Of a stretch of 57,131 nt of DNA, positions 1-57,131 are shown one piece after another. A model generated the notes under the pieces. It ran no database searches and was not told where the DNA came from. It saw nothing but the letters and a program-made list of their open reading frames with translations. Each line of letters begins with the position of its first letter. Within the stretch, counting starts at the first letter, position 1. Origin of the DNA: a virus; the IMG/VR virus record IMGVR_UViG_3300010376_000011, positions 1-57,131 of that record. One strand, given 5' to 3'. A program made the translations under genes and the position numbers.

Positions 1-123
1 AACACAGGATACAAAGGGCGCACAGAATGTGGTCTGCCTGTGAGCTCGCTGATCGCGCCGGCTGGAAGGCTGCCGCGCTGCAAAGCGTGCCTCAACTCTT
101 ACGATAGAACAATCAAAAGGAGA
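1..123. repeat. Terminal direct repeat; nt 1-123 are identical to nt 57009-57131 (contig-end overlap of a circular or permuted genome)
   Basis: Same 123-nt string (aacacaggatacaaaggg...atcaaaaggaga) read at both window ends. Confidence 0.95.
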
Positions 124-126
124 TAA
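1..126 (+). CDS. Duplicate 3' end of the small Cys/His-rich ORF that starts at 56943; stop TAA at 124-126
   Basis: Frame 1 reads NTGYKGRTECGLPV...SYDRTIKRR* and continues the ORF from 56943 across the junction. Confidence 0.5.
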   Translation, partial: NTGYKGRTECGLPVSSLIAPAGRLPRCKACLNSYDRTIKRR

Positions 127-130
127 ACCG

Positions 131-382
131 ATGACAACAAAATGCAGAGCAAGGAAGTTAGTCCACGATGAAACGCTATTCTGCGAAGGGCAGGAAGGTC
201 ACAACAGCGCGCACTACGCGGAAGACAGTCGCGGCGATGTTCACTGGTGGCCGAATGAACGCGGCTTGCCAGCATCGCTCATGCCTAAGAGCAGCAGTTT
301 TCTTGCGCTGATGATTGTCGGCGCAATGGGCGTGTTGGCGTCATTGGCGATGCTGTTCCTCGTCTATTGCCATCACCAATGA
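131..382 (+). CDS. Hypothetical tail-anchored membrane protein
   Basis: ATG 8 nt after AAAGGAG; C-terminal hydrophobic helix FLALMIVGAMGVLASLAMLFLVY; stop overlaps next start (ATGA). Confidence 0.6.
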   Translation: MTTKCRARKLVHDETLFCEGQEGHNSAHYAEDSRGDVHWWPNERGLPASLMPKSSSFLALMIVGAMGVLASLAMLFLVYCHHQ

Positions 383-597
383 GACAGAAAATCCGCGGCT
401 CAGTCGCGAGCCAAAAGATTCAGATTCACAAAAGAGAACGACGCTTGCGCGCGGCACGGATTGCATCGCATCGCGCCACGCTTGCAAAGCTGCGCAGCAT
501 ACTCGCGGAGAAAGATCGCAACGAACCGGCGACAGGTTTGCGGCGACGGATCCGCACACTTGAACAACAAATCAGATACATGGGAGGAGAACTATGA
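379..597 (+). CDS. Hypothetical basic coiled-coil protein
   Basis: In-frame ATG at 379 overlaps upstream stop (ATGA); the track ORF starts at TTG 367; Arg/Lys-rich helical sequence. Confidence 0.55.
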   Translation: MRQKIRGSVASQKIQIHKRERRLRAARIASHRATLAKLRSILAEKDRNEPATGLRRRIRTLEQQIRYMGGEL

Positions 598-866
598 ACA
601 GAGAAACGATTGCAGCAGAATTGACACACTTCATGCACTGCGCCAATCCAAACATTCAGCGCGGCAGTCAGCAATGGAATGATTTAGAAGGCGCGTTTTA
701 TGCAGGCGCGTTCGTGGCGTTCAATCACTTCTTGTCGGCGACAAAGCATCCAGATGCAGAAGGCATTGTGCTGCTTGAGGCATTCAAGAAGGAATTGTTC
801 GCACACGCGCAACTGTGGACAAAGCGCGCAGATATGGCGCGCGACATTGAGGAGGCCGGACGATGA
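594..866 (+). CDS. Hypothetical protein
   Basis: GGGAGGAG RBS; ATGA overlap with upstream stop; balanced composition. Confidence 0.6.
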   Translation: MNRETIAAELTHFMHCANPNIQRGSQQWNDLEGAFYAGAFVAFNHFLSATKHPDAEGIVLLEAFKKELFAHAQLWTKRADMARDIEEAGR

Positions 867-1054
867 ACAAACTTTACCTTGGCGATTCAGTCTATGCAGA
901 ATGGGCAGCGCCGCTCGGTGCCTTCGCGACAACACCGCGAATCAAACTGACGACAAACAACGGGTGGCCAGATGATCCGCGCAACGTCATTTACCTTGAA
1001 TTGGAAATCTTCGACGCGCTTGTGAAGTTCGTCGAGAAAGGACCGCAAGGATGA
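863..1054 (+). CDS. Hypothetical protein
   Basis: GAGGAGG RBS; ATGA coupling on both sides. Confidence 0.6.
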   Translation: MNKLYLGDSVYAEWAAPLGAFATTPRIKLTTNNGWPDDPRNVIYLELEIFDALVKFVEKGPQG

Positions 1055-1275
1055 AATTCGAAGCCTTTTTTAAGTCTGTGAACAACTTAGTCGAGCGATG
1101 GAAGCCTGACGACCCGCAAGCAGGCGCTACGCCTCGGGGAGCCATGCGGCAGCTTTACGATCAGATGCGTGAAGAAGTTGTGTATGAGTTCGCCGAGAAG
1201 CAGCGCAAGCGCGACGAACGACTCGCCGCCACGTTGCACAAACACTACTTGGAAAAGGAGAGATTCAAAAGATGA
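1051..1275 (+). CDS. Hypothetical protein
   Basis: ATGA coupling on both sides; charged helical sequence. Confidence 0.6.
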   Translation: MKFEAFFKSVNNLVERWKPDDPQAGATPRGAMRQLYDQMREEVVYEFAEKQRKRDERLAATLHKHYLEKERFKR

Positions 1276-1955
1276 GATACACCGCAGCATTAGTAATCGG
1301 TCTGTCAGTAATCGCGATGAGCATTGCCGGATTTGAATGGATGCGTCAGCACGCGATCATCGAGCGGCCGCCAGACAAAGATCACGAAGAAGTATTCGGC
1401 GAGATCAGCAACACAGACGTCGCAGGCATGAGTGAAGCGATGCGCGAAGCGATGATCTACACCAAACCAAAGCCTGCATGGGTGGAAGCGCGCGATTGCA
1501 AGCACGAAGGAATGCTTGAGATCGTCACGCACACAAGACCACATCCATCGCCAATCAAGATCGCCACTACATCAACGAGCACGAAGGACATTCACACGCT
1601 CACATCAGCAGGCACGATCTCTGGCTGGTCAATGTCAAGTGTCGCGCCAGATGCAACGCCGACGCCTATCGAGTCGCATATGTTTGGCAAAGCGATGCAG
1701 GACATTAAGGAGCTCAACGGTCACGCAAGCGCAACGCCACGCATACTAACAGTGCCAAGCGGCGACAAGATCGCATTGCCTTCGCCGCCATTCTCGTTCA
1801 AGGAGATGAAGTTCGGCAACGCGGCTACACTCGAAATTGAGGACACCTGCAACAACGATTTTCACAAGATCGAGTGCCTCAAGATCATCACGCCTTACGA
1901 GCCAATCGTGCAGCGAATGGACGAGCATTGGCAAGTCACTTTCAAGAAACCATGA
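1272..1955 (+). CDS. Hypothetical membrane-anchored protein (N-terminal TM or signal anchor)
   Basis: GGAGAG RBS; ATGA coupling; N-terminus MRYTAALVIGLSVIAMSIAGF is hydrophobic. Confidence 0.65.
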   Translation: MRYTAALVIGLSVIAMSIAGFEWMRQHAIIERPPDKDHEEVFGEISNTDVAGMSEAMREAMIYTKPKPAWVEARDCKHEGMLEIVTHTRPHPSPIKIATTSTSTKDIHTLTSAGTISGWSMSSVAPDATPTPIESHMFGKAMQDIKELNGHASATPRILTVPSGDKIALPSPPFSFKEMKFGNAATLEIEDTCNNDFHKIECLKIITPYEPIVQRMDEHWQVTFKKP

Positions 1956-1998
1956 CACTACAAAACATTTATCCAGAGAACGGGAAGGAGGTGAAAAT

Positions 1999-2196
1999 AT
2001 GAGAACAATCCTAGCAGCAGTATTGATCGCGCTCGCAGGCCTCTTGGCATTCATGCCAACGCCAGCGAAGCGCACCGCAGACTTAGGCGACGTGTTTGGA
2101 AGGACACTCCATCCTTGCACGCCGCCTTGCGCCGTCACTTATGACGGACGCGTCCAGCATTACTCGCGCTCCAGCGAAGTATTGCCATTACTGTAG
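1999..2196 (+). CDS. Small secreted or membrane protein
   Basis: Internal ATG of track ORF 1837-2196, preceded by GGAAGGAGG; signal-like MRTILAAVLIALAGLLAF. Confidence 0.55.
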   Translation: MRTILAAVLIALAGLLAFMPTPAKRTADLGDVFGRTLHPCTPPCAVTYDGRVQHYSRSSEVLPLL

Positions 2197-2205
2197 CACA
2201 TCAGT

Positions 2206-2226
2206 CTGCATCCTTTGACGATGCAG
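2206..2226 (+). terminator. Short hairpin after the 1999-2196 ORF (CTGCATC-N7-GATGCAG), no U-tract
   Basis: 7-bp inverted repeat read directly. Confidence 0.25.
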
Positions 2227-2270
2227 CGAAGACAGGGCGCGACCTGCGACAGTGGGCGCGTCACACTTTA

Positions 2271-2441
2271 ATGGCGTGGAAACAATTCATCTGCCTACTG
2301 CGCAAGCCGCCTGAGATCATCATTCAAGAGGATCCAGAAATTCGAAACGACCCGCGCAGGAGAAGTCTGCCAAGCGCGCCAGACTGTCGTTGTAAAAGCT
2401 ATCGCAGAAAGCGCGCGAGAAAGGCGCGCACATCACAATGA
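2271..2441 (+). CDS. Possible 56-aa Arg-rich ORF (below the track cut-off)
   Basis: ATG 2271 to TGA 2439-2441, which overlaps the ATG of the 2438 gene (ATGA); no clear RBS. Confidence 0.25.
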   Translation: MAWKQFICLLRKPPEIIIQEDPEIRNDPRRRSLPSAPDCRCKSYRRKRARKARTSQ

Positions 2442-2767
2442 ACGAACAACCTGAGTTTCCTGACTTCATGCAGTTGCGCGATGAAGGCATGGCGCGCGTG
2501 TTGGCAAAAGCACAACGCATCGACGCGACATTCACAGATCGCGCGACTGCTCACATCATTGAACTGTTATCAACGCAGCGCGACGGATTGACAGGCGAGC
2601 AAATAGTCAACGCGTGCAAGCATAACGGCATCACGCCGCACAATGATCGCGCCTTCGGTCCAATTTTCCATGCGCTTGCCAAGAACGGAATTTTGCGCAA
2701 GGCAGGATTCCGCAAGCGCACTAAAGGCCACGGTGCAGATGGTGCTGTAGTGTGGCGACTTGTTTAA
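2438..2767 (+). CDS. Hypothetical protein, possibly winged-helix DNA-binding
   Basis: Clean 109-aa ORF; the helix-rich middle part and Lys/Arg-rich C-terminal hairpin resemble a wHTH (eye call only). Confidence 0.55.
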   Translation: MNEQPEFPDFMQLRDEGMARVLAKAQRIDATFTDRATAHIIELLSTQRDGLTGEQIVNACKHNGITPHNDRAFGPIFHALAKNGILRKAGFRKRTKGHGADGAVVWRLV

Positions 2768-2803
2768 CTTGCCATTGCTCACGACCCGCCTAACATCGCG
2801 ACC

Positions 2804-3022
2804 ATGAAATTCACAATCTACTCCGATACAGCGACAGGCGGATTTCGTTGGGTAGTCACAAAAACAGGTCCGCCAGCATTAGGCAGTGCAATTCTTGTCG
2901 TGGTAGCGCAAAGCGGTCACGCTTACGCTACGCGCGAAGCAGCGCAGGAAGATTACGACGCGTTCATCAAATGGGCGAGCGCGCCGCCAGCAGTCAGCAC
3001 ACCGCCAGCGCAAGCGTCTTGA
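2804..3022 (+). CDS. YegP/DUF1508-like small protein
   Basis: MKFTIYSDTATGGFRWVV...SGHAYATREAAQEDYDAFIKWA resembles the DUF1508 repeat pattern. Confidence 0.5.
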   Translation: MKFTIYSDTATGGFRWVVTKTGPPALGSAILVVVAQSGHAYATREAAQEDYDAFIKWASAPPAVSTPPAQAS

Positions 3023-3085
3023 CAGTCCGGTCAATCAACCGACAGTTGCGACGGTTAAGTGTGAGAATCGTTTCCGGATAGTCCC

Positions 3086-3119
3086 GATGCTGGCAGGTTT
3101 GAAGCGGCCTGCCAGCATC
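3086..3119 (+). terminator. Hairpin GATGCTGGCAGG-N10-CCTGCCAGCATC downstream of the 2804 gene
   Basis: Perfect 12-bp inverted repeat; weak U-tract. Confidence 0.5.
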
Positions 3120-3197
3120 CTTATGAGCGCAGTTGTGCCGCGAGGCCGCTGCGCTCACTCGTTTCGACTTCCTTTGCTTTAGGCGTATAGTCACTCC

Positions 3198-3347
3198 ATG
3201 CCTTGGAAGCGCACAGGCAAGCGCAACGCTCGCGGGCAAAAACTCTATCGCTCGCCATCTGGCAAACTCTGGACGCATAAACAAATCCGCGCCTACAAAG
3301 CTACAGGCGGATTCTCGCGAGCGGTCCACAAACACAAACGCCATTGA
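3198..3347 (+). CDS. Possible 49-aa highly basic protein (below the track cut-off)
   Basis: ATG 3198; MPWKRTGKRNARGQKLYRSPSGKLW...; its TGA overlaps the TTG start of the next ORF. Confidence 0.35.
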   Translation: MPWKRTGKRNARGQKLYRSPSGKLWTHKQIRAYKATGGFSRAVHKHKRH

Positions 3348-3775
3348 AACCGCCTTGCAGCGAATGGCGCGTGTGGATTGGCCGCGAGATCGAAGGCAAT
3401 TCAGAGATCGGTGTGCAAACCTTGTTCGTGCGCGAGCTCAGGAACGGGCGCACACCAGAAAGCCTCAAGCTTGCGCACCCGCATATTGATCGTGTCTGGC
3501 TGTGCAAAGAATTGTCACTCAATGCTGCGCTGCTGCGCGCCTTCATCGCGCAATTCCATACTTGCTGCATCGAGATCGCGATTGACGGAAAAACGACGCC
3601 TAATCTGTGGCAGATCATCAAAGCGCACTGCAAGGTGTATCTCAAAATTCCAATCGCACTCAATGCCGGAGATTTTGTTTGCATTGGAGAGGCGTTCAAT
3701 GATGAGGCATTCGAAATCGGCACTGGATTCAAAGTTCAGCCTCACCAATATCTCGCTGACATTCGAATTGACTGA
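3344..3775 (+). CDS. Hypothetical protein
   Basis: 143-aa ORF with protein-like composition; no in-frame ATG, so the start is TTG 3344 or GTG 3371; overlapping ORFs in other frames look like shadows. Confidence 0.55.
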   Translation: MKPPCSEWRVWIGREIEGNSEIGVQTLFVRELRNGRTPESLKLAHPHIDRVWLCKELSLNAALLRAFIAQFHTCCIEIAIDGKTTPNLWQIIKAHCKVYLKIPIALNAGDFVCIGEAFNDEAFEIGTGFKVQPHQYLADIRID

Positions 3776-3780
3776 CAATA

Positions 3781-3797
3781 ATTTCTGCGCATAAATT
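3781..3797 (+). promoter_or_regulatory. 17-bp quasi-palindrome ATTTCTGCGCATAAATT, copy 1 (candidate operator)
   Basis: Exact reverse-complement copy at 7409-7425; AT-rich, intergenic, 11 nt upstream of ATG 3809. Confidence 0.4.
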
Positions 3798-3808
3798 CCG
3801 CCACACCT

Positions 3809-4039
3809 ATGGCGCAGATGGAAATCAAGTTCGGCAAAGGAACAGCAGCACTCGATAGGCTACGTCGCCGCTTCCAGCCAAAGATAGGACGCGAATCCCG
3901 CGCACCTGAATATCTCGCAGAGCGCACCCGCAGACTGCACGCTTGGTATGCCACTCAGCCTTGGGCACAACCCTATGGCAAAAACAAAAACCAAAACAGC
4001 AACCAACGTAGTCAAATTCAAGAAACCAAAGCAGCATGA
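3809..4039 (+). CDS. Hypothetical protein (uncertain; 3' end overlaps the 3948 ORF in another frame)
   Basis: ATG just downstream of the palindrome; the N-terminal 55 aa look protein-like and the tail looks like an out-of-frame read. Confidence 0.3.
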   Translation: MAQMEIKFGKGTAALDRLRRRFQPKIGRESRAPEYLAERTRRLHAWYATQPWAQPYGKNKNQNSNQRSQIQETKAA

Positions 4040-4319
4040 TCTCCCCGCAATGCAAGGCAAAGGCGTCGCGGCACTCAAGATTCCAGAACTCGATAGGCTA
4101 GCCGAAGTCTATTGCACCGAACGCGACAAACGACTGCGCCTGACTCCAAAGGAAGTCGCGGCCAAGCGCACACTGGAAGACGCAATGCTCAAGCATTCAG
4201 ATGAACTCAAACAGCCAGATGGCACGCTCCTCTATCGCTACGACGAACGACGCATCATCGCCAAGCCAGGAAAGATGAAACTCCGCGTCGAAGATGTCAC
4301 CAGCGCAGATGAAGAATGA
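3948..4319 (+). CDS. Hypothetical protein upstream of the terminase genes
   Basis: 123-aa ORF; alternative ATG at 3975 (MAKTKTKT...); Lys-rich N-terminus and charged body. Confidence 0.6.
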   Translation: MPLSLGHNPMAKTKTKTATNVVKFKKPKQHDLPAMQGKGVAALKIPELDRLAEVYCTERDKRLRLTPKEVAAKRTLEDAMLKHSDELKQPDGTLLYRYDERRIIAKPGKMKLRVEDVTSADEE

Positions 4320-4513
4320 TCACGCAACAAAGGAAATCTGGCCGAGGCCTGTTAAGCTTTAGCGCAACTTTTCCAGTCGGCGCGCGCTTGCGAGCCCCGA
4401 AAAGGAGTAGAGTCAGCGCGGGGCTAATTCTAGTTTCCCTTGCGCTTGCGCGATGCAAGAAACGGTTTTGAAGGGAAACTGCTTGGGAACTCCCAGCAAA
4501 GCTGAATGATTTT
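4320..4513. other. Structured intergenic region upstream of terS; candidate cos or packaging-initiation region
   Basis: Nested inverted repeats (AGCCCCG..CGGGGCT 4393-4425; TTTCCCTT..AAGGGAAA 4434-4478; GGCCGAGGCC 4341-4350); placement matches lambda cos relative to Nu1. Confidence 0.25.
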
Positions 4514-5101
4514 ATGGCCGAGCGACAACAGACACTCACCACAAGCGATCTCGCGCGCATCATCGACGTGACTCCGCAATACATTCGGACGCTTACGCGC
4601 GAAGGAGTCATTCATCGAGCGCGCAACGAGAAAGGCGAAGAGATCATGGGGCGGTTCACGCTTCTTGCGGTGCGCGATTACTGTCGGCACATGCGGAGCA
4701 AGCGCGGCGACGGCGATGATGGTGAGTCGCTCTGGCGTCGCCTGCGCAACGAGCGCGCTGCATCTGAGAGTGAGATGGCAAAGCTGCGGCTCGATGAGAT
4801 GAAAGGCAAGCTGCATCGCTCGGAAGATGTCGATTTTGTGATCACAGAAATCTTCACTTCGATCAAACAAAAGCTGCTCGCGTTTCCTTCGCGCGTGTCG
4901 CGCCTGTCAGAAGGCAAGAAGTTCCGAGATATTTTGTCCTTAAATACGAAGGAGATGCAGATCATTCTGCGGGAGCTTTCCCGCTTCGATGGCGAGATGG
5001 TTGCGCGCAAAGCTGAGCAGTATCGCAAGGCACAAGCGGAAGAAGGGCAGAATGGCAACGCGCCGACCGAAGATAACACTCGCGAAGATCGAAGCGAGTA
5101 A
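4514..5101 (+). CDS. terS: Terminase small subunit, Nu1-like (N-terminal HTH)
   Basis: LTTSDLARIIDVTPQYIRTLTREGVI HTH followed by a coiled-coil; sits immediately upstream of the gpA-like TerL. Confidence 0.8.
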   Translation: MAERQQTLTTSDLARIIDVTPQYIRTLTREGVIHRARNEKGEEIMGRFTLLAVRDYCRHMRSKRGDGDDGESLWRRLRNERAASESEMAKLRLDEMKGKLHRSEDVDFVITEIFTSIKQKLLAFPSRVSRLSEGKKFRDILSLNTKEMQIILRELSRFDGEMVARKAEQYRKAQAEEGQNGNAPTEDNTREDRSE

Positions 5102-7049
5102 CGCGCGCGGCGCTGAGCTCGTCCGCACGATCAGGTTCGGCTACGAGCACTGCGAGCTCTTCACGCCGCCAAGCGAACTGCGCTTGAGCGAATGGGCTGA
5201 CAAATATCGCGTGCTTTCCAGTGAGAGCAGCGCAGAGCGCGGGCAATGGATCACTGATAACGCGCCTTATGAAAAAGAAATCATGGACGCGATCAGCGAC
5301 AAAGACACCGAGCGCATCGCAATCCAGAAAGGCTCGCAGCTTGGCATCACGGACTGCGCGATCATCAATCCGGTAGGCTATTTCATCACAGAGGATCCAT
5401 GTCCGATTCTTGTCGTGCAGCCGACAATCGAGATGGCGGAAGTGTTCTCGACTGATCGACTGGCACCGATGATTCGCGACAGCCCGCGAGTGCGCGCGCA
5501 AGTGGGAGACCCGAAAGCGCGTGATTCCGGCAACACGCTTCGCCGGAAAGGATTCAAGGGCGGATTTGTCGCGCTCGGCGGCGCGAACTCCGCTGCATCG
5601 CTGAGCGGCAGACCGATTCGCGTCGTCCTTCTTGATGATGTGGACCGCTACCCTGCGAGCGCAGGCACGGAAGGCAATCCGCTCATGCTCGCAATCGCGC
5701 GAACGAGTGCCTTCTGGAATCGCAAGATCGTCATTGTCAGTTCGCCTGGCATCAAAGGCGTGTCGCACATCGAGCGCGAGATGGGGGCGAGCACGATGGA
5801 GTTCTGGTATCTGCCGTGCCCTGATTGTGGCGCGCTGCAAATACTTGTCTGGGATCGGATTCGCTTTTCAGACTACACGCATGAGTGCAGCGAGTGCCAT
5901 GAGTTCAATGAGAAATACTTGTGGCTGGCAGGCAAAGGCGAGTGGCGCGCACACCGTCCGCTCGATGAGCGCGGGCGCAAAGTCAAGACGCGCGGATTCT
6001 TTCTGAGCGGCCTCTACAACCCTTGGGTGGACTGGGAAACGCTCGTCGATGAGTTCGTCAAAGCTGCGAAGGCGAATGAAGAAGGCGACATTGAACCGCT
6101 CAAAGCATTTCGCAATACGCGCCTCGGGCTGCTGCACGAAGAGCAAGGGCAAAAGGTCGAAGTCGATCTCTACAACGCGCGCCGAGAAGTCTATCCAGTC
6201 GAAGTGCCGGATGAAGTTCTTGTCTTGACTGCTGGCGTCGATGTGGGAGAAAGACAGTTGAACTATGAAATCGTCGGATGGGGAAAAGGTCGCGAATCAT
6301 GGGGCATCGAGTATGGACTCATTGACGGTGATCCGCGCGAAGATTCTGTCTGGCAGTTGCTTGATGAAGCTGTCTATCATCGACTATTCACCCGCGCTGA
6401 TGGAACGAAGATGCGCTGCCGCCGCATCGCAGTCGATTCCGGCTACGCCAGCGACTTCGTTTACCATTACACCAAGTGGCGACAGCCGCGCTGCATCGCG
6501 ATCAAAGGAGAAGGCGGATTAGGCAAACCGTTCATCAAGGGCGCAGGCACGCTGACAAAAAGCAATCGCGCGCGCTTGCAGACAATCGGCGTTGACACTG
6601 GCAAGGAAGAAATCGTGAATCGCCTGCTCGTCGGGAAAGTGGGAGCGGGTTACTGCCACTTCCCAAAGCTGCCGAACAGCGAGCCTGATCGCGGCTACGA
6701 TCAAGAATACTTCAACGGCTTGACTGCTGAGCGCAGAATCGTGAAAGCGAAGAACGGATTCCGCACCTACATCTGGATTAAGCGATTGAGTCAGCGCAAC
6801 GAGCCGTTCGATTGTCGCAACTATGCGCTCGCTGCGCTCGCAATCCCGCACGCGGGCATCAGGCTCGACACGATGAAGCCCGACACTTACTTCGCGCCCA
6901 AAGACGAACCGCGTGACGAAATCTCAGACAAGTTTGGCGCGCGCTCGATGATACCGGATTCGGACGTTTCGACTTCCACTGCCGCGCTGAGATCGCGCCC
7001 GACGCGCCGATCAGGAAAATTCGGAGTGCAAAATAAGGGCATCTCTTGA
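5052..7049 (+). CDS. terL: Terminase large subunit, lambda gpA-like
   Basis: SEWADKYRVLS..ERGQW..APYEKEIMDA..KGSQLGIT..VVQPT pattern typical of the gpA family; ATG 5052 (MATRRPK) chosen; the track ORF opens at 4989. Confidence 0.9.
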   Translation: MATRRPKITLAKIEASNARGAELVRTIRFGYEHCELFTPPSELRLSEWADKYRVLSSESSAERGQWITDNAPYEKEIMDAISDKDTERIAIQKGSQLGITDCAIINPVGYFITEDPCPILVVQPTIEMAEVFSTDRLAPMIRDSPRVRAQVGDPKARDSGNTLRRKGFKGGFVALGGANSAASLSGRPIRVVLLDDVDRYPASAGTEGNPLMLAIARTSAFWNRKIVIVSSPGIKGVSHIEREMGASTMEFWYLPCPDCGALQILVWDRIRFSDYTHECSECHEFNEKYLWLAGKGEWRAHRPLDERGRKVKTRGFFLSGLYNPWVDWETLVDEFVKAAKANEEGDIEPLKAFRNTRLGLLHEEQGQKVEVDLYNARREVYPVEVPDEVLVLTAGVDVGERQLNYEIVGWGKGRESWGIEYGLIDGDPREDSVWQLLDEAVYHRLFTRADGTKMRCRRIAVDSGYASDFVYHYTKWRQPRCIAIKGEGGLGKPFIKGAGTLTKSNRARLQTIGVDTGKEEIVNRLLVGKVGAGYCHFPKLPNSEPDRGYDQEYFNGLTAERRIVKAKNGFRTYIWIKRLSQRNEPFDCRNYALAALAIPHAGIRLDTMKPDTYFAPKDEPRDEISDKFGARSMIPDSDVSTSTAALRSRPTRRSGKFGVQNKGIS

Positions 7050-7102
7050 GTTGGCAGATGCGAATAAACTGTTAACATCTCCAATGCTATTGCACCTGGG
7101 TG

Positions 7103-7155
7103 GGCGGGGCCGTCATACCGGAACGAGGAGTTCCGCGGCCCCGCCGCACATTTTT
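7103..7155 (+). terminator. GC-rich nested hairpin plus T-run after terL
   Basis: GGCGGGGCCG...CGGCCCCGCC with inner CGGAAC/GTTCCG stem, followed by gcacaTTTTT. Confidence 0.55.
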
Positions 7156-7171
7156 CAGCAACAGGCAAAAC

Positions 7172-7197
7172 AGCTTAGCGTGAAAACACGCTAAGCT
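7172..7197 (-). terminator. Conserved hairpin, copy 1 (AGCTTAGCGTG-N4-CACGCTAAGCT); on the minus strand it is followed by GTTTTGCC
   Basis: Read directly; the stop codon of the minus-strand RHH gene overlaps the stem. Confidence 0.6.
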
Positions 7198-7408
7198 AAT
7201 TGGCCTTGCGGTTGAACGACTTAACGCCACCGATCCCGAGACCGCGACAAAGTATCTGCGCTGCGATTCGCGTGTAATAACCGCCGCCTGCGAGCTCGCG
7301 TCGCTTCAATTCATTCATCGCTGCCTGCGGAATGATAGTCTCAAGCCTGCAATCGCCAACGCGTGGGCGACCGACGCGCCGTTGCTGAGTTACGACAGAT
7401 GCTGCCAT
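7196..7408 (-). CDS. Ribbon-helix-helix (CopG/Arc-like) DNA-binding protein; the only convincing minus-strand gene
   Basis: RLETIIPQAAMNELKRRELAGGGYYTRIAAQILCRGL fits strand-helix-helix; it has its own hairpin terminator; a palindrome abuts its ATG. Confidence 0.65.
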   Translation of the reverse strand: MAASVVTQQRRVGRPRVGDCRLETIIPQAAMNELKRRELAGGGYYTRIAAQILCRGLGIGGVKSFNRKAN

Positions 7409-7425
7409 AATTTATGCGCAGAAAT
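7409..7425 (-). promoter_or_regulatory. 17-bp quasi-palindrome, copy 2 (reverse complement of 3781-3797), directly abutting the RHH start codon
   Basis: aatttatgcgcagaaat is the exact reverse complement of atttctgcgcataaatt. Confidence 0.4.
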
Positions 7426-7511
7426 ACGGCAGGCGGGTTGTAGCTGTCAAGGTCGGCCTATTTATACTCATTTTTGTTTTCAGGTTTGTCTGTTAAGGGT
7501 GGCGGTTGGAG

Positions 7512-7844
7512 ATGCCAGAAGTCGAAGTCATCAAACTACCTATCGCTCCGACAAAAGCCGGAACTCCGCGTGACGCATCTTCACCACCGACGCCATTTCT
7601 AACTTGGTGTGACTGGGCTCGCGACGGTCTTGCTCGCGCGCTTGAAGCGATGAAAGACACGGCTGGCGGTGTGACAGAATATCACATCGGTTCGCGCGGG
7701 CTGCATCGCGGCGGACCTACTGACCAACTCAAGAGCGTCGATTATTGGAATCAGATGGTGATCTTTTATTGCGGCGACACAGGCTTGCCGTCTTCGCTCA
7801 CTGGCCGTGACACAGCAACGCGCATCATTCCGAGGGATGTATGA
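7512..7844 (+). CDS. gpW-like head-tail joining (head completion) protein
   Basis: Sits between TerL and portal as in lambda (A-W-B); TEYHIGSRGL..DQLKSVDYWNQMV resembles the gpW pattern; ATG 7512 (the track starts at TTG 7506). Confidence 0.55.
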   Translation: MPEVEVIKLPIAPTKAGTPRDASSPPTPFLTWCDWARDGLARALEAMKDTAGGVTEYHIGSRGLHRGGPTDQLKSVDYWNQMVIFYCGDTGLPSSLTGRDTATRIIPRDV

Positions 7845-9550
7845 CCGCGACGATCTCTAACGGCCAAGTCAAGCGACTGCCACGCGGCACAGTGCTCGAT
7901 GCAGATGGCAGACCGACGAGCTCGCGCGCTCCGCTCGACATAAGAGCAACAGGCTACGGCAACTACGGCGCGAACGTTACGAAGAACTCACTCGTCGGCT
8001 GGCTCTGGCGTGGTGGTGATGCCGACATCGACATCGGGCTAAACGCCCAAATCTTGCGAGAACGCAGCCGCGATGCGTTCATGGGCATTCCGCTTGCGTC
8101 AGGTGCAATCGAAACGCTTGACACAAATGTAATCGGAGAAGGACTCATGCCTGCGCCTAATGTCGATGGAGAGGCACTGGGTTTGTCGCCCGATGCGACT
8201 GCTGCTCTGAATGATGAGCTCGCGGAAAAGTTCGATTGGTGGGCTTGCGATCCGCGCGAGTGCGACTTCGAAGGCAAGAACAGTTTCTACATCAAGCAGA
8301 GCGTTGCCTTTCAGTCGATGCTGCTGAGCGGCGACTGCCCTGTGCTCTTTCCGCTGGATAAAAGACCGAACACACTTTTCGATTTTCGTCTGCGCGTGCT
8401 GGAAGCTGATCGCATCATCAATCCGTGGGTGAGTGATCCAATGAAAAACATCTTCAATGGTGTCGAGCTCGACGCGGACGGCCGCTTGCTCGCCTATCAC
8501 ATCGCAGAGCGGCACCCGCTCGCTTCGATGCGCTTGGGATGGGTTGTGCCTTCGCTGATGTTTCCCGCGAAAACATTTCGCGTCGAGCCTTATGGCGCGC
8601 TCACTGGCAGGCGGAACATGATTCTGCTCATCAAGCCAGAGCGTCCAGAGCAGCGCAGAGGCGTGCCGATCTTGTCAGTCTGCCTTGAGCTATTGAAGCA
8701 GATGGGTCGCTACACTGACGCAACAGTCGTGGCCGCGGTGATCCAGAGTTACTTCACAGCATTCATCACTCAAGATTTCCCTGACCAAAACATTTTCACT
8801 GACCTGCTCACTGAGGAACAGAAGCAGGAGATCCTGAATCTCAATCCGTATGACGTGCAGCTTGGCCCAGGCATCGTCAACTTCATGAGGCCAGGAAACA
8901 AAGTGAACTTCTCAAGCCCGACGCAACCGCAATCGACGTTCGGCGAGTTCACAATGTCAGTGGCGAAATTCATCGGCAGTGCGCTTGGCATACCGTATGA
9001 AGTCCTACTCAAGCAGTATAACGCGTCCTATTCGGCATCGCGCGCCGCCCTTCTGGACTTCTGGCGGCGCGTGCGCAAATGGCGCTCGCAGGTTGTCGAT
9101 CAATTCTGCCAGCCAGTCTATGAGGAATGGCTCATTGATGCAGTCACGCTCGGTGTGATTGAAGGATTCACTGGCGACATGACTGATCCTTATGTGCGTC
9201 GCTCGCTCGCTCGCTGCAATTGGAGCGGGAGCAGCGCAGGCAGTCTCGATCCGCAGAAAGAAGTCGCAGCAGCGGAAGCGAAAGTAAACGCAGGCTTCTC
9301 AACGATTGAACGTGAGTCGATGGAGCTCAACGGTTCTAATTGGCATGACAATGTTGTCGAGCAAGCGGTCGAGAAGAAAACATTTACCGACAACGATCTG
9401 ACCTTCCCGCCAGAGCGCGCAGGCGCGCAACTGGGAGCAGGCGGCAAAACATTTCCGACGCCGGGGCCAGGACAAGGCAATCCGGCAGCACGCGCGCGAA
9501 CGCGCAGACAGAACCACAGCTACATCTTGAGCGGAGCAATATCACGATGA
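7841..9550 (+). CDS. Portal protein, lambda gpB family
   Basis: 569 aa; ATGA coupling; GYGNYGAN..SLVGW..DADID..LRERSRD pattern typical of lambda-type portals; synteny. Confidence 0.9.
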   Translation: MTATISNGQVKRLPRGTVLDADGRPTSSRAPLDIRATGYGNYGANVTKNSLVGWLWRGGDADIDIGLNAQILRERSRDAFMGIPLASGAIETLDTNVIGEGLMPAPNVDGEALGLSPDATAALNDELAEKFDWWACDPRECDFEGKNSFYIKQSVAFQSMLLSGDCPVLFPLDKRPNTLFDFRLRVLEADRIINPWVSDPMKNIFNGVELDADGRLLAYHIAERHPLASMRLGWVVPSLMFPAKTFRVEPYGALTGRRNMILLIKPERPEQRRGVPILSVCLELLKQMGRYTDATVVAAVIQSYFTAFITQDFPDQNIFTDLLTEEQKQEILNLNPYDVQLGPGIVNFMRPGNKVNFSSPTQPQSTFGEFTMSVAKFIGSALGIPYEVLLKQYNASYSASRAALLDFWRRVRKWRSQVVDQFCQPVYEEWLIDAVTLGVIEGFTGDMTDPYVRRSLARCNWSGSSAGSLDPQKEVAAAEAKVNAGFSTIERESMELNGSNWHDNVVEQAVEKKTFTDNDLTFPPERAGAQLGAGGKTFPTPGPGQGNPAARARTRRQNHSYILSGAISR

Positions 9551-10698
9551 AAGAGCCACTACCGTTTTACCGATTCAGGGCAGAGGCCGGCGACGAGCCG
9601 ACTGCTGCTGAACTTTTGATCTTCGATGTGATTGGCGAGTATGACTTCTTGGGCGAAGTCGGCGCGAAGGCGTTCGCGAAAGACTTGTCCGCGCTGCCAA
9701 AGAGCGTGAAGCGGCTCGACATTCACATCAATAGCCCAGGCGGCAGTGTGAGTGAGGCGAACGCGATCTACTCGCGACTCGCAGATCATCCGAGCACGAA
9801 GAACGTTTACATCGACGGTCTTGCAGCGAGCGCAGCGACGTTAGTCGCGATGGTAGGTCACAAAATCTACATTCGCGCCAATGCTTCGATGATGATTCAT
9901 CTGCCGATGGCAATCGTGATCGGCAACGCCGAAGAGATGCGCAAAGCTGTGGCCGCGCTTGAGAGTGTCACAGAATCAATGCTGAACCTTTACACGAAGC
10001 GCACAGGCGGCGAGCGCGAAGCGATCCGCGCGCTGATGAGCGCGGAGACTTGGTTCGAAGCCAATGCAGCAGTCGAAGCAGGATTCGCTGATGAAGTGCG
10101 CGGTGTCGTCAAAGCTGCTGCGATGCTCGATGGCACGAAGCGCGTGATGTTTAACGGCTTGACTTTCGATCTTTCCCGATACCACAACATTCCGGCATTC
10201 ACTGCCGCGCAGACAGAACCCAAACCAAAGGAACATATGAAACCGACCGCAGAAAATGATCCACCGACGCCTGCGCCGACACCGACGCCGACGCCGACTC
10301 CCACGCCGACACCCACGCCGACACCTGCTCCCTCAACCGAGCAACCGACGAACATCGTGTCGGAAGAGCAGTTCAAGAAAGGCATCGCTGCTGAGCGCGC
10401 GCGCATCGCAGCGTTGCAGAAATACGACAAGCCTGCCACGCATGACTTGATCGTGAAAGCGATTGAGGATGGCAAGACCGTTGCAGACATCACTGATGAT
10501 CTGTTCAACGCGCTTGAGAAATCAGCGCAGCAGAGCGCGCGGCATAGTGATGCCGATCAGCTCCGGCACATTCCCGCGAGCGATCCGATCACTGGCGATA
10601 ACAGTGAAGAGTTCGGCAACCGACTGACAAAGGCAGTCAAAGCGCAGTTGAAGAGACGCGGACAACTCGCCATGTCCGCGATGCACAGCAGGAATTAA
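9547..10698 (+). CDS. Prohead protease (ClpP/S49-like) fused to a C-terminal scaffold-like domain
   Basis: LDIHINSPGGSVSEANAIYSRL..IDGLAASAATLVAM..ANASMMIHLP serine-protease motifs, then a (PT)n linker and a helical C-terminus. Confidence 0.85.
   Translation: MKEPLPFYRFRAEAGDEPTAAELLIFDVIGEYDFLGEVGAKAFAKDLSALPKSVKRLDIHINSPGGSVSEANAIYSRLADHPSTKNVYIDGLAASAATLVAMVGHKIYIRANASMMIHLPMAIVIGNAEEMRKAVAALESVTESMLNLYTKRTGGEREAIRALMSAETWFEANAAVEAGFADEVRGVVKAAAMLDGTKRVMFNGLTFDLSRYHNIPAFTAAQTEPKPKEHMKPTAENDPPTPAPTPTPTPTPTPTPTPTPAPSTEQPTNIVSEEQFKKGIAAERARIAALQKYDKPATHDLIVKAIEDGKTVADITDDLFNALEKSAQQSARHSDADQLRHIPASDPITGDNSEEFGNRLTKAVKAQLKRRGQLAMSAMHSRN
10264..10326 (+). repeat. Coding Pro-Thr dipeptide repeat (ccgacg/ccgaca units) forming a linker inside the protease-scaffold gene
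   Basis: Translates to PTPAPTPTPTPTPTPTPTPAP. Confidence 0.8.
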
Positions 10699-10755
10699 CT
10701 GAAACGATTATCCACGCAGACAAACAAACAAATCGACGAAAGGAAAACTCAGACT

Positions 10756-11262
10756 ATGAAATCAATGCTTACTCGAGTCCGCTGGGCAATCGCTCTGTTC
10801 ATGGCTCCGCTGATCGTCGCGCTGCATCGCATCGGCAAGCCGCAAGGCTTCGAAGTGTTCGGCGCGATCTCTGGCACGACCATGAATCCGGTGCCATTGC
10901 TCAGTCACGACGACGATCCGAATCTGAAAATTGTTCGGATGCCGTATGCAGCAGCAGGTGGCGCGGCCTTGTCCACGATCAAGCCGGGCTACCTTGTGAA
11001 GTTCGACGCCGCCCGCGCGAACGTTAACCCTGCGCTCACCGCAGACGATGCCGTGTTGGAAGGAGTGGTTCTCGACGTGCCGAATGACGTCGCGAATCCG
11101 AATGACGTGACTGTCGCGGTCGCGTTGTCGGGATCCTTCGACAAGAACACTATCAAGTATTCTGACGGCTCATCGCCGATCAGCGCAGCAGGCCAGAAGC
11201 GTCTGCGCGAAGTGCAGATTTACTTGGACGCAGCCATTGTCGGTGGTGCGTTCGCTCCCTAA
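10756..11262 (+). CDS. Head decoration protein, lambda gpD-like, with a hydrophobic N-terminal extension
   Basis: Sits between protease and MCP; IKPGYLVKFD..LEGVVLDV..ALSGSFDKNTIKY resembles gpD; RBS GAAAGGAAAACTCAGACTATG nearly identical to the MCP RBS. Confidence 0.65.
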   Translation: MKSMLTRVRWAIALFMAPLIVALHRIGKPQGFEVFGAISGTTMNPVPLLSHDDDPNLKIVRMPYAAAGGAALSTIKPGYLVKFDAARANVNPALTADDAVLEGVVLDVPNDVANPNDVTVAVALSGSFDKNTIKYSDGSSPISAAGQKRLREVQIYLDAAIVGGAFAP

Positions 11263-11295
11263 CCCGCAGACAATTAAGAAAGGAAAACTCAAACC

Positions 11296-12720
11296 ATGTT
11301 AAATCCTGCATACGAAACAAAGACGATGCTGGCACCGTTTCTGGAAGGCCCGCTCGTTCCCACGTTCTTGCGCGACACCTTTTTCAGCGCGCGAGAATAT
11401 CCCGCCACGCCGCTAATTGAATTTGATTTCAGACGCGGTCGTCGCAAGATGGCTCCTTTCGTCGCACCGCTTGTCGGTGGCAAGCTGATGGAGCGTCAAG
11501 GCTTTGAGACTCGGTTCTTCCGAGCTCCGCGAATCGCACCTGTTCGCGCTCTGCGCACTCCTGATCTGGAAGCGCGGATGCCTGGCGAAACAATCTACAG
11601 CGCGCGCTCGCCTGCCGATCGTGCTGCTGAACTGCTCGCGGAAGATGCGATCTACTGCGACGAAGCAATCACTCGACGTGAAGAGTGGATGTGCCGCAAC
11701 GTGCTCGTTAACGGCGCGATCACTGTCACCGCTGACACAGGTTACCAGATGGTAATCGACTTCACTCAATCGAGCGCAGGCGCAGCGAACAATCACTACG
11801 TTCCTTCGGTGAAGTGGGACGTGTCGAGCGGCAGCGATCCGCTTGCTGATCTGGAAGCAGCGCGACTGGCGACGATCAAGGATAGCGGCATCGCGCCGAA
11901 CGTCGCTCTGATGGGAGTGAACGCTGCGAAGGTGTTCATTCGAAACCCGCAAGTGGCCGCACTCTTGAACAAGCTGCAATACTCAATCGCCACGATCCAG
12001 CCGGTGATTCAAGCACCGAATGTTGTCCTAATTGGCAGCGTGCCTGGGATGCAGGTTTACGAGTATGCTGACTATTTCGAAGACGACACGGGAACGATCT
12101 TCCCGATGCTGCCTGACAATTTCGTCATGCTGCTCTCGACCAATACGCCTAACAAGATCGTCTATGGCGCGTTCACTCAGTTGGAAGACGCGAAGCAGAA
12201 ACGCTATGTGACTTATCAGCAACCGCGCATTCCGTTCGTCTATGGTGACGAGGAAGGCGGCGCGCTCTACTATCGGCTCACAAGCTGCCCGCTGCCGATG
12301 CCGGTGGACATTCTGGGCTTCCGCATCATCGAGGCGCTTGCGCTGACTTATCCCGCGATGGTTGAAGGCGACGCGGTCCTGAACTCGCTCACTGGCGAGA
12401 TCACTGGCGGCGAAGAGGAAGCGAACGAGCTCAAGCAGAAGGCGGCAGAGGAAGCAGAGAAAGCGAAAGAGAGAAAATCATCTGCCAACTGGCCCGATGA
12501 TCCAGACAAGCCGAAGAGCATCGCTGACAAGAACGCTGAGAAGAATGGCGGCAAGAAAGCAAATAACAGTGGTGGAGCGAAATCCACGACTGGCGACGAT
12601 GATCTTGAGGATTACACCGTCGATCAGTTGCGTGACATTGCGCAAGAGGAAGGTGCAGACCTGACCGGCGCCACGCACAAAGCCGACATCATCAAAGCAA
12701 TCGAGAAGAACCGCAAGTAA
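11296..12720 (+). CDS. Major capsid protein, lambda gpE family, with a roughly 110-aa C-terminal extension ending in a Rho-N/SAP-like HeH motif
   Basis: N-terminus LAPFLEGPLVPTFLRDTFF..IEFDFRRGRRKMAPFVAPLVGG typical of gpE-like MCPs; C-terminus LEDYTVDQLRDIAQEEGADLTGATHKADIIKAIEKN. Confidence 0.9.
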   Translation: MLNPAYETKTMLAPFLEGPLVPTFLRDTFFSAREYPATPLIEFDFRRGRRKMAPFVAPLVGGKLMERQGFETRFFRAPRIAPVRALRTPDLEARMPGETIYSARSPADRAAELLAEDAIYCDEAITRREEWMCRNVLVNGAITVTADTGYQMVIDFTQSSAGAANNHYVPSVKWDVSSGSDPLADLEAARLATIKDSGIAPNVALMGVNAAKVFIRNPQVAALLNKLQYSIATIQPVIQAPNVVLIGSVPGMQVYEYADYFEDDTGTIFPMLPDNFVMLLSTNTPNKIVYGAFTQLEDAKQKRYVTYQQPRIPFVYGDEEGGALYYRLTSCPLPMPVDILGFRIIEALALTYPAMVEGDAVLNSLTGEITGGEEEANELKQKAAEEAEKAKERKSSANWPDDPDKPKSIADKNAEKNGGKKANNSGGAKSTTGDDDLEDYTVDQLRDIAQEEGADLTGATHKADIIKAIEKNRK

Positions 12721-12735
12721 CCTCTCGCTAGGCTT

Positions 12736-13104
12736 ATGAGTCTGAGGCAGCAGTTCGCGCCCGATCTGGTGAACGTGTTTCACAACACGGACGAGTTCGC
12801 CGAGACGCGCGAGTTTCGCATCAATGACGGGCAAGGCGGCTTCAAAGTTTTCACCGCGCAAGTGGTGTGGGATGAGGAAGCAGCGAAGCGCCAGCCTGTC
12901 GTTGCGACGCATGGCGTCTATATGGGTGACGTGCTGCTGCATATCAAAGAAGTCGATCTCCCGCGTGCTCCTGTGGCGGGTGAGGTGTTGTTCTCACCCG
13001 CCAACAAGGTGTGGGAAGTTTTGCAGATCACTCACGAAGAAGGCGAGTATGTGATCGCGCTGAGCGCGACGCGCAGCCAGCCTGCCTTCTATGGAAGCAA
13101 CTAA
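12736..13104 (+). CDS. Putative head-tail adaptor/connector protein
   Basis: 122 aa directly after the MCP; pattern typical of head-tail joining proteins (eye call only). Confidence 0.5.
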   Translation: MSLRQQFAPDLVNVFHNTDEFAETREFRINDGQGGFKVFTAQVVWDEEAAKRQPVVATHGVYMGDVLLHIKEVDLPRAPVAGEVLFSPANKVWEVLQITHEEGEYVIALSATRSQPAFYGSN

Positions 13105-13106
13105 AC

Positions 13107-13667
13107 ATGGTCGCAATTCAGATTGACCCGAAGCAGATGAAGCGGCTGACCGCTGCGCTCGGTAACATCAAGGATGGTGTTCCGCGCGCGCTCACTGCTG
13201 CTGTCAATCGCGCGCTTGCATCTGGCAAGACGACCGTGAAGCGCGAGATCCGGAAGAAGTATCTCATCAAAGCGAAAGACATTCCGATTGCCGTGATGAA
13301 AGCGACATTCGGCAAGCCGGAAGGTCACATCATCCTGAGACAAGGGATGCTCGCGCTGTCGGAGTTTCGCTTCTCGCCGAAGAGCATCCGCAGCAAGCGG
13401 CCGCTCTACGCGCAAGTGAAGAAAGGTGGTGGCGGATTCATCCGCACAGGATTCGTCGCGCAGATGGAGAGCGGTCACATCGCACCGTTCCGTCGCGTCG
13501 GCGCTGCTCGCTTGCCGATTCAACATTTAGTAACGATCGGCGCACCGATCATGGCGACTCAGCCAGACGTCGGACCTGCTGTTAATAAAGCGATGGGGGA
13601 CACACTGGCGAAACGAATTGATCACGAAATCACTCGAGTGCTTGAACGCTCGCGTGGCAAATACTGA
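13107..13667 (+). CDS. Putative tail-completion/neck protein (lambda gpZ-like)
   Basis: Internal ATG 13107 (MVAIQIDPKQ) of track ORF 13011-13667; LSEFRFSPKSI..YAQVKKGGGGF..RLPIQHL resembles the minor-tail-Z family. Confidence 0.5.
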   Translation: MVAIQIDPKQMKRLTAALGNIKDGVPRALTAAVNRALASGKTTVKREIRKKYLIKAKDIPIAVMKATFGKPEGHIILRQGMLALSEFRFSPKSIRSKRPLYAQVKKGGGGFIRTGFVAQMESGHIAPFRRVGAARLPIQHLVTIGAPIMATQPDVGPAVNKAMGDTLAKRIDHEITRVLERSRGKY

Positions 13668-13678
13668 AAGGAACACTT

Positions 13679-13837
13679 ATGGGATTACTCACGATCATCT
13701 ATTGGGTTTTGTTAATTCTGATTTTGGTTGGACTGTTCGCGGGCACAGCCTGGCCGTGGTGGCCACGCTTGAACACAGCAGTTGAGCTCGCGCTGTTCAT
13801 CATCATCGGATTGAAGATTCTGAAACCGACTTGGTAA
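13679..13837 (+). CDS. Possible 52-aa two-TM membrane protein (below the track cut-off)
   Basis: GAAAGGAACACTTATG RBS; MGLLTIIYWVLLILILVGLF...LALFIIIGLKIL. Confidence 0.4.
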   Translation: MGLLTIIYWVLLILILVGLFAGTAWPWWPRLNTAVELALFIIIGLKILKPTW

Positions 13838-13839
13838 CT

Positions 13840-14541
13840 ATGGGAATGGCAGTTCCAGAGCCAGTGACATTGCCTGCGAACGACAAAGGCATTCGCACTC
13901 ATACTGCCTTTGATCTTGAGCGCACGCTTGTCGGCTTCCTGACGAATCTCTTTTCAACGATCAGGCTCGACAATCCCACGCTCAGCGTGTCGCAAGCAGT
14001 CGCGCCACAGCCTGACACGATGCTCGATCCAGATCAGCCGCCAGTGTCTTATGATCCAGGGACGCGACAGCAAACGCTCGCGCTCAAAGTCGCGCCGCGA
14101 GTGTTTCGTGGCCGCGTGCCGCGCACGGTGACAGGCGAGATCGACGTCAATCAGCTTGCGAATGTGCCGAACATCATCGTGCAAGCGATGAAGGCGAAGA
14201 TCGACATCGAATCAACGACTGCCACAGTGAAAATCTGTTTCACGACCTACGATGAGAATCCTGACAGCAGCGGCTATCAGGACTGCTTGAACATGATGGA
14301 AGCTGCTGGAATCGCGCTGATGCAATTCGGGCAAGCGGGACTGGACAAAGCGTTTCCGCTTGTGCCGCCTATCGACTGGGAGTTCATCGAATCGCCGCAA
14401 GCCGATTACTACCCACACTTCATCGGCGAGATGACAACGCAATGGCAACTCTTGAGCGCGCGTCCGTGGGTGTTCCCCGACACGTTTGGCATAGTGCCAG
14501 CAGAGAGTTTAGAAACACGGCAAGAAAATCTTGTGCCATGA
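13840..14541 (+). CDS. Hypothetical virion protein (position suggests tail terminator or completion)
   Basis: ORF between the neck genes and the sheath; ATG 13840 (the track starts at TTG 13831). Confidence 0.5.
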   Translation: MGMAVPEPVTLPANDKGIRTHTAFDLERTLVGFLTNLFSTIRLDNPTLSVSQAVAPQPDTMLDPDQPPVSYDPGTRQQTLALKVAPRVFRGRVPRTVTGEIDVNQLANVPNIIVQAMKAKIDIESTTATVKICFTTYDENPDSSGYQDCLNMMEAAGIALMQFGQAGLDKAFPLVPPIDWEFIESPQADYYPHFIGEMTTQWQLLSARPWVFPDTFGIVPAESLETRQENLVP

Positions 14542-14834
14542 TTACCGATCAACACATTTACTTGGGCCCGCGCTTGCACGCTTTCGGCGTCGGCTATGGC
14601 ACTGTCTTTCACAATGGTCTGCATCCGCGCCTCAAGGAGATCATCGCGCAGTGTCCGGCTGTCGGTTCGCTCGTCGTGCCGGTCAAAGAAGCAGGCGCAG
14701 TCCGTCGCGAGCTCGACTTCGATTACGCGCACAACATGCGCGGCACGCGCGGCAAGTATGTAACCTTTTATCGCGAAGTTCAAAACTGGCTGAAAGGCCG
14801 CAAGCAAACAAACGCACAACAACAAGTGAGGTAA
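14538..14834 (+). CDS. Hypothetical virion protein
   Basis: Internal ATG 14538 overlaps the upstream stop (ATGA); 98 aa immediately before the sheath. Confidence 0.5.
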   Translation: MITDQHIYLGPRLHAFGVGYGTVFHNGLHPRLKEIIAQCPAVGSLVVPVKEAGAVRRELDFDYAHNMRGTRGKYVTFYREVQNWLKGRKQTNAQQQVR

Positions 14835-14840
14835 AACACC

Positions 14841-16346
14841 ATGCCTAATCTCGGTCTCTTCAAACATGGCGTCAGTTGGTCTGACGTCCCGACAAGCGTA
14901 ATCAGTCCCGTTCAAGCTTTGCCTGGCGTGAACGTGGTCTTTGGATCCGCGCCGCTGCATCTCGTCCAGAACGGAAAGGATGCAGTCAACAAACCAAATC
15001 TGTTCAACACCTATGAGGAAGCTGTGCTGGCACTCGGCTTCTCGCTCGATTGGGAGCAATACGACATCTGTGAGCACATGGATGCGCAGTTCGTCGAGTT
15101 CGGTATGTATCCGGTGATCTATGTCCCCGTGAACAATCCTGAGGATGGCAAGATCGCTTTCCCTGCGACTTCATTCACGCTTGCGAATGGGCAAGTCGAT
15201 ACAGGCCACAATGATTTGATCGCTTGGGATATTGTCGTCGCGGCGACGAGTGGCGGCACACCTTACGTGCTCGGCACTGACTACTTGCTGTCGCTCAGCA
15301 GCACTGGCACTTGGGTTATCACGCGCGTTGCTACAGGCGCGATTCCTTCCGACACGTCGCCAGTCTTTGTGAGCGGCTTTGCGATCAGTGGCGTGCCGAT
15401 TGATGCGACCGACGTGATTGGTGGCATTGATAGTGGCACAGGCGCGCGCAGCGGGCTTGAGGTGATCGAAGATGTGTTCCAATCAACGGGCATCGTGCCG
15501 GGCGTGATCGTGTGTCCGAAGTTCAGCAAGGATCCAACCGTCGCGGCAGTGATGGAAGCAAAGAGCGAGAACATCAACGGTTGCTTTGCTTGCACCTGCT
15601 TGATTGACGTGGACACAGCGACAGCGAAGACACCGACTGCAGCGCAAGCATGGAAGAACTCGAACAACATCGTTTTCCCACGGCAGGAGTGCTTGTTCGG
15701 CAAGCCTGCGCTGATCGCGCTCGATGGCACAATGAAGGTGTTCAACTTCTCATCGCAGCAAGGGCCGCTGCTGCAATGGACTGACACTTACAAAGGCAAC
15801 GGTCTGCCTTACTACTCACCGTCGAACAAAAACTTGCGGATGAACGCGCTGCTGCTCGATGATGGCACCGAGCTCCCGATGCACTTGCTCGATGCCAATT
15901 ACCTGAACAGTCAGGGCATCGTGACTGCGCTCAACTTCATTGGCGGCTGGCGCTCATGGGGCAACCGCACTGCTGCTTATCCGAGCAACACAGACGTCAA
16001 AGATATGTTCATTCCAGTGAAGCGAATGTTCGACTATATCGGCAACACGACTGTGCTGACGATCTGGCAAAAAGTCGACGACCCAGGCAATCGCCGGCTG
16101 ATCGACGCGGTTGTCAATTCGCTACAGCTTTGGCTCGATGGACTCGCTGCGACCGAAGCACTGCTCGGCGCGCGCATCGAGTTCCGGCAAGACGAAAACC
16201 CGACCACGGAACTGCTCAATGGGCATTACGTGTTCCATATTTACATCGCAGTCCCGACGCCTGCTGAATGGCTCGACTTCCGTGTGGAGTATTGGGTTCC
16301 GTATATTGCGACTCTCTTCCAAGACGTATCACTGGCAGCGGCGTAA
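14841..16346 (+). CDS. Contractile tail sheath protein
   Basis: 501 aa; N-terminus GLFKHGVSWSDVPTSV..LPGVNVVFGSAPLHL..VNKPNLFNTYEEAVLALG typical of P2 FI/Mu L sheaths; followed by the tube. Confidence 0.9.
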   Translation: MPNLGLFKHGVSWSDVPTSVISPVQALPGVNVVFGSAPLHLVQNGKDAVNKPNLFNTYEEAVLALGFSLDWEQYDICEHMDAQFVEFGMYPVIYVPVNNPEDGKIAFPATSFTLANGQVDTGHNDLIAWDIVVAATSGGTPYVLGTDYLLSLSSTGTWVITRVATGAIPSDTSPVFVSGFAISGVPIDATDVIGGIDSGTGARSGLEVIEDVFQSTGIVPGVIVCPKFSKDPTVAAVMEAKSENINGCFACTCLIDVDTATAKTPTAAQAWKNSNNIVFPRQECLFGKPALIALDGTMKVFNFSSQQGPLLQWTDTYKGNGLPYYSPSNKNLRMNALLLDDGTELPMHLLDANYLNSQGIVTALNFIGGWRSWGNRTAAYPSNTDVKDMFIPVKRMFDYIGNTTVLTIWQKVDDPGNRRLIDAVVNSLQLWLDGLAATEALLGARIEFRQDENPTTELLNGHYVFHIYIAVPTPAEWLDFRVEYWVPYIATLFQDVSLAAA

Positions 16347-16374
16347 CTCAGAAAACAAAGAAGGAAACACTTAG

Positions 16375-16902
16375 ATGAGAATCCCAAATCATGTAGCGAA
16401 TTACTCGATCTTCAAAGACGGTCGCCGCCTAATCGGGCTGGCGGACGTCACACTTGGCAATCTGCAAAACCTGACTGACTCGCTCAAAGGCAGCGGCATC
16501 TTTGGCGAGATCGACATGCCGATTCAAGCGCACTTCCAAGCGATCACTGTGACGCTTAACTGGCTCGCGATCACTGACGACGCCGTATTTGCGACGATTC
16601 AGGACGGCGCGCAGCTTGACGCATGGGCAGCGGTGCAATCGCACGATAGCGGCACAGGGCAGATCATTCATGACGGCTGGCGATTCGTCATGACCACTTG
16701 CCCGAAAAGCTTTAACCTGGGCAAGCTGGAAGTCGGCGCGAAAGGCGAAGCGGTCAGCGAGTATGAACTGATCGGGATCCGCGCACTGTTCAACGACAAG
16801 GTCATGTTCGAAATGAACAAGGAGAATGCAGTGTGTCGCTGGTCGAATGGCATCACGCTTGTGGACACTGGCGCGCGGATTCGACAATTGATCGGAATGT
16901 GA
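16375..16902 (+). CDS. Tail tube protein (P2 FII-like)
   Basis: 175 aa; NYSIFKDGRRLIGLADVTLGNLQNLTDSLKGSG resembles the FII N-terminus; synteny. Confidence 0.85.
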   Translation: MRIPNHVANYSIFKDGRRLIGLADVTLGNLQNLTDSLKGSGIFGEIDMPIQAHFQAITVTLNWLAITDDAVFATIQDGAQLDAWAAVQSHDSGTGQIIHDGWRFVMTTCPKSFNLGKLEVGAKGEAVSEYELIGIRALFNDKVMFEMNKENAVCRWSNGITLVDTGARIRQLIGM

Positions 16903-16933
16903 CGCTTGCGACTTCTGTGCTATAGAGGCAGTC

Positions 16934-17377
16934 ATGGACCAAACACTGCTACAGAAAAGAGAAGGCGCGCTGCCTGAGACGGCAGAGCGCAGCAATAACG
17001 ACACGACCGAGATCGAGCAACCGAATCAGGAGTATCGCAATCTCAAGATTGAACCGCCGCGCCTGCCGCTGCGAATGATCCTCACTCCGCCGCTCGATTT
17101 CGACGGCCAGAAGTATGAAGTGCTGATCTTCGACTTCGACGCGATGACTGGAAAAGATTTCCAGCGCGCAGAGAGGGAGTTCACGCATCGCTACAAGCCT
17201 GAGAAAGATGAGACTGTGCTGCCAGAGATGAAGCACCTTTACCATCAGATCATCGCAGCGCATCGAGCCAACGTGCCACTGGGGGTGATTCAGAAGTTGC
17301 CACGGCGCTATTACACGCCGCTCCGGATTGAAGTCCTAAAAGCCTGTGGCAGCTCGCCGGAAGAGGACAAAGCGTAA
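16934..17377 (+). CDS. Tail assembly chaperone (P2 gpE / lambda gpG analogue)
   Basis: Sits between tube and tape measure; a downstream -1 frame ORF is present. Confidence 0.7.
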   Translation: MDQTLLQKREGALPETAERSNNDTTEIEQPNQEYRNLKIEPPRLPLRMILTPPLDFDGQKYEVLIFDFDAMTGKDFQRAEREFTHRYKPEKDETVLPEMKHLYHQIIAAHRANVPLGVIQKLPRRYYTPLRIEVLKACGSSPEEDKA

Positions 17378-17526
17378 CCGGTTCCTTGCGCACGATCAGC
17401 GTGCGGCTCGCGCGCGCAGGCATGGGTGCGGTGGATTACTGGCTGAAGCTGCCTATCAAGGAAGTGTTGGAGTATATGAACGAGCTCGTCAGACAAGTGA
17501 ACGAAGATAACAAACCGCAGAAGTAA
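17332..17526 (+). CDS. -1 frame extension of the tail chaperone (gpE+E' / gpGT analogue); candidate slip site CUAAAAG at 17335-17341
   Basis: The -1 frame is open from 17332 to TAA 17524-17526 and encodes ...AVDYWLKLPIKEVLEYMNELVRQV; AAA can re-pair with AAA after a -1 shift. Confidence 0.45.
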   Translation, partial: SPKSLWQLAGRGQSVTGSLRTISVRLARAGMGAVDYWLKLPIKEVLEYMNELVRQVNEDNKPQK

Positions 17527-17530
17527 CAAG

Positions 17531-19444
17531 ATGGCTGCTGTTCACAAACAATACGAAGCTGATTTCGCGATTGGCGCGAAGCTGCTCGCGTCGTTCAAAG
17601 GCACGATGCGAGCAGCGCAAGCGCGCCTCAAGCAGTTAGAGACCGCGAGCAAACAAGTTCAGACTGCGGTTGGTGGCATCAGCAGCGCGTTCACGAATCT
17701 GATCGGCATCGCAGGCGCCTTCAGTGTCGCCGCGGTAATGAAAAAGGCACTTGATCTCGCGATCAAAGAGGAAGAACGCCTGAAGTCTATCCAAGTGCTG
17801 TTGTTGAAGAACAATCAGATCAGGGCAATGGGCGGCGGCGACATGAAGAAGGCACTCGCTTACGCGAAAGGTCAAGCTGAGTTGATCGAGAACAATAACA
17901 TCGCGCTCGCGAAGGAAGGCGTGCTGCGGAAAGACGTTTACGATGCGCTCGCGAAGCAGCTTGCACTAGGCGGTGTGCCAACAAAACAAATCATGCACTC
18001 AGTAGGCGCGATGGGTGATCTGCTTGTCGCGATCAAAGGCGTGAGCGCGAGCGAAGAGGATGCAGCAGAGTTCGCGCAAGCGATGAACAAAGCCATTTTC
18101 GGCGGCAAAGGTCGCGGGCTGCAAGCATACGGCATCTTCCTGCCGGAAGGCTGGAAAGATCAGTTCACAGATTATCAGTCGCGGCTCGATGATCTCATGC
18201 GGCGCATAGACTTCGCTCGCGGCGAGAGTATTCGCAGGGCAGCAGACTCGATAGGCCAGATCGCAGTCGCGCAGAAAAACATTGATACGTTGTATCATCA
18301 GCTTGGACACCTGCTGCTGCCAGTCGTGGGCGATCTCGCTCAGGACATGAGTGACTTCATCGCGGAAATGTCGAAGACCGAAAACATGCCAGTGATTTGG
18401 GACGCGCTAGTTCAAACGATTCGCGATTTCAAAGTTGAACTCTTTGGCGCGGACACTGCCACTAAGCAACTGAAAGAATCTCTCGGCACAGCCTTTGGCA
18501 AATGGCTTGCCGACGAGTTGAAAAGCGATCTGCAAACACTCCAAGACATCAAAGCAGTATTGGTTTGGCTCAGGGATTGGGGCACCAAATCGAATCAGCG
18601 ATTCCGCGATCTGCATCACATGCCGAAGAAAGGTCCGTTGTCGAACTTTTGGGATCCAAGCGTTGATATTTGGGGACACAAGGTTGATCCGAATCTCGCG
18701 CCGCACTGGCCGTGGGACGCGAAGCGCGCGACACCCACGCCGCCACCATATTCAGGCGCGCCTGCGCCCAGTGCTGGTCTGCCGACAGGGCACGTTACAT
18801 GGGGCTCTAACGTTGCGCCAACGGCTGCGGCAGCAGCGGCTACAGGCACGCTCGCGAATGTCGCAGCGAGCGCGAAGCTTGAGCCTTACAAAAAGATTTT
18901 CGAAGAGGCAGGCGCGCAGTATGGAATTGACCCGCGCCTACTGATGGCCATCGCGCAGCAGGAGAATGTGGCAGGGCGCGATTTGAATCCGCTCGGCATT
19001 TCACCAGGCGGCGGCGGACCGACGCACTTCGCAGATATGGAAGCAGCGCGCGCAGGAATCTTCCGGCAAGTCGAACTCATGTCGCGTGGCATCTATCAAG
19101 GGAAAGGTCCGTATGCGAAGGCGCGCACGCTCGCTGAGCTTGCGCAGATTTACTCACCGATCGGCGCATCGAATGATGTTTACGGCACGAATGCCAGCGA
19201 GCTTTCAGGCTGGCAAGCTGCGCTCGCGAGAATGGGCGCAGATCCAAACATGATGCTGCGCAGCGGCGGCGACACGCATCACTACAATTTCACTCCGAGC
19301 ATCATCATCCACGGCGACGCCACAGACGAAGCTCAGCGCAGCATGAGCACGCGCCTGCGCGATCACATGAATGATTTTGTCGATCAATTCAAGGCGGCTC
19401 AATATCAGGCAAGGCGCTTGTCGTATGAAGGTGGCTATTCCTAG
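17531..19444 (+). CDS. Tape measure protein with a C-terminal lytic transglycosylase (SLT)-like domain
   Basis: 637 aa, helical N-terminal two-thirds; C-terminus FEEAGAQYGIDPRLLMAIAQQENVAG resembles the SLT catalytic motif. Confidence 0.85.
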   Translation: MAAVHKQYEADFAIGAKLLASFKGTMRAAQARLKQLETASKQVQTAVGGISSAFTNLIGIAGAFSVAAVMKKALDLAIKEEERLKSIQVLLLKNNQIRAMGGGDMKKALAYAKGQAELIENNNIALAKEGVLRKDVYDALAKQLALGGVPTKQIMHSVGAMGDLLVAIKGVSASEEDAAEFAQAMNKAIFGGKGRGLQAYGIFLPEGWKDQFTDYQSRLDDLMRRIDFARGESIRRAADSIGQIAVAQKNIDTLYHQLGHLLLPVVGDLAQDMSDFIAEMSKTENMPVIWDALVQTIRDFKVELFGADTATKQLKESLGTAFGKWLADELKSDLQTLQDIKAVLVWLRDWGTKSNQRFRDLHHMPKKGPLSNFWDPSVDIWGHKVDPNLAPHWPWDAKRATPTPPPYSGAPAPSAGLPTGHVTWGSNVAPTAAAAAATGTLANVAASAKLEPYKKIFEEAGAQYGIDPRLLMAIAQQENVAGRDLNPLGISPGGGGPTHFADMEAARAGIFRQVELMSRGIYQGKGPYAKARTLAELAQIYSPIGASNDVYGTNASELSGWQAALARMGADPNMMLRSGGDTHHYNFTPSIIIHGDATDEAQRSMSTRLRDHMNDFVDQFKAAQYQARRLSYEGGYS

Positions 19445-19772
19445 ACTCACACCTTCGCCCGTTCCACCGACACCGACTGGGAATGGCTCGATTGGCACAC
19501 CGCCACCGCCGACGCCAGTTTACTCGACTGCGCTGCCAGCAGGCGACGCGATCTATGTCACTGTTCAAGGCGACTGGTGGGACTTGATCGCGCTCAAAGT
19601 GTATGGAATGCAGCGCGGCAATGAGCACCTGATGTATCGCTTGCTGGAAGAGAACTACCGCATCGCGCATATCGTGCAGTTCTCAGGCGGCATCAAAGTC
19701 GCTGTGCCACCGATTGATATTGTGACTGAAATTCCGCTAGTGCCGTGGAAGTCGGCAACCATCACGCCATGA
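19425..19772 (+). CDS. Tail protein X (P2 gpX-like, LysM-like)
   Basis: Internal ATG 19425; YVTVQGDWWDLIALKVYG..LMYRLLEENYRI..GIKVAVPP matches the gpX pattern. Confidence 0.7.
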   Translation: MKVAIPRLTPSPVPPTPTGNGSIGTPPPPTPVYSTALPAGDAIYVTVQGDWWDLIALKVYGMQRGNEHLMYRLLEENYRIAHIVQFSGGIKVAVPPIDIVTEIPLVPWKSATITP

Positions 19773-20926
19773 TCGGGCAAGTCCGCACAGCGCATCCGTC
19801 GATCATGCTGAATGGCTTTGAGTATTTCAACAAGCTTGAGCCTTACTTTGTTTCGATGGCATATGTTGACAGCGCAGACGGCCAGACAGCAGACGACTTG
19901 CACTTGCAGCTTGCAGATCGCGACAATCGTTTCATCAGCGACTGGATGCCAGGCAAAGGCGTGTTCCTTGACGTGGGAATTGTCGCCGAGCAATGGTATT
20001 CGCCGAACGCGGTTGCACTAAATCTCGATTGCGGCCGGCTGTGGATTGACGAGATCGAGTTCGAACTTCCACAGCACACAGTTTCGATTAAAGCGAGCTC
20101 GATTCCGACGAGCTCCTACTTGAAGGCGACAGATCAAGCGCGCGGCTGGGACAACACTACGCTGATGAAGCTTGCGCAGCAGATCGTTGATGAGAACAAG
20201 GCAGCAGGCCTGACGCTCGATTATGAAGCGCAATACAATCCGTCTTACTCGCGCATCGAGCAGACTGAGCAGAGCAGCTTGGAATTCCTGATGCACAGAT
20301 GCCGCGACGCGGGACTGGCGATCAAGCTGCATCGCGGAAAGCTTGTGATCTTCGATGAGGCAGTGATCGAAGCGACTGCGCCTTCCTTCTCAATCGTGTT
20401 TGGACAACTGGCAGCAGCGCCAGGCATGAGATGCTTTCGGATGAGCGGCGGCAAATTCACGACGCGCCTGATTGACACAATGAAGCAAGTGACGGTCTCG
20501 CATGTCGATCCAGCGAGCGGCAAAGCGCACTACGAGACTGCGATTGCGGGCGACGCTGATGCGGCAGACGATTGGCACACGAACGTCAATCAAGCCACTG
20601 ATGAACAAGACGAAGAGGATGGTGGCAGTGATGATGGCGGCGATACTCGCGATGATGCAGGAGCAGCAGACAGTTGGAGCGGCGCGGGAGCTTCCGCGAG
20701 CGATCAGCGACTCGCAAAGGCAAAGCTTCGGCATCACAACAAAGATCAGGTCCACGCGCAGATTGATCTGTCGATAGGCTGTCCGCTCATCGCATCTGGA
20801 CAAACATTTCTGCTTGTGGGTGTCGGCAATTATGATGGCAAGTGGTTCGCTGAAAAGATCGAGCACAAGTGCGGCCCAATGTTCACAACCTCATTAACGG
20901 CGCGAAAGTGCCTTGTCGGATATTGA
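19769..20926 (+). CDS. Tail/baseplate hub protein, P2 gpD-like, with an acidic insertion
   Basis: ATG 19769 overlaps the gpX stop (ATGA); size and synteny; acidic stretch DEQDEEDGGSDDGGDTRDD. Confidence 0.75.
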   Translation: MIGQVRTAHPSIMLNGFEYFNKLEPYFVSMAYVDSADGQTADDLHLQLADRDNRFISDWMPGKGVFLDVGIVAEQWYSPNAVALNLDCGRLWIDEIEFELPQHTVSIKASSIPTSSYLKATDQARGWDNTTLMKLAQQIVDENKAAGLTLDYEAQYNPSYSRIEQTEQSSLEFLMHRCRDAGLAIKLHRGKLVIFDEAVIEATAPSFSIVFGQLAAAPGMRCFRMSGGKFTTRLIDTMKQVTVSHVDPASGKAHYETAIAGDADAADDWHTNVNQATDEQDEEDGGSDDGGDTRDDAGAADSWSGAGASASDQRLAKAKLRHHNKDQVHAQIDLSIGCPLIASGQTFLLVGVGNYDGKWFAEKIEHKCGPMFTTSLTARKCLVGY

Positions 20927-20930
20927 ACTC

Positions 20931-21671
20931 ATGGCACTCAAACCGCTGCTCGATCAAACCGACTTCATCAAAGGTTGGGACAAGCGATTCGCGACGTCTG
21001 TTGTAATCGGTTTCGTTTCAAAGATCGAGTGTGATTCGAAGCACGCGAACGTGCGCGTGATCTTGCCTGATCGCAAAGACCATAACGGCACGCCACTCAT
21101 CACGCGCGCCATTCCAGTGATGCAAGTTGCATCAGCAGCGAAGCGCAGCTTTGCAATTCCGCGGCTCGGCACTCCTGTGCTGCTCGCGAAGCTGCCGAAC
21201 TCGACAAGCGATTACATGGTCGTCGGAAGTTTCTACACTCCGACAAAGCCGCCGCCAGTCACTGATCCGAAGCTCGACTACACAATTTACGATGATGGCA
21301 GCGTGATTAAGATCGACGCGAATGACGGCGCGAGCGTCACGCTCACTTGGGATTTCAAAGGCGGCATCACGATCACGACTCAGAAGGATATCAACATCAA
21401 CGCGCAGAACGGGAGCAAAGTCACTGTGATCGCAGACAGCGACATCGCGCTCAATTCAACTGGCGGCAAAGCGATCATCACAGCAAACGAGATCGACTTG
21501 AACGGCGATGTGGTTCACACTGGCAACATGACGACAAGCGGGATCCATAACGCAGCAGACGGCCCGCACTCCTCATGCGGTCTCGCGGAAGCTGACAGCG
21601 CGCTCGATGAACGCATCAAGGCACTTGAGGCTCGCATCGCGCAACTGGAAAGGAGAATCAGCTTAGCGTGA
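20931..21671 (+). CDS. Baseplate central spike, gpV/Mu gp45-like (OB-fold, beta-helix, coiled coil)
   Basis: VVIGFVSKIE..ANVRVILPD..PLITRAIPVM..RLGTPVLLAKL..MVVGSFY; repeats ITITTQKDININAQNGSKVTVIADS; alternative TTG start at 20913. Confidence 0.8.
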   Translation: MALKPLLDQTDFIKGWDKRFATSVVIGFVSKIECDSKHANVRVILPDRKDHNGTPLITRAIPVMQVASAAKRSFAIPRLGTPVLLAKLPNSTSDYMVVGSFYTPTKPPPVTDPKLDYTIYDDGSVIKIDANDGASVTLTWDFKGGITITTQKDININAQNGSKVTVIADSDIALNSTGGKAIITANEIDLNGDVVHTGNMTTSGIHNAADGPHSSCGLAEADSALDERIKALEARIAQLERRISLA

Positions 21672-21686
21672 AAACACGCTAAGCTG
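21659..21686 (+). terminator. Conserved 28-bp hairpin, copy 2 (CAGCTTAGCGTG-AAAA-CACGCTAAGCTG) followed by TTTTGCC
   Basis: Perfect 12-bp stem; contains the gpV stop codon (TGA 21669-21671); ends 7 nt before the gpU ATG. Confidence 0.65.
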
Positions 21687-21693
21687 TTTTGCC

Positions 21694-22164
21694 ATGGAAG
21701 GAATTTACGGAGCGATCATCTTCGGGAAAGCGCAAGGCCGGATTCACACCTTCTCTGGCATCACGCGCAAGTATACTGGCCGCTATGGTTCGCACATGGT
21801 TCATCTTCGCAAGCCGTTACTCGAGTGGGCTGGCAACGATCTTCTCAAGATCAGTATGAAGATCAGCCTCAACGCGAGCTGGTGCGGAGATCCGCTGCCG
21901 CTGCTCGCGCAATGGCACTTCTTCCATGAGAACGCAATCATGGCGCCGCTGATCGTGGGCGGCAAACCGATGGGGCCTGGCCTTTCGTTGTTCGTGATTA
22001 CTGATCTCGCCGAAGAGCACAAGTATTGGCTGAGCGGCGGCAAGCTGATCGGAGTCGATCTCGATGTGCAGTTCGCGGAATACATTCCATTCACGGAAGG
22101 CTTGCTGTCGCAACTTGGTCTGCCTGGGTTCGCAACAGGATTCATCGGAGCAGGAGCAATATGA
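21694..22164 (+). CDS. Tail protein gpU-like (P2 GpU family)
   Basis: IIFGKAQGRIHTFSGITRKYTGRYGSHMVHLRKPLLEWAGNDLLKISMKISL and PLIVGGKPMG..VITDL match the GpU pattern. Confidence 0.75.
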   Translation: MEGIYGAIIFGKAQGRIHTFSGITRKYTGRYGSHMVHLRKPLLEWAGNDLLKISMKISLNASWCGDPLPLLAQWHFFHENAIMAPLIVGGKPMGPGLSLFVITDLAEEHKYWLSGGKLIGVDLDVQFAEYIPFTEGLLSQLGLPGFATGFIGAGAI

Positions 22165-22925
22165 TCACGCCTGCAATATCAGCACTCGACGTGAACTGGC
22201 GGCTGCAATTCGCAGATGCAGACGGCTTCCCGCTGAACATGGCGAGCTTCGCCAAAATTGATTTCGGCGCGATCAGCTACAAAGAGATTTTCCAGAACGT
22301 CAAAACAATCCTGACTACGCCTTTATTCAGCGCCGCGCTTGAACGCTTGCTCGGCATTGATTCGTCGATTGTCGATCTGCCGATCAATCGAGCAGCAGAG
22401 GCGACAGTAGCGATCATCGACGCGATCTACTTTTGGGAACCGCGCGCAAAAGTCGTGGACATTCAGTTTGACGCTTCTGATGCGCTCAACGGTCACTTGA
22501 TCGTCAATCTGGCATTGCAGATTCGCAACGTAATTTTTGGAACCGACACGCCTTACACAGCAACGTCGATTCCGATCACGCCGCCAACTGTAATTCCAAC
22601 AACACCAGAACCACCTATGCCACCATCAGTCGGAACTCCGCCAACGCCCGTCGCTGCGGTGTATCATTACGAGATCACCTGCTTGCGGGATAATGTTTAC
22701 ACCAAGCCTTCACTCGCGAGCATCCCGACACTCGGGCTGCCGATCAAGACCTTGTTCACGATCGTGATTGATCCTGACGCTGAGACAGGCACTCCATCAG
22801 GCATCATGGAAGAGCAGAACTGGTATATCAAGAGCGGCGCTGCTGATCCGGCGAATCCTGGGCACGTCGATCCGAATGACTCTGACGCAACAACAAATCC
22901 CAAATACTGGGCAAAGGTAGATTAA
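22161..22925 (+). CDS. Baseplate wedge protein, gp25/gpW-like, with a Pro-rich C-terminal extension
   Basis: Internal ATG 22161 (ATGA overlap); IFQNVKTILTTPLFSAALERLLGIDSSIVDLP..IIDAIYFWEPRAKV matches the GPW_gp25 pattern. Confidence 0.75.
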   Translation: MITPAISALDVNWRLQFADADGFPLNMASFAKIDFGAISYKEIFQNVKTILTTPLFSAALERLLGIDSSIVDLPINRAAEATVAIIDAIYFWEPRAKVVDIQFDASDALNGHLIVNLALQIRNVIFGTDTPYTATSIPITPPTVIPTTPEPPMPPSVGTPPTPVAAVYHYEITCLRDNVYTKPSLASIPTLGLPIKTLFTIVIDPDAETGTPSGIMEEQNWYIKSGAADPANPGHVDPNDSDATTNPKYWAKVD

Positions 22926-22926
22926 C

Positions 22927-25900
22927 ATGAAAAAACTATTACTCGCGCTGCTGCTCGCAGCATCAACCGCACTAGGGCAAACCGACACGATCAAATTCCG
23001 CACTGACAATCATGCGGTGAAAAAGCCGCCAGCCATTCCGAGCGGTGTCGATTATGACTTCACTGGACTGAATGTGATCGGCCTCACCGTCACAGGTGGT
23101 GGCGGCGGCACATCAACGCCAGGTGGCTCGAACGGGCAACTGCAATACAACAATGGCGGCACTGCTTTCGGTGGCATTCCATCGCTGACTTGGGATGGCA
23201 CACAAATTCTCGCGCAAGCGGGAGCGAAGTTCACGTTACAGGATCCGCTGACTTCGACAAAGCAGATTCAGTTCAATCTTGCTGCGATCAGCGGACTCAA
23301 AACTATCACAATGCCAAATCTAAGTGGCACAATCGCGCTGCTCGATCCGACCACGCCACCGAGCGCAGGGCACATCGCGACATGGACAACCAGCGCGACT
23401 CTCGGTAACGGCGACTTGAACGGACCTGTCTCGACAAGTGGCACGATGACAACTGTGATTTCGAACAACGCGATCTCGACTGCGCATATCACAGACGGTT
23501 CGGTGACGCTGCCCAAGCTCGCTGACATGAGCGGTGGCGGTGTCGTGATCGGCCGTATGCCGCCCGGCACCGGTCCGCCAAGCGAAGTAACCACAGCGAA
23601 CTGGGACACTGCTTTCACTGATCGCTTGAAATGGGATGGCGGCCCAAGTGCGCTAGTGCCGGCGACAGGTCGCGGAAGTCTCGGCGCGACAACAGTTGGC
23701 GGTAACATCTTTACGCTGCCAAATCCGAGCGCGATCAGCTTCCTCAAAGTCAACGCTGACAATTCGATGGCGACTGAATCAGCGACGACTCATCTCACAT
23801 CGCTAGGCGGCACGACTGTCGGGCGTGGCATCTTCACGGTCGGCAATCCGAGCGCGATCACGTTCCTTCGAATCAATGCTGATAACTCAGTCTCGCTGCT
23901 GAGCAACGCAAACTTCAAGCTCGCACTATCGTTCACTCCCGCTGATGTAGGTCTCGGCAGCGTCACGAACGACGCGCAGATCAAGGCGAGCGATTTTCCT
24001 TCATCGGTGACGAGCGGGCAGATGGTGACGTTCAACGGCACGGGCGGCAAGTCAGTTCAAGCTTCAACTGTGTCAGGGATGCTCAAGGCAACCAGTGGCG
24101 TTGTCGCGCCTGCCGTGCTTGGCACTGATTACTGGAATGGAACAACGTTCTCAAGCTCGACCGGAGCAAATCAAAAAGGTCTTGTTCCAGACCCAGGCCC
24201 GATATCAGGCACTGGCAGCCGATTCCTGCGCGATGATGGTTTATGGGTAGCGAGCGGGGCATTGATTGACGCTGATAAAGGCGACATCACAGTGAGCGGC
24301 ACTGGCAGTGTTTGGACGATTGACAACGCTGCCGTGACCTATGCCAAGATGCAGACTGTAACCCCTCAGGTTTTGTTAGGCCGCACATCATTCGGCCCAG
24401 GCCCGCCACAAGAGATCACCGTCGGCTCAGGACTCTCGTTGCTTGGCACGACGCTTACTGCGACAGGCGCAGGCAGCGGGAATGTCAGCAATAGTGGCAC
24501 GCCGACCGCAGACCAATTGCCGATTTGGGTTGACTCGACGCACATCAAAGGCGTCACAGCGATCAAAGGTGGCGCGACAAATACGTTTCTGAAAAAGAAC
24601 AGTGCTGCTGATTACGATTGGATTTGGGCAACGCCGACGATCAATACAATCACAGACCCGACAACGCCGAGCAAGCAGTTGGTCTTTGACATTCATCTTT
24701 TCGCTCCATCGACGACTTGGACAGTGACACCGCCGCAAGCTAATTCAGTCACGATCATTCCGCTCGCGCTTGGCACAGTCGCTACAGGCACAGCGACACA
24801 ACCGATGATCTGCAAAGGTGTGAACGGTGACGGCTCGCTTGCGTTCGGCTATCAAGATTCAACGACGAACTCGCTCACTGCTGACAAGACAGATTGGAAT
24901 CTGAACGGCAACACGCAAGTGCTTCAACGCTGGAGCGGCACAGCAGCGCGCAACATCAATAGCTTTTCCCTCGGGCAAGGTGCGACGAGTGGCGACGGAA
25001 TGACGTTCTGGATTACCAACACAGGAACGTTCGCGCTGACGCTCAAGCATGAAAGCGCGACTGGCACTACTGCTGCCAATAAGATTCACAGTGGCACTGG
25101 CGCAGACATTGTGCTCGCGCAAGATCAGCAGGCACTCATCACATACGATTCTGCATTGCAGCGATGGCGCGCGTATCCGATCGGGCAGGGCGGTGGTGGC
25201 GGTGGCATCACAGCACTGACAGGCGACGTGACTGCAAGCGGCACAGGCTCAGTGACAGCGACGATTGCCAATAACGCGGTGACGTATGCCAAGATGCAGA
25301 ATGTGTCCGCGCTCGGAGTGCTGTTAGGTCGCGGCACGCTCAGCACAGGGCCGCCGCAAGAAATCACTCTTGGCACAGGTCTTGGAATGACTGGCGCTGT
25401 GCTTAACCCAATTGACTTTGTTGCATCAGGCGCGAGCCACGCGCACGGCGCTGTGCCGGATCCAGGCGCGACAGCAGGCACGACTCGATTCCTGCGCGAA
25501 GATTCAACATGGGCGACACCAGCTGGCGGTGGCGGCAGCGCGCCGGGCGGCTCGGCAGGCTCGCTGCAATATCAAGTCAACTCGACAACCTTCGGCGGCA
25601 TGGGCACTTACTCGACTGATGGCACGACGATAACAGCAGGCGCATCAGGCGTGCTCAATCTTGCAGCGCAGACGGGCGCGAACTCTTTTCTCCCGCCTTC
25701 GATTGCAGGCGCTGCTCCGACTACAGCCGGCGCGCTCGTATTCGATTCTACAGCGCAGCAATTCCGACAAGGCACTGCTACCGTCGCGCGCTATCTGGCG
25801 ACGCGCGATGGCGGTGAGACACTTTCCAACAAGACGATTGATAACACGAACGCGATCAATCAATACGTCACGATCACTAACATGGTCGCGCCTGCTGCTT

Positions 25901-27096
25901 CCACGTCAGGCAAAACAAGAATCTATGTTGATTCGACCAGCAAGAACTTCGCAGCGAAGAATGACGCGAGCGTAGTCAATCATGGCATCCAGAGTCATAC
26001 TGCTGTGGCAGGGCAATCAATCACTGGCATCAACGATGATGGCTCAGTCACGACCGCTGCCTCAGCAGGCGGGACTAATGCTTTCGGCACTGTGGCTGTG
26101 AGCGGCCAGACGAGTGTTGTCGCTGCCGCTGCGCCTGACACGATCAACTACGTCGCTGGCAGTGGCATGACGATCACCACGAATGCAGGCACGAATAGTG
26201 TGACGTTCGCTGCATCTGCGACAGGCGGTGGCGCATCGCTGAGCGCGCCCAATACATTTACGAGCGCAGCGACGATAGACTTGACCGCGACTGCGAACAA
26301 TAGCGGCTTGATCCTGCCACAAAACAGCAGCGGTGGCGCGTCTGTAGCTGCGGGCTCGATTGCTTACGATTCAGGCGGTGGCGTGATCACGTTCGGCAAC
26401 GGAGCTCTTTCGCGCATCGTCGCCACGCGATCAGGCACAGAGACTTTGGCGAATAAAATCTTTCCTGCCACAACGACTGCGAATCCTGCGTTTAACATCG
26501 CTCAAGGCGGCACGCTGCAAACGACTCCTAATGCTGGCGACGTGGAGACTAATAACAAAGGAATGTTTTTCACGCGGCAGGCTGGCGAGCGCGGCGTCGT
26601 GCCTGCGCGTCAATGGATTGGTCTCACATCTGCTTATACGACACCTAGCAGCACGACATCATTGCAGAAGTTGTTCAACAGCACAACGAATGGTCAGTTA
26701 ACAGTTGCAGGCAATACTACATTTCGATTCCGGTCTCATTTCACATTGAGCTCGATGGCAGGCTCAAGCGGCTCGTTCGGTTTCGCTATCGGCGGCACCG
26801 CTACCATCACTGGGATTGAGTGGAGCAGCGCCGCCTTCAAGGGCGCGCTAGGCACTGTCGCTAATGGCGGCTTCTCGGAAAACATCACTGCATCGAACTC
26901 GACAATCACAACAGCAACCGCAAGCACAACTGGCTACGCTAACATTGAAGGCCGGATGCGAGTGAGCACAGGCGGCACGATCATTCCGCAATTCTCGGTG
27001 AGCGTCGCTGCTACTGCTGTGGTCGGCGCAGATTCATGGTTTGAAATTGAAGCAGTCGGCTCAGATACAGACACCTTCATCGGCAACTGGAACTAA
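22927..27096 (+). CDS. 1389-aa repeat-rich fiber/adhesin-like protein with an N-terminal Sec-type signal-like sequence
   Basis: MKKLLLALLLAASTALGQT; repeated modules (GGSxGxLQY..FGG x2; AVTYAKMQ..LLGR..GPPQEIT x3; VPDPG..RFLR.D..W x2; ETL.NK x2); Gly/Thr/Ser-rich. Confidence 0.75.
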   Translation: MKKLLLALLLAASTALGQTDTIKFRTDNHAVKKPPAIPSGVDYDFTGLNVIGLTVTGGGGGTSTPGGSNGQLQYNNGGTAFGGIPSLTWDGTQILAQAGAKFTLQDPLTSTKQIQFNLAAISGLKTITMPNLSGTIALLDPTTPPSAGHIATWTTSATLGNGDLNGPVSTSGTMTTVISNNAISTAHITDGSVTLPKLADMSGGGVVIGRMPPGTGPPSEVTTANWDTAFTDRLKWDGGPSALVPATGRGSLGATTVGGNIFTLPNPSAISFLKVNADNSMATESATTHLTSLGGTTVGRGIFTVGNPSAITFLRINADNSVSLLSNANFKLALSFTPADVGLGSVTNDAQIKASDFPSSVTSGQMVTFNGTGGKSVQASTVSGMLKATSGVVAPAVLGTDYWNGTTFSSSTGANQKGLVPDPGPISGTGSRFLRDDGLWVASGALIDADKGDITVSGTGSVWTIDNAAVTYAKMQTVTPQVLLGRTSFGPGPPQEITVGSGLSLLGTTLTATGAGSGNVSNSGTPTADQLPIWVDSTHIKGVTAIKGGATNTFLKKNSAADYDWIWATPTINTITDPTTPSKQLVFDIHLFAPSTTWTVTPPQANSVTIIPLALGTVATGTATQPMICKGVNGDGSLAFGYQDSTTNSLTADKTDWNLNGNTQVLQRWSGTAARNINSFSLGQGATSGDGMTFWITNTGTFALTLKHESATGTTAANKIHSGTGADIVLAQDQQALITYDSALQRWRAYPIGQGGGGGGITALTGDVTASGTGSVTATIANNAVTYAKMQNVSALGVLLGRGTLSTGPPQEITLGTGLGMTGAVLNPIDFVASGASHAHGAVPDPGATAGTTRFLREDSTWATPAGGGGSAPGGSAGSLQYQVNSTTFGGMGTYSTDGTTITAGASGVLNLAAQTGANSFLPPSIAGAAPTTAGALVFDSTAQQFRQGTATVARYLATRDGGETLSNKTIDNTNAINQYVTITNMVAPAASTSGKTRIYVDSTSKNFAAKNDASVVNHGIQSHTAVAGQSITGINDDGSVTTAASAGGTNAFGTVAVSGQTSVVAAAAPDTINYVAGSGMTITTNAGTNSVTFAASATGGGASLSAPNTFTSAATIDLTATANNSGLILPQNSSGGASVAAGSIAYDSGGGVITFGNGALSRIVATRSGTETLANKIFPATTTANPAFNIAQGGTLQTTPNAGDVETNNKGMFFTRQAGERGVVPARQWIGLTSAYTTPSSTTSLQKLFNSTTNGQLTVAGNTTFRFRSHFTLSSMAGSSGSFGFAIGGTATITGIEWSSAAFKGALGTVANGGFSENITASNSTITTATASTTGYANIEGRMRVSTGGTIIPQFSVSVAATAVVGADSWFEIEAVGSDTDTFIGNWN
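23677..23922 (+). repeat. In-frame tandem duplication (2 x 123 nt = 41 aa) inside the 1389-aa gene
   Basis: SLGATTVGGNIFTLPNPSAISFLKVNADNS / SLGGTTVGRGIFTVGNPSAITFLRINADNS; shared aatccgagcgcgatca string. Confidence 0.7.
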
Positions 27097-27100
27097 GAAC

Positions 27101-28792
27101 ATGAAATCAATCGCTCGCTTATTCTCTTACGTCGTGCTCGGTGCAACAGCAGGCGCGCTGCTAGGCATCGCATTGTTCGCGCCCGCAGCGCCGACACCGC
27201 CAAAGCCACAGCCTTACGTTGACAAGCTGCAAGATTCGCTCGATCTGCCGCCAGCTGGCCCTGGTCTGCAAACTCCTTGCGCGAGTTTCCCATATCCAGC
27301 GATTGTCAATCAGCCGGTCGGCATCGTGAAACTTTACTCGCCTGGTGATGCGGTGTGCACTGATCCGGATTGGAATAATGTCAACATCGACGGAGTCAGG
27401 ATGCGCTTGTCATGGAACACGCAAGAAGTCACCGAAGGCACTTATGCGTGGAACACTTCTCCCGGCTTCTCGCCGTGCAAAGATTCAATCAACTCTAACG
27501 GTCTCGGTGTCGGCAATGATCTCGATGCAGTGCTCTCAATGGCGGCATCGTCAGGCAAGTTCGTCGGCATCTCAGTCTCAGCAGGCGCGTTCTGTCCCCA
27601 CTGGATTTACGCGAGCCCGAGTCCAGGCATTTACCAATTCAATCTTGATTACGCCGATCAGACCAACACTGGCGATCCATACATGCCGTTTATTTGGGAC
27701 ACGCGGTTTCAGACGAAGTTTCACAACTTCCTCAATGCTTATGCAGCGCACATTTCATCGCTTGAGAGCACAGCCGGAAAACAGTTGGTGCTTTACTTTG
27801 TGATCACTGGCACAGCGAAGGCAATCGACATGCGAACCTGGTGCCAGAATACCGATCTCAGCATCCTTGTGAACGATGCTACACTGACTAACTCAGGCAC
27901 GCGCTGCATCGTGCATTCAGCGTCAGCAAATTTCACTGGGCGATCTAATCCAAGCTGTGTCGATTCAACGGGTTTGAACTGCATTGTCGGCAAACAGATC
28001 ACAGATGACTTGAACTACGCTACTCATTTCCCGACCAACACAACGGTCTGCGATCACAACACGTCTGGATGCTTAGACCCGACTGCGACTGATGTTTACG
28101 TTACAAAGAATGCAGGTGGTTGTCCGTCCGGTTGCAGCGTGCCGAACCTTTACATTCAAGAATGGCTGATAATGCAGGGCGAGTTCACGCAGATGGACAA
28201 CATCGCGAAGTCGCAACCCGCGGGCTACGGACTTGGCACGCCTAATCCTGCTGGCATGACTGGCTCGACTGGAAACTACGTCAATGCGGTTGGCGTGGTG
28301 ACGAGCTGGTTTATGTCGCTGTTCCCTGACCGCTCAGTGATTCTCACATCGAGCCCGCCTTATCCGAATAACATTCCGCAGGCGAGTGTCGATGTGCAGA
28401 CGATTCGCTGCAACAACCAAACTGCGTATGGCGATCATTACGGCGAGATGACTGTCGCGCGGCAAGCCACTTGCCCGCCGCACGTTTGGGCTCCTGTTTT
28501 TTCGACTGGCCCGAACGGTTCGCAAGCGATCTATCCGAGCGGCAATCCGAATCTCTATCAAGCAGGGACGTGCGCGTTCAAAGGTCCATCGCCGTTGCAG
28601 GATTTGTTTGATTCAGCATACGGCGACAAGACAGACAAATTCCTTGAGACTTACTCGCCCGACTGTCGCAGCCTCGATCCGGCCAACCCAAGCGCGACGC
28701 CTTCTATGGTGCAAATGGGAGCGTGGCAGCGCGCGCGCTGGAATCAGGCAATTCCGCAACCAATGAACCGAGCGAACATCACACTGAAATGA
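27101..28792 (+). CDS. Cys-rich protein with an N-terminal TM/signal anchor; TIM-barrel glycoside-hydrolase-like (putative polysaccharide depolymerase)
   Basis: Internal ATG 27101; MKSIARLFSYVVLGATAGALLGIALF; IDGVRMRLSWNTQEVTEGTYAWN..LDAVLSMAASSGKFVGISV..CPHWIY resembles GH42/GH5-like N-terminal strands (eye call only). Confidence 0.5.
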   Translation: MKSIARLFSYVVLGATAGALLGIALFAPAAPTPPKPQPYVDKLQDSLDLPPAGPGLQTPCASFPYPAIVNQPVGIVKLYSPGDAVCTDPDWNNVNIDGVRMRLSWNTQEVTEGTYAWNTSPGFSPCKDSINSNGLGVGNDLDAVLSMAASSGKFVGISVSAGAFCPHWIYASPSPGIYQFNLDYADQTNTGDPYMPFIWDTRFQTKFHNFLNAYAAHISSLESTAGKQLVLYFVITGTAKAIDMRTWCQNTDLSILVNDATLTNSGTRCIVHSASANFTGRSNPSCVDSTGLNCIVGKQITDDLNYATHFPTNTTVCDHNTSGCLDPTATDVYVTKNAGGCPSGCSVPNLYIQEWLIMQGEFTQMDNIAKSQPAGYGLGTPNPAGMTGSTGNYVNAVGVVTSWFMSLFPDRSVILTSSPPYPNNIPQASVDVQTIRCNNQTAYGDHYGEMTVARQATCPPHVWAPVFSTGPNGSQAIYPSGNPNLYQAGTCAFKGPSPLQDLFDSAYGDKTDKFLETYSPDCRSLDPANPSATPSMVQMGAWQRARWNQAIPQPMNRANITLK

Positions 28793-29034
28793 AATTCTTC
28801 CAAAACAGTTCCACGCTCGACATCGTAATCTATGCGCTGACTGGAATGGTAGTCTTCGTCACGATGCTCATCACGACCGTGACGTTAATCGCGAAGCTGC
28901 TTCATCCTGAGATGGACATGGCGAACGCGAACGAGCTCGTCAGCAGCATCACGAATACTGCGCTCGGTGCGCTGGTAGGATTCATCGGCGGGCGCGCAGC
29001 AGGAAAGCTAGAGGCGCAAAATGGACGACCTTAA
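28789..29034 (+). CDS. Small two-TM membrane protein, holin candidate
   Basis: Internal ATG 28789 (ATGA overlap); TM1 IVIYALTGMVVFVTMLITTVTLIA, TM2 ITNTALGALVGFIGG, charged C-terminus; precedes the candidate lysin. Confidence 0.45.
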   Translation: MKFFQNSSTLDIVIYALTGMVVFVTMLITTVTLIAKLLHPEMDMANANELVSSITNTALGALVGFIGGRAAGKLEAQNGRP

Positions 29035-29491
29035 ACTCATCAAGACAATCGGTGGCGTGCATATCTTCGCCACACTCGATCACAGCTACGTGCGCTTCCT
29101 CTCTGATCTCGATGTTTGCAATGATGGCACAGGTCCGCGGCACGGCGACAAACATTATCAGCCGCAGACCGCTTACTACAACAAGGGCAAGTTCCTCAAC
29201 GCGGATGAGGAGTGCTACATCGTGATTCCAATGTGTGTCCGGAAGCTGCTGAAAAAGAAGTCGATGGGCTGCAAAGCGCAAGCGAGCAACATCGAGACAG
29301 GAGCGATCTATCCTGCGGTGTGCGGCGAGCTTGGCCCGAACGACAAAACTGGCGAAGCGTCATACTGCCTAGCGAAGATGCTGAACAAGAAGGTCACGCA
29401 CAATAGTGGCGACAAGCGGTTGATCTATCTGTATGAATTGTGGCCAGGCATACCTGCAATCGTGAACGATAAACGCTATCAACTGGAGTAA
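29021..29491 (+). CDS. GH75 (chitosanase)-like protein, candidate endolysin or glycanase
   Basis: DLDVCNDGTG..GDKHYQPQTAY..LNADEECYIVIP..AVCGELGPNDKTGEASYCLAKML parallels the DxDCDG..Q.QT..GD.GP..GE.S motifs of the GH75 family. Confidence 0.6.
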   Translation: MDDLKLIKTIGGVHIFATLDHSYVRFLSDLDVCNDGTGPRHGDKHYQPQTAYYNKGKFLNADEECYIVIPMCVRKLLKKKSMGCKAQASNIETGAIYPAVCGELGPNDKTGEASYCLAKMLNKKVTHNSGDKRLIYLYELWPGIPAIVNDKRYQLE

Positions 29492-29496
29492 TCATC

Positions 29497-30735
29497 ATGG
29501 CAACTATAGGCACAGTCCCACCACCAACGATCACGCCTTCAAGCAGCAGTCCGACTGCGCCAATCTTTGGTCTGCCATGGGTGCCTGACATTGATTTCGC
29601 AGAAAAGGATCCAGCCATCATTCAACAAGAAGTGATCGCTGATTATGAAGCATCGTTTCTCGCGCTCACGAACATTGCGAAGTCACTCGCGCCAGGCGAT
29701 CCGGTTCGGCTGCATCTGCTAGTGGTGTGCGACTGGCTATCGCAGCAGCGCGTGATAATTGATTTCACTGGCAAGAACAATCTCCTCAAGTATGCGACCG
29801 ACGCGTATCTCGACAATCTTGCTGCGCTGCTTGGAGTGCGCACATTGCGATTGCAAGCGCAGCCAGCCTTAACCACGCTACGCTTCACGCTGACTGCTGC
29901 GCTTTCCACTAGCGCAGTGATTCCTCTTGGCACTCAATGCCAAGCGCCTAATGCAGTCGTGTTCGCGACGACCGCAGCAGGCGTCATTCCTGCTGGCAGC
30001 TTGAGCGTTGACGTTCCTGCGCAAGCAGCGACAGCCGGCGCGATCGGAAGCGGCTTTCAAATTGGGCAGATCAATTCGGTGATTAACTGGAATCAGCCTT
30101 TCGGCATCACTGTTTCGAACACCACAGTGACGAGCGGCGGCAGCGACATTGAGACTGACGATCAGTATCGCTATCGCATCTGGCTCGCGATTGAATCCTT
30201 CTCGACTTGTGGACCGCACGACGCGTATGAGTTTTGGGCACTGAGCGCGAATCCAGGCATCATGTCTGTGCTCGTTTATTCTGCGCCAGACATCGCAGGC
30301 GAAGTCTGGATTTATCCGCTGATGCAAAACGGGCTGCTGCCGACGACTGATGTGCTCGCGCAAGTGGAAGCAATTTGCAGCGCAGACACGAAGCGGCCTG
30401 TGACTGATTTCGTCACTGCGAAGATCGCGACCATTTACACTTACACGCTCAATATGAGTTGGTGGATTGATCCTGCCAACGAAGTCTTGCTCGATGCGAT
30501 CACAGCAGCAGTCAATCAAGCTGCGCTCGATTGGATTCTCTGGCAGCGCAGCGAGATCGGGCGCGATCTCAACTGTGACGAGCTCATCAAGCGATGCCTT
30601 GAAGCGGGCGCGAACCGGATCCAGATCAACTCGCCGACCGCGCTCTTCACTGACATTCCATACGACAATCTTGCGTGCCATGATCCGCTTGTCGCGCCTG
30701 TGGTGACGTATTCGGGAGCGGCCGTAACGTCATGA
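29497..30735 (+). CDS. Baseplate protein J-like
   Basis: 412 aa; DFAEKDPAIIQQEVIADYE..NLLKYATDAYLDNLAALLGV pattern of the Baseplate_J family; synteny with gpI. Confidence 0.85.
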   Translation: MATIGTVPPPTITPSSSSPTAPIFGLPWVPDIDFAEKDPAIIQQEVIADYEASFLALTNIAKSLAPGDPVRLHLLVVCDWLSQQRVIIDFTGKNNLLKYATDAYLDNLAALLGVRTLRLQAQPALTTLRFTLTAALSTSAVIPLGTQCQAPNAVVFATTAAGVIPAGSLSVDVPAQAATAGAIGSGFQIGQINSVINWNQPFGITVSNTTVTSGGSDIETDDQYRYRIWLAIESFSTCGPHDAYEFWALSANPGIMSVLVYSAPDIAGEVWIYPLMQNGLLPTTDVLAQVEAICSADTKRPVTDFVTAKIATIYTYTLNMSWWIDPANEVLLDAITAAVNQAALDWILWQRSEIGRDLNCDELIKRCLEAGANRIQINSPTALFTDIPYDNLACHDPLVAPVVTYSGAAVTS

Positions 30736-31676
30736 GCACTTTCCTCAAAGACCCGAACGCGATTCCATCAGTGTCTGATGATCTGACTGTCGCGCGCCTG
30801 CTCGACAACTGCACGCCTTCGATTGCTTACGACGAACAGATTCAAGCTGCCTGCAAAGCGTTCGACAATCAGATGTTTGAGATCATCACCGACACGGGAC
30901 AAGTGCTGTTCATTCCGAACATCATGGCAATCGAAGATGAGACCTTGATTGATATTCTGGCGTGGCAGTTCCATGTCGATCTCTACGACAAGACAAAGCC
31001 TTTCGAGTTCCGCAAGGAGCTCGTTCAAATGTCGTTTGTGTGGCATCGCACGAAAGGCACCGTCGCGCTTGTCAATGATGTGATTAACACTTACTGGCCA
31101 GGCGGCGGCTACATTCAGGAATGGTTCGACTATCACACTCCATTCCCGCCGAACTATCCAGTCGATGATGCAGACCTGTTCATCGACACCTTTGGCCCGA
31201 CTAATATCAACGTGCCGAATGACAAATTCCTCTATCAGAATACGCTAGAAGGCGGCGAAGCGATCTTCGTGCGCGCGGGGCATGGAGCAACTGCAGGCAC
31301 GCTTCCAGCGCCGCTCGTCGCTGATACGACCTACTGGATTGTGAATCCCACGTCTGGCTCATTCCAGCTGGCAGCAACGCTCGGTGGCGCGCCGATCAAT
31401 TTCACAAGCGCAGGCACTGGAGTAAACGAGTTCTGGAAACGTGGCTTCGGCACTTGGCATGATCGCTACAGATTCCGCGTGATCGTCAACGGCGACATTA
31501 TTCCTGCTGGCGAAGTTCCCGCGCTGATGGATTTAATCAATCGCTACAAACCAATATCGCGCTGGCCGGAAGGCGAAGCATTAGGCTCGATCAGCAGTGT
31601 CGGGACAGTGTATGCGTTCGGCTGGGCTTTGCTTACAGTCACGATTCAATCAGCAGCAGCAGACATAAGGAGCTAA
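30732..31676 (+). CDS. Tail protein I (P2 gpI-like)
   Basis: ATGA coupling; LIDILAWQFHVDLYD...VWHRTKGTVALVNDVIN matches the gpI pattern. Confidence 0.8.
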   Translation: MSTFLKDPNAIPSVSDDLTVARLLDNCTPSIAYDEQIQAACKAFDNQMFEIITDTGQVLFIPNIMAIEDETLIDILAWQFHVDLYDKTKPFEFRKELVQMSFVWHRTKGTVALVNDVINTYWPGGGYIQEWFDYHTPFPPNYPVDDADLFIDTFGPTNINVPNDKFLYQNTLEGGEAIFVRAGHGATAGTLPAPLVADTTYWIVNPTSGSFQLAATLGGAPINFTSAGTGVNEFWKRGFGTWHDRYRFRVIVNGDIIPAGEVPALMDLINRYKPISRWPEGEALGSISSVGTVYAFGWALLTVTIQSAAADIRS

Positions 31677-31679
31677 CCT

Positions 31680-33632
31680 ATGGCACTCAACAAACAAGTT
31701 TTCACGAATGCGGGCATCGACATGCTCGGCCAAGCGAACGCGGGCGCGCAGCTTGTCATTCAACGCATGGTGATCGGCAGCGGCACAGCGACAGGCGATC
31801 CTGACATTTATCCTTTAGTCGCGCTCATCAACTGGCAAGCGAACGTGACCATCACTCGTCAAGTCGATCTCGGCGGCGGGCAGATGCTTGTCAGTGGCAC
31901 GCTGAATGAATGGGACATGCCACCCGGTGCAGCCTTCCAACTGCGCGAGCTCGGCATCATGGCTTACACGATTGCTGGCGGCACGACTGGCGGCGGTGGC
32001 GGTAGCGGCACAACTGGCACAAGTGAGTTCAAAGGCAAGACTGATTTGATTCGCAAGCTCAAAGTGCAAATCCGCAGAGTTGAGCCGAAAGATTCAATCG
32101 GCACACCCACGCCTGCGCCAAAGTCGCCCGCGCCTGTGCCGACGACTAGCGATCAGCTTTACTGCGCTTCGAACTGTTACGCTGATTCGCCAAGCACAGT
32201 GACCCCAGGCGGCACAACGAGTTGGGCATTCGATGTGACCGTCGAGATAGATCGCGCCACAGATGTCACGATCACGATTGGCGGCGTCACGACTTATGAT
32301 GCCGAGAACATTCCCACTGATCCGGCAGTCGGCCCAGGATGGTATGCGGGACGCGTTTCGAACGTGTTTCAATTCAAGCGCGCAGTGCAAGGCCCAGGCA
32401 TCCTGCTAACCGATTCGACTGATCGCGTCACGATCTCGCTCGCTGAGCTCGCAGTGAACACAGACATTTATGTGCCGACAAGCTATCCATCACCGCCACC
32501 CGGAGCGCCTTTGTTCGACACCATTCAGCAGGCGCACGACTATCTGCTGCAATTCAGAATCCCTGCGAGCGTGCAAGCGACGATTCACGTTTACTCAGGT
32601 GTGTTCAATGTCAGCGGTAACGGCATCGTGTTCACGCATCCTGATTCGAAGCAGATCAACTTGATCGGGCAGCCGCGCGTCGATAGGACTGGCATCACTG
32701 CGATCAATTACGTCGCGCCGAACAAGAACGTCCTTGTGCCTGGCGTGATGCCTGTCGTCGGTCAGCAGGTGTATCTCTGGGGCACGAAAGTCGGTTGGGT
32801 TGGCGGCGCGCGCGTCGTCAACACGATTGCAGGCGGAGTGAATCTTTCGATCTTGAATCGCAGCGGCAAGACGCCTTATAGCGTGAACGAGACTTCGCTG
32901 AGCGGCAGCAGATTGTCTTGGCTGCCGACGCGAGTTGTCAACACGACCGCGAGCCCGACAGCAGGGCAGAATTGTTTGACTTGCTTGAACGGCATCGGCT
33001 CGATCCAGAACATGGTCTTCGAAGGCGGGTATTATGTTCTCGCGCTCGCAGGCGGCGGGCAGCTTACAGCAGTGATGTGCATCGGCGGCGCTTCGCCCAA
33101 AGGCAATCGTGGCTTGAGCTTGGGCACAGGCGACTTTGGTCTGCATGGAGAGTGCATCATCTGTGATTGCGTCTTCGGCATCGTCGGGATTGGCACGCTT
33201 CAAGCCTACGATCAGACTGTCGTGAACGGTTGTCAGGATGGCATCTATCCGAGCAGCGCAGGATTCGCAGTTGGAGCGATCAATGCCGGAATGCCGACTG
33301 CGATCCTCTACTTGAGTCATTGCTTGAATGGCTTGCACGCGCGCGGCGGCAATTTCTTGGGCGGCGCGATTGCGTATGTTGTCAATGGCACTGGGATGCG
33401 CGCAGAAGGAATGTCGAGTGTGTATATCAGCGGCGCGAGCAATCCGTCACTGCAAGGCACGTCAACTGGCGGCGACGCGAACACGCTCGACTTGTATGCG
33501 CAAGGCGGCTCGTATCTCGACTTCAATAAAGGCCCACTCTGGCCAGGCGGCTTCGCGGATCCGTCATTCAGTCCGCCGCACGACAACATTGCGGGAGATC
33601 GAAACCAGAACGCCTACATTCACTACTACTAG
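31680..33632 (+). CDS. Tail fiber/tailspike (P2 gpH-like N-terminal tail-collar domain; beta-helix-like C-terminal part)
   Basis: N-terminus FTNAGIDMLGQANAGAQLVIQRMVIGSG..ELGIMAY typical of gpH-type fibers; Gly-run linker; Gly/Asn/Cys-rich repeats at the C-terminus. Confidence 0.8.
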   Translation: MALNKQVFTNAGIDMLGQANAGAQLVIQRMVIGSGTATGDPDIYPLVALINWQANVTITRQVDLGGGQMLVSGTLNEWDMPPGAAFQLRELGIMAYTIAGGTTGGGGGSGTTGTSEFKGKTDLIRKLKVQIRRVEPKDSIGTPTPAPKSPAPVPTTSDQLYCASNCYADSPSTVTPGGTTSWAFDVTVEIDRATDVTITIGGVTTYDAENIPTDPAVGPGWYAGRVSNVFQFKRAVQGPGILLTDSTDRVTISLAELAVNTDIYVPTSYPSPPPGAPLFDTIQQAHDYLLQFRIPASVQATIHVYSGVFNVSGNGIVFTHPDSKQINLIGQPRVDRTGITAINYVAPNKNVLVPGVMPVVGQQVYLWGTKVGWVGGARVVNTIAGGVNLSILNRSGKTPYSVNETSLSGSRLSWLPTRVVNTTASPTAGQNCLTCLNGIGSIQNMVFEGGYYVLALAGGGQLTAVMCIGGASPKGNRGLSLGTGDFGLHGECIICDCVFGIVGIGTLQAYDQTVVNGCQDGIYPSSAGFAVGAINAGMPTAILYLSHCLNGLHARGGNFLGGAIAYVVNGTGMRAEGMSSVYISGASNPSLQGTSTGGDANTLDLYAQGGSYLDFNKGPLWPGGFADPSFSPPHDNIAGDRNQNAYIHYY

Positions 33633-33638
33633 GCGAAT

Positions 33639-33666
33639 CAGCTTAGAGTGAATTCACGCTAAGCTG
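33639..33666 (+). terminator. Conserved hairpin, copy 3 (degenerate: CAGCTTAGAGTGAATTCACGCTAAGCTG)
   Basis: One stem mismatch and an altered loop; begins 7 nt after the fiber stop; followed by ttaaaag. Confidence 0.5.
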
Positions 33667-33783
33667 TTAAAAGCCCGCTATCGCGTTTTATGCGCATCCA
33701 GCCACAATGAGTCGCCCGCTGCATCAAAACGCTGTGGCGGGGCAGGGCGTTCGCGCTTTCATACAGATAAACGGTCTCATTGA

Positions 33784-34677
33784 ATGAAAATCTACTGCGC
33801 CGGAGCCGGAACATTCCCGACGATCACTGAGATGATTGGCGTATTCAGCGGCATTGATGTTTTCAGCAGCTACTTCGACATCAGCCGCCAGCAAGGCAGC
33901 CAAGACATTCTGCCGATGCTGCGCAAGCATGAGCCGCGGTCAGTCGTTTGCGATTCAGGCGCGCACGCTTACTTCTCCGCGATAGGTGGCGCGATCAAGA
34001 GCGCGAGCCCGATCACGCTCGCTGCCAAGCTGCCACCGCCCAAAGAGTATGTCGCAGGCTATGCAGAGTTCATCGTGCGCTCGCTGCATCTTGTCGATGT
34101 GTTCGTCGAGATGGACACAGTGCTCATCCATGGTGAGCGATTCCAGAAATGGCAGCGCGATTGTTTGCTGGAAGCAGTGCGCGGAGATCGCTCGCGCATC
34201 ATGCCGGTCTATCACGCGTGCGAGAAACGAAAGGTCGCGCTCAAGCTGATTGACGAATTCCCGTATGTCGGCATCGAAGGCAAGCGCACGAAGAATCTTT
34301 CGCTCGATGATTACATGCAGATCGTTCACGCTGCCTACAAGAAGAAGTGCAAGGTCCACGCGTTCGCTTCCGTGGACAATGAGTTCCTGACCCGCGTGCC
34401 TTTCTACTCGAGTGATTCATCCAGTTGGAGCATGATTTACCGCAGCGGCGTTTACGTGCAGTTCACAGGGCGCGGCATGACGACGCTGCATCGCTCAGAA
34501 GTGCAGCGGCGATTTCATATCGCGGTCGGCCACGCGCAGTCGCTTGCGAGAGTGACGACAGCGCGCTCGACAGCCTTTCGTTACCGTGCAATGATCCGAA
34601 CTGTAATTGAGCAATATGAGAAGTTTGCGCACTATTTAACAGAGCTATGGAACGCGCGGGGAATAGTCTGGCAGTAG
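33784..34677 (+). CDS. dpdA: DpdA-like DNA-guanine transglycosylase (TGT superfamily)
   Basis: VVCDSGAHAYF, VFVEMD, HAFAS and YSSDSSSWSM motifs as in phage/bacterial DpdA; clustered with folE-queD-queE. Confidence 0.7.
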   Translation: MKIYCAGAGTFPTITEMIGVFSGIDVFSSYFDISRQQGSQDILPMLRKHEPRSVVCDSGAHAYFSAIGGAIKSASPITLAAKLPPPKEYVAGYAEFIVRSLHLVDVFVEMDTVLIHGERFQKWQRDCLLEAVRGDRSRIMPVYHACEKRKVALKLIDEFPYVGIEGKRTKNLSLDDYMQIVHAAYKKKCKVHAFASVDNEFLTRVPFYSSDSSSWSMIYRSGVYVQFTGRGMTTLHRSEVQRRFHIAVGHAQSLARVTTARSTAFRYRAMIRTVIEQYEKFAHYLTELWNARGIVWQ

Positions 34678-35291
34678 GCAATCGGCGTTATCGGATCCTT
34701 CCGCTTGCGCAGATCGTGAAAGCGGACTGGAACTATAAGAAGGAAGACGCTGCGCTGACAAAAAAGCTCGTCGCGAATATCAAGCGCAACGGGCAAGTCG
34801 AGAATGTCCTTGTGCGGCAGTTGAAAGGCGGCCGCTTCGAAATGGTGAACGGCAATCACAGGCACGACGCATTCACTGAGCTCAAGCAGCAGAAAGTCCT
34901 TGTCTGCGATCTTGGCAAGATCAGCAAGGCGGCAGCGATGCGAATCGCGCTTGAGACCAACGAGACAAAATACGAAACGGATTTCGTTCAACTGTCGAAG
35001 CTGCTCAAGGAACTCGGCACAGAGTTCACTGATGACGATCTGCTAGGCACAATGCCGTTCGACTTGCGCGAGCTCCAAGACATTCGCGAGATCACGACCT
35101 TTGAGTGGCCAGAGGGCAGCGGCAAGAAAAGCGCAGGCGGGCAGAGCGCGAACGGCAAAGAGGAAGGAAAGATTCAGATGGTTCTGAACTTCACTTCCAA
35201 AGAGACAAACATCCTCAACGCTTTCTTCACGCGCGCCAACAAGAAGTCTCCCGAAGCTGCAATCATATGGGCAATCCAACACGCGCCATAA
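34647..35291 (+). CDS. ParB N-terminal (ParB/Srx) domain protein, possible DpdB-like partner of DpdA
   Basis: ILPLAQIV..NYKKED..LVANIKRNGQVENVLVRQL..FEMVNGNHRHDAF is the ParBc pattern; overlaps the dpdA 3' end by 31 nt. Confidence 0.7.
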   Translation: MERAGNSLAVGNRRYRILPLAQIVKADWNYKKEDAALTKKLVANIKRNGQVENVLVRQLKGGRFEMVNGNHRHDAFTELKQQKVLVCDLGKISKAAAMRIALETNETKYETDFVQLSKLLKELGTEFTDDDLLGTMPFDLRELQDIREITTFEWPEGSGKKSAGGQSANGKEEGKIQMVLNFTSKETNILNAFFTRANKKSPEAAIIWAIQHAP

Positions 35292-35638
35292 AAGCGAGCA
35301 TCGTCGTTCGCGTCGCGGTGGAAGGTTTTCATCGCTGGCCGAATGCGCCTGACAAGCACGATTACTTGCGCGAGCGACACCGACACCTGTTCGTGATCGA
35401 AGCAGTGAAGCCAGTGACAAGTCTTGATCGCGAAGTCGAGATCATTGAGTTCGGTCGCGAGATTCGACACTTCATCACTCGCAATTCAGGCGCGCCGGCT
35501 GAGTTCGGTCCACTCAGTTGCGAGCAGATTGCAGCGATGCTCGTTCACACGTTTCAGTTGTCGCGCTGCTCGGTGATGGAAGATGGCGAGAACGGAGCTG
35601 AGGTCGTTGTCGATGAAACTGGCCTACCTACCGCTTGA
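35267..35638 (+). CDS. PTPS/QueD-like T-fold protein (divergent paralogue)
   Basis: Internal ATG 35267; VEGFHRWPNAP..RERHRHLFVIEAV..DREVEIIEFGREI..LSCEQIAAML..VMEDGENGAEV parallels the QueD layout, but the CxxxHGH motif is replaced. Confidence 0.45.
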   Translation: MGNPTRAIKASIVVRVAVEGFHRWPNAPDKHDYLRERHRHLFVIEAVKPVTSLDREVEIIEFGREIRHFITRNSGAPAEFGPLSCEQIAAMLVHTFQLSRCSVMEDGENGAEVVVDETGLPTA

Positions 35639-36695
35639 GCCTTATCGCGAGCGTTACACCGAGATGCTTTGCGATTGGACGACTGCGCGCTGGCGTGATC
35701 GGTGCGAAGTGCTCGCGATCTACGCGGGCGATAAGTTCGATGGTGACATTGAGACAGGCGTTGTGCTCGATGCTCATCGCCGCTGCCACTGGGCACTGAC
35801 TCAGATGGCGGCGCTCATCAAAGACTTGAAAGAAGGCGTGAAATATGACGCGATCTACATCGACGATCTTTTTCATCCTGGCTTCGAATCGTTGCCTTAC
35901 ATCTTCGCGCAGCAGAAAGAGCGCGCGCCGAAACTGTTCACGCGCAACTGGGCGCAATCCGTTGACGAAGATGATTTCACTTTTCCAATGCGCAGATGGA
36001 TGAGGCACTACGAAAGATTAGTCGATCAGGTCACGGCAGGAATTTTCTGCGCTTCCACTTGTCATGCTCAAGCGATGCGCATCGCGGGACTCAAAGGCGC
36101 GCAAGTTGTCGGGCTTCCATTCGACAGCGAAGATGTTCGCAGTCGTCGTCGCGGTGCAATCGCGCGCAGCGACAAGCCGCGCGTGATCTTTTCGTCGCGA
36201 TGGGACAAGGAGAAGCAGCCTGACTTCTTCATGCGGGTCGTGCGCGAGTGCGGCGAGCAGTTTGAGTTTCTTGTCTGCACTGGCGCAACGGAGCTCCGCA
36301 GCAATTGGTCTTCGCTGATCGACGATGCTCGCGATCTTGAGCAGGACGGACTGCTGAGGATCCGAACAGGATGCCGCAAGCTGGATTACTACAGCGAGCT
36401 TGCAGGCGCGTCGGTGCAATTCAACTGCGCGCTGCAAGATTACGTCGCATTCACGACACTGGAAGCTTCCGCGTTCGGAGTGCCGACGCTCGCGCCCGCA
36501 TACAAATCCTTTCCAGAAGTTCTGCACAATGATGAGCGGCGCTTATTCGTGCCATGGTCAATCACTGATGCAGTGAGCAAACTGAAAGTGCTCGCTACTA
36601 CCGACGTATTGAATGAATGGGAGATCGCGGCGCCGTCAGTCGAGCATGACAAAACTCTCGACAAGATGTTAGGTTGGATGAAAACGATATGCTGA
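35613..36695 (+). CDS. GT-B fold glycosyltransferase-like protein (GT4-like C-terminal half)
   Basis: Internal ATG 35613; KPRVIFSSRWDKEKQPDFFMRVV..FEFLVCTG..VQFNCALQDYVAFTTLEASAFGVPTLAP resembles the Glycos_transf_1 core (E..fG...lEA...G.P). Confidence 0.6.
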   Translation: MKLAYLPLEPYRERYTEMLCDWTTARWRDRCEVLAIYAGDKFDGDIETGVVLDAHRRCHWALTQMAALIKDLKEGVKYDAIYIDDLFHPGFESLPYIFAQQKERAPKLFTRNWAQSVDEDDFTFPMRRWMRHYERLVDQVTAGIFCASTCHAQAMRIAGLKGAQVVGLPFDSEDVRSRRRGAIARSDKPRVIFSSRWDKEKQPDFFMRVVRECGEQFEFLVCTGATELRSNWSSLIDDARDLEQDGLLRIRTGCRKLDYYSELAGASVQFNCALQDYVAFTTLEASAFGVPTLAPAYKSFPEVLHNDERRLFVPWSITDAVSKLKVLATTDVLNEWEIAAPSVEHDKTLDKMLGWMKTIC

Positions 36696-37132
36696 CCTGC
36701 ACGAAGACTTACATCGACATTCCTTTCGCGCATCGCGCGCACAGACATGATGGACACTGCGCGCTCATTCACGGGCACAATTGGAAATTCGAAATCACCT
36801 TCGCTGCTCCTATCACTGATGAGTGCGGGTTCGTGATGGATTTCGGAAAGCTGCAAAGCTTGAAGGAAGAAATCACTCGCACCTTCGATCACAAGCTTGT
36901 GCTCAATTCCAGTGACCCGCTCGCGCCAGAGCTCGCGCATTTTCTCGTTTCAAAGAAGATCGGCAACACCACGCTTGTGCCTGATTGCTCCTGCGAAGGA
37001 ATCGCGAAGCTGATTTACAAAATGGCTGACCGCATCGCGCGAGAGGAAACACTGGGGCGCGCGCACGTTCAGCGCGTCACCGTATTCGAAGACTCAAAGA
37101 ATCTCGCGACCTATGACGCTCAAGGTGAATGA
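36689..37132 (+). CDS. queD: 6-carboxy-5,6,7,8-tetrahydropterin synthase
   Basis: FAHRAHRHDGHCALIHGHNWKFEITF..GFVMDFGKL..FDHKLVLN..CSCEGIA..VTVFEDS; ATG 36689 (the track starts at TTG 36674). Confidence 0.85.
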   Translation: MLTCTKTYIDIPFAHRAHRHDGHCALIHGHNWKFEITFAAPITDECGFVMDFGKLQSLKEEITRTFDHKLVLNSSDPLAPELAHFLVSKKIGNTTLVPDCSCEGIAKLIYKMADRIAREETLGRAHVQRVTVFEDSKNLATYDAQGE

Positions 37133-37694
37133 AATCTTTTACTCGATTCAGGGCGAAGGCGCGCGCGCGGGACAACCTTCGATCTTCATCCGGCTGAGCG
37201 GGTGCGATCTCACCTGCAACTTTTGCGACACAGAATTTGCGAGCGGCGCAGCGATGGCGCTCGACGCGATCAGAGATCACATCAAGCAGTGGTCATGTCG
37301 CTGGATTGTCTGGACTGGCGGCGAGCCGATGCTGCAACTATGCGATGCAGCGATTGAGTATTTCCGCGAGCTTGGCTACAAGCAGGCCATCGAGAGCAAC
37401 GGCAATCACAAAATACCGCGCGCGATTGACTGGATCGTCGTCAGCCCAAAAGTTGCTGAGCATGTCATGAGAAAAAACTTCCCTGATGGAGTCGATGAAT
37501 TGCGCTACGTAAGGCATTGCGGCCACATGAACGTTCCTGAGCCAGCAGTCGAAGCGCAGCATTACTACCTCTCTCCGATCTTCGACGGCAATACACCTAA
37601 CGAAGCGAACGTCAAGCATTGCCTCAAACTGATACTCGCGAACCCGCAATGGAAACTAAGCCTGCAACTGCACAAGCTCCTGCGCGTTCTGTAA
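37113..37694 (+). CDS. queE: 7-carboxy-7-deazaguanine synthase (radical SAM)
   Basis: [45 protein letters not shown]. Confidence 0.9.
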
Positions 37695-38527
37695 CGTGGC
37701 TTGAGCTCATTGACGAAGTCGATTCGCTTGATCGGCGATGGACCTATTACGGCATCCCGCGCGGCGGCACGATCGTTGCGGGTGTCGCTGCTGCGCGTGG
37801 ATTCAAGATTACTTCGGAGCCGGAGCGCGCTGATATGTTACTCGATGATGTTGTCGATTCAGGAGCGACGCGGAGTAAGTGGCTCGTCAGGTTTCCAGCG
37901 AAAGGATTTCGCGCGCTGTATCAGCGCACCGACAAGTGGCTCGTCTTTCCGTGGGAGAGTTCTTACGCCGCGGCAGCGCAAGAAGTCGTCACGCGGCAAC
38001 TTGAATTGATTGGCGAAGACGCAGCGCGGGAAGGTCTGCGCGATACACCTGAGCGCGTCGTGCGATCATGGCAGGAGCTCTATGCGGGCTACAGGATGAA
38101 GCCGGAAGATGTTTTGAATGCGCACTTCGCGCGCGACGATTACGATCAGATGATTGTCTGTCGCGGCATTCAGTTCTACTCGACCTGCGAGCATCACCTG
38201 CAACCTTTCTTCGGGCGCGCTCATATCGGCTACCTGCCTGACCACTGCGTGGTCGGACTCAGTAAGCTCGCGCGACTCGTTGACGTATTCGCCCGCCGAT
38301 TGCAGATACAGGAACGCCTCACGGAACAGATCGCCGCTGCGCTGCAAACGCACACGCGACCAAAAGGCGTCGGCGTAATCATTGAGGCGCAGCACTTCTG
38401 TATGATGTGTCGCGGCGTGCAGAAACAAACGAGCTCAATGGTGACCAGCGCGCTCAAAGGTTGCTTCCGCGATGCAGCAGTGCGCGCTGAATTTCTGAAC
38501 CTTCTCGCGCAAGGCCAATCAGCTTAG
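37649..38527 (+). CDS. folE: Fusion protein: N-terminal Gpt-like phosphoribosyltransferase domain plus GTP cyclohydrolase I
   Basis: N-terminus [48 protein letters not shown] (Gpt-like); C-terminus [32 protein letters not shown]; ATG 37649 (the track starts at TTG 37619); overlaps queE. Confidence 0.85.
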
Positions 38528-38547
38528 CGTGAAAACACGCTAAGCTG
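38520..38547 (+). terminator. Conserved 28-bp hairpin, copy 4, followed by TTTTCTC
   Basis: Perfect 12-bp stem, AAAA loop; contains the folE stop codon (TAG 38525-38527). Confidence 0.65.
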
Positions 38548-38558
38548 TTTTCTCTGCT

Positions 38559-38587
38559 GCGGGGCTATTTGCGGGGCTATTCGGGGC
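38559..38587. repeat. About 2.5 tandem copies of GCGGGGCTATT(T) just after hairpin copy 4
   Basis: gcggggctattt gcggggctatt cggggc read directly; non-coding. Confidence 0.6.
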
Positions 38588-38609
38588 AAAGTTGGCCTGT
38601 ATTTTATGC

Positions 38610-38637
38610 TTGCGCGCTATTCGCAATTTGCTATACT
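38610..38637 (+). promoter_or_regulatory. Candidate sigma70-type promoter TTGCGC-N16-(TGc)TATACT
   Basis: Hexamers and spacing read directly; extended -10 TG present; host sigma specificity unknown. Confidence 0.3.
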
Positions 38638-38854
38638 TAGTATGGTTCTTTTGATAGCTTAAGTAAGCAGTTTGAGCGAAGCGCGCGGTAGGTAGGATGG
38701 CGCATCTGAAAAGGTGCGATGAATGAAGGGCGCATCTCTGATTCCGAAGCTGATCTTCAATGATCGAAAAAAAGTAGGAAGCGGTGGGTGGCAAACATTT
38801 CGATGATCGCGAAAGTCCAAAGCTGCTGAAATGATTTGAAGCAAAATTGTAGCG

Positions 38855-38889
38855 AAGGGGCGCATTTCTCTTGATGCGCTTTTCCCCTT
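38855..38889 (+). terminator. Terminator-like hairpin GCGCAT-N8-ATGCGC plus TTTT, flanked by AAGGGG/CCCCTT, inside the non-coding region
   Basis: Inverted repeats read directly. Confidence 0.4.
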
Positions 38890-39296
38890 GAAATGAAATT
38901 TCGCAGCCTAGCAAGCTGCTATCCGATTAAGAGATTCGATGCTGAGCGCATTGTTCGTGTCCAAACAAACTGATGGCGTCTCGGAGATTGCACATCGCTC
39001 CCGCGCAGCGCGCGGGTCAGGCCGTTAAATTCCGTAGCAGGAAACGTCTGCTGCCAATTCAAAGATCAAGCGATGGTCCGGTGAACGTATTACGTCACCT
39101 AGCTTCCGATGAGCTCAAGAACAACAATGCCGTGATCATATAGGCCACACCGAAGCTGACCGCATAGGTCGAAGATGAGTAGGTGTAAGCGTGGTCATAC
39201 AGTAAGGAAGTCGAAACGAACGATAGCCACTAAGGTGACTCGTTCGTCTGCGCGACAAGGTCAATCGCGCACTGATGAGACACGACCAACACAACA

Positions 39297-39485
39297 ATGA
39301 AACCAATAAACAAAGTTGCTGCTTTAGTAGTTAGTCAGGCTTGGAAGAACGAGCGACGCGCAGACGGCACAGCCGTTCGTGGGAAGCCGTTATCAGAAAA
39401 GTCAAAGCCGAAGCGTTGCAGTAAGTGCGGCGCGGTCGGTGGGCATCAATGTTTTAAGTGGTTCAAAAACAAAAGGAGACAATGA
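39297..39485 (+). CDS. Small basic protein with a C-terminal CxxC..HxC motif
   Basis: 62-aa ORF, first gene after the non-coding region; CSKCGAVGGHQC. Confidence 0.5.
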   Translation: MKPINKVAALVVSQAWKNERRADGTAVRGKPLSEKSKPKRCSKCGAVGGHQCFKWFKNKRRQ

Positions 39486-39488
39486 GAT

Positions 39489-39725
39489 ATGAGTAAACCA
39501 AAGAGCAAAGAGTTCGAAACGCTGTATGCGTTTCCAGTTGAAGCAGCACTCGCTGATGAAGACGTAATGACATTCACTTACGAGGACAAGTGCTTGGCGA
39601 TGAGTGTTGAGGATGCGCGCAAGATGGCGTGCTGGATTCTCGACATAACACTTCCCCCGCCACTGGTGCTCGATGATGAGTGCAAGGCGGGCAAGTCTAT
39701 TGAACGCGCGCGCGCGAGACGCTAA
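39489..39725 (+). CDS. Hypothetical acidic protein
   Basis: AAGGAG RBS; 78 aa. Confidence 0.6.
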   Translation: MSKPKSKEFETLYAFPVEAALADEDVMTFTYEDKCLAMSVEDARKMACWILDITLPPPLVLDDECKAGKSIERARARR

Positions 39726-39867
39726 GCGCAGTCAGATCAGCAGCGCGTGACAGGCGCTGCGAATCTGATCGCAGATGCGAGCAGAGTCGTTTAGGGCAAC
39801 GACCATTAACTAACACGTCGCGCTCATCGAGCGCCGCGTAGCCCTGTTAGACAAAGAGACAAGTAGT

Positions 39868-40236
39868 ATGAAAAACACCAAAGCAGTTAAGAATGGTAAA
39901 TCGGTTAAGTCAGTGAAGGCAGTCAAAGCAGCAGTGAAAAAGCCTGCGAAGAAAAAAGCCGCGAAGAAAAGCGCAGCGCCGAAAGCGAAGCGCAGCCTCT
40001 TCGGTTTCCCGATCAGCGTGGTCGTTCATCGGCTCGCGGAATTGAATTGGAAACCCGCGGCAGTGATTGCAGCGATTCACGGGATGCCAGGGCTCAAGGC
40101 CTGCTCGCCCGCTGCGCTTCGGACTGCGCTCTACAATGCCAAGCATAACGCGAAGGAGCTCCGCAAGGCTGAACGCATTGCTACGCTCAAGCCCGCGCAG
40201 CTTGCGCAACTGACTCGGCTCGCGAAGGCGGCCTAA
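39868..40236 (+). CDS. Protein with a histone H1-like Lys/Ala-rich N-terminus (probably DNA-binding)
   Basis: KAVKNGKSVKSVKAVKAAVKKPAKKKAAKKSAAPKAKR followed by a globular domain. Confidence 0.6.
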   Translation: MKNTKAVKNGKSVKSVKAVKAAVKKPAKKKAAKKSAAPKAKRSLFGFPISVVVHRLAELNWKPAAVIAAIHGMPGLKACSPAALRTALYNAKHNAKELRKAERIATLKPAQLAQLTRLAKAA

Positions 40237-40255
40237 TCGGTTCGTCAGACAACGA

Positions 40256-40288
40256 GGCGCGCGCTTCCGAAAAGGGCGCGCGCTTCTT
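40256..40288 (+). terminator. GC hairpin (GGCGCGCGC-N10-GGCGCGCGC, self-complementary cores) followed by TTCTT
   Basis: Read directly downstream of the 39868 gene. Confidence 0.4.
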
Positions 40289-40329
40289 GCCTGCTGAATC
40301 GGCAGGACAACAAACAGAAGGAAACACGA

Positions 40330-40443
40330 ATGAGAAAAGTAAAACAGAAAAAGCATTGTGCGATGTGCGGACCATTCCCTTGCAAGGAATCGCGGCATCG
40401 CTTTCACGCAGAGCGGCAGTTGGTATTCGCGTTCATGTCATGA
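40330..40443 (+). CDS. Possible 37-aa Cys-rich peptide (below the track cut-off)
   Basis: AGAAGGAAACACGAATG RBS; MRKVKQKKHCAMCGPFPCKE...; its stop overlaps ATG 40440 (ATGA). Confidence 0.4.
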   Translation: MRKVKQKKHCAMCGPFPCKESRHRFHAERQLVFAFMS

Positions 40444-40721
40444 GCGACTTAATCCTCATCACGGACGAGAAGCCGTATTACTGCGCGATCTGCAAGCACG
40501 GCTATGGGATAGATCACATTCCTGCGCTCGCCATTCGGCTGGCGCAGACAGAAGTGCTCGCGAGCTCGCGACCGTCGCAACTGCTCATCTACGAGCTTGC
40601 GATCTTCGTGGAGCCAGTGGGCTTCAAACACGGCGAGCCTATTTGGCCTCAAGGCACGCAAGCAAGGTTGGTGGGGCTGACAACCACGCATAGTCTGTTT
40701 CGGCAGACTCCACGCGTATAA
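40440..40721 (+). CDS. Hypothetical protein
   Basis: Internal ATG of track ORF 40287-40721, coupled to the upstream peptide; MSDLILITDEKPYYCAICKHGYG... Confidence 0.5.
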   Translation: MSDLILITDEKPYYCAICKHGYGIDHIPALAIRLAQTEVLASSRPSQLLIYELAIFVEPVGFKHGEPIWPQGTQARLVGLTTTHSLFRQTPRV

Positions 40722-40740
40722 CAAAAGGAGACAAAGAGAA

Positions 40741-41211
40741 ATGTTAATTGCACCTAACGGATATCGACGCCGCGAATGGCTGTTCGATGTCGAGACACAA
40801 ATCAAGAGCCGCAGCACTAATCCGCTGCGCTTCGTCGATCAAAAGAAGCACACCACCATTGCGCTTCTTGCGATGAGGGACGCTCGCAGACTAGCTCAGC
40901 GCGTCGCGCTGCGCGCTGTAGCGAGCATTGCAAAGCAAACCCGCACCCGCGAGCAGCAGCAGCGAGCACTGAACGAGTTGATTGACACGCTCGGTGGAGC
41001 ATGGCTGCGCGGGCAGCAGAACCACAGCAACGGCCACGCGCGGAAGCCTGACTCCTGCGCGAGCAATGGCGAACTGAGTCAGCGGCAAGTGGAAGTGAAA
41101 CATGCACTCAAGCGCCGATCATTCGATGAGCGCCAGTGCAAGCGCGTCGCTACTCGCAACCAGCGAGCGCGGCGAGCGAAGAAAGGAGCACGACGAAATG
41201 AAAAACAATAG
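40741..41211 (+). CDS. Hypothetical basic protein
   Basis: AAAAGGAG RBS; 156 aa, Arg/Gln-rich. Confidence 0.55.
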   Translation: MLIAPNGYRRREWLFDVETQIKSRSTNPLRFVDQKKHTTIALLAMRDARRLAQRVALRAVASIAKQTRTREQQQRALNELIDTLGGAWLRGQQNHSNGHARKPDSCASNGELSQRQVEVKHALKRRSFDERQCKRVATRNQRARRAKKGARRNEKQ

Positions 41212-41371
41212 GTATCAGGGACGCAACTTGGTAGGCAAGCGCGTCACACTCAAAGACGGCCGGCATGGTGTTTGCACTAGTGCTGGATATGGACTCGCAT
41301 CCGTTGACTTGGATGAGGGTCATTGGTGGTGCGGTCCAGTGAAAGAGGTGCGCGATGCGAAAGCCTCTTGA
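41198..41371 (+). CDS. Hypothetical small protein
   Basis: Internal ATG 41198 preceded by GAAAGGAG; MKNNRYQGRNLVGKRVTLKDGRHG... Confidence 0.5.
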   Translation: MKNNRYQGRNLVGKRVTLKDGRHGVCTSAGYGLASVDLDEGHWWCGPVKEVRDAKAS

Positions 41372-41597
41372 TTTCACAGTGCAAGGCGGGGGAGCATTCC
41401 CATTAGACATGCTTCGCTACGATGCAGCATGGCCGACGCACAGCGAAGACATTCACTTCATACTGACACCGCCAGAGAAATTCGCGCGGTATCGTGTGCG
41501 GTTGCGCTCGATGCTCAACCGATTCCCGACCACTGCTCGCTGGAATAGCTTCGGCTGGCGCGTGATCGAGATCAACGGCAAGGCGGTGATTCAATGA
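41355..41597 (+). CDS. Hypothetical protein
   Basis: GAAAGAGG RBS; 80 aa. Confidence 0.55.
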   Translation: MRKPLDFTVQGGGAFPLDMLRYDAAWPTHSEDIHFILTPPEKFARYRVRLRSMLNRFPTTARWNSFGWRVIEINGKAVIQ

Positions 41598-41890
41598 TTA
41601 CCGAAGCAGAGGTCGTGGTGTATGAACGCCTCAAAGACTCGCGCCCAGGCGATGGCACAGGGAATTGGGAACGCTGGATGAAGCTGCTGACGAAAGCACG
41701 CGACATGAATTTCGTCGGCCTGCCACCGCGCTTGCTGCCGAACAAGAAACTGCCTTGCGGCTTCCCGCTGAACAAGAAGGAGCTCGGCAAGCGGCTGCGT
41801 CACTATCGCGGCTGCTCGCATCCGTATTGCAAGTGGCGCGTGCAAGCAGCGATCACCATTCAACAGGCTCTGAGGAAGAGTCGCGAGTAA
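41594..41890 (+). CDS. Hypothetical protein
   Basis: ATGA coupling; 98 aa. Confidence 0.55.
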   Translation: MITEAEVVVYERLKDSRPGDGTGNWERWMKLLTKARDMNFVGLPPRLLPNKKLPCGFPLNKKELGKRLRHYRGCSHPYCKWRVQAAITIQQALRKSRE

Positions 41891-41897
41891 ACTCGAA

Positions 41898-41920
41898 ACC
41901 CGCTCACGCTCTGAGCGGGT
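41898..41920 (+). terminator. Hairpin ACCCGCTCA-N5-TGAGCGGGT after the 41594 gene (no U-tract)
   Basis: Perfect 9-bp inverted repeat. Confidence 0.35.
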
Positions 41921-41991
41921 CAGCAGAGCGTCAAACAAGGTTCACGCATCTGCTCTGATGAGAAACAAGAACCGTAAGCAGAAGGAGCACA

Positions 41992-42702
41992 ATGCCACAG
42001 AAGGTAATGAAGATACATCCGCTCTGCCGAATGTTCAGTCAGATCGCGCCACTCGGAAAAGACGAGAAGGCCGAAATGGTTGCTGACATTAAGGAGAACG
42101 GAATCAAGGTGCCTCTACTTGTTAACAAGAAGAAGGACACCATCTACGACGGCTATACGCGGTGGGGCATCGCGTATGATCTCAAGCTCGCACCGAAAGA
42201 CATTCCAATGGAAGTCTTTTCGGGCACTGAGGAAGAGATCGAAGCAGAAATCTTGTCCCGCAATCTGTTCCGGCGCCATATGTCGGACAGTGAGCGCGCG
42301 GCACTCGTTTCGAAGATCCTCGGCCCAGTCGCTGAGAAGGAAGCGAAAGAGCGTCAGAGCGCAGCGGGCAGCTTCGGTGACAAGAGCAAAGGCAAGGGCA
42401 CAGGGAAAGGCAAACGGGTTGCTGAGCTCGCGAAGAAGGCGGGCGTCAGTGAGCACAAGATGGCGCAAGCTGAGCGCGCACGTAAGGCCGGAATGATTGA
42501 TGATGTGCTGTCGAAAAAGACCACGCTCCGTAAGGCAAGCGAAAAAGGCAAAGGCGGAAAGCGCAAGCCAGCGAAGGAACTTTCTTTCGCAGATGCGCTC
42601 TACAAGAAGTGGACCGCCTTCGTCAATCGCATTGACCATCCGAAGCGACGCCAAGCATTGGAACTGATCGCTGGCTGGTGCACAGGAAAGAAGCCCGCGT
42701 AA
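41992..42702 (+). CDS. ParB-like nuclease-domain protein with a C-terminal HTH region
   Basis: IHPLCRMF..EMVADIKENGIKVPLLV....IYDGYTRWGIAYDL is the ParBc pattern; AGAAGGAG RBS. Confidence 0.8.
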   Translation: MPQKVMKIHPLCRMFSQIAPLGKDEKAEMVADIKENGIKVPLLVNKKKDTIYDGYTRWGIAYDLKLAPKDIPMEVFSGTEEEIEAEILSRNLFRRHMSDSERAALVSKILGPVAEKEAKERQSAAGSFGDKSKGKGTGKGKRVAELAKKAGVSEHKMAQAERARKAGMIDDVLSKKTTLRKASEKGKGGKRKPAKELSFADALYKKWTAFVNRIDHPKRRQALELIAGWCTGKKPA

Positions 42703-42718
42703 ACCAACAAGATGGAAA

Positions 42719-42746
42719 CAGCTTAGCGTGTTTTCACTCTAAGCTG
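42719..42746 (+). terminator. Conserved hairpin, copy 5 (inverted loop TTTT; one stem mismatch), followed by TTTC
   Basis: cagcttagcgtgttttcactctaagctg read directly. Confidence 0.55.
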
Positions 42747-42847
42747 TTTCGACGTGCAGCGAACGTCGAGCGCCGATCAGCGTTCAAGCCGCGCGGCGTT
42801 TCCGCTCGCTGCAATCAAGCATCGAGACAACAGAAAGAAACAAACCA

Positions 42848-43111
42848 ATGAAAACAAAACTGGCAGTAGCGTCGCTGCTGATCGCGGGGGCGGTCAGCAT
42901 AGCGGGGCAGGACGAAAAACGCTGTGGCGGGGCGCATACGCACGGGATTCAGCCCCGTAGCAGCGATCATAACTGGATAATCGAGCGGCAGGAAGCGTAT
43001 CAGATTCAAGGCACGCCTTCTGCGCGCATCATCAGCGGCGGGCGCGAGATCGACGTTTATTCGAATGGCCTGATGTTCGAAGGCGGCGTGGTCGTGGGAG
43101 TAAAGCGATGA
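42848..43111 (+). CDS. Small secreted protein (signal peptide)
   Basis: MKTKLAVASLLIAGAVSIAGQ signal-like N-terminus. Confidence 0.6.
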   Translation: MKTKLAVASLLIAGAVSIAGQDEKRCGGAHTHGIQPRSSDHNWIIERQEAYQIQGTPSARIISGGREIDVYSNGLMFEGGVVVGVKR

Positions 43112-43317
43112 GCAAGCTTCACGAAACAATCACTGCTGGCCGTGTCGTAGAACTCATCGAGCAGGATGATAATGTCGGGCTGTGCTTAAGCTGCGGCACA
43201 GAGCATCACAATGTCGAGCCTGATGCGCGGCATTACGAGTGCGAATCGTGCGGCGAAAAGCAAGTGTTCGGCGTCGAGCAAATCCTGATCGAAGTCACTC
43301 TGCCTGACTTGCCATGA
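43108..43317 (+). CDS. Zinc-ribbon protein
   Basis: CLSCG...CESCG pair; ATGA coupling. Confidence 0.6.
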   Translation: MSKLHETITAGRVVELIEQDDNVGLCLSCGTEHHNVEPDARHYECESCGEKQVFGVEQILIEVTLPDLP

Positions 43318-43598
43318 GCGCGCAACACTACAAGCGCGGCGATCTCGTATCGGTCTGGCATCGCAACAGCCCGCGGCATCACTGGCTGTGCGAGTTGTCG
43401 CTTGTGCGCATCTTGCAACTGGAAGGCAACCATCTGCTAGTGCAAACGAGTGACACTGGAAAGATGCACCGACAGCCGGACGGTCGGCTGGCAATGACGG
43501 GAGCAACAGGAATGAACATGAAGGCGACAATCAGCGGCGAGAAATGGGAGCGCGAACTGCGCGAGCCGATTTGGCCTGTGAAAGGAGTCAAAGGATGA
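43314..43598 (+). CDS. Hypothetical protein
   Basis: ATGA coupling on both sides. Confidence 0.55.
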   Translation: MSAQHYKRGDLVSVWHRNSPRHHWLCELSLVRILQLEGNHLLVQTSDTGKMHRQPDGRLAMTGATGMNMKATISGEKWERELREPIWPVKGVKG

Positions 43599-45244
43599 GT
43601 CCGCCATTCGACATCGAGCGCGTCTTCTGGAGCTCGCCGCGCAGCGTCAGCACGCCAAGCGGTCAGCGACAGGTGCGCACCTGGGTCATTCCAGACGGCT
43701 CGCCGTTTTGGGACTTATGGAAGCGCGACAAGGTTGCCCTCAAAGAGCGCGGCTACTCCGTCTCGCTCTGGAAAGGCGAGTGGACGCTGACGCTCTGGCA
43801 GGAGAGCAACGGCGCCGAGCAACCTGAGCGCAGAGAATCAAGCGCGCAACTTCCGCGTGGCTACTCTAAGCGATGGCGCGAGATCAAAGCACTCTACAAG
43901 CAAATTCGGCACAAGACGGGTGAGGATTTCTCGTATGAGTTTCCCGCGATTCAGCAGTTGTGCGTCGCGGTCTCGACCTATGATGGCGGGCTCGATGCGA
44001 CTGATACAGGCATCGGCAAGACCGCAGTCGCTTGCGCAGTGGCTTACCTGTTGCAGCGCGAACTATTCGTGGTCTGTCCGAAGAACATCATTCCGCCTTG
44101 GAAGCGAATGGCGAAGTTGTTCAAGGTCAAGTGCCGCGCGATCAACTACGAAATGCTCCGCACAGGGCGCACTGAGTTCGGACACTGGGCGCGCGATACA
44201 GGCAACCGCGCGCGCAAGAATCCGTTTCGGAAATTCGTTTACGATACCATCGAGCAAGAGGACACGCTGCTGGTCTTCGATGAATGTCACAAGCTCAAAG
44301 ACTACCGCACGCAACAATGCGCGATGGGCATCGCTGCGATCAATGACGGTTACAAGGTGCTCGCGCTGAGCGCGACGGCAGTTGATAACCCGATGCACAT
44401 GAAGTTCGTCGGGCTGCTGACGAAACTGTTCGATCATCCGAACCACTTCTACGGCTGGATGCTTGAGCATGGCGTCTACAAAGGCAAATGGGGACTCAAG
44501 TTCAACAATAACGCGGAGATCCTTGCTGACATTCATCATCAGATTTTCCCGCGACACGGCGCGCGCATCAGGGTGCGCGACTTGGGCGACCGCTTTCCTG
44601 AGACGCGAATCATCAGCGAAGCATACGAGATGGAGAACGAGGCAGCGATTCGTCGCGTTTATGAAGTGATGCGCAAGGAGATCGCTGATCTGATGCGCAA
44701 GAAGGCAGGCGATTGGAAGCGCAACGCGCTCGTCGCTCGCTTGCGCGCGCGGCAAGAAGCGGAGCTACTCAAGGTGCCGACCTTTGTGCAGATGGCAGAG
44801 GATGGATTGGAAGAAGGGATGAGCGTGATCGTGATACTCAACTTCACCGACTCGATCACAGCACTCTCGCGCGAACTCAACACGGTGAATCTCATCACTG
44901 GCGACACTCCATACAAGATGCGGCAGCCGTTGATTGATCGCTTTAACAAAGATCGCGAGCACAAGCTAGTGATGAACATCAAGTGCGGCGGCCTTGGCAT
45001 TGGCGTGCAAGGCACTCGCAATGGTCGCCGGCGCTTAGTGCTCATCAGTCCAAGTGATAGTGGACCTGATATGCGGCAGGCGTTAGGCAGGACGCCACGC
45101 GCGGGCGGTGCCTTCTCGCTGCAAAAGATCGTATGGGCAGCAGGCACAGTCGAAGAACAAGTTTGCGATAACAGTCGCGCCAAGCTGATGCGACTAGACC
45201 TTTTCAATGATGGCGAGCTCGACAGAGCACTCGCGATCTATTGA
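43595..45244 (+). CDS. SNF2/DEAD-like superfamily 2 helicase
   Basis: Internal ATG 43595 (GAAAGGAG RBS, ATGA overlap); DTGIGKTAVA (motif I), VFDECHKLK (DExH), LALSATAVDN (motif III). Confidence 0.85.
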   Translation: MSPPFDIERVFWSSPRSVSTPSGQRQVRTWVIPDGSPFWDLWKRDKVALKERGYSVSLWKGEWTLTLWQESNGAEQPERRESSAQLPRGYSKRWREIKALYKQIRHKTGEDFSYEFPAIQQLCVAVSTYDGGLDATDTGIGKTAVACAVAYLLQRELFVVCPKNIIPPWKRMAKLFKVKCRAINYEMLRTGRTEFGHWARDTGNRARKNPFRKFVYDTIEQEDTLLVFDECHKLKDYRTQQCAMGIAAINDGYKVLALSATAVDNPMHMKFVGLLTKLFDHPNHFYGWMLEHGVYKGKWGLKFNNNAEILADIHHQIFPRHGARIRVRDLGDRFPETRIISEAYEMENEAAIRRVYEVMRKEIADLMRKKAGDWKRNALVARLRARQEAELLKVPTFVQMAEDGLEEGMSVIVILNFTDSITALSRELNTVNLITGDTPYKMRQPLIDRFNKDREHKLVMNIKCGGLGIGVQGTRNGRRRLVLISPSDSGPDMRQALGRTPRAGGAFSLQKIVWAAGTVEEQVCDNSRAKLMRLDLFNDGELDRALAIY

Positions 45245-45277
45245 GAAACAACAAACCAACAACAGAAGGAGAACTGA

Positions 45278-45565
45278 ATGAAAATAAAAGTGATGATCGG
45301 CGCAGCGAGCGTCGATTATGTCGTGATGCTCACGCGCGCTCCGCGCGAGTATGACGGCTTTGGAACGTTCACGCTGCAAGATTGGAACACAGAAGGCCGC
45401 TTGGTGTGCATCCGAGAGGAGCACTTGCAGTGGCAACTCGGTCGCAATGGCAGCGGTGGATTCTCAACCGTCGAGCCAGACGTCGATGCGCAGGCGATTC
45501 AAGATGCGCTATGGGCGCGACTCTGGCGCGGCAATGAAAGGGGAATTCAGACATGCCCAGTCTGA
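45278..45565 (+). CDS. Hypothetical protein
   Basis: CAGAAGGAG RBS; 95 aa. Confidence 0.55.
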   Translation: MKIKVMIGAASVDYVVMLTRAPREYDGFGTFTLQDWNTEGRLVCIREEHLQWQLGRNGSGGFSTVEPDVDAQAIQDALWARLWRGNERGIQTCPV

Positions 45566-45927
45566 CCACTGAGGAAGTATTGGACCGCGCTCAGCGATGG
45601 GCGCGGATGCACAAGGTAGAAAAGTATCGTCCTAAGATGGATGACTTGCTGAAAGGCTTAAGCGAAGCAGATCAGCGTCGCGTCTATCTGTGCGGGCAAA
45701 GAATATCAGGCGGGCTGCCACCGAAGGTGTTGCCTGCCGCAAATGGAAAGGAGGACAAAAATGAAAAAGAAAAAGGCAAAGCCGCAGCAGAAGGAAAACG
45801 GCGAGAAGGATCGAATGCCTCTCGCGGAAGCACTACGACTGCTCAAGGAACAAAAGCCGTGGGCGCCGATAGCAAGCCTGCGAAGACAAATCACGCTCGG
45901 AAAGATTCCCGCAATAAGAAGCGGTAA
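45553..45927 (+). CDS. Hypothetical protein (3' half doubtful, overlaps the 45761 gene out of frame)
   Basis: The N-terminal 65 aa look protein-like; the low-complexity tail probably reflects read-through into the next gene. Confidence 0.3.
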   Translation: MPSLTTEEVLDRAQRWARMHKVEKYRPKMDDLLKGLSEADQRRVYLCGQRISGGLPPKVLPAANGKEDKNEKEKGKAAAEGKRREGSNASRGSTTTAQGTKAVGADSKPAKTNHARKDSRNKKR

Positions 45928-46003
45928 CTCTCCGCGAGCGCGTTACTTCGTGCTCCTGAGCGATCTGGAAGCAGCATTGCCGGTCGTTGGAGCACAACCA
46001 TAA
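45761..46003 (+). CDS. Excisionase/MerR-family HTH DNA-binding protein
   Basis: GGAAAGGAGG RBS before ATG 45761; PLAEALRLL..SLRRQITLGKIPAIRSG..RYFVLLSDLEAAL fits HTH_17-type binding domains. Confidence 0.6.
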   Translation: MKKKKAKPQQKENGEKDRMPLAEALRLLKEQKPWAPIASLRRQITLGKIPAIRSGNSPRARYFVLLSDLEAALPVVGAQP

Positions 46004-46009
46004 AACAAC

Positions 46010-46051
46010 GCCAGCCGCGTCGAGCGGGAGAGCCCGCAGCACGCGGCTGGC
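46010..46051 (+). terminator. Long hairpin GCCAGCCGCG...CGCGGCTGGC with an inner GCGGG/CCCGC stem
   Basis: 10-bp outer inverted repeat read directly; no clear U-tract. Confidence 0.35.
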
Positions 46052-46073
46052 TAACAGATAAGGAATCAACTGA

Positions 46074-47189
46074 ATGAAACCGAAACAAACAACACAAAAT
46101 GTATTAGTCAAAAAGTTAATCGAGATCAGGAAAGGTCTCGGCAAAGTGGAAAAGACAAAGCGCAATATCCATTTCGGATATGCTTACGTCGGGCTGGAGC
46201 ACTTGAACGCGCTGCTTGAGCCGCGACTATCTGAGAAGAATATCCTTCTCACTTCATCAGTCGTGTCGAGCAATCGGCATTATGGTGACGCAAAGGCAGG
46301 CGTGTTCGGAGCAGTAGAGACTGAGCACGTATTCATGGATGCGGACTCAGGCGAAGAGATCACAGTCAGGAGTTCAGGCGACGGCTGGGATGCTGGCGAC
46401 AAAGCAACATCGAAAGCGATCACCGCAGCAATCAAGTCGTGCCTCAAGGCGAACTTCATGATTAGTGATGAGGCAGACGATCCGGAAGGAGCTCCGGAAC
46501 GCGCAGGCGCGGGAGAGAAGCCTGCTGCTGGCGCGAAGCACAAGCGCACGACTCCTTACGAGGAAAGAACGGCAGACGACAGCGCGCAGTCAGGACACGA
46601 TCTGCTTGAGGTCAAGGCATTCCTCACTGAGAACAAAATTCCAGATGCCTTTCTGCTGACGCTGCTCTACGAGAAGAAACTGATCGCGCCACAGATCAAG
46701 ACCGTCGCGTCGATTCCGGCAGGCATCATGCGGCGATTGCTCGATCCCAAGAGCCGACAGAATCTCATCAACGCTTGGAAGGAGCAGCAAGCGGACGAAG
46801 AGACAGGCGGCATGACTAAACCCGCGCCGCGATCAGCGAAGAAGGAAGAACCGCACGAACGCGATTCATCTTACTCATCCGGTCACAAGAAGACGCGCAA
46901 CACCGCAGAGCCAGAAATGGACCAGCGCAAGGAGCGGCAACCAATCGAGCGCGACATGGCATTGGAAGATGTTCTCGCGCAAGACGGTTACGATAACTGG
47001 CGGCAGGTGCCAGTTCATTTCGGCAACGATGCAGGCAAGACGTTAGGCAAGCTCGGCGTGAAGTCGCGCGCCTACTTCTTGAATACATGGCGACCATCGC
47101 CGCACCCGAAGAAGGGCACCTACAGCGATAAGGACATTCTGCTCGATGCTGCGTGCTGCTTGGCATTGAAGGAGCTCAGCAATGAGTGA
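46074..47189 (+). CDS. ERF-family single-strand annealing protein with a long C-terminal extension
   Basis: HFGYAYVGLEHLNALLEPRL..DKATSKAITAAIKSCLKANFMISDEADDPE parallels the P22 Erf core. Confidence 0.75.
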   Translation: MKPKQTTQNVLVKKLIEIRKGLGKVEKTKRNIHFGYAYVGLEHLNALLEPRLSEKNILLTSSVVSSNRHYGDAKAGVFGAVETEHVFMDADSGEEITVRSSGDGWDAGDKATSKAITAAIKSCLKANFMISDEADDPEGAPERAGAGEKPAAGAKHKRTTPYEERTADDSAQSGHDLLEVKAFLTENKIPDAFLLTLLYEKKLIAPQIKTVASIPAGIMRRLLDPKSRQNLINAWKEQQADEETGGMTKPAPRSAKKEEPHERDSSYSSGHKKTRNTAEPEMDQRKERQPIERDMALEDVLAQDGYDNWRQVPVHFGNDAGKTLGKLGVKSRAYFLNTWRPSPHPKKGTYSDKDILLDAACCLALKELSNE

Positions 47190-47439
47190 GCGATGCCGAA
47201 GCTGTAACGCGAAGGTGATCTGGACAGAGACGGAACGCGGGCGACGGATGCCTGTTGACGCTACACCAGTAGCGACAGGCAACATCATCTTGCGCCAGCG
47301 CGAGCAGCGATGTCCGCTTGCTGTGCACGTTGATTCTGCGCTTGAGCCATTGCGCGATCAGCCGTCGCCGGCAGAGCGGTATGTCAGTCATTTCGTCACC
47401 TGCCCCGATCGCAAAAACTGGAGAAAGAAAAAACGATGA
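47182..47439 (+). CDS. Small CxxC...HxxxCP zinc-binding protein
   Basis: GAAGGAG RBS; CRSCNAKVIW..YVSHFVTCP. Confidence 0.6.
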   Translation: MSERCRSCNAKVIWTETERGRRMPVDATPVATGNIILRQREQRCPLAVHVDSALEPLRDQPSPAERYVSHFVTCPDRKNWRKKKR

Positions 47440-47807
47440 AAGCGAACCTTGAGGAAGCACAAAAGCTGTGCGCAGTCTTGGAACCAAAGCTGCGCAGGCG
47501 TGGCTGGCACATTGCTGTCACAGGCAGCGTGCTCTACGGGCGCATCGGCAAGACCGCTGCGCGATCAACACCGCGCGACATCGACCTGATTGTTTATCCG
47601 CACATTGATAGCGCGGAAGAACATCTCGACGATTCGCTTGGTGATCTGCTGCAAAGCATCGGCATCACTGATGCTGAGCCGAGCGGCGATTACGGCAATC
47701 CTGATTATGGAGCGGCGACAGTTTATGAGTTCTTCATCTCAGGAATCAAAGTCAATGTCATGCAGTTAGTCTGGAAGGAGTTCTATGCGCAAACGGAAAC
47801 GGCCTGA
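47436..47807 (+). CDS. Minimal nucleotidyltransferase-fold protein (Pol-beta superfamily)
   Basis: HIAVTGSVLYGR...PRDIDLIVYP fits GS-x(n)-DxD. Confidence 0.55.
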   Translation: MKANLEEAQKLCAVLEPKLRRRGWHIAVTGSVLYGRIGKTAARSTPRDIDLIVYPHIDSAEEHLDDSLGDLLQSIGITDAEPSGDYGNPDYGAATVYEFFISGIKVNVMQLVWKEFYAQTETA

Positions 47808-48939
47808 TGCACCGCCTGACCCGATTGAAGATGAGCGCGAAGGCAAACCTTCGTCGAGCGGATTCGATGCTGAGTTCAGATGCCCTGGCAAGCGCGCGCT
47901 GTGCGCTCGATTGCCGAAGGAAGAGGACACAGCAGTTACCGAGCGTGGCAAAAGGATCCATCACGCGCTTGAGACCAATGACTTCTCAGACTTGAACGAC
48001 ACTGAGCAGCGCACTACATCGCGCATCGCTTACGGCGAGTCGGAGATCGTCCATGAGTATAGCTTCGAAGGCGCGCAAGTGACCTTTGAATATCGGGTGT
48101 GGGACTTCGAATGGGCTGGCAAGCGGCTTGAGAAAACTTGGAGCGGTCGCGTAGATCGCTTCGACTGGCAGCCTAGCGAGCGTCGCCTATTAGTGCTCGA
48201 TGATAAGAGCGGCTGGACAATCCCGCCGCCGATTCAAATCAACTGGCAGGTGCGCAGTGAAGGCGCGCTGCTCGCTGACGAGCTCGACGCGCGTGAGGCA
48301 GTGATCGGACTCATTCATCCGCATCATCCAGACTCGCTATGGGAAGCACGCGTTTACAATCGCGAGCAGCTTAACCATCTGCTCGATGTTGTGCGCGCGA
48401 ATGTGCGGCAACTCGATCTGCCAAATAACAGACGCATACCTGGGCCGATTCAATGTCAGTGGTGTCCAGCGAAAGGCGTCTGTCCTGAGTATATCGCCGA
48501 CGCTGCAAAGCTTGACGATGCTATTGAAGATGAAGTCAAAGATGAAGGCTTCACTGCGATCAATGCGCGCAGTAGCACAGAGCGTGGCGCGCACGTTCAA
48601 GCATTGAAGGCGCGCATCAAGAACATTGAAATTCTGCTCAAGCGTTACACCCAGTTGTTAGTGCTCGATGAAAGCGCGATTGCTGGCTGGCGCGTCGCTC
48701 GCAAGCTGACGCGCTACTTCACCAATGAAGCGCGCGCCATCGAAGATGCAGAGAAGGAGTTTGGTCGCGACACTGTTGCGGCGGCACTCAAAATGTCGAT
48801 TCCGTCATTAGAGGAAGCGATCAAAGCGGAGAAGGATTGCAGCGCGAAAGAAGCGAAGGCAGCAGTGCAGCGCGTGCTCGGTCATGTCATTCGTTTCCGT
48901 CGCGGCGATCCTTACATGGATGAGGCACGATCACTATGA
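47785..48939 (+). CDS. PD-(D/E)XK exonuclease, Cas4/RecB-like, with a C-terminal Cys cluster
   Basis: FRCPGKRA..GKRIHHALE..GRVDRFDW..LLVLDDKSGW..CQWCPAKGVCPEY; adjacent to Erf. Confidence 0.8.
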   Translation: MRKRKRPDAPPDPIEDEREGKPSSSGFDAEFRCPGKRALCARLPKEEDTAVTERGKRIHHALETNDFSDLNDTEQRTTSRIAYGESEIVHEYSFEGAQVTFEYRVWDFEWAGKRLEKTWSGRVDRFDWQPSERRLLVLDDKSGWTIPPPIQINWQVRSEGALLADELDAREAVIGLIHPHHPDSLWEARVYNREQLNHLLDVVRANVRQLDLPNNRRIPGPIQCQWCPAKGVCPEYIADAAKLDDAIEDEVKDEGFTAINARSSTERGAHVQALKARIKNIEILLKRYTQLLVLDESAIAGWRVARKLTRYFTNEARAIEDAEKEFGRDTVAAALKMSIPSLEEAIKAEKDCSAKEAKAAVQRVLGHVIRFRRGDPYMDEARSL

Positions 48940-49283
48940 AACAGAAAGACGCAGCAGCGCAGATCAGGCGATTGGCATCGCGGCAAGAGTCGATCAAAAC
49001 AGGCGAAGAGTTCAACGAGGAATTGCTGCTGACATTCATGGCAGCGTATCAGCATCGGCAGCTTGGCGAGCGTGAAGATGTGCTGATTATCCGGCACGAC
49101 ATTCACACTGCGAACGCGCTGATGCCTGATGGTCTGCGCTCGATGCACAGAAGCATGATTAAGATGGGAGTCAAAATGTGCGACGCGAAGATCGCGCTGC
49201 CTGTCGCAGTGCGCGCGCAGCGTGATCGGCTCAACGAAGAATTGCACAAGATGATTAGACGTATCTACGATGAAAGAACGTAA
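48936..49283 (+). CDS. Hypothetical protein
   Basis: ATGA coupling; 115 aa. Confidence 0.55.
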   Translation: MKQKDAAAQIRRLASRQESIKTGEEFNEELLLTFMAAYQHRQLGEREDVLIIRHDIHTANALMPDGLRSMHRSMIKMGVKMCDAKIALPVAVRAQRDRLNEELHKMIRRIYDERT

Positions 49284-49506
49284 ACTCACTCACCAGCTGG
49301 TTTGTAATGAGGAGACAAAGTTGTGGTCCTGCCAATGCGGTTACGTGTTAGGCAGCGGTCACGATGCGCTCTATGCGCAGTGTCCACTCACGCGGCCAGT
49401 CTATTCAGACTTCAATGAAGCGAAGCAGGTTGCGGCGCGTCAATCCAGAGCGCGCAAAGGAAAACGAACAATATCTCCGAGAGTCGCGGATCTTTTTGAT
49501 CTGTAA
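49270..49506 (+). CDS. Hypothetical Cys-containing protein (3' end overlaps the next gene)
   Basis: 78-aa ORF; the overlap with the 49415 ORF makes its 3' end uncertain. Confidence 0.45.
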   Translation: MKERKLTHQLVCNEETKLWSCQCGYVLGSGHDALYAQCPLTRPVYSDFNEAKQVAARQSRARKGKRTISPRVADLFDL

Positions 49507-49684
49507 TCCGATCTGCCAGTTGTGCGGCATCTTGCGATCAACGCAAGTGCATCACGCGGCAGGACGCGAGCGCAAGCTGTTACTCATCAAAAAGTATTGG
49601 CGCGCAGTTTGTTTGGATTGTCACAAGTGGATTCACAAACATGGAAAACAAGCACGAAAAACAGGTTGGATTGTTCGGCGGTGA
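49415..49684 (+). CDS. HNH-like small endonuclease/zinc-finger protein
   Basis: Internal ATG 49415; NPICQLCG..STQVHHAAGR..VCLDCHKWIH pattern (CxxC..HH..CxxCH). Confidence 0.55.
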   Translation: MKRSRLRRVNPERAKENEQYLRESRIFLICNPICQLCGILRSTQVHHAAGRERKLLLIKKYWRAVCLDCHKWIHKHGKQARKTGWIVRR

Positions 49685-50063
49685 AGAGCCTGGGCTGCCG
49701 CCGCAGCGTCGTCGCGCTGATGTTGAGAAGCGTCGCGCTGAATGGCAGGCCTATAAAGCACGCCATCGGGATAGAGTGCGAGCAATCAACCGTAATAGTG
49801 CAAGGCGTTGGTATCTCCCGAATCTGGCGAAGAAATTCGGCGTGCCTGTATCAGTGCTTCGCGATGCTTTGAGTAAACCATGCGGCATCTGCGGATTGCA
49901 ACAAGCAGATGTAATTGATCACGACCCGCAGACAGGAAAGTTCCGCGGCGGCTTATGCCGTCAGTGCAATGCTGCACTTGGCAGGCTTGGCGACAACATC
50001 ACAGGAGTAAAACGCGCGCTGGCTTATCTCCGGCGCACAACAACGAAAGGAGAGAACCACTGA
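49641..50063 (+). CDS. Recombination endonuclease VII-like protein
   Basis: CGICG...VIDHDPQTGKFRGGLCRQCNAALGRLGDN matches the Endo VII signature. Confidence 0.8.
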   Translation: MENKHEKQVGLFGGEEPGLPPQRRRADVEKRRAEWQAYKARHRDRVRAINRNSARRWYLPNLAKKFGVPVSVLRDALSKPCGICGLQQADVIDHDPQTGKFRGGLCRQCNAALGRLGDNITGVKRALAYLRRTTTKGENH

Positions 50064-50443
50064 GCCCGATACAACGCACGCACGCTTGGCTGCGCGAACA
50101 CGGAATGCTGATCGCGAAGACTGAGTATTGGCATCACTTCGGCAAGCGCACAGTCGATCTGTTCGGATTCATTGATACGATCGCGCTGAATCCCACAGCA
50201 TGGTCAGAGGACACGCTCGCGATTCAGAGCACGACTGCCGATCATCACTCGCACCGCGTAGTCAAGATCATCAAGCATCCGAACACGCTCGGCGTCATTC
50301 GGCACTGGCGCGTTGAAGTGTGGTCATGGGGCAAGAAAGGCGCGCGCGGCCACAAGAAGGAATGGACGCTGCGCAGGACAGGATTCACTGCAAGAGGCAA
50401 CCGCGTGATCGCGTTCGAAGCAGAAGGCGATCCGCTCTACTAA
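50060..50443 (+). CDS. Putative PD-(D/E)XK-like nuclease/resolvase; start codon uncertain
   Basis: Part of track ORF 49955-50443; AAAGGAG precedes CTG 50060, first ATG is at about 50102; VDLFGFIDTIAL..LAIQSTT resembles Hjc/RecU-type cores. Confidence 0.45.
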   Translation: MSPIQRTHAWLREHGMLIAKTEYWHHFGKRTVDLFGFIDTIALNPTAWSEDTLAIQSTTADHHSHRVVKIIKHPNTLGVIRHWRVEVWSWGKKGARGHKKEWTLRRTGFTARGNRVIAFEAEGDPLY

Positions 50444-50468
50444 CAGAAAGGAAAACTGAAATGACGGT

Positions 50469-51215
50469 ATGATCTTACACAAACTCAAGACCAATCGCTT
50501 CACGTTAATAGATAACGAGTTGATCGCTGATGCTCGACTATCATGGAAGGCAAAAGGGATTCTGCTGTATCTGCTGAGCAAGCCAGAGCAATGGATTGTC
50601 CGTGTCGGCGATATTATCAAACATGGGCCAGAAGGAGAGTCAGCAGTGCGTGCAGCTTTGCGCGAGCTTCGCAAAACTGGATATGCGAAATTGGAAGACA
50701 TTCGCGAAGGTGGTCACATCATTGATCGCCGACTGACGATCTCAGAGAGTGGCGGGCTAGTGGATGATTTTCTCAATCGCGAAAACCTAAATCGAGAGTT
50801 TCGCCATCTTAATAAGACTGACGAAGAAAATAAGACTGAGAAAGAGAAAAAGACTTTTTCTGTTTCAGTCGATTTCATCGACGAAGCTTTGCAGAAGGAA
50901 TGGGCAGCATTCCAAGTGCATCGGAAACAAATTGGTCACCCGCTTACGCTGCTCGCGAAGCGACGCATCATTGAGGACTTGAACAAGTGGCGCGACATAC
51001 CTGCGCGCGTCTTAGGACTCCGCAATGCGATTGAAGCAGGCTGGCGCAAACCTTTTGAACCGCGCGAGCAGTTGAAACCAAAGCTGCCTTACCGCAAGCG
51101 CGAAGATCGAATCAACGCACTGAATGAACGCAAAGCCCAAGTGATGCGCCAGCCGCCGAGCGCAGCGCGCGACAGGCAGCTTGAGCAGATCAGGATTGAG
51201 CTTCACAAATTATGA
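50469..51215 (+). CDS. Replication initiator/replisome organizer-like protein (N-terminal wHTH)
   Basis: FTLIDNELIADARLSWKAKGILLYLLSKPEQWIVRVGDII...ALRELRKTGYAKLE is a pattern typical of phage DnaD/O-like initiators. Confidence 0.65.
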   Translation: MILHKLKTNRFTLIDNELIADARLSWKAKGILLYLLSKPEQWIVRVGDIIKHGPEGESAVRAALRELRKTGYAKLEDIREGGHIIDRRLTISESGGLVDDFLNRENLNREFRHLNKTDEENKTEKEKKTFSVSVDFIDEALQKEWAAFQVHRKQIGHPLTLLAKRRIIEDLNKWRDIPARVLGLRNAIEAGWRKPFEPREQLKPKLPYRKREDRINALNERKAQVMRQPPSAARDRQLEQIRIELHKL

Positions 51216-51661
51216 GTAGAAAGAAACAAACAGATAAGGCACCAGCAGAAGGTCCACCCGATGACTTCTGCGATTGGTGGAATCCATCGGGCACACACGA
51301 ACCAAGCGGCGCGAGCGTTGGCGGGCATCCTGATGCAGTGCGCGTATGGGCGCGCAAAGAGCCTGGCAAATGGCTTCGCCGCACTTACGGCATCGCTGCG
51401 AGTCATGCGTGGCTCGTTCAATGTTACCGCGGTCAGTATCAGGAATGGCTGGATGCTGGCAGTCCAACAAACCTGCCGCATTTCGTTTCACTCGCTGAGC
51501 CGATGCCAGAGCAAACTGCTTTCTGGAAACGTCTCGGTGCAAGCTTAAAGGCAATCGTCAAGCCGATGCCGAAGACGCCGAGTGAAATTCGGAATCCGTT
51601 GACGAACAGGGCAGCAGCGAACGGCGCCATCGACTTTAGCAGGGAGCCTGTCGATGAGTGA
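51212..51661 (+). CDS. Hypothetical protein
   Basis: ATGA coupling; 149 aa. Confidence 0.55.
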   Translation: MSRKKQTDKAPAEGPPDDFCDWWNPSGTHEPSGASVGGHPDAVRVWARKEPGKWLRRTYGIAASHAWLVQCYRGQYQEWLDAGSPTNLPHFVSLAEPMPEQTAFWKRLGASLKAIVKPMPKTPSEIRNPLTNRAAANGAIDFSREPVDE

Positions 51662-52112
51662 GCACACCTTTGAGCGAACCGTGTGCGCTTGCTCGCGCTG
51701 CGTGCAGTGTTGCAAGAGGCAGCCGGGAGCCTTCGCGGCAGGCGAAGTCGAACGGCTAGTAGATCACGTTCAGAAAACGCAAGGATTGAGCGCCGAGGAT
51801 GCGCTTATGTCAGTCAAAGCGCAAATATGGGCCAGCCCAGGTGCGCTTGTAATCTGGAACGGCAAGATAGTTCGCATCGGTTCCATCACGCCGCGATTCC
51901 GCAGAGGTCGTTGCGTCTTTCTCGACGCTAATGATCGCTGCTCGATTCATGCGGTGGCACCGTTCGGCTGCGCAATGTTCGACACTCACATGAGTCGCGA
52001 AGAAGGCGACAAGCGGAGCGTCCATCTCGCGCGGTCGCACATGAAACCTGAATACCAACAGCTACGGGCGACGCTGCCTTATGCACAACACTACAAACCT
52101 AATGCCTACTAA
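51654..52112 (+). CDS. YkgJ/UPF0153-type Cys-rich (CxxCxxCC) zinc/iron-chelating protein
   Basis: CACSRCVQCCK ... RCVFLDANDRCSIHAVAPFGC. Confidence 0.7.
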   Translation: MSEHTFERTVCACSRCVQCCKRQPGAFAAGEVERLVDHVQKTQGLSAEDALMSVKAQIWASPGALVIWNGKIVRIGSITPRFRRGRCVFLDANDRCSIHAVAPFGCAMFDTHMSREEGDKRSVHLARSHMKPEYQQLRATLPYAQHYKPNAY

Positions 52113-52341
52113 GAAAAAGCAGTTCACGTTCGCAGAGCACAAAGAAGCGACTGCTGTTGACTGCGAGACAATTGCCAAGCTGATTCAAAAAGTCGCAGCG
52201 AAGGCACGCGACGGAAACATTCGCGCCTTCGAAGAGTTCTGGATTAGCGATGGCACAGAAGAAGGCGACGCGCAGATCAACGCACTCCGCGAACTCGCCG
52301 TGCTTCGCTTCCAATATAGAGAGGAGAACTTAATCAAGTAA
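52102..52341 (+). CDS. Hypothetical protein
   Basis: Track ORF 52081-52341; ATG 52102 minimises the overlap with the upstream gene. Confidence 0.45.
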   Translation: MPTKKKQFTFAEHKEATAVDCETIAKLIQKVAAKARDGNIRAFEEFWISDGTEEGDAQINALRELAVLRFQYREENLIK

Positions 52342-52907
52342 TGTGTCGAATACCGAAGCGGCTCAAGCAGCGGCCGCAATTCAAAGGGCTGCCGATTCCT
52401 TACATCGCGCTCATCAATGATGATGGAAAGCCAGACTTCCGCGTCACCGATGAAGCGAAGAGGCATAGCGTGATGATGAACAAATGGTGTCAGCTTTGCG
52501 GCCAGCCGTTAGGCAAGTTCAGTTTCTTTGTCGGCGGCAAGAAGGCAGCAGCAGCGAACCAATACTTCGAACCTGGCTGTCACCTTGACTGCCTGATCTA
52601 CGCGATGCGCGTCTGTCCGTTCATCGCTGGCAAGATGCAGCATGTCGATCTCGCGAAGGTGCAGAAAGAATACGAGCAGCAGGTGAGTCGCGTCGCGGAA
52701 GGCGTGCGGATTCAAGCTGACGATTCATTCACAGTCGAGAAGGATGAGTATTGGGTTATCAAGAAAGCAATCGGTTGGAGCTATGTGCGCACGCACGGCA
52801 ACACGATTCTCTTGATTCCGGCAGCAGTGAAAACAACTCCGCCTCTGCACGCTCAGAGCATGAGCGCAGAGGATTGGAACAAAACAATGAAATGGCTAAT
52901 GACATGA
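52341..52907 (+). CDS. Hypothetical Cys-rich protein
   Basis: 188 aa; CQLCGQPLG...GCHLDCLIYAMRVCPF. Confidence 0.6.
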   Translation: MCRIPKRLKQRPQFKGLPIPYIALINDDGKPDFRVTDEAKRHSVMMNKWCQLCGQPLGKFSFFVGGKKAAAANQYFEPGCHLDCLIYAMRVCPFIAGKMQHVDLAKVQKEYEQQVSRVAEGVRIQADDSFTVEKDEYWVIKKAIGWSYVRTHGNTILLIPAAVKTTPPLHAQSMSAEDWNKTMKWLMT

Positions 52908-53227
52908 AAGACTACAAAGAAATCGCGCCACCGAACGTGATTGGCATGACTTACGTTTTCAGTAAGGCATGGGCGAAAGGCGATCTCCGCATCTGGATTA
53001 CTCGCGACGTATATGGCTCGACTGGGATGCGCGCGGGCTCGCTGCGCTGGCATATGTCGATCAGCACTTACACACGCTATCCGACATGGAATGAAATCCG
53101 CGACGCTTGGTATGCGCTCAAGCCACCTGAGTGCAAAGACGTCACTGTCGCGATGATGCTCCCGCCAGAGCGCGAATACGTTAACCTTCACCCTAACTGC
53201 TTCCATCTACATGAAATCATCGACTGA
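52904..53227 (+). CDS. Hypothetical protein
   Basis: Internal ATG 52904 overlaps the upstream stop (ATGA); LRWHMSISTYTRYPTWNEI motif. Confidence 0.55.
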   Translation: MKDYKEIAPPNVIGMTYVFSKAWAKGDLRIWITRDVYGSTGMRAGSLRWHMSISTYTRYPTWNEIRDAWYALKPPECKDVTVAMMLPPEREYVNLHPNCFHLHEIID

Positions 53228-53474
53228 AAAGAAAACATCGAAGCGCGACGACGAGGCGCTTTACATCTTGCAAGATCGCGAAGGCGATTATGTCAGCAAG
53301 GTAAGCTCAAGCGGCAATGAGGCGATCAAACTCTTTTTCGATTTCACGAAAGACCGCGCGAAAGCAAAGCGATTCACTGCGAGCGATCTCAGCGCGCCAA
53401 TGGCATCGAGTTCATTCGAACATGAGTTCATCCGTGGCTACTCAGGCGGTCGCGTGATCGCAGTCCGACGCTAG
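53211..53474 (+). CDS. Hypothetical protein
   Basis: 87-aa ORF ending just before hairpin copy 6. Confidence 0.5.
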   Translation: MKSSTEKKTSKRDDEALYILQDREGDYVSKVSSSGNEAIKLFFDFTKDRAKAKRFTASDLSAPMASSSFEHEFIRGYSGGRVIAVRR

Positions 53475-53480
53475 GTAAAT

Positions 53481-53508
53481 CAGCTTAGCGTGTTTTCACG
53501 CTAAGCTG
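53481..53508 (+). terminator. Conserved 28-bp hairpin, copy 6 (inverted orientation, TTTT loop), followed by TTTCAATTTC
   Basis: cagcttagcgtgttttcacgctaagctg, perfect 12-bp stem. Confidence 0.65.
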
Positions 53509-53562
53509 TTTCAATTTCATTCCCTCAGAGCAAACCAAACAAACAAAACAGAAGGAGCACTA

Positions 53563-54180
53563 ATGAGTAAAGCAGTAGCAGAAAGAGAAGTGGACATAAC
53601 CAAAGCGCGGAATGAGATCGTCGCAGAGATCGACGACTTGTGGACGCACTACCAGTCAGGCGTTGAACAGATCGAGCGGAAGTATTTTCACTTGATGGGT
53701 GAAAAGTTCTTTGAGTTACGGAAAACGTTTCCAAAGAAACGAGGCGACAAGGAATTTGCTTCATTCTGCAAGAAGCATTGGCCGAAAATCAGCGAAGCGC
53801 AGCGGCATTACTACGTCGCTTACCGCAAGCGTTTAGGGCCGATCAGCGAGTTATCTCAAGATAAGTCGCTCCCACCGCTGCGTGAAGCGAAGCACAGGAA
53901 GCAGTGGCAGAAGGCGCAGCGCAAACGCTCGACATATAAACGGATTGTCGATGAAGAATTGAAAGAGCCAGCGCAGTTTGAAATCCCACGCACTGCGCAA
54001 GACGCGGAGAACGATCTGATTGTCGAGCTCGCAGGCAAGATCATCAGCGCAGGCTTCCGCGTGTTGTCAATCAAGATGCACCCTGACAAGGCAGGCGGTT
54101 CAACTGAGGCACAGCGACGATTGAACAGCGCGAAGCAACTGCTCCAAGATTCGCTGCAACGTCAATCGCTGCGCATCTGA
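53563..54180 (+). CDS. J-domain (DnaJ-like) protein
   Basis: C-terminus FRVLSIKMHPDKAGGSTEAQRRLNSAKQLL contains the HPD motif; CAGAAGGAG RBS. Confidence 0.7.
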   Translation: MSKAVAEREVDITKARNEIVAEIDDLWTHYQSGVEQIERKYFHLMGEKFFELRKTFPKKRGDKEFASFCKKHWPKISEAQRHYYVAYRKRLGPISELSQDKSLPPLREAKHRKQWQKAQRKRSTYKRIVDEELKEPAQFEIPRTAQDAENDLIVELAGKIISAGFRVLSIKMHPDKAGGSTEAQRRLNSAKQLLQDSLQRQSLRI

Positions 54181-54192
54181 AAGGAGCACTCA

Positions 54193-54732
54193 ATGCGAAT
54201 CAAGATACAAGCACGCATCCTGACAGATTATCTGGACAGGAAATTCAGCAACGGCGTTTACCGGCTGACCTTTGAGGACATTTGCCTCGGCATCTTCCGA
54301 ATCAAAGTCGTGCATCGCGAGCACATCATCGCAATCCGTGACGCTTGGCAATCATCGCAGAAACAGTTACGGCGCCGCGGTGTGTGCGCCATGCTGGTGA
54401 GCACGATGTATTTCGACGACTACCCGCGACGCGAACCGCGCGGCGTGGAAGCGATCAAAATGTGCATCGCCGGATATGGCGGACGCAAAGCAGGCGGAGT
54501 GCGTCTGCTGACAATGAAAGGCGCGCAGAACGATCCGATGGCGCTCATGTATTTTCACATGAGATCACGGAACGTGCGCGGCATGGTAGGAGCAATCGAA
54601 GACCGCATCACAGTGGAATGGACGCACGGCAAGCTGACAAAGCCGCGCGCTCGGATGCTCGTTGATGAAGTGATCGAGCCCGCGCTGCCAGAGCATGACG
54701 CGGACTTCAAGAAACTCATGGAGGACGAGTGA
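54193..54732 (+). CDS. Hypothetical protein
   Basis: GAAAGGAG RBS; 179 aa. Confidence 0.55.
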   Translation: MRIKIQARILTDYLDRKFSNGVYRLTFEDICLGIFRIKVVHREHIIAIRDAWQSSQKQLRRRGVCAMLVSTMYFDDYPRREPRGVEAIKMCIAGYGGRKAGGVRLLTMKGAQNDPMALMYFHMRSRNVRGMVGAIEDRITVEWTHGKLTKPRARMLVDEVIEPALPEHDADFKKLMEDE

Positions 54733-55709
54733 GCGATTGGCGCAGCGATCTCGCTGGCGCTCGGCAATCAGCAGTCAACGAAGAAAAGAAACGTGCAAAG
54801 GAACAGCGCGCCAAGGAACGCGCTGAGCGGATGCGAGCAGACAACCGCATGGCGCTCGCGCGACGCTTGATGAATGAATCGCCAAGCGCGCAGAGCAAAG
54901 CGCGCGAGCCAGTCAATCTGCAAGCGAAGCGCCTAACAGACAAAGCATCTGAATGGGCAAAGCCACCACCGCCGACACAATCTGAGATCAAGCGCGACGC
55001 ACTGATCGCCAAGAAGCGCGAGCACGAAAACGCGCTGATTCGGATTAACAAGATTCTGCGGAACACTTTGCCGTTCGCGAAATACAGAGAGATCAAGGCA
55101 TCGCGCGACAATCATGTGCGAGCGATCAGTAAAATCGAAATCGAACTTCAACAGGCAGAAAACAAAACAACAAAACAGGAAGGAAAACAAACTATGGCAG
55201 CAGGAAGTGAAATTCGTCAAGGTGGCATCCGCGACAAGGATTGCTTCCAAGACACGATGAGCGGCGGTAAGAAAGCAGGCGGTAATTCTGGAATACCAAT
55301 TGGCGAGAATCCGCAAGAGTTCTTCAATATCCATGAGGTAGCAGTGAGAGTGATCGCTGAGATTAACAAAGAGCCGCATCAACTGACTGCGCTCGCGCGA
55401 GCAGCGTTCGACGCGCGCAGCGTGTTGGATGAAAACATGAAACAGATCGTGCCATTGATGCAGGACTTTAATGCGCAGGTGAAAGTCGCGCTGGAAGACA
55501 TGCGGCAATCGCGCTTCGCAGTCGTAGGAGAGATCGCGCACTTGCTACAACCATTGAAAGATGTTCGTGCATTCTTGCTAGGCAGGGATTACGAAGTTGA
55601 GATCGCGCGCCTCAAAGAGTTCTGTGGTCTGTGCGAGCGACTCAAGGCACTCAAAGAAGACGGCACACTCGATGCGCTTGCGGACACCATCATCAAACTA
55701 GCCTTATGA
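54729..55709 (+). CDS. Hypothetical two-part protein (basic coiled-coil N-terminal half); possible internal start at 55194
   Basis: GTG start overlapping the upstream stop; an in-frame ATG 55194 is preceded by the leader/RBS motif used by other genes. Confidence 0.55.
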   Translation: MSDWRSDLAGARQSAVNEEKKRAKEQRAKERAERMRADNRMALARRLMNESPSAQSKAREPVNLQAKRLTDKASEWAKPPPPTQSEIKRDALIAKKREHENALIRINKILRNTLPFAKYREIKASRDNHVRAISKIEIELQQAENKTTKQEGKQTMAAGSEIRQGGIRDKDCFQDTMSGGKKAGGNSGIPIGENPQEFFNIHEVAVRVIAEINKEPHQLTALARAAFDARSVLDENMKQIVPLMQDFNAQVKVALEDMRQSRFAVVGEIAHLLQPLKDVRAFLLGRDYEVEIARLKEFCGLCERLKALKEDGTLDALADTIIKLAL

Positions 55710-55762
55710 CTTTTCTCCTCAGAGCATACAACACAAACAACAAACAGAAGGAAAACTAACTA

Positions 55763-56827
55763 ATGAAACAAGGTAGAACGCTACAAGAAGTAGCAAAACA
55801 AATCAGGGCAGATGCGAAGGCAAAACATGACTTCCGTGTGCCGACAGATAAACTGCGGTTCAATGCGAACCGACATTCACTCAATGTCGAGTTCAAGGCA
55901 GGCAAAGAGAGTTACAGCACGACGCCAACCAATCACTGCTTGAGGCAGATATGCCAGCGCAGCAAGATTCCGGCGCCGTATGTCGATCAGATGATGAGCG
56001 AGAATGGCGAGCACTCAGAATTGCTCGCTGAGAACATCAACTATTGGTGGCAACAGAAACCGGAGAAACGAATGCTGCGCACACTCATCAACGGCAGTCA
56101 AGTGGCGCGCGCTTTTATGAGCGAGCGTTACCGACCGCTTGAGAACGGCGATCTCGCTGCGGCAGTCTTGCCAAAGCTTGAGCGACTGGGATGCGAAATC
56201 CTGTCGTGCGAACTCACTGAGACTCGCTTCTACATTCAAGCGGCGACGCCAAAGATCGAAGCGAAGCTTGTCGGTGATCGAGTGCGTGCTGGCTGCTGCA
56301 TCACGAATAGCGAAGTCGGATGCGGCGCGCTCAACCTCAATGAATTGCTCTACTACCTTATTTGCAGGAACGGCATGGTGGCAGAGAAAGTCATGGGCAG
56401 GCATCACATCGGCAGGAAGACTGATCCTCTATTCGAATTGGATTCCGTCGCTGAATACTACAGCGATGCGACTCGCGAGATGGATGATCGTGCGTTCTGG
56501 ATGAAGGTCCAAGACGCAACCGATGCTCTGTTCGACAAAGACCGATTCCTGGCGCGCGTCGCGCAATTCGAAGCGACGACCGAACAGAAGATCAAGCCAG
56601 TCGAAGCGGTCGAAGAAATCACTGAGCGATTCAAGTTCAGTGAAGCTGAGAAGGATGCAGTGTTGGAGCATCTGATCGAAGGCGCGAAAGGCAACACGCT
56701 TTTCGGCCTCATCAATGCTGTAACCCGCACGGCGACAGACGTTGAGAGTTACGATCGCAGCATCGAGCTCCAGCGCGTCGGCGGCCAGATCATGGAGCTT
56801 CCAAAAACAATCTGGTCGCGGCACTAG
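55763..56827 (+). CDS. DUF932-family phage/plasmid-like protein
   Basis: HCLRQICQRSKIPAPYVDQM..ARAFMSERYRPLENGDL..CITNSEVGCGALNLNELLYYLICRNGMV matches the DUF932 pattern. Confidence 0.8.
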   Translation: MKQGRTLQEVAKQIRADAKAKHDFRVPTDKLRFNANRHSLNVEFKAGKESYSTTPTNHCLRQICQRSKIPAPYVDQMMSENGEHSELLAENINYWWQQKPEKRMLRTLINGSQVARAFMSERYRPLENGDLAAAVLPKLERLGCEILSCELTETRFYIQAATPKIEAKLVGDRVRAGCCITNSEVGCGALNLNELLYYLICRNGMVAEKVMGRHHIGRKTDPLFELDSVAEYYSDATREMDDRAFWMKVQDATDALFDKDRFLARVAQFEATTEQKIKPVEAVEEITERFKFSEAEKDAVLEHLIEGAKGNTLFGLINAVTRTATDVESYDRSIELQRVGGQIMELPKTIWSRH

Positions 56828-56864
56828 GATCGCGTTAAAACGGTTCTGAGCGCGGCGTCGCTGC

Positions 56865-56884
56865 AATGTTCCACATGGAACATT
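56865..56884. promoter_or_regulatory. Palindrome AATGTTCCA-CA-TGGAACATT upstream of the junction-spanning ORF
   Basis: 9-bp arms read directly; intergenic. Confidence 0.3.
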
Positions 56885-56942
56885 CAAAGCGCGCGCAGGC
56901 GGCAAGGCGGCGCTGCGCTCTGCCGGAGAAAGGAGTCACACA

Positions 56943-57131
56943 ATGCCAAATTGGATCAGTTGGTGGAATCCGAAGTCAGGCAAACGCACTTCATGCTCGC
57001 ATCTCGTCAACACAGGATACAAAGGGCGCACAGAATGTGGTCTGCCTGTGAGCTCGCTGATCGCGCCGGCTGGAAGGCTGCCGCGCTGCAAAGCGTGCCT
57101 CAACTCTTACGATAGAACAATCAAAAGGAGA
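56943..57131 (+). CDS. Small Cys/His-rich (zinc-ribbon-like) protein, 63 codons, cut by the window end; stop lies at nt 124-126 after circularisation
   Basis: GAAAGGAG RBS; MPNWISWWNPKSGKRTSCSHLVN..ECGLP..RCKACLNSY. Confidence 0.5.
   Translation, partial: MPNWISWWNPKSGKRTSCSHLVNTGYKGRTECGLPVSSLIAPAGRLPRCKACLNSYDRTIKRR
57009..57131. repeat. Terminal direct repeat, second copy (identical to 1-123)
   Basis: Direct comparison of both ends. Confidence 0.95.

Follow-up and report, generated by a model that had tools for sequence, protein, structure and literature searches.

Which base does a phage insert into its DNA when it carries the genes of a 7-deazaguanine pathway but no QueC, and what does a glycosyltransferase do among these genes? 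On the purine side, the principal counter-defence known from phage DNA is modification with 7-deazaguanines, of which eight derivatives are on record. Both questions are raised by a locus in a viral contig of 57,131 nt (the window, meaning the whole stretch of DNA that was analysed). The first 123 nt of the contig are identical to the last 123 nt, so it looks like a complete genome, closed or terminally redundant, as a preliminary description of this DNA had assumed. The modification island (33784-38547) comprises seven co-directional ORFs on the plus strand (Table 1). The ORFs and the flanking hairpin copies 3 and 4 were located where that description had placed them, and all the protein motifs it quoted are present in the translations. 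The 28-nt hairpin occurs in six copies across the window, against none expected by chance. Family matches for the pathway genes support the reading of the island as a 7-deazaguanine DNA-modification locus with a DpdA-family enzyme.

Table 1. Features of the modification island and its boundaries in the window.
Feature	Position	Strand	Basis or remark
Hairpin copy 3, 28 nt	33639..33666	+	CAGCTTAGAGTGAATTCACGCTAAGCTG; upstream island boundary
DpdA-family DNA-guanine transglycosylase (putative), 297 aa, pI 9.4	33784..34677	+	PHROG 887, fold, HMM
ParB N-terminal-domain protein, 214 aa, pI 9.2	34647..35291	+	phrog_723, ParB_N
DpdL, QueD paralogue, proposed CDG decarboxylase, 123 aa from ATG	35267..35638	+	phiST homology, LxxxHRHxF, HMM
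GT4-like GT-B glycosyltransferase (predicted), 360 aa, pI 5.8	35613..36695	+	AF2, Foldseek, locus linkage
QueD (6-carboxy-tetrahydropterin synthase), canonical CxxxHGH	36674..37132	+	PF01242 E 2.4e-25; TIGR03367 5.4e-18
QueE (radical-SAM CDG synthase)	37113..37694	+	phrog_2076 E 8.2e-32; TIGR04508 1.8e-40
PRTase-like N-terminal domain, minimal, fused to FolE, putative	37619..37978	+	motifs, weak similarity
FolE (GTP cyclohydrolase I) domain	37979..38527	+	PF01227 E 6.6e-71; NF006825 1.6e-75
Hairpin copy 4, 28 nt	38520..38547	+	followed by T-run, terminator-like; downstream island boundary

The search for QueC proposed in the preliminary description was carried out with an HMM built from seven diverse QueC/Gat-QueC sequences. 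Against all six frames of the window the best E-value was 1.3; a tblastn search of the window gave no match, and the SGGxDS motif was absent from every frame. As controls, the HMM recovered the QueC of Bacillus phage BCD7 (one of its own seeds) with an E-value of 8.7e-78 and the independent Gat-QueC of Xanthomonas phage PhiXhv-12 with 4.6e-45. The same HMM found no QueC among about 180 related loci with DpdL or the glycosyltransferase, whereas 313 GenBank phage records contain a QueC match. QueF and ArcS were likewise not found in the apparently complete genome, in agreement with the preliminary description.

The early pathway enzymes were readily assigned, and the previous calls of QueD and QueE stood (Table 1). 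The protein encoded at 37619-38527 had been described as a PRTase-FolE fusion. Its FolE part is clear, with GTP_cyclohydroI covering residues 121-296, whereas the preceding extension of about 120 aa is PRTase-like by motifs and weak similarity. This extension gave no Pfam match at E 0.05 and no full-length match to PF00156. BLASTP linked it with an E-value of 7e-7 to a 130-aa protein of a related locus (itself a weak PF00156 match), and a phage PRTase HMM scored 13.4 bits, over two short motif stretches only. Its PRPP-binding acidic loop and D-S/T-G-x-T motif align with those of Pfam-positive phage PRTases, and it is about 25 residues shorter than the free-standing homologues. The fusion recurs in one relative (L027), where the PRT HMM gives an E-value of 2.3e-8. 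PRTase genes were present in 33 of the 89 glycosyltransferase loci and 16 of the 80 DpdL loci, as well as in phages BUCT-ZZ01 and PA5oct.

For the second T-fold protein of the island, described before as divergent and QueD-like, the kinship with QueD holds, but its published identity had been missed: by sequence it is DpdL, a putative CDG decarboxylase. It is 40% identical over 110 aa to CGPG_00067 of Cellulophaga phage phiST (E 2e-24), and its motif LRERHRHLF fits the LxxxHRHxF signature exactly, at the site homologous to CxxxHGH in QueD. H38, R39, H40 and F42 are invariant among 10 family members, and the DpdL HMM matched the window protein with an E-value of 9.2e-44. The ORF, which has an alternative upstream start at 35105, also matches phrog_17812 (function unannotated; E 7.6e-21). 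Here, as across the approximately 180 related loci, FolE, QueD, QueE and DpdA are encoded together with DpdL, and QueC is absent.

DpdL was put forward as the decarboxylase of 7-carboxy-7-deazaguanine (CDG) by Cui et al. 2023 (NAR, PMC10516641), and the set FolE/QueD/QueE/DpdL/DpdA without QueC is a published route to 2'-deoxy-7-deazaguanosine (dDG) (PMC10516641). Phage phiST, which has DpdL and no QueC, contains 100% dDG and no dCDG; both bases have belonged to the described set since 2023, and dCDG is natural (PMC10516641). Since DpdL would make 7-deazaguanine from CDG, QueC would be unnecessary. The earlier argument that its absence implies either a borrowed host QueC or a new base thus falls, as neither is needed. 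We consider it very probable, from the gene content and signatures, that the DpdL-type QueC-less pathway operates here. Against it, the decarboxylase role is a proposal even for the phiST prototype, and expression of dpdL and dpdA of phiST or ACP17 in E. coli yielded no dDG (PMC10516641). Complete 7-deazaguanine replacement is also reported for Vibrio phage VP1 (bioRxiv 2025.10.29.685425). Among DpdL phages with known chemistry, our comparison covered the phiST group, which has no glycosyltransferase.

The first gene of the island had been called DpdA-like, and this call was supported by PHROG 887 'queuine tRNA-ribosyltransferase' (E 5.9e-21), by the fold, by a profile link to DpdA1 and by an invariant Asp pair. 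The AF2 model (pLDDT 88) had archaeosine TGT 1iq8 as its top PDB match (E 8.9e-6, TMq 0.53), followed in Foldseek by generic TIM barrels. D57 (VCDSGAH) and D211 (SSDSSSW) are invariant in 14 homologues and, judged by motif position, probably equivalent to the TGT catalytic residues. Among the checks suggested previously, the Pfam TGT model (PF01702) gave no match, nor did any other Pfam/NCBIfam model, whereas placement among the DpdA subfamilies was achieved by profiles. The family HMM matched the experimentally validated DpdA1 of phages CAjan, SE1 and Iggy with E-values of 1e-12 to 2e-14, and hhalign gave 97.7% for DpdA1. Assignment to DpdA3 was ruled out by the 4.8% obtained with hhalign and by BLASTP, which found no match to phiST DpdA3. 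On these profiles, the transglycosylase is predicted to represent a divergent DpdA1-like clade. Phage DpdA2, DpdA3 and DpdA4 are likewise detected only by more sensitive searches, e.g., HHpred.

The start of the next gene overlaps the 3' end of dpdA. Its product had been recognised as a ParB-domain protein, in line with the matches to phrog_723 (E 2.3e-21) and Pfam ParB_N (24.6 bits, just below the gathering threshold), and its sequence contains a GxxRxxA-like motif, GNHRHDA. A parB gene adjoining dpdA recurs across related loci, one of which (L029) has a DpdA-ParB fusion. The preliminary description did not draw the parallel with bacterial DpdB, the ParB-like ATPase needed by bacterial DpdA for insertion (PMC10164549). 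The DGQQR motif of DpdB, and with it the combination with an SspE-like C-terminal domain that marks DpdB, is absent from the window protein, and the DpdB-specific models of NCBIfam and PADLOC gave no match to it. By analogy, it is a putative counterpart of DpdB and not a member of the DpdB family; the chances are about even that it helps DpdA as an NTPase partner.

The remaining gene lies embedded between dpdL and queD, its start overlapping the 3' end of dpdL (an alternative upstream start is at 35583). The match of its product to Glycos_transf_1 is weak (1e-4), and the scores against Pfam Glycos_transf_1 and Glyco_trans_1_4 (20-23 bits) are below the cut-offs of 26-27; precomputed PF00534 or PF13692 matches are present in many close homologues. 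The AF2 model has a pLDDT of 94.5, and Foldseek retrieved MshA, BshA, PimA, SenB and glycogen synthase (E 1e-14 to 1e-12, TM about 0.7). In the model, the protein has the two-Rossmann-domain GT-B fold and is closest to GT4 enzymes, which agrees with the previous view of a GT-B glycosyltransferase-like protein additional to the known pathway. Two invariant residues, R196 and K201, fall in a motif that lines up with GRLDxxKxP of WlaC, the putative donor-site Arg/Lys motif. A second, EX7E-like motif reads D276-x7-E284 and was assigned by inspection only.

The glycosyltransferase is closely associated with DpdL. Among viral loci selected for the glycosyltransferase, DpdL was present in 84 of 89 (94%), and in 52 of the 55 whose flank extends 3 kb or more. 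Where the two genes share a strand (155 pairs), the glycosyltransferase gene follows dpdL within 150 bp in 60 cases. Conversely, more than half of the sampled DpdL loci carry the glycosyltransferase, and some also a radical-SAM enzyme and a PRTase, the radical-SAM enzymes being inserted between dpdL and the glycosyltransferase gene in some lineages. Its occurrence differs with the transglycosylase: 0 of 14 loci with DpdA3, all 13 with the cluster c9 TGT-like enzyme and 32 of 45 with a DpdA1-like enzyme. The family is large and essentially virus-confined; among 185,579 bacterial and archaeal species genomes it was found in six MAG contigs only. It is present, unremarked, in the cultured phages ACP17, PA5oct, BCSR5, X1, BUCT-ZZ01 and Phosso. 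The linkage to DpdL is kept in the first five despite differing gene orders, and in Phosso the tblastn matches of the two lie 30 bp apart. In the literature, we found no description of a DpdL-linked virus-specific glycosyltransferase family.

Several known systems resemble the island in part. The phiST locus shares FolE, QueD, QueE, a DNA transglycosylase and DpdL with its signature and likewise lacks QueC, but it has DpdA3, with MazG-like and dUTPase-like neighbours, and is without the glycosyltransferase, ParB and PRTase; the window island has a DpdA1-like enzyme, ParB, the GT4 glycosyltransferase and the PRTase-FolE fusion. The DpdA1 phages (Escherichia CAjan and 9g; Pseudomonas Iggy) have a remote homologue of the transglycosylase (HMM E about 1e-14), with low identity and a relationship at the PHROG/profile level only. 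They presumably also exchange the base after replication, but they encode QueC or Gat-QueC, insert preQ0 or G+, and have neither DpdL nor the glycosyltransferase. Bacterial DpdA/DpdB of Salmonella Montevideo (PMC10164549) likewise combine a TGT-family transglycosylase with a ParB-fold partner; in contrast, the window ParB has 214 aa and GxxRxxA instead of DGQQR, DpdC is missing and the predicted substrate is not preQ0.

In the Acidovorax phage ACP17 and the Pseudomonas jumbo phage PA5oct, DpdL and a structural homologue of the glycosyltransferase lie amid QueD, FolE, QueE and a transglycosylase; PA5oct also shares the PRTase. The ACP17 glycosyltransferase superimposes on that of the window with TM 0.78-0.82. 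In these two phages the glycosyltransferase identity is about 17-25%, a c9 TGT-like enzyme of about 420-540 aa takes the place of the DpdA1-like one, and the order is TGT-GT-DpdL. What is reported for PA5oct is limited to restriction resistance suggestive of a modified G. Sugar transfer to a 7-deazapurine scaffold has a precedent in huimycin and dapiramicin, where an enzyme bearing a GT4-type domain (PF13439) uses UDP-GlcNAc to glycosylate a preQ0-derived 7-deazapurine. This likeness is one of chemistry, and that system differs in belonging to actinomycete secondary metabolism, with O-methylated preQ0 as the substrate and no DNA.

We favour, with some reserve, the reading of the island as a module for 7-deazaguanine DNA modification of the DpdL type, independent of QueC and extended by a glycosyltransferase step. 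The first steps, from GTP to CDG through FolE, QueD and QueE, are established by homology with enzymes that have been characterised; DpdL, a QueD paralogue minus the catalytic Cys, would then convert CDG to 7-deazaguanine, as the literature suggests. The proteins form an acidic pair, the glycosyltransferase and DpdL (both pI 5.8), and a basic pair, DpdA (9.4) and ParB (9.2). The basic DpdA1-related transglycosylase would swap guanine for the deazaguanine base in replicated phage DNA, assisted by the basic ParB-fold protein in a role like that of DpdB for bacterial DpdA. As no polymerase, MazG or nucleotide kinase was found among the replication genes examined, nor any RNR, the modification is most likely post-replicative. 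The acidic GT4-type enzyme would most likely transfer sugar from a host NDP-sugar to the deazaguanine moiety or a soluble precursor, and the final base would be a glycosylated derivative instead of plain dDG. The vestigial-looking PRTase domain might salvage excised guanine to GMP or only bind PRPP.

A glycosylated 7-deazaguanine would be a plausible base for the systems that carry the glycosyltransferase. The earlier idea that this enzyme makes a derivative from outside the known set stands as a hypothesis and gains from the locus comparisons. That the enzyme decorates the deazaguanine is possible, at somewhat less than even chances; we are a little more hesitant still about the broader proposal that the sugar goes to 7-deazaguanine or a CDG/DG precursor and that hundreds of uncultivated and cultured phages contain such glycosylated DNA. 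The enzyme could have a target unrelated to DNA. We know of no obvious O-nucleophile in 7-deazaguanine for a retaining GT4 enzyme, so the acceptor atom is speculative: N2, C7 in a C-glycoside, or a CDG ester.

The phage could instead make plain dDG, like phiST, with the glycosyltransferase modifying some other target (a protein, another metabolite or a molecule of the host surface) or serving as a non-catalytic partner of DpdL. Plain dDG is the sole product shown for any DpdL system, and DG has no obvious sugar acceptor. The glycosyltransferase is absent from 13 of the 45 DpdA1-like DpdL loci and from all DpdA3 loci, indicating that DG-type modification can in general proceed without it. On the other hand, the 94% co-occurrence of this virus-specific family with DpdL in unrelated phage lineages and varied gene orders is hard to account for unless the two share a pathway, and the gene's position, overlapping the dpdL end, and the conserved donor-site motif also weigh against this reading, which we judge unlikely. 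We give still less credit to a DpdL that is not a decarboxylase in these systems, the base being CDG or a derivative in which, for instance, the glycosyltransferase has attached a sugar to the 7-carboxylate as a glycosyl ester or through an amide link. The carboxylate is a chemically available acceptor, dCDG occurs naturally, the activity of DpdL is only proposed, and ACP17, from whose dpdL and dpdA no dDG was obtained in E. coli, carries the glycosyltransferase between its DpdA and DpdL. The window DpdL nevertheless has the signature residues of phiST, a phage with dDG and no dCDG. Acyl-glycoside formation is, to our knowledge, not typical GT4 chemistry.

Many bacteria encode QueC and DpdA1 enzymes, e.g., those of CAjan and 9g, use preQ0, so that a borrowed host QueC and insertion of preQ0 (dPreQ0) might be envisaged. 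This is most improbable, as the phage encodes DpdL, QueC is missing from all the related loci despite its frequency in phage records, and bulk CDG production with dependence on the host would leave the strict DpdL linkage unexplained. We attach equally little weight to a TubE-like, pre-replicative route, in which the PRTase would turn CDG or DG into a nucleotide that a polymerase would incorporate after its reduction and phosphorylation. Tubercidin clusters do combine CDG and a PRTase, and the PRTase recurs among our loci as given above, but DpdA is encoded, the replication genes such a route calls for were not found in the window, the domain is truncated and barely recognisable, and guanine salvage explains a Gpt-like PRTase equally well.

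The core of the island adds no base to the known list, since dDG formation by QueC-less DpdL systems has been in print since 2023; what appears new here is the virus-specific glycosyltransferase family linked to DpdL. A dedicated enzyme in over half of the sampled DpdL loci exposes a blind spot, and its involvement may explain why no dDG was obtained from the ACP17 genes in E. coli. The cultured carriers, ACP17, PA5oct, X1, BCSR5, BUCT-ZZ01 and Phosso, are places to seek a new glycosylated purine directly by mass spectrometry. If present, glycosylated 7-deazaguanine would be a class of purine hypermodification without prior description, which in some lineages would be tailored further by the radical-SAM enzymes. 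Such a base would bear on the evasion of restriction and of glycosylases (Dag, END-type defences) and on nanopore base-calling of environmental phage DNA, and would offer enzymatic tools for DNA labelling.

The seven plus-strand open reading frames of the island, and all the motifs quoted for them in the preliminary description, are present in the window (table below). Family searches upheld most of the labels proposed there, but the glycosyltransferase (GT) remained below threshold, the transglycosylase lacked a Pfam match and the 'second T-fold' protein fell into a PHROG family with no assigned function. The island is flanked at 33639 and 38520 by two of six near-identical copies of a 28-nt perfect hairpin, CAGCTTAGCGTG-NNNN-CACGCTAAGCTG, of which none is expected by chance. 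Four copies have AAAA or AATT as the loop and the other two have TTTT; the hairpins probably serve as operon terminators or have a regulatory role. The window is the full JGI record of 57,131 nt, and the complete identity of positions 1-123 with 57009-57131 fits either an assembly closed into a circle or a short direct repeat at the termini; either way the genome would be complete at ~57.0 kb. A megablast search of 50,697 phage records returned no match to the island, and no cultured phage has a terminase more than 44% identical to that of the window; a cultured close relative is therefore absent. Within 38900-57000, PHROG scans of 19 of the larger ORFs at 40.7-56.8 kb identified a helicase, an Erf-like annealing protein, an exonuclease, an endonuclease VII and a replication initiator, and no DNA polymerase, MazG, dNMP kinase or ribonucleotide reductase (RNR). 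The phage presumably relies on the host polymerase for replication.

Features of the island, the window and related viral loci (numbered L)
Locus	Feature	Position	Strand	Match or remark
Window	TGT-like transglycosylase (DpdA)	33784-34677	+	PHROG 887 'queuine tRNA-ribosyltransferase', E 5.9e-21; Pfam none
Window	ParB-like protein	34647-35291	+	phrog_723, 2.3e-21; Pfam ParB_N, 24.6 bits
Window	'Second T-fold' protein	35105/35267-35638	+	phrog_17812, function unknown
Window	Glycosyltransferase (GT)	35583/35613-36695	+	Glycos_transf_1, all matches below threshold
Window	QueD	36674-37132	+	PF01242, 2.4e-25
Window	QueE	37113-37694	+	TIGR04508, 1.8e-40
Window	FolE with N-terminal extension	37619-38527	+	PF01227, 6.6e-71, residues 121-296
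Window	Hairpin copies	7171, 21659, 33639, 38520, 42719, 53481	+	Each at a gene-block boundary
Window	Second ParB-like protein	41992-42702	+	phrog_4715, E 4.9e-12
L025	rSAM-SPASM gene	5951-6958		Between dpdL and GT; 56.7-kb relative
L011	c9 TGT-like protein	3843-5093		
L010	c8 protein	1581-2024		
L016	c8 protein	7913-8335		
L197	c8 protein	2414-2872		
L029	DpdA-ParB fusion	10040-11563		507 aa
L199 (PhiXhv-12)	Gat-QueC, BshB-like protein, distant GT4	4618-7852		GT HMM, E 1.1e-14

The absence of QueC from what looks like a whole genome had been the central puzzle of the preliminary description, which concluded that the phage either borrows the QueC of its host or inserts 7-carboxy-7-deazaguanine (CDG) or a derivative of it. 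The absence itself stands. An HMM seeded with E. coli QueC and six QueC or Gat-QueC sequences of phages and archaeal viruses gave a best E-value of 1.3 against all six frames of the window, tblastn returned nothing and the SGGxDS PP-loop occurred in no frame. The same HMM detected the QueC of phage BCD7, one of its own seeds, at 8.7e-78 and the independent Gat-QueC of Xanthomonas phage PhiXhv-12 at 4.6e-45. As the ends are identical and the record is full, QueC is probably missing from the genome, and a hidden copy was rejected on the basis of the six-frame search and of its absence from related loci.

The absence is, however, no longer surprising. In Cellulophaga phage phiST, dG is fully replaced by 2'-deoxy-7-deazaguanosine (dDG), and CDG was proposed to be decarboxylated by DpdL (CGPG_00067), a QueD paralogue with LxxxHRHxF in place of the QueD motif CxxxHGH, found in phages with DpdA, FolE, QueD and QueE but without QueC (Cui et al. 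2023, PMC10516641). The 'second T-fold' protein carries LRERHRHLF at this position and shares 40% identity with phiST DpdL along its whole length (E 2e-24), and its H, HRH, SCE and ED residues are invariant in an alignment with homologues from many phages. On sequence grounds, it is DpdL. The lack of QueC is thus a defining property of a pathway already described. The described set has included both dDG and dCDG since 2023, and Vibrio phage VP1 was reported in 2025 as a second phage with full 7-deazaguanine substitution. The preliminary interpretation is borne out in part: with the QueC-less route explained by DpdL and dDG, the novelty that is left is the GT.

The model of the GT (pLDDT 94.5) matches retaining GT4 enzymes, namely MshA, BshA, PimA, SenB and glycogen synthase, with E-values of ~1e-14. 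A profile search against PDB sequences gave nothing significant, so that the fold comparison alone was informative. Two invariant residues, R196 and K201, line up with the donor-phosphate motif GRLDxxKxP of a GT4 enzyme, and the N-terminal domain contains many invariant aromatic and acidic residues. At E ≤ 1e-30 the family comprised 458 clusters (50% identity) among 1.84 billion representative proteins, and relatives were present on at least 412 IMG/VR contigs. A cellular origin of the GT was rejected: in 185,579 species genomes of bacteria and archaea it occurred on six contigs, all of them from MAGs. Five of the six also carried DpdL or further genes belonging to these clusters and therefore resemble viral contigs that were assigned to MAGs in binning.

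To describe the gene neighborhood, 80 viral loci were fetched by the DpdL profile and 89 by the GT, and their ORFs were clustered de novo and scored with custom HMMs. DpdL was present in 84 of the 89 GT-selected loci (94%), including 52/55 of those flanked by 3 kb or more, and the GT was present in 46 of the 80 DpdL-selected loci; QueC was found in neither set. The GT accompanied none of 14 phiST-type (DpdA3) loci, 32 of 45 DpdA1-like loci and, within the DpdL-selected set, all 13 loci of cluster c9, a TGT-like enzyme of ~416 aa with FGDSGGFQ, TDSSSP and a Cys cluster (for example in L011, ACP17 gp123 and PA5oct gp168). The GT lay at most 150 bp downstream of DpdL in 60 of 155 same-strand pairs. 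Elsewhere a single gene, often of the radical-SAM type, separates the two. Examples are L025 and loci such as L058, L061, L066, L029 and L032, with radical-SAM proteins of cluster c19 (~465 aa) or c28 (~259 aa). One of these inserted enzymes is an rSAM-SPASM protein and another has a CGCNCTFC motif, which suggests further tailoring chemistry in the pathway. A small protein of ~147 aa (c8), absent from the window, adjoins DpdL and GT in ~20 loci; it has no Pfam match or assigned function.

The linkage persists in cultured phages despite varied gene orders. DpdL and GT are linked in Synechococcus phage BUCT-ZZ01, Burkholderia phage BCSR5 and Xanthomonas phage X1, and their matches are 30 bp apart in Sinorhizobium phage Phosso; Xanthomonas phage BUDD is GT-bearing as well. 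In Acidovorax phage ACP17 the TGT-like protein, GT and DpdL are gp123, gp124 and gp125, and in Pseudomonas phage PA5oct they are gp168, gp167 and gp166, with a PRTase as gp163. ACP17 was named as a DpdL phage by Cui et al. (2023, PMC10516641), in whose main text, supplementary tables aside, the terms glycosyl, ParB and phosphoribosyl do not appear. In that study, dpdL and dpdA of phiST or ACP17 yielded no dDG when expressed in E. coli. A literature search found no paper in which phage 7-deazaguanine or DpdL is linked with a glycosyltransferase or a PRTase. The GT is a robust accessory of the DpdL pathway and, apparently, one not reported before. The resistance of PA5oct DNA to several restriction enzymes follows a pattern that points to a modified G. 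In PhiXhv-12, a BshB-like 'GlcNAc-malate deacetylase' and a more distant GT4 come after a Gat-QueC gene; the first two resemble the BshA/BshB pair, and the locus may be another sugar-decorated deazaguanine system.

Close homologues of the transglycosylase (297 aa) form only 16 clusters, and among phages tblastn found only Bacillus phage BCD7 (26% identity). The best PDB match of its AlphaFold model (pLDDT 88) was archaeosine tRNA-guanine transglycosylase, the others being generic TIM barrels; here too, only the fold comparison was informative, as the profile found nothing significant among PDB sequences. With E-values of 1e-12 to 2e-14, its family profile detected the DpdA1 proteins studied by experiment, those of CAjan, Iggy and SE1 (a 9g-like phage), and it missed phiST DpdA3; hhalign gave probabilities of 97.7% to DpdA1 and 4.8% to DpdA3. 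These matches, the TGT fold and the invariant Asp57 (DSGAH) and Asp211 (SSDSSSW) identify a divergent DpdA1-like enzyme, so that profile and fold agree with the DpdA-like assignment made earlier, where Pfam is silent. Membership of DpdA3 was rejected on the hhalign value and the lack of BLASTP similarity to phiST CGPG_00065. The assignment rests on the clean A2 profile; cluster c5 was left out because one fusion protein had joined DpdA and ParB within it.

That fusion type occurs naturally in L029, where residues 1-226 match DpdA (E 2.1e-15) and residues 277-380 match ParB weakly (E 9e-4), which supports a functional partnership. The ParB gene overlaps dpdA in the window and neighbors it again in relatives, and both proteins are basic (pI 9.2 and 9.4, respectively), which fits DNA binding. 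Bacterial DpdA needs the ParB-like ATPase DpdB for preQ0 insertion (PMC10164549). The island protein differs from DpdB in having a GxxRxxA-type motif instead of DGQQR, and searches of NCBIfam and PADLOC yielded no match specific for DpdB, DpdA or Dpd. We treat it as a putative functional analogue of DpdB outside the DpdB family. The second ParB-like protein of the window is encoded outside the island, amid early and replication genes.

The N-terminal 120 residues of FolE had no Pfam match, but WLVFPWE and a second motif align with free-standing minimal PRTases of related clusters that are Pfam-positive (BUCT-ZZ01, 3e-13; a 130-aa protein of L016, weakly). An equal fusion in relative L027 has a clearer PRTase signal (E 2.3e-8); the window domain is ~25 residues shorter, its matches being restricted to the motifs. 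PRTase genes occur in 33/89 GT-selected and 16/80 DpdL-selected loci. We prefer to see the PRTase as a salvage enzyme for guanine released by DpdA, the activity of the window domain being uncertain. Guanine and PRPP would yield GMP and then GTP to feed FolE again, and removal of guanine would also pull the base exchange forward.

Homology shows that FolE, QueD and QueE convert GTP to CDG, which DpdL, as proposed in the literature, would decarboxylate to 7-deazaguanine (DG). DpdA, assisted by ParB, would then exchange guanine for the deazaguanine after replication. We tentatively suggest, at somewhat less than even confidence, that the GT transfers a sugar from a host NDP-sugar to the deazaguanine moiety. 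A precedent for such a transfer to a 7-deazapurine scaffold is the huimycin glycosyltransferase, which has a GT4-type domain (PF13439). GT and DpdL both have a pI of 5.8, as against the basic DpdA and ParB, and their genes overlap; together with the aromatic and acidic invariant residues of the GT N-terminal domain, this favors the soluble base over DNA as the target.

Plain DG has no hydroxyl to receive a sugar. It is thus conceivable, though rather unlikely, that plain dDG is made, as in phiST, and that the GT acts elsewhere, a reading against which the co-occurrence of GT and DpdL counts. More doubtful still is a CDG-based product, for which DpdL, despite its similarity to the phiST protein, would not be a decarboxylase. 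Use of host QueC with insertion of dPreQ0 is, with DpdL encoded, very improbable. An equally slim chance is given to a tubercidin-like route at the nucleotide level via the PRTase, against which speak the encoded DpdA and the polymerase, MazG, kinase and RNR not found among the replication genes. For the proposed sugar transfer to deazaguanine, the linked genes in cultured phages mean that a possible glycosylated 7-deazaguanine is now directly testable.

Follow-up and report, generated by a model that had tools for sequence, protein, structure and literature searches.

An almost exclusively viral glycosyltransferase family linked to DpdL as a candidate for the sugar decoration of 7-deazaguanine in phage DNA

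The window, the whole stretch of 57,131 nucleotides analysed here from the IMG/VR virus record IMGVR_UViG_3300010376_000011, harbours a terminator-bounded operon in which genes for DpdA, a ParB-like (DpdB-like) protein, DpdL, a glycosyltransferase (GT), QueD, QueE and FolE follow each other (Table 1). The combination of a DpdA-family transglycosylase with the genes QueD, QueE and FolE for the synthesis of 7-carboxy-7-deazaguanine (CDG), recognized by Pfam, PHROG and NCBIfam, is the one that defines a 7-deazaguanine cluster. A megablast search with the operon against 50,697 phage records gave zero matches and, judged by this comparison, the window appears to be without a close cultured relative.

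Table 1. Features of the terminator-bounded operon that encodes the glycosyltransferase
Feature	Position	Strand	Evidence
DpdA-type DNA-guanine transglycosylase, 297 aa	33784..34677	+	PHROG 887 'queuine tRNA-ribosyltransferase', E 6e-21
ParB-like protein, probable DpdB-ATPase analogue	34647..35291	+	PHROG 723 ParB-like, 2e-21; Pfam ParB_N 2.7e-5, sub-threshold
DpdL, QueD paralogue, proposed 7-carboxy-7-deazaguanine decarboxylase	35267..35638	+	LRERHRHLF; PHROG 17812, 3e-21; DpdL HMM, E 9e-31
GT-B/GT4-like glycosyltransferase, 360 aa	35613..36695	+	profile, AF2 and Foldseek evidence
QueD, 6-carboxy-tetrahydropterin synthase	36674..37132 (start maybe ATG 36689)	+	Pfam PTPS 2.4e-25; PHROG 2389 QueD-like, 3e-30; CxxxHGH
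QueE, 7-carboxy-7-deazaguanine synthase, radical SAM	37113..37694	+	PHROG 2076 QueE-like, 8e-32
FolE, GTP cyclohydrolase I	37619..38527	+	Pfam GTP_cyclohydroI 7e-71 (residues 121-296); NCBIfam FolE 1.6e-75
Hairpin resembling an intrinsic terminator, at the operon end and FolE stop codon	38520..38547	+	consensus match

The longest reading frame around the GT gene extends from 35583 to 36695 (370 aa), within which the ATG at 35613, with GAGG 9 nt 5' of it, gives a 360-aa product that begins with MKLAYLPLEPY. This start agrees with the JGI gene call (P0001, 100% identity, 360 aa) and with the N-termini of all homologues, so that the 360-aa open reading frame proposed at 35613-36695 in the original prediction is real; the peptides cited there, KPRVIFSSRWDKEKQPDFF, FEFLVCTG and VAFTTLEASAFGVPTLAP, are each found in its translation. 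The gene also overlaps both neighbours, as had been claimed, by 26 nt with DpdL on the 5' side, where the DpdL stop codon lies at 35636-35638, and on the 3' side, where the GT stop codon occupies 36693-36695, by 7 nt with QueD if the latter starts at the ATG 36689 or by 22 nt if it starts at the TTG 36674.

The window DpdA, for which no Pfam or NCBIfam match was obtained, is of the type that also adjoins the GT in two homologous loci (L005 and L037) and in many DpdL-anchored loci, and in L005 and L037 the pair with the ParB-like gene is found again. Bacterial DpdB is a ParB-superfamily ATPase needed for DpdA activity (PMC10164549), and by analogy the phage ParB-like protein probably assists DpdA. 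QueE scores in Pfam are sub-threshold (Radical_SAM 5e-5, Fer4_12 1e-3). FolE carries an N-terminal extension of approximately 110 aa without any Pfam match, which contains a PRPP-loop-like motif and has two short collinear motifs, an 11-letter stretch and WLVFPWE, in common with stand-alone PRTases of related clusters. The closing hairpin consists of a 12-bp stem with seven G-C pairs and a 4-nt loop and is followed by a T-run.

The original prediction had placed the GT between two QueD-type genes, which stands for the downstream gene, a true QueD with the motif CxxxHGH (Pfam PTPS 2e-25), but not for the upstream gene, a DpdL-type QueD paralogue whose LRERHRHLF represents LxxxHRHxF, the DpdL signature that replaces CxxxHGH (Cui et al., 2023). 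Aligned with the DpdL of phage ACP17 and other DpdL proteins, the window protein displays the invariant residues H22, H38, R39, H40, F42, S84-C85-E86 and E105-D106, and the context, with DpdA, FolE, QueD and QueE and without QueC, is likewise that of DpdL. E. coli QueC gave no tblastn match in the window or in 92 loci and no phmmer match in 80 further loci. Two candidates for a hidden QueC were rejected, the PP-loop protein of T4-like loci, which is a member of PF01171 (PP-loop family), and a 177-aa protein of X1 and BCSR5, which is PAPS-reductase-like. The role of DpdL as a CDG decarboxylase, predicted to act on the free base, is itself a proposal (Cui et al., 2023); because the partner gene is DpdL, the likely acceptor of the GT would be the DpdL product 7-deazaguanine.

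The AF2 model of the GT (pLDDT 95.4, pTM 0.92) retrieves 610 Foldseek matches from the PDB at E≤1e-3, of which the best 50 are all GT-B enzymes, mostly GT4, with MshA, SPS, SenB, BshA, PimA and GlgM as the best matches (E 2e-14 to 1e-12, TM 0.66-0.75) at a sequence identity of just 11-16% to the GT4 structures. With high confidence the protein is thus predicted to be a GT4-like enzyme of GT-B fold, its signature lying above chance. The GT-B/GT4 signature originally read from the translation is borne out by the model, by GT4 matches at E ~2e-14 and TM 0.73-0.75 and by the match of the family profile to MshA (E 5e-4), and the outcome speaks against a non-GT fold, which had been named beforehand as refuting. 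Pfam matches of the window protein to Glyco_trans_1_4, Glycos_transf_1 and Glyco_trans_1_2 have E values of 1e-4 to 6e-3 and all lie under the gathering thresholds (Glycos_transf_1, 20.4 vs 26.4 bits; Glyco_trans_1_4, 23.1 vs 27), and many homologues possess precomputed matches to PF00534 or PF13692. DUF3524, the N-terminal domain of GTDC1, did not match the GT in Pfam at E≤0.1.

Donor residues and nearest GT families, for which a structural search had been suggested, turned out to be those of GT4. In the profile alignment with MshA, R196 and K201 coincide with the Arg and Lys that bind the phosphate, and E284 coincides with the conserved Glu. R196, E200, K201, P203, K256, Y259 and Q275 are invariant across the family, and D276 and E284 are nearly so (E284 ≥90%), forming D276-x7-E284 as a variant of EX7E. 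Retaining transfer from an NDP-sugar would be the activity expected of a GT4-like enzyme. Compared with the retaining GT4 enzymes MshA, BshA, SenB, PimA and sucrose-phosphate synthase, the phage GT has the two-Rossmann GT-B architecture, a similar size, the donor-site Arg/Lys pair and the Glu of the C-domain in common, but differs by D-x7-E in place of EX7E, a replaced Gly-rich loop, its restriction to viruses and its setting in a nucleobase pathway; the invariant E9-P-Y11-x-E-R14-Y15-T16 sits where the canonical Gly-rich loop follows strand 1. The N-terminal (acceptor) domain is highly conserved, with E9, Y11, R14, Y15, T16, W22, D53, R57, Q64, D85, F87, Q115, D118, D121, F122, W129, R131 and E134 among its invariant residues, which suggests that all members recognize one and the same specific acceptor. 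The median pI of 5.6-6.0 gives no hint of a DNA-binding surface, yet this acidity is shared by DpdA3 and the DNA polymerase. Among 150 GT representatives no informative domain fusion was found; one (P0127) has a low-complexity tail and another (P0246) an intein.

At E≤1e-30 the family comprises 459 representative clusters; IMG/VR yields at least 584 matches, vs only six in 185,579 species genomes, all on phage-like MAG contigs that carry DpdL and/or a T4-like DNA polymerase. It is almost exclusively viral, and its nearest isolate homologue belongs to a phage infecting Synechococcus elongatus PCC 7942. The survey of co-occurrence proposed with the original prediction finds DpdL in 88 of 93 GT-bearing sources, the five others being cut contigs, and the GT always together with QueE and a DpdA; FolE and QueD share its loci as well, and QueC is missing from all of them. 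Surface-polysaccharide loci, had they been the home of the homologues, were to count as refuting, but the homologues reside essentially always in QueC-less 7-deazaguanine clusters. Conversely, the GT is carried by only 47 of the 80 DpdL-anchored loci and is missing from 33, and no GT homologue was found in phage phiST, the DNA of which holds plain 7-deazaguanine (dDG) (Cui et al., 2023). This asymmetry, in which the GT implies DpdL and DpdL does not imply the GT, is consistent with an additional step after DpdL. The module is found again on the unrelated backbones of ACP17, PA5oct-like phages, X1, BCSR5, Phosso and BUCT-ZZ01 in the orders DpdL-GT-DpdA, DpdL-GT-DpdA3, DpdA3-GT-DpdL and DpdL-GT-QueD-QueE-FolE, with frequent start/stop overlaps of the GT with DpdL or DpdA3 and DpdL as its most frequent and tightest neighbour. 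Obligatory co-occurrence with DpdL, together with close coupling to both DpdL and DpdA, locks the GT to the DpdL branch.

In T4-like relatives, genes for nucleotide sugars are interspersed among the deazaguanine genes: a GDP-mannose 4,6-dehydratase (Pfam 1e-110) immediately adjoins the GT in 20 loci and an RfaE-like nucleotidyltransferase in 16. A second GT-B (c12) is encoded there as well and, considered as a close paralogue, was rejected, as it has only the donor motif RW(D/E)xxKxP in common with the GT (BLASTP E 0.004). The window encodes no nucleotide-sugar enzymes, which counts against glycosylation of DNA.

We propose, with moderate confidence, that the GT serves the QueC-less DpdL branch as a dedicated tailoring enzyme, using a nucleotide sugar to glycosylate 7-deazaguanine, probably that in DNA. 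By their established family functions, FolE, QueD and QueE would convert GTP to CDG, from which DpdL, in the role proposed by Cui et al. (2023), would remove the carboxyl group; DpdA with its ParB-like helper would, by homology, exchange guanine in phage DNA for the resulting 7-deazaguanine, onto which the GT would move a sugar from a host nucleotide sugar or, in T4-like relatives, possibly from one made by the phage. The most likely setting of this last step would be the base already in DNA, next to DpdA, as DpdC acts after DpdA/DpdB in bacteria, and the glycosylated product may provide bulk against restriction and modification-sensing nucleases. From fold and genomic company we infer the sugar transfer itself, as well as the kind of sugar, the acceptor atom and the location of the acceptor in DNA. 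Every computable part of the original suggestion, fold and location of the homologues alike, came out favourably for the GT, which stays a candidate for hypermodification. The accompanying statement that glycosylated 7-deazaguanine has not been described in DNA agrees with our literature search, which likewise found none, nor any paper giving a glycosyltransferase a role in these clusters.

Phage systems with DpdA1-4, DpdL, DpdM and DpdN (Hutinet, 2019; Cui et al., 2023) and bacterial DpdA/DpdB/DpdC share with the operon the core of FolE, QueD, QueE, DpdA, a ParB-like partner and DpdL and the logic of a base-exchange enzyme followed by a tailoring enzyme that diversifies the 7-position, whereas a glycosyltransferase is absent from the descriptions found in the literature search. 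The 7-position of the eight known DNA deazaguanines bears H, COOH, CN, amide, amidine, aminomethyl, methylaminomethyl or formylaminomethyl, never a sugar. The DNA glycosyltransferases of T4-type and 5hmC/5hC phages are also phage-encoded, dependent on NDP-sugars, as predicted for the GT, and located near base-modification genes, with sometimes several GTs and sugar-nucleotide enzymes building glycans on DNA, but they act on hydroxyls of modified pyrimidines, whereas the acceptor here would be a hydroxyl-less purine analogue. The window GT has no similarity to the T4 type (GT63/GT72) in that the T4 α- and β-glucosyltransferases are not among its best 50 PDB or BFVD structural matches, and no hydroxymethylase gene was noted among the annotated window ORFs, a minority of those outside the operon. 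Vertebrate QTMAN/GTDC1 and QTGAL/B3GNTL1 come closer to the proposal, as they transfer a sugar onto a 7-deazaguanine derivative put into nucleic acid by a TGT-family enzyme, and GTDC1 is a GT4-type GT-B. They act on the cyclopentenediol hydroxyl that queuosine bears in tRNA, whereas the phage pathway ends at CDG or 7-deazaguanine, no queuosine side chain being possible because QueC, QueF, QueA and QueG are absent.

It is on this chemical side that the proposal meets difficulties. 7-Deazaguanine is without a hydroxyl or aminomethyl handle, so that its glycosylation would be chemically more demanding than the T4 and queuosine analogies imply, and GT4 enzymes are typically retaining O-glycosyltransferases. 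The sugar would have to be attached to N2, O6, a ring carbon or the CDG carboxyl, none of which has a precedent in DNA. The sub-threshold Pfam scores, the acidic pI, the position of the T4 enzymes outside the best 50 matches and the merely proposed activity of DpdL also count against it, as does the preference of the nearest structural neighbours for small-molecule acceptors over DNA.

The latter point suggests that a free pathway molecule (7-deazaguanine, CDG or a nucleotide form) might be glycosylated, with DpdA inserting the sugared base or with the glycoside as a soluble end product, storage or detoxified form, a possibility that we consider rather unlikely; modification of a pathway intermediate had already been named as the alternative in the original prediction. 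The closest structural neighbours MshA, BshA, SenB, SPS and GlgM take small, often anionic acceptors, conserved polar and aromatic residues abound in the N-domain pocket, as expected if a small heterocycle is recognized, and N2-glycosylated 7-deazaguanine natural products exist in dapiramicin and huimycin. Pteridine glycosyltransferases, 359-aa GT-B enzymes that have been modelled on GT4 templates, glycosylate a GTP-derived heterocycle, eukaryotic TGT inserts the bulky queuine, a precedent for a pre-glycosylated base, and the tightest neighbour DpdL is predicted to work on the free base (Cui et al.). The GT is, however, equally often translationally coupled to the DNA-acting DpdA or DpdA3, the DpdA pocket would have to fit the glycosylated base, and neither a transporter nor another sink for a soluble product is evident. 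The likeness to the pteridine enzymes (BGluT and the PGTs of cyanobacteria and Chlorobium; ~359 aa) invites the further idea that DpdL might belong, together with the GT, to a pterin branch apart from DNA modification, with FolE, a PTPS-family enzyme and the GT producing a glycosylated pterin comparable to cyanobacterial biopterin glucoside. The pteridine enzymes, of equal size and fold, likewise use a 2-amino-4-oxo heterocycle made from GTP through FolE and a PTPS-family enzyme, a FolE, a PTPS-family T-fold protein and a 360-aa GT4-like GT are indeed co-located here, and Synechococcus elongatus PCC 7942 is the host of the nearest isolate homologue. We nevertheless judge a pterin branch highly improbable: the pteridine glycosyltransferases are cellular and their acceptor is the side-chain hydroxyl of tetrahydrobiopterin, DpdL is without the catalytic Cys of PTPS and QueD, no sepiapterin-reductase-like gene was seen, and QueE and DpdA, superfluous to a pterin pathway, always accompany the GT. 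No entry named pteridine glycosyltransferase came up when the GT profile was searched against PDB chain sequences at E≤1, a result that is not a homology test, as these sequences may include none.

Whether the final DNA bears a sugar at all is questioned by the finding that dpdL and dpdA of ACP17, expressed without the intervening GT-like gene, produced no dDG in E. coli (Cui et al.). The GT-like protein, coupled tightly to DpdL and DpdA alike, could then be an accessory for making or inserting plain 7-deazaguanine, either by way of a short-lived glycosyl intermediate or by partnering DpdL or DpdA structurally, with sugarless dDG as the result. This appears improbable to us, since the phiST pair failed the same assay though phiST carries dDG without a GT homologue, the GT is missing from the 33 DpdL loci mentioned above, and the fully conserved NDP-sugar site and co-located nucleotide-sugar genes argue for real sugar transfer. 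An enzyme that merely travels with the cluster and has another target, be it a hydroxymethyl-pyrimidine in DNA, a virion protein or the host envelope, is very unlikely. Phages commonly encode GT-B and GT-A enzymes that build 5hmC glycans or glycosylate host or virion components, and the JGI auto-annotation of some homologues reads 'glycosyltransferase involved in cell wall biosynthesis', but DpdL is present in ~100% of assessable cases on unrelated backbones and in rearranged orders, the family is absent from isolate bacterial genomes, and the N-domain is highly conserved, unlike that of polysaccharide GTs.

Within the preferred reading of a sugar on 7-deazaguanine, there is a more specific, if unlikely, variant, in which the GT would be a C-glycosyltransferase on a nucleobase, forming a C-C bond between the sugar and the electron-rich pyrrole C7 exposed by DpdL in the major groove, possibly coupled to decarboxylation; the second GT-B of T4-like phages would extend the glycan, with phage-made GDP-deoxyhexose or ADP-heptose-type donors. 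If true, natural DNA would for the first time be found to contain a C-glycosylated base and, equally for the first time, a purine analogue with a sugar, and this modification would be widely distributed among aquatic T4-like phages and the jumbo phages of Pseudomonas, Xanthomonas, Burkholderia and Sinorhizobium.

To our knowledge, modified pyrimidines are so far the only bases of phage DNA on which sugars have been described, and 7-deazaguanine bases in DNA are known only with small substituents. That a dedicated GT family, widespread yet confined to viruses, is locked to the DpdL branch leads us to predict a new class of hypermodified DNA in which a guanine analogue is the modified base; as far as sequence can tell, the phages bearing it probably carry a sugar-decorated modified guanine so far undescribed. 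The GT may be a component that was lacking when Cui et al. failed to reconstitute the ACP17 system, and could serve as a reagent for the enzymatic glycosylation of 7-deaza-dG DNA, which is easily made by PCR. The prediction would also help with the nature of the modified G in PA5oct-like jumbo phages, a target of END nucleases. It is directly testable, because the cultured phages PA5oct, ACP17, BUCT-ZZ01, X1/BUDD, BCSR5 and Phosso carry the GT gene; the DNA of PA5oct, from a GT-bearing lineage, resists several restriction enzymes, from which its authors infer a modified G in the GA and/or GG motif.

The glycosyltransferase (GT) is encoded on a myovirus-like contig of 57 kb, annotated with terminase, portal, major head, sheath and baseplate genes followed by helicase, Erf and exonuclease, within a co-directional, overlapping gene block (33784-38527) that sits between the tail and replication modules and ends in a strong terminator-like hairpin (38520-38547; consensus match). 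By its gene set the block belongs to the phage 7-deazaguanine clusters of DpdL type. The GT reading frame is real, as its ATG at 35613 has a GAGG 9 nt upstream, its 360-aa product equals JGI call P0001 and every homologue has a matching N-terminus; the peptide motifs quoted in the original prediction are found in the translation, and the overlaps with both neighbours exist, 26 nt with the upstream gene and 7-22 nt with the QueD start. The ~770 bp past the terminator (38528-39296), slightly lower in G+C, contain no convincing plus-strand ORF and only a 124-aa minus-strand ORF, and might serve in regulation or mark a module boundary.

Genes of the deazaguanine block surrounding the GT
Feature	Position	Strand	Evidence
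DpdA-type transglycosylase	33784-34677	+	PHROG 887, 6e-21
ParB-like protein	34647-35291	+	PHROG 723
Small T-fold protein DpdL	35267-35638	+	LRERHRHLF motif and alignment with DpdL sequences
GT	35613-36695	+	AF2 fold, Foldseek, donor-site residues
QueD	36674-37132	+	Pfam PTPS 2e-25
QueE	37113-37694	+	PHROG 2076, 8e-32
FolE with N-terminal extension of ~110 aa	37619-38527	+	Pfam 7e-71

Of the two QueD-type genes thought to flank the GT, the downstream one is indeed QueD, while a second QueD upstream is ruled out by LRERHRHLF, the DpdL-defining signature LxxxHRHxF; this protein aligns with DpdL of Acidovorax phage ACP17 and many further DpdL sequences. DpdL, a QueD paralogue, is the proposed decarboxylase of 7-carboxy-7-deazaguanine (CDG) which gives 7-deazaguanine in DNA (dDG) in Cellulophaga phage phiST (Cui et al., 2023). 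QueC was found neither in the window nor in any related locus searched (tblastn, window and 92 loci; phmmer, 80 more loci). The ParB-like gene, which directly follows and overlaps DpdA and recurs in this pair in the related loci L005 and L037, parallels bacterial DpdB, a ParB-superfamily ATPase needed for DpdA base exchange (PMC10164549); the replication module encodes a second ParB-like protein, 3.5 kb past the operon (41992-42702; PHROG 4715, 5e-12). The FolE extension (37619-37978), without a Pfam match, carries a PRPP-loop-like and a WLVFPWE motif, both common to stand-alone phosphoribosyltransferases of a dozen or so related clusters (BUCT-ZZ01, PAC2, T4-like loci), and might recycle DpdA-released guanine to GTP for FolE.

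Against Pfam, the C-terminal half of the GT matches models of the GT1 group below threshold (E 1e-4 to 6e-3), and the family profile reaches MshA at 5e-4. The identification as a glycosyltransferase, weak from sequence alone, is strong from the predicted structure: with the AF2 model (44 homologues in the alignment; pLDDT 95.4, pTM 0.92), the Foldseek matches listed are GT-B enzymes only, led by the small-acceptor GT4 members MshA, sucrose-phosphate synthase, SenB, BshA, PimA and GlgM (E 2e-14 to 1e-12, TM up to 0.75), in agreement with the GT-B/GT4 signature originally noted. R196 and K201 (in SSRxDxEKQP) align to the Arg and Lys with which MshA binds phosphate and E284 to its conserved Glu, with D276-x7-E284 in place of EX7E, so that the putative donor site is conserved. 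In GT-B enzymes the acceptor is normally held by the N-terminal domain, which here is as conserved as the C-terminal domain (invariant E9, Y11, R14, Y15, T16, W22, D53, R57, Q64, D85, F87, Q115, D118, D121, F122, W129, R131 and E134), and LEPYxERYT stands where canonical GT4 enzymes have a Gly-rich loop after strand 1; from both features we infer that the enzyme has one specific acceptor and a catalytic environment unlike the canonical one. The window protein shares fold and donor site with GT4, but differs by failing Pfam thresholds and by its distinct N-terminal motif set. The 726-aa homologue P0246 carries a ~300-residue insertion (CLGGNT...HNFVLWNGMLTGN) directly ahead of the conserved donor motif ALQD-x7-E; by eye the insertion appears intein-like, and inteins usually sit in essential active-site motifs.

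A first homologue search gave 4,498 matches, the top 120 all metagenomic with 42-50% identity except for the window's own P0001 (100%), and in an HMM search over 1.84 billion representatives the family numbered 459 clusters at E<=1e-30, or 911 at the looser cutoff of E<=1e-10. With at least 584 copies in IMG/VR and only six among 185,579 species-representative genomes, all on MAG contigs with DpdL and/or a T4-like polymerase, the family is essentially viral. In cultured phages homologues always lie inside a deazaguanine cluster, as in BUCT-ZZ01 (40% identity) and a distant clade (22-26%) of X1/BUDD, BCSR5, ACP17, Sinorhizobium phage Phosso and PA5oct-like Wroclawviruses, whose BCSR5-length and ACP17 entries in BFVD reach TM 0.79-0.88. 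The clusters of Xanthomonas phage X1 (L002 4335-4868) and Burkholderia phage BCSR5 (L003 4302-4775) also encode a 177-aa PAPS-reductase-family PP-loop protein, rejected as QueC for lack of detectable similarity.

A survey of deazaguanine genes finds DpdL by HMM in 88 of 93 GT-bearing sources, all five misses being contigs cut near the GT; plain tblastn on 83 GT loci detects FolE in 59, QueE in 51 and QueD in 42. Conversely, among the 80 IMG/VR loci closest in DpdL to the window, 47 have the GT and none has QueC, and the phiST group, Faecalibacterium phage Roos, Chryseobacterium phage MA9V-3, RHph_I1_18 and two Vibrio phages are cultured DpdL phages without detectable GT. Hence the GT comes with DpdL, whereas DpdL also occurs without the GT. 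As phiST DNA holds plain dDG (Cui et al., 2023) and phiST is without any GT, the simplest reading makes the GT an optional step that follows DpdL. Gene order differs (DpdL-GT-DpdA; DpdL-GT-DpdA3; DpdA3-GT-DpdL; GT-c13-DpdL, where c13 is the gene between the two; DpdL-GT-QueD-QueE-FolE) on unrelated backbones with two different DpdA types, which argues for functional linkage and not inherited synteny.

In the scheme we favour, FolE, QueD and QueE would produce CDG, DpdL would convert it to 7-deazaguanine, DpdA with its ParB-like partner would place this in DNA, and the GT would glycosylate the deazaguanine, most likely once it is part of the DNA; we give the whole scheme about even chances. DNA is favoured since translational coupling of the GT to DpdA/DpdA3 is so frequent and since bacterial DpdC acts on DNA after DpdA/DpdB. 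The main rival, rather unlikely by comparison, is that the sugar goes onto the free base, or onto a different intermediate, ahead of insertion, as the structural neighbours use small acceptors, the GT adjoins DpdL and pteridine glycosyltransferases offer an analogy. That the GT is an accessory for the production of plain dDG is a minor and improbable alternative; it would fit the failure of co-expressed ACP17 dpdL and dpdA to yield dDG (Cui et al., 2023), an experiment that did not include the GT homologue ASD50404 (annotated hypothetical), but is weakened by phiST, which lacks a GT. In the ACP17 locus (L090 5727-8410) ASD50404 lies between DpdL and ASD50403, called DpdA3-like by position, 424-aa length and absence of Pfam matches, not by a PHROG/HMM match. 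Minor and very improbable are a pterin branch and, to the same degree, an unrelated GT target.

A difficulty for glycosylation is that 7-deazaguanine has no hydroxyl group for the GT; candidate acceptor atoms are N2, O6, the CDG carboxyl and the nucleophilic ring carbon C7, the last of which, an improbable option, would make the GT a nucleobase C-glycosyltransferase. Known DNA glycosyltransferases act on modified pyrimidines, and the known case of a glycosylated deazaguanine is queuosine in tRNA. Literature searches found no glycosylated 7-deazaguanine in DNA, as originally stated, and no paper tying a glycosyltransferase to deazaguanine DNA clusters; in PA5oct DNA a modified G of unidentified chemistry has been reported. 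The putative system would be a form of phage DNA hypermodification; it is of interest because it is widespread and specific and occurs in phages in culture, where it can be tested directly.

In T4-like relatives, immediate GT neighbours are DpdL (21 loci), GDP-mannose 4,6-dehydratase (20 loci; Pfam 1e-110), an RfaE-domain-II-like nucleotidyltransferase (16 loci; NCBIfam 1e-24, below cutoff) and an IMPDH/GMP-reductase-family protein (12 loci; Pfam 1e-67), and 27 loci encode a second, weakly GT1-like GT-B protein (~445 aa). An APS-kinase-like/nucleotidyltransferase fusion and a HIT protein also flank the GT in T4-like IMG/VR loci (L004-L083, e.g. L006 10001-12200, L013, L010, L017). These neighbours speak for genuine sugar chemistry; they point to phage genes that provide unusual nucleotide sugars, and perhaps to a glycan of two sugars. 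The window has no nucleotide-sugar genes of this kind, and its GT would depend on nucleotide sugars of the host. The IMPDH/GMP-reductase-family gene lies directly 3' of the GT (L008, L010, L032, L085 and others); ToyE and TubD, homologues of GMP reductase, act as deaminases of 7-deazaguanine nucleotides in the toyocamycin and tubercidin pathways, and by analogy one can conceive of a branch that leads to other deazapurines at the nucleotide level.

Follow-up and report, generated by a model that had tools for sequence, protein, structure and literature searches.

The window, by which we mean the whole stretch of DNA analysed (57,131 nucleotides; IMG/VR virus record IMGVR_UViG_3300010376_000011), carries on its plus strand an operon in the order dpdA-parB-dpdL-GT-queD-queE-fusion. 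It opens with genes for a DpdA-like DNA transglycosylase (33784..34677; phrog_887, E 6e-21) and a ParB-like protein (34647..35291), followed by a QueD-like DpdL homologue, a proposed CDG decarboxylase (35267..35638), which matches CGPG_00067 of phage phiST with 40% identity (E 2e-24), the protein known as DpdL (PMC10516641). A GT-B glycosyltransferase-like gene (35583..36695) has weak Glyco_trans_1 matches, and its relatives are confined to DpdL-type loci among 80 related IMG/VR loci, which were chosen by presence of the PRTase domain described below. Next come queD (CPH4 synthase, 36674..37132; PF01242, E 2e-25), queE (CDG synthase, 37113..37694; phrog_2076, E 8e-32) and the fusion ORF (37649..38527, 292 aa plus stop). 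A terminator-like hairpin with a 12-bp stem and a subsequent T-run (38520..38547) overlaps the stop codon of the fusion gene and marks the operon end. No QueC was found among the larger ORFs of the window, and none of the 80 related loci combines a DpdL-like gene with QueC. With DpdA, FolE, QueD, QueE and DpdL present and QueC missing from the larger ORFs, the cluster is of the DpdL type (Cui et al. 2023), and since it combines a DpdL homologue with the lack of QueC, the phage should, by the proposal of these authors, insert 7-deazaguanine in its DNA via DpdA.

The fusion ORF overlaps the 3' end of queE by 46 nt (37649..37694) if it starts at ATG 37649 and by 76 nt if it starts at TTG 37619, exactly as the initial annotation had it, and an overlap of these two genes (distance 0) is seen in about one in two related loci. 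Neither start is preceded by a Shine-Dalgarno-like sequence; the remaining operon genes likewise lack one and overlap their neighbours. The C-terminal part is a GTP cyclohydrolase I type 1 (FolE) domain (aa 111-292, 37979..38524), detected by PF01227 at aa 111-286 (E 6e-71; 238 bits, cut-off 27) and by TIGR00063 (223.5 bits for the fusion protein, cut-off 181.6). Its zinc and catalytic motif, C180-E-H-H183 together with C251, is invariant in 69 full fusions, and the FolE part is intact and complete. Since the Pfam match starts at aa 111, about 110 aa precede FolE in the same frame, as had been claimed. This N-terminal domain (aa 1-110, 37649..37978), with a folded core of about aa 12-105, is assigned below as a Gpt-like minimal type I PRTase by family profile, AF2 and Foldseek/VIA. 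The AF2 model of the full-length 292-aa fusion has a pLDDT of 94.4 and a pTM of 0.84, and pLDDT stays at about 90 over the junction (aa 100-110), with no disordered linker predicted. One polypeptide thus holds both a minimal Gpt-like type I PRTase domain, about 100 aa long, and a complete GTP cyclohydrolase I.

The short strings from which the initial annotation had deduced a resemblance to Gpt are all present in the translation of 37649-38527, namely VTW (aa 15-17), IPRGG (36-40), the stretch at aa 64-78, FPAKGF (82-87) and WLVFPWES (97-104). Single-sequence searches with aa 1-112 returned phrog_8995 (E 0.011), the Gpt equivalog NF006613 (E 0.03; 13.8 bits, far under its 138-bit cut-off) and PDB entries by phmmer (E >= 0.098), none of them significant, and the N-domain of the window protein had no match to PF00156 (gathering score 26.3 bits) in the Pfam search. 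The link to Gpt came solely from a family profile built from 150 relatives, which aligns end to end with the XGPRT of E. coli and Yersinia (E 2e-12). Among these relatives, 49 of 150 match PF00156 at E <= 0.01 (best 2.4e-8) and 125 match phrog_8995 ('phosphoribosyl transferase'). Judged from these alignments, a likeness to Gpt far beyond chance is confirmed at the family level only.

Structure prediction led to the same family. In the AF2 model of the N-domain (pLDDT 90.6), all top Foldseek and VIA matches are PRTases and the PRT alpha/beta core is present. XGPRT and archaeal 6-oxopurine PRTases rank first in Foldseek (probability 1.0) and reach VIA Z scores of 10.1-10.8, as against about 7 for PyrR; the ppGpp-bound Gpt-like protein 5vog is also among the structural neighbours (Z 9.4). 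These comparisons confirm a type I PRTase fold that is most closely related to XGPRT/Gpt and clearly nearer to the 6-oxopurine PRTases than to PyrR or PurR, and bear out the fold that had been predicted for this region.

The ligand-binding and catalytic positions of Gpt are exactly those that are near-invariant in the family (150 relatives and 69 full fusions, which the ranges below cover). The PPi-binding loop I36-P-R-G-G40 (37754..37768), aligned to Gpt S36-R37-G38-G39, has R38 in 91% and G39 and G40 in 98-100%. The PRPP motif from M63 to T74 (37835..37870), aligned to Gpt 85-96, places D66/D67 at D88/D89, D70 at D92 and S71-G-A-T74 at T93-G-G-T96; D66, D67, G72 and T74 are conserved in 98-100% and D70 in 95-97%. 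The motif has the hydrophobic strand, two acidic residues and small-residue loop ending in G-x-T of the type I PRTase superfamily. Profile alignment and conservation also define purine-pocket elements (37925..37957), in which R93 takes the position of Gpt K115, W97 that of W134 and F100-P-W-E103 that of Q137-P-W-D140. Position 93 is K in 80-84% and K or R in 86-91% of relatives, with R in the window protein, and W97 is kept in 97-100%. By alignment, the N-domain family thus appears to hold the residues of a 6-oxopurine site (Asp92, Lys115, the Trp134 stack and Arg37), whose roles we take to be those of the same residues in XGPRT structures (R37, D92, K115 and the stacking W134); the Asp equivalent to D70 in HGPRT and XGPRT presumably faces the purine N7. 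Given the conservation of the motif residues across relatives, we rejected a chance resemblance to Gpt.

The catalytic architecture of Gpt is not retained in full. In the HMM alignment to XGPRT a short connector (aa 50-62, 37796..37834) stands where Gpt has 17 extra residues (53-69), so that the loop II hairpin, R69 included, is deleted in the family profile, and Gpt 79-81 and part of the hood (Gpt 122-130) likewise find no counterpart. The spacing from PRGG to DD is about 29-30 residues in the window protein and most relatives, compared to 52 in Gpt, and each solved structural relative in the VIA list is 30-50 residues longer than the N-domain. Type I PRTases close loop II over the active site during catalysis, and this flexible loop, a feature of the superfamily, is lacking in the N-domain. 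Compared to XGPRT (152 aa; PDB 1A95-1A98, 4JLS, 5XTK), with which it shares the alpha/beta core (best VIA Z 10.8) and, as a family, the positions R37-G-G, D88-D89, D92, T93-G-G-T96, K115, W134 and P138-W139-D/E140, the N-domain is fused to FolE, trimmed to about 100 aa and carries Arg at the Lys115 position. The Gpt-like PRTase region of the initial annotation therefore stands, while a full Gpt does not; as far as the alignments tell, the domain is a minimal form.

The fusion, looked for in other dpdA phages, proved to be common. The PRTase domain is fused to FolE in 79 of the 80 related loci, with DpdA nearby (within 3 kb) in 72, QueE in 77 and QueD in 72. At least 873 protein clusters consist of fusions of about 300 aa, and the closest homologue of the window protein also has 292 aa and the same ME- N-terminus; together with protein-level conservation in hundreds of fusions this places the start upstream of the N-domain. 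About 10% of the isolated phages with FolE carry the fusion (Nipunavirus, VpKK5 and others), in which the gene order queE-queC-queD-fusion-dpdA is found and the protein is always annotated just as "GTP cyclohydrolase". Clusters of the QueC, Gat-QueC and DpdL types all contain it, and the PRTase domain is also joined, via a long linker, to a second FolE architecture. Phages 9g and CAjan have the same pathway and operon logic (FolE, QueD, QueE, with or without QueC, and DpdA) with an unfused FolE, and their FolE genes gave no match to the N-domain; the Gat-QueC fusion of 9g is a precedent for domain fusions in the deazaguanine pathway that can add a chemical step.

Stand-alone relatives also adjoin FolE, QueD and QueE, and of the eight examined, six have FolE no more than a few genes away. 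They retain an acidic linker as well as a helix that resembles FolE helix 1 (motif ED-x-[VI]-x-R-[LI]-x-Q-[YF]-x-G), a likeness in sequence that hints at physical coupling to FolE. One more distant stand-alone relative has as neighbours an IMPDH/GMP-reductase-family gene, an RNR and a dNMP kinase. Many matches of 105-170 aa were discarded as stand-alone proteins and are truncated fusions from short contigs, one of them 94.7% identical to the N-part of a Nipunavirus FolE. A relative with the domain joined to DpdA was set aside because its DpdA part is limited to the C-terminal half, which makes it look like a deletion chimera. The best BFVD structural match of the N-domain is CGPG_00045 (phrog_8995) of the Cellulophaga phage phiST, in which dDG was found. 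This stand-alone protein of 142 aa has the PRPP motif and the C-terminal W-x-V-F-P-W-E in common with the N-domain, but its loop and hood are longer; its gene adjoins an RNR gene and lies 20 kb from folE, and at that distance its membership in the phiST deazaguanine cluster was ruled out. In the deazaguanine-phage literature searched there is no mention of a PRTase alongside phage deazaguanine systems or of a PRTase-FolE fusion. The PRTase domain ahead of phage FolE is previously unannotated and recurrent in hundreds of phages.

We favour, at close to an even chance, a role of the N-domain in the salvage or removal of guanine coupled to DpdA. The initial annotation had suggested a recycling loop of this kind: its structural part, an in-frame fusion of a Gpt-like PRTase to FolE within a dpdA cluster, is borne out, and the loop itself is plausible. 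For each base exchange, DpdA would consume one deazaguanine base that had cost one GTP and would set one guanine free. The N-domain could bind this guanine by stacking on W97, with D70 facing N7 and R93 at the Lys115 position, and PRPP through R38-G-G, D66-D67 and S71-G-A-T74, to yield GMP, which host Gmk and Ndk would turn back to GTP for FolE. Free guanine, a competing substrate of TGT-family enzymes, would at the same time be kept from DpdA. Fusion to FolE, or the FolE-helix-1-like tail in stand-alone forms, would couple salvage to the GTP-consuming entry enzyme, and FolE or this tail may provide a lid in place of the missing flexible loop. The window genome has 31,393 G:C pairs, and at replacement levels like those published for other dpdA phages (16-32%), thousands of guanines may be freed per genome copy. 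The occurrence of the fusion whatever the final base, in QueC-, Gat-QueC- and DpdL-type clusters, points to a step that these clusters share, be it the supply of GTP or the release of guanine.

The fold and homology to 6-oxopurine PRTases, the near-invariant Gpt positions, the recurrence of the fusion and the intact FolE would all suit salvage, as would stand-alone relatives near FolE or nucleotide-metabolism genes and the Gpt-like PRTase of phiST near RNR. Several observations argue against it. The N-domain lacks the loop II hairpin with R69 as well as a portion of the hood, the window protein scores far below the Gpt cut-off, has no PF00156 match and carries R instead of K at the Lys115 position, and about 90% of phage FolE genes do without the domain. 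Hosts normally carry their own Gpt or Hpt. GMP, moreover, is two kinase steps away from the FolE substrate, so that salvage alone does not explain the fusion or the FolE-helix-like tail. When DpdA and the N-domain were modelled as a complex, the prediction gave no answer (score 0.00), which is uninformative on binding either way.

The conserved residues are equally what a non-catalytic sensor of nucleotides or PRPP would need. We consider it rather unlikely, if worth serious attention, that the N-domain is such a pseudo-PRTase, a sensor or scaffold with a guanine nucleotide, PRPP, guanine or (p)ppGpp as its ligand that modulates FolE or organises its assembly. The deletion of loop II and part of the hood would fit a loss of catalysis, the junction to FolE is modelled as rigid and with confidence, and the acidic linker and FolE-helix-1-like helix kept in stand-alone relatives suggest docking on FolE. 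PRT folds act as sensors in PyrR and PurR, and both PyrR and the ppGpp-bound 5vog are among the structural neighbours. PyrR and PurR, in which ligand sensing is all or part of what the type I PRT fold does, are regulators that bind nucleic acids, measure about 180 aa or more and, unlike the N-domain, are not fused to an enzyme; we know of no bacterial FolE regulator of the PRTase-domain type. D70 and the stacking Trp show 95-100% conservation, which speaks for catalysis although a binding role could also account for both, and FolE is not nearby where distant stand-alone relatives occur in nucleotide-metabolism modules.

The gene context recalls a further system. TubE, a CDG-specific PRTase that uses CDG and PRPP, is encoded with FolE, QueD and QueE homologues in the tubercidin cluster, which has no QueC (PMC6112128), and tubercidin-family pathways without QueC are also described in a 2026 genome-mining preprint. 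The window has the same gene logic (FolE, QueD, QueE, a PRTase domain, no QueC), and the domain and its stand-alone relatives track FolE, QueD and QueE very tightly. It is nevertheless improbable that the N-domain is a 7-deazapurine PRTase like TubE or ToyH (toyocamycin), which would act on CDG, preQ0 or 7-deazaguanine with PRPP, and we find equally little reason to expect a nucleotide-level route parallel to DpdA, whose deazaguanine nucleotides would be incorporated by polymerase or serve as antimetabolite. With hood and loop trimmed, the pocket might be open enough to admit a substituent at position 7. However, DpdA is found in 72 of the 80 loci and was reported in all deazaguanine phages (Cui et al.), so that a nucleotide route would be superfluous and a rival for the base. 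The fusion also co-occurs with three different end products, and D70, the N7-facing residue of 6-oxopurine PRTases, is nearly invariant, yet 7-deazapurines have no N7. TubE and ToyH, likened here by gene context, are stand-alone proteins of actinomycete antibiotic clusters with nucleotide-tailoring genes and no DpdA, while the N-domain belongs to a DpdA base-exchange operon, and the window showed no genes for downstream tailoring, kinase or reductase enzymes.

That the upstream 110 codons are untranslated, with FolE starting downstream and the resemblance lacking functional meaning, is hardly credible and was rejected on the protein-level conservation of the domain in fusions: the lack of a Shine-Dalgarno-like sequence before ATG 37649 and TTG 37619 and the internal start at which the PaMx25 record annotates folE would suit it, but the other operon genes are alike in this respect, these two codons are the only in-frame ATG, GTG or TTG upstream of the folded core, the PRTase domain of PaMx25 precedes the annotated start and shares the reading frame of folE, and the invariant motif residues recur in all these clusters in frame with FolE.

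The phage 7-deazaguanine pathway is now described as FolE, QueD, QueE, QueC or DpdL, tailoring enzymes and DpdA, and the PRTase domain is an addition to this scheme; the PaMx25 record begins folE after it, and sources name the protein merely "GTP cyclohydrolase I". With about 100 aa and no flexible loop, the N-domain is among the smallest PRT folds we have come across, and its small size and the absent loop make it useful for testing the need for that loop. Culturable carriers of the fusion exist (NP1, PaMx25, VpKK5 and Stenotrophomonas phages), so the readings are directly testable. Should the N-domain act as a sensor or as a deazapurine PRTase, the pathway has an uninvestigated control point or branch; with a TubE-like activity, many dpdA phages would run a second, nucleotide-level route besides post-replicative base exchange, and deazaguanine nucleotides could enter DNA at replication or poison host nucleotide metabolism. 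If guanine salvage or removal holds true, the domain would supply a missing bookkeeping step, one guanine out per GTP in, and would offer a handle on modification efficiency and, through it, on restriction escape.

A minimal Gpt-like phosphoribosyltransferase (PRTase) domain joined to an intact GTP cyclohydrolase I (FolE) recurs in conserved form across phage DpdA clusters, independently of the base that is finally made. In the window this fusion (P0001, 292 aa) runs on the plus strand from ATG 37649 to a stop codon at 38525-38527. Pfam, PHROGs and NCBIfam agree on a complete FolE at aa 108/111-286 (PF01227, 238 bits; TIGR00063, 223.5 bits with a cut-off of 181.6), so that ~110 in-frame residues lie ahead of it. 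Every motif quoted from these residues in the initial annotation was found at its position in the translation, and the overlap with queE (37113-37694) described there is correct, with 46 nt from ATG 37649 and 76 nt from TTG 37619. No further in-frame ATG, GTG or TTG is present upstream of the folded core. Since the closest homologue (P0003) likewise has 292 aa and an ME- N-terminus, ATG 37649 is the likely start codon. A clear Shine-Dalgarno sequence was found at no gene of the operon, most of which overlap their neighbours, and its absence at the fusion therefore carries little weight. A strong, terminator-like hairpin (38520-38547, plus strand; 12-bp stem with 7 GC pairs, then a T-run) overlaps the stop codon, which makes the fusion the operon's last gene.

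By itself, the N-region falls under the detection level of curated libraries. It gave no match in Pfam, E-values of 0.011 with PHROGs phrog_8995 ("phosphoribosyl transferase") and 0.03 with the NCBIfam xanthine PRTase NF006613 (13.8 bits, cut-off 138), and only ~0.6-0.8 with archaeal purine PRTases of the PDB. Its identity was decided by the relatives, which match in family profile and structure where the single sequence did not. A word-indexed search yielded seven more proteins with such an N-region, all but one fused to FolE, and from 1.8 billion representative proteins the profile of all eight retrieved 3,917 at E ≤ 1e-3, of which 857 reach E ≤ 1e-10. PF00156 is found in 49 (best E-value 2.4e-8) and PF01227 in 56 of the best 150 proteins, and phrog_8995 is matched by 125 of 150 N-domains. 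The profile of 150 N-domains aligns end-to-end with E. coli and Yersinia XGPRT (xanthine-guanine PRTase, Gpt; E = 2e-12) and also with Pyrococcus and Sulfolobus purine PRTases. For the AlphaFold2 model from the same alignment (pLDDT 90.6, pTM 0.81) Foldseek places only XGPRT and archaeal 6-oxopurine PRTases among its top matches in the PDB (probability 1.0). In VIA-align the Z-score reaches 10.8 with E. coli XGPRT and stays above 10 with the P. horikoshii PRTase (10.6) and Sulfolobus HGXPRT (10.1), compared to ~7 for PyrR and ~8 or below (most ~6.5) for HGPRTs. These data confirm the proposed resemblance to Gpt ahead of FolE, and the PRTase fold, the absence of which from structure predictions would have spoken against it, is present; the second objection, that FolE might be produced from a downstream start without the N-domain, does not refute it either. 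Neighbours in the ESM Atlas are nearly all viral.

Mapping to XGPRT by HMM alignment revealed that XGPRT residues 53-69 (a strand and the flexible loop II, including R69), 79-81, 119 and 122-130, the last in the hood, are missing from the family. The remaining core has ~100 aa, and all solved relatives are longer by 30-50 residues. The model places strands at aa 12-14, 32-35, 63-69, 86-92 and 97-99 and helices at aa 17-25, 39-49 and 73-81. Judged from the alignment, the retained part is exactly the ligand site. Across the 150 N-domain relatives and 69 full fusions, P37-R38-G39-G40 corresponds to Gpt S36-R37-G38-G39 (R38 91%; G39 and G40 98-100%), D66-D67 to D88-D89 (100%, one E among 150), D70 to D92 (95-97%), S71-G72-x-T74 to T93-G94-G95-T96 (90-100%), W97 to W134 (97-100%) and F100-P-W-E103 to Q137-P-W-D140 (92-100%), and position 93, equivalent to K115, is K in 80-84% and R in 6-7%, with R in P0001. 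From the XGPRT/HGPRT literature we take the Gpt residues to be the PPi loop, the Mg/ribose acids, an N7-facing Asp, an O6-binding Lys and a stacking Trp. The domain descends from, and presumably works like, Gpt-type 6-oxopurine PRTases. Since it misses the Gpt equivalog score and has no flexible loop, both of them membership criteria for Gpt/PRTases, it is classed as a Gpt-like minimal PRTase domain and not as Gpt. In the full-length model (pLDDT 94.4, pTM 0.84; ~90 pLDDT over the domain junction) FolE helix 1 (aa 106-120) follows directly after the PRTase domain.

The window, 57,131 bp long and bounded by direct terminal repeats, is a complete viral genome and contains genes for baseplate and tail. 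Ahead of the fusion lie genes for a DpdA-like protein (33784-34677; phrog_887, E = 6e-21), a ParB-like protein (34647-35291, plus strand), a QueD-like DpdL homologue (35267-35638, plus strand), a GT-B-like glycosyltransferase (35583-36695, plus strand), QueD (36674-37132) and QueE; QueC was not found among the larger ORFs of the window. The DpdL homologue shares 40% identity (E = 2e-24) with CGPG_00067 of phage phiST, which is DpdL, the proposed CDG decarboxylase (PMC10516641). Following Cui et al. (2023; PMC10516641), the cluster 33784-38527 is of the DpdL type, and the predicted DNA base is 7-deazaguanine, given the DpdL homologue and the lack of a QueC match. Relatives of the GT-B-like gene occur in 8 of 80 viral loci, all with a DpdL-like gene and without QueC, which could hint at a further sugar modification of the base or DNA. 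The first ParB-like gene is wedged between dpdA and dpdL and a second lies at 41992-42702 (plus strand); ParB_N genes also stand beside DpdA or the PRTase in other loci (L087, L097). A viral ESM Atlas cluster of 277-aa ParB_N proteins, one part of which resembles the PRTase domain in structure (TM 0.72), is a lead only.

Scanning IMG/VR by pattern yielded 261 confirmed relatives, and the best 80 loci were analysed by iterative searches seeded with the window proteins. In 79 of the 80 the domain is fused to FolE. A DpdA-like gene accompanies it in 72, never more than 3 kb away; QueE was found in 77, QueD in 72, QueC in 56 and a DpdL-like gene in 17, the last two never in the same locus. Where DpdA is missing, the contig is in most cases short or ends close to the match. 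Clusters of longer proteins numbered at least 873 at a threshold of E ≤ 1e-6, and each of the 120 among the matches listed contains FolE, 118 as fusions of ~293-345 aa (most 293-315) and two as intein-bearing proteins of ~590 aa; in their sources these 120 go by the name "GTP cyclohydrolase I" alone, and a precomputed PF00156 match exists for one. Among 50,697 phage records FolE is matched in 402 and the N-domain in 32-41, roughly one tenth. Carriers are Pseudomonas Nipunavirus phages (NP1, PaMx25, JG054 and others), Vibrio VpKK5-like phages and phages of Stenotrophomonas, Xanthomonas, Variovorax and Sphingomonas. PaMx25, VpKK5 and Stenotrophomonas phage ply2008005c share the order queE, queC, queD, fusion, dpdA/tgt, clamp, polymerase. 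In PaMx25 (L096; NC_041953.1, 30865-31795) the annotated folE begins within the gene, at an internal codon, and gp38, a "hypothetical protein" in a different frame, covers the PRTase domain, which really lies in the folE frame; its queC, annotated as glutamine amidotransferase, is probably Gat-QueC. The domain is joined to a second FolE architecture as well, by a ~50-aa linker (P0044, P0090, P0108).

Some variants depart from this plan. Inteins, some with an HNH endonuclease, split the FolE domain of the fusions P0045, P0084, P0115 and P0301 (420-590 aa; L025, L073). In P0025 and P0158 (short contigs L085, L086) another C-terminal domain of ~100 aa, which has no Pfam match, replaces FolE. P0063 (264 aa; L087:1655-2449 and L088:1641-2435, two assemblies), encoded between queD and a ParB_N gene, joins the mini-PRTase to the C-terminal half of DpdA and looks like a deletion chimera lacking FolE and the DpdA N-half.

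Many short matches are truncated fusions, and true stand-alone proteins of 125-185 aa also exist. Six of eight whose gene context was inspected (P0008, P0011, P0168, P0181, P0224, P0214) lie few genes from FolE, usually with QueE, QueC or QueD, and P0224 even between queD and queE; one lies on a short contig with a PTPS/QueD-family gene ~1.2 kb upstream. The more distant P0241 has no FolE within 10 kb; its neighbours are an IMPDH/GMP-reductase-family gene, RNR and a dNMP kinase. P0214 (L098:1-4874) lies between FolE and a methyltransferase, followed by a carbamoyltransferase-like and a MazG-like (PRA-PH) gene, and this locus may represent a different deazapurine tailoring pathway. The best viral structural match of the N-domain is a stand-alone "phosphoribosyl transferase" of Cellulophaga phage phiST, the phage of the 7-deazaguanine discovery. 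The phiST protein, a Gpt-like PRTase, is fuller (142 aa) and encoded near the RNR gene of this phage, 20 kb from folE.

Among three readings of its function, guanine salvage or removal appears the likeliest, and we favour it tentatively. DpdA would free one guanine, and one GTP would be spent, per inserted base; a Gpt-like activity would make GMP from the freed guanine, and kinases of the host would then regenerate GTP, closing the loop. Removal would help besides, since guanine is a competing substrate accepted by TGT-family enzymes. With 31,393 G:C pairs in the window genome and the 16-32% replacement reported for other dpdA phages, we estimate that thousands of guanines would be freed per genome copy. 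However, GMP is not the substrate of FolE, and the physical coupling thus goes beyond what salvage alone explains. A sensor or scaffold for FolE, a more doubtful second reading, would agree with this coupling, with the missing catalytic loop and with the rigid junction. It would also agree with the tail of most stand-alones, in which the FPWE motif leads into an acidic linker and then a helix matching ED-x-[VI]-x-R-[LI]-x-Q-[YF]-x-G, the pattern of FolE helix 1 in the fusions. The separate FolE in the genomes of such proteins (e.g. P0011, P0026, P0037, P0168) nevertheless has a normal length of ~186-219 aa. This helix could serve docking on FolE or originate from a split fusion. A 7-deazapurine PRTase like TubE, which uses CDG and PRPP in a tubercidin cluster encoding FolE, QueD and QueE homologues (PMC6112128) and, per a 2026 genome-mining preprint, no QueC, is improbable despite the shared gene logic of the window (FolE/QueD/QueE and a PRTase, QueC not found), since DpdA is nearly always present, the clusters differ in end product, and D70 is conserved, yet 7-deazapurines have no N7. 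Independence of the final base and the conserved Asp of 6-oxopurine PRTase type fit guanine salvage or removal best.

A PRTase in these phage systems is mentioned neither in Hutinet (2019), Cui et al. (2023; PMC10516641) and the iggy paper nor in our full-text searches, the scope of which did not include Iyer et al. (2013). A handful of database entries carry PF00156 and PF01227 together, so that the architecture is visible in principle. Two known folds, whose joint function we can only infer, form a recurrent, unannotated fusion in a well-studied pathway.
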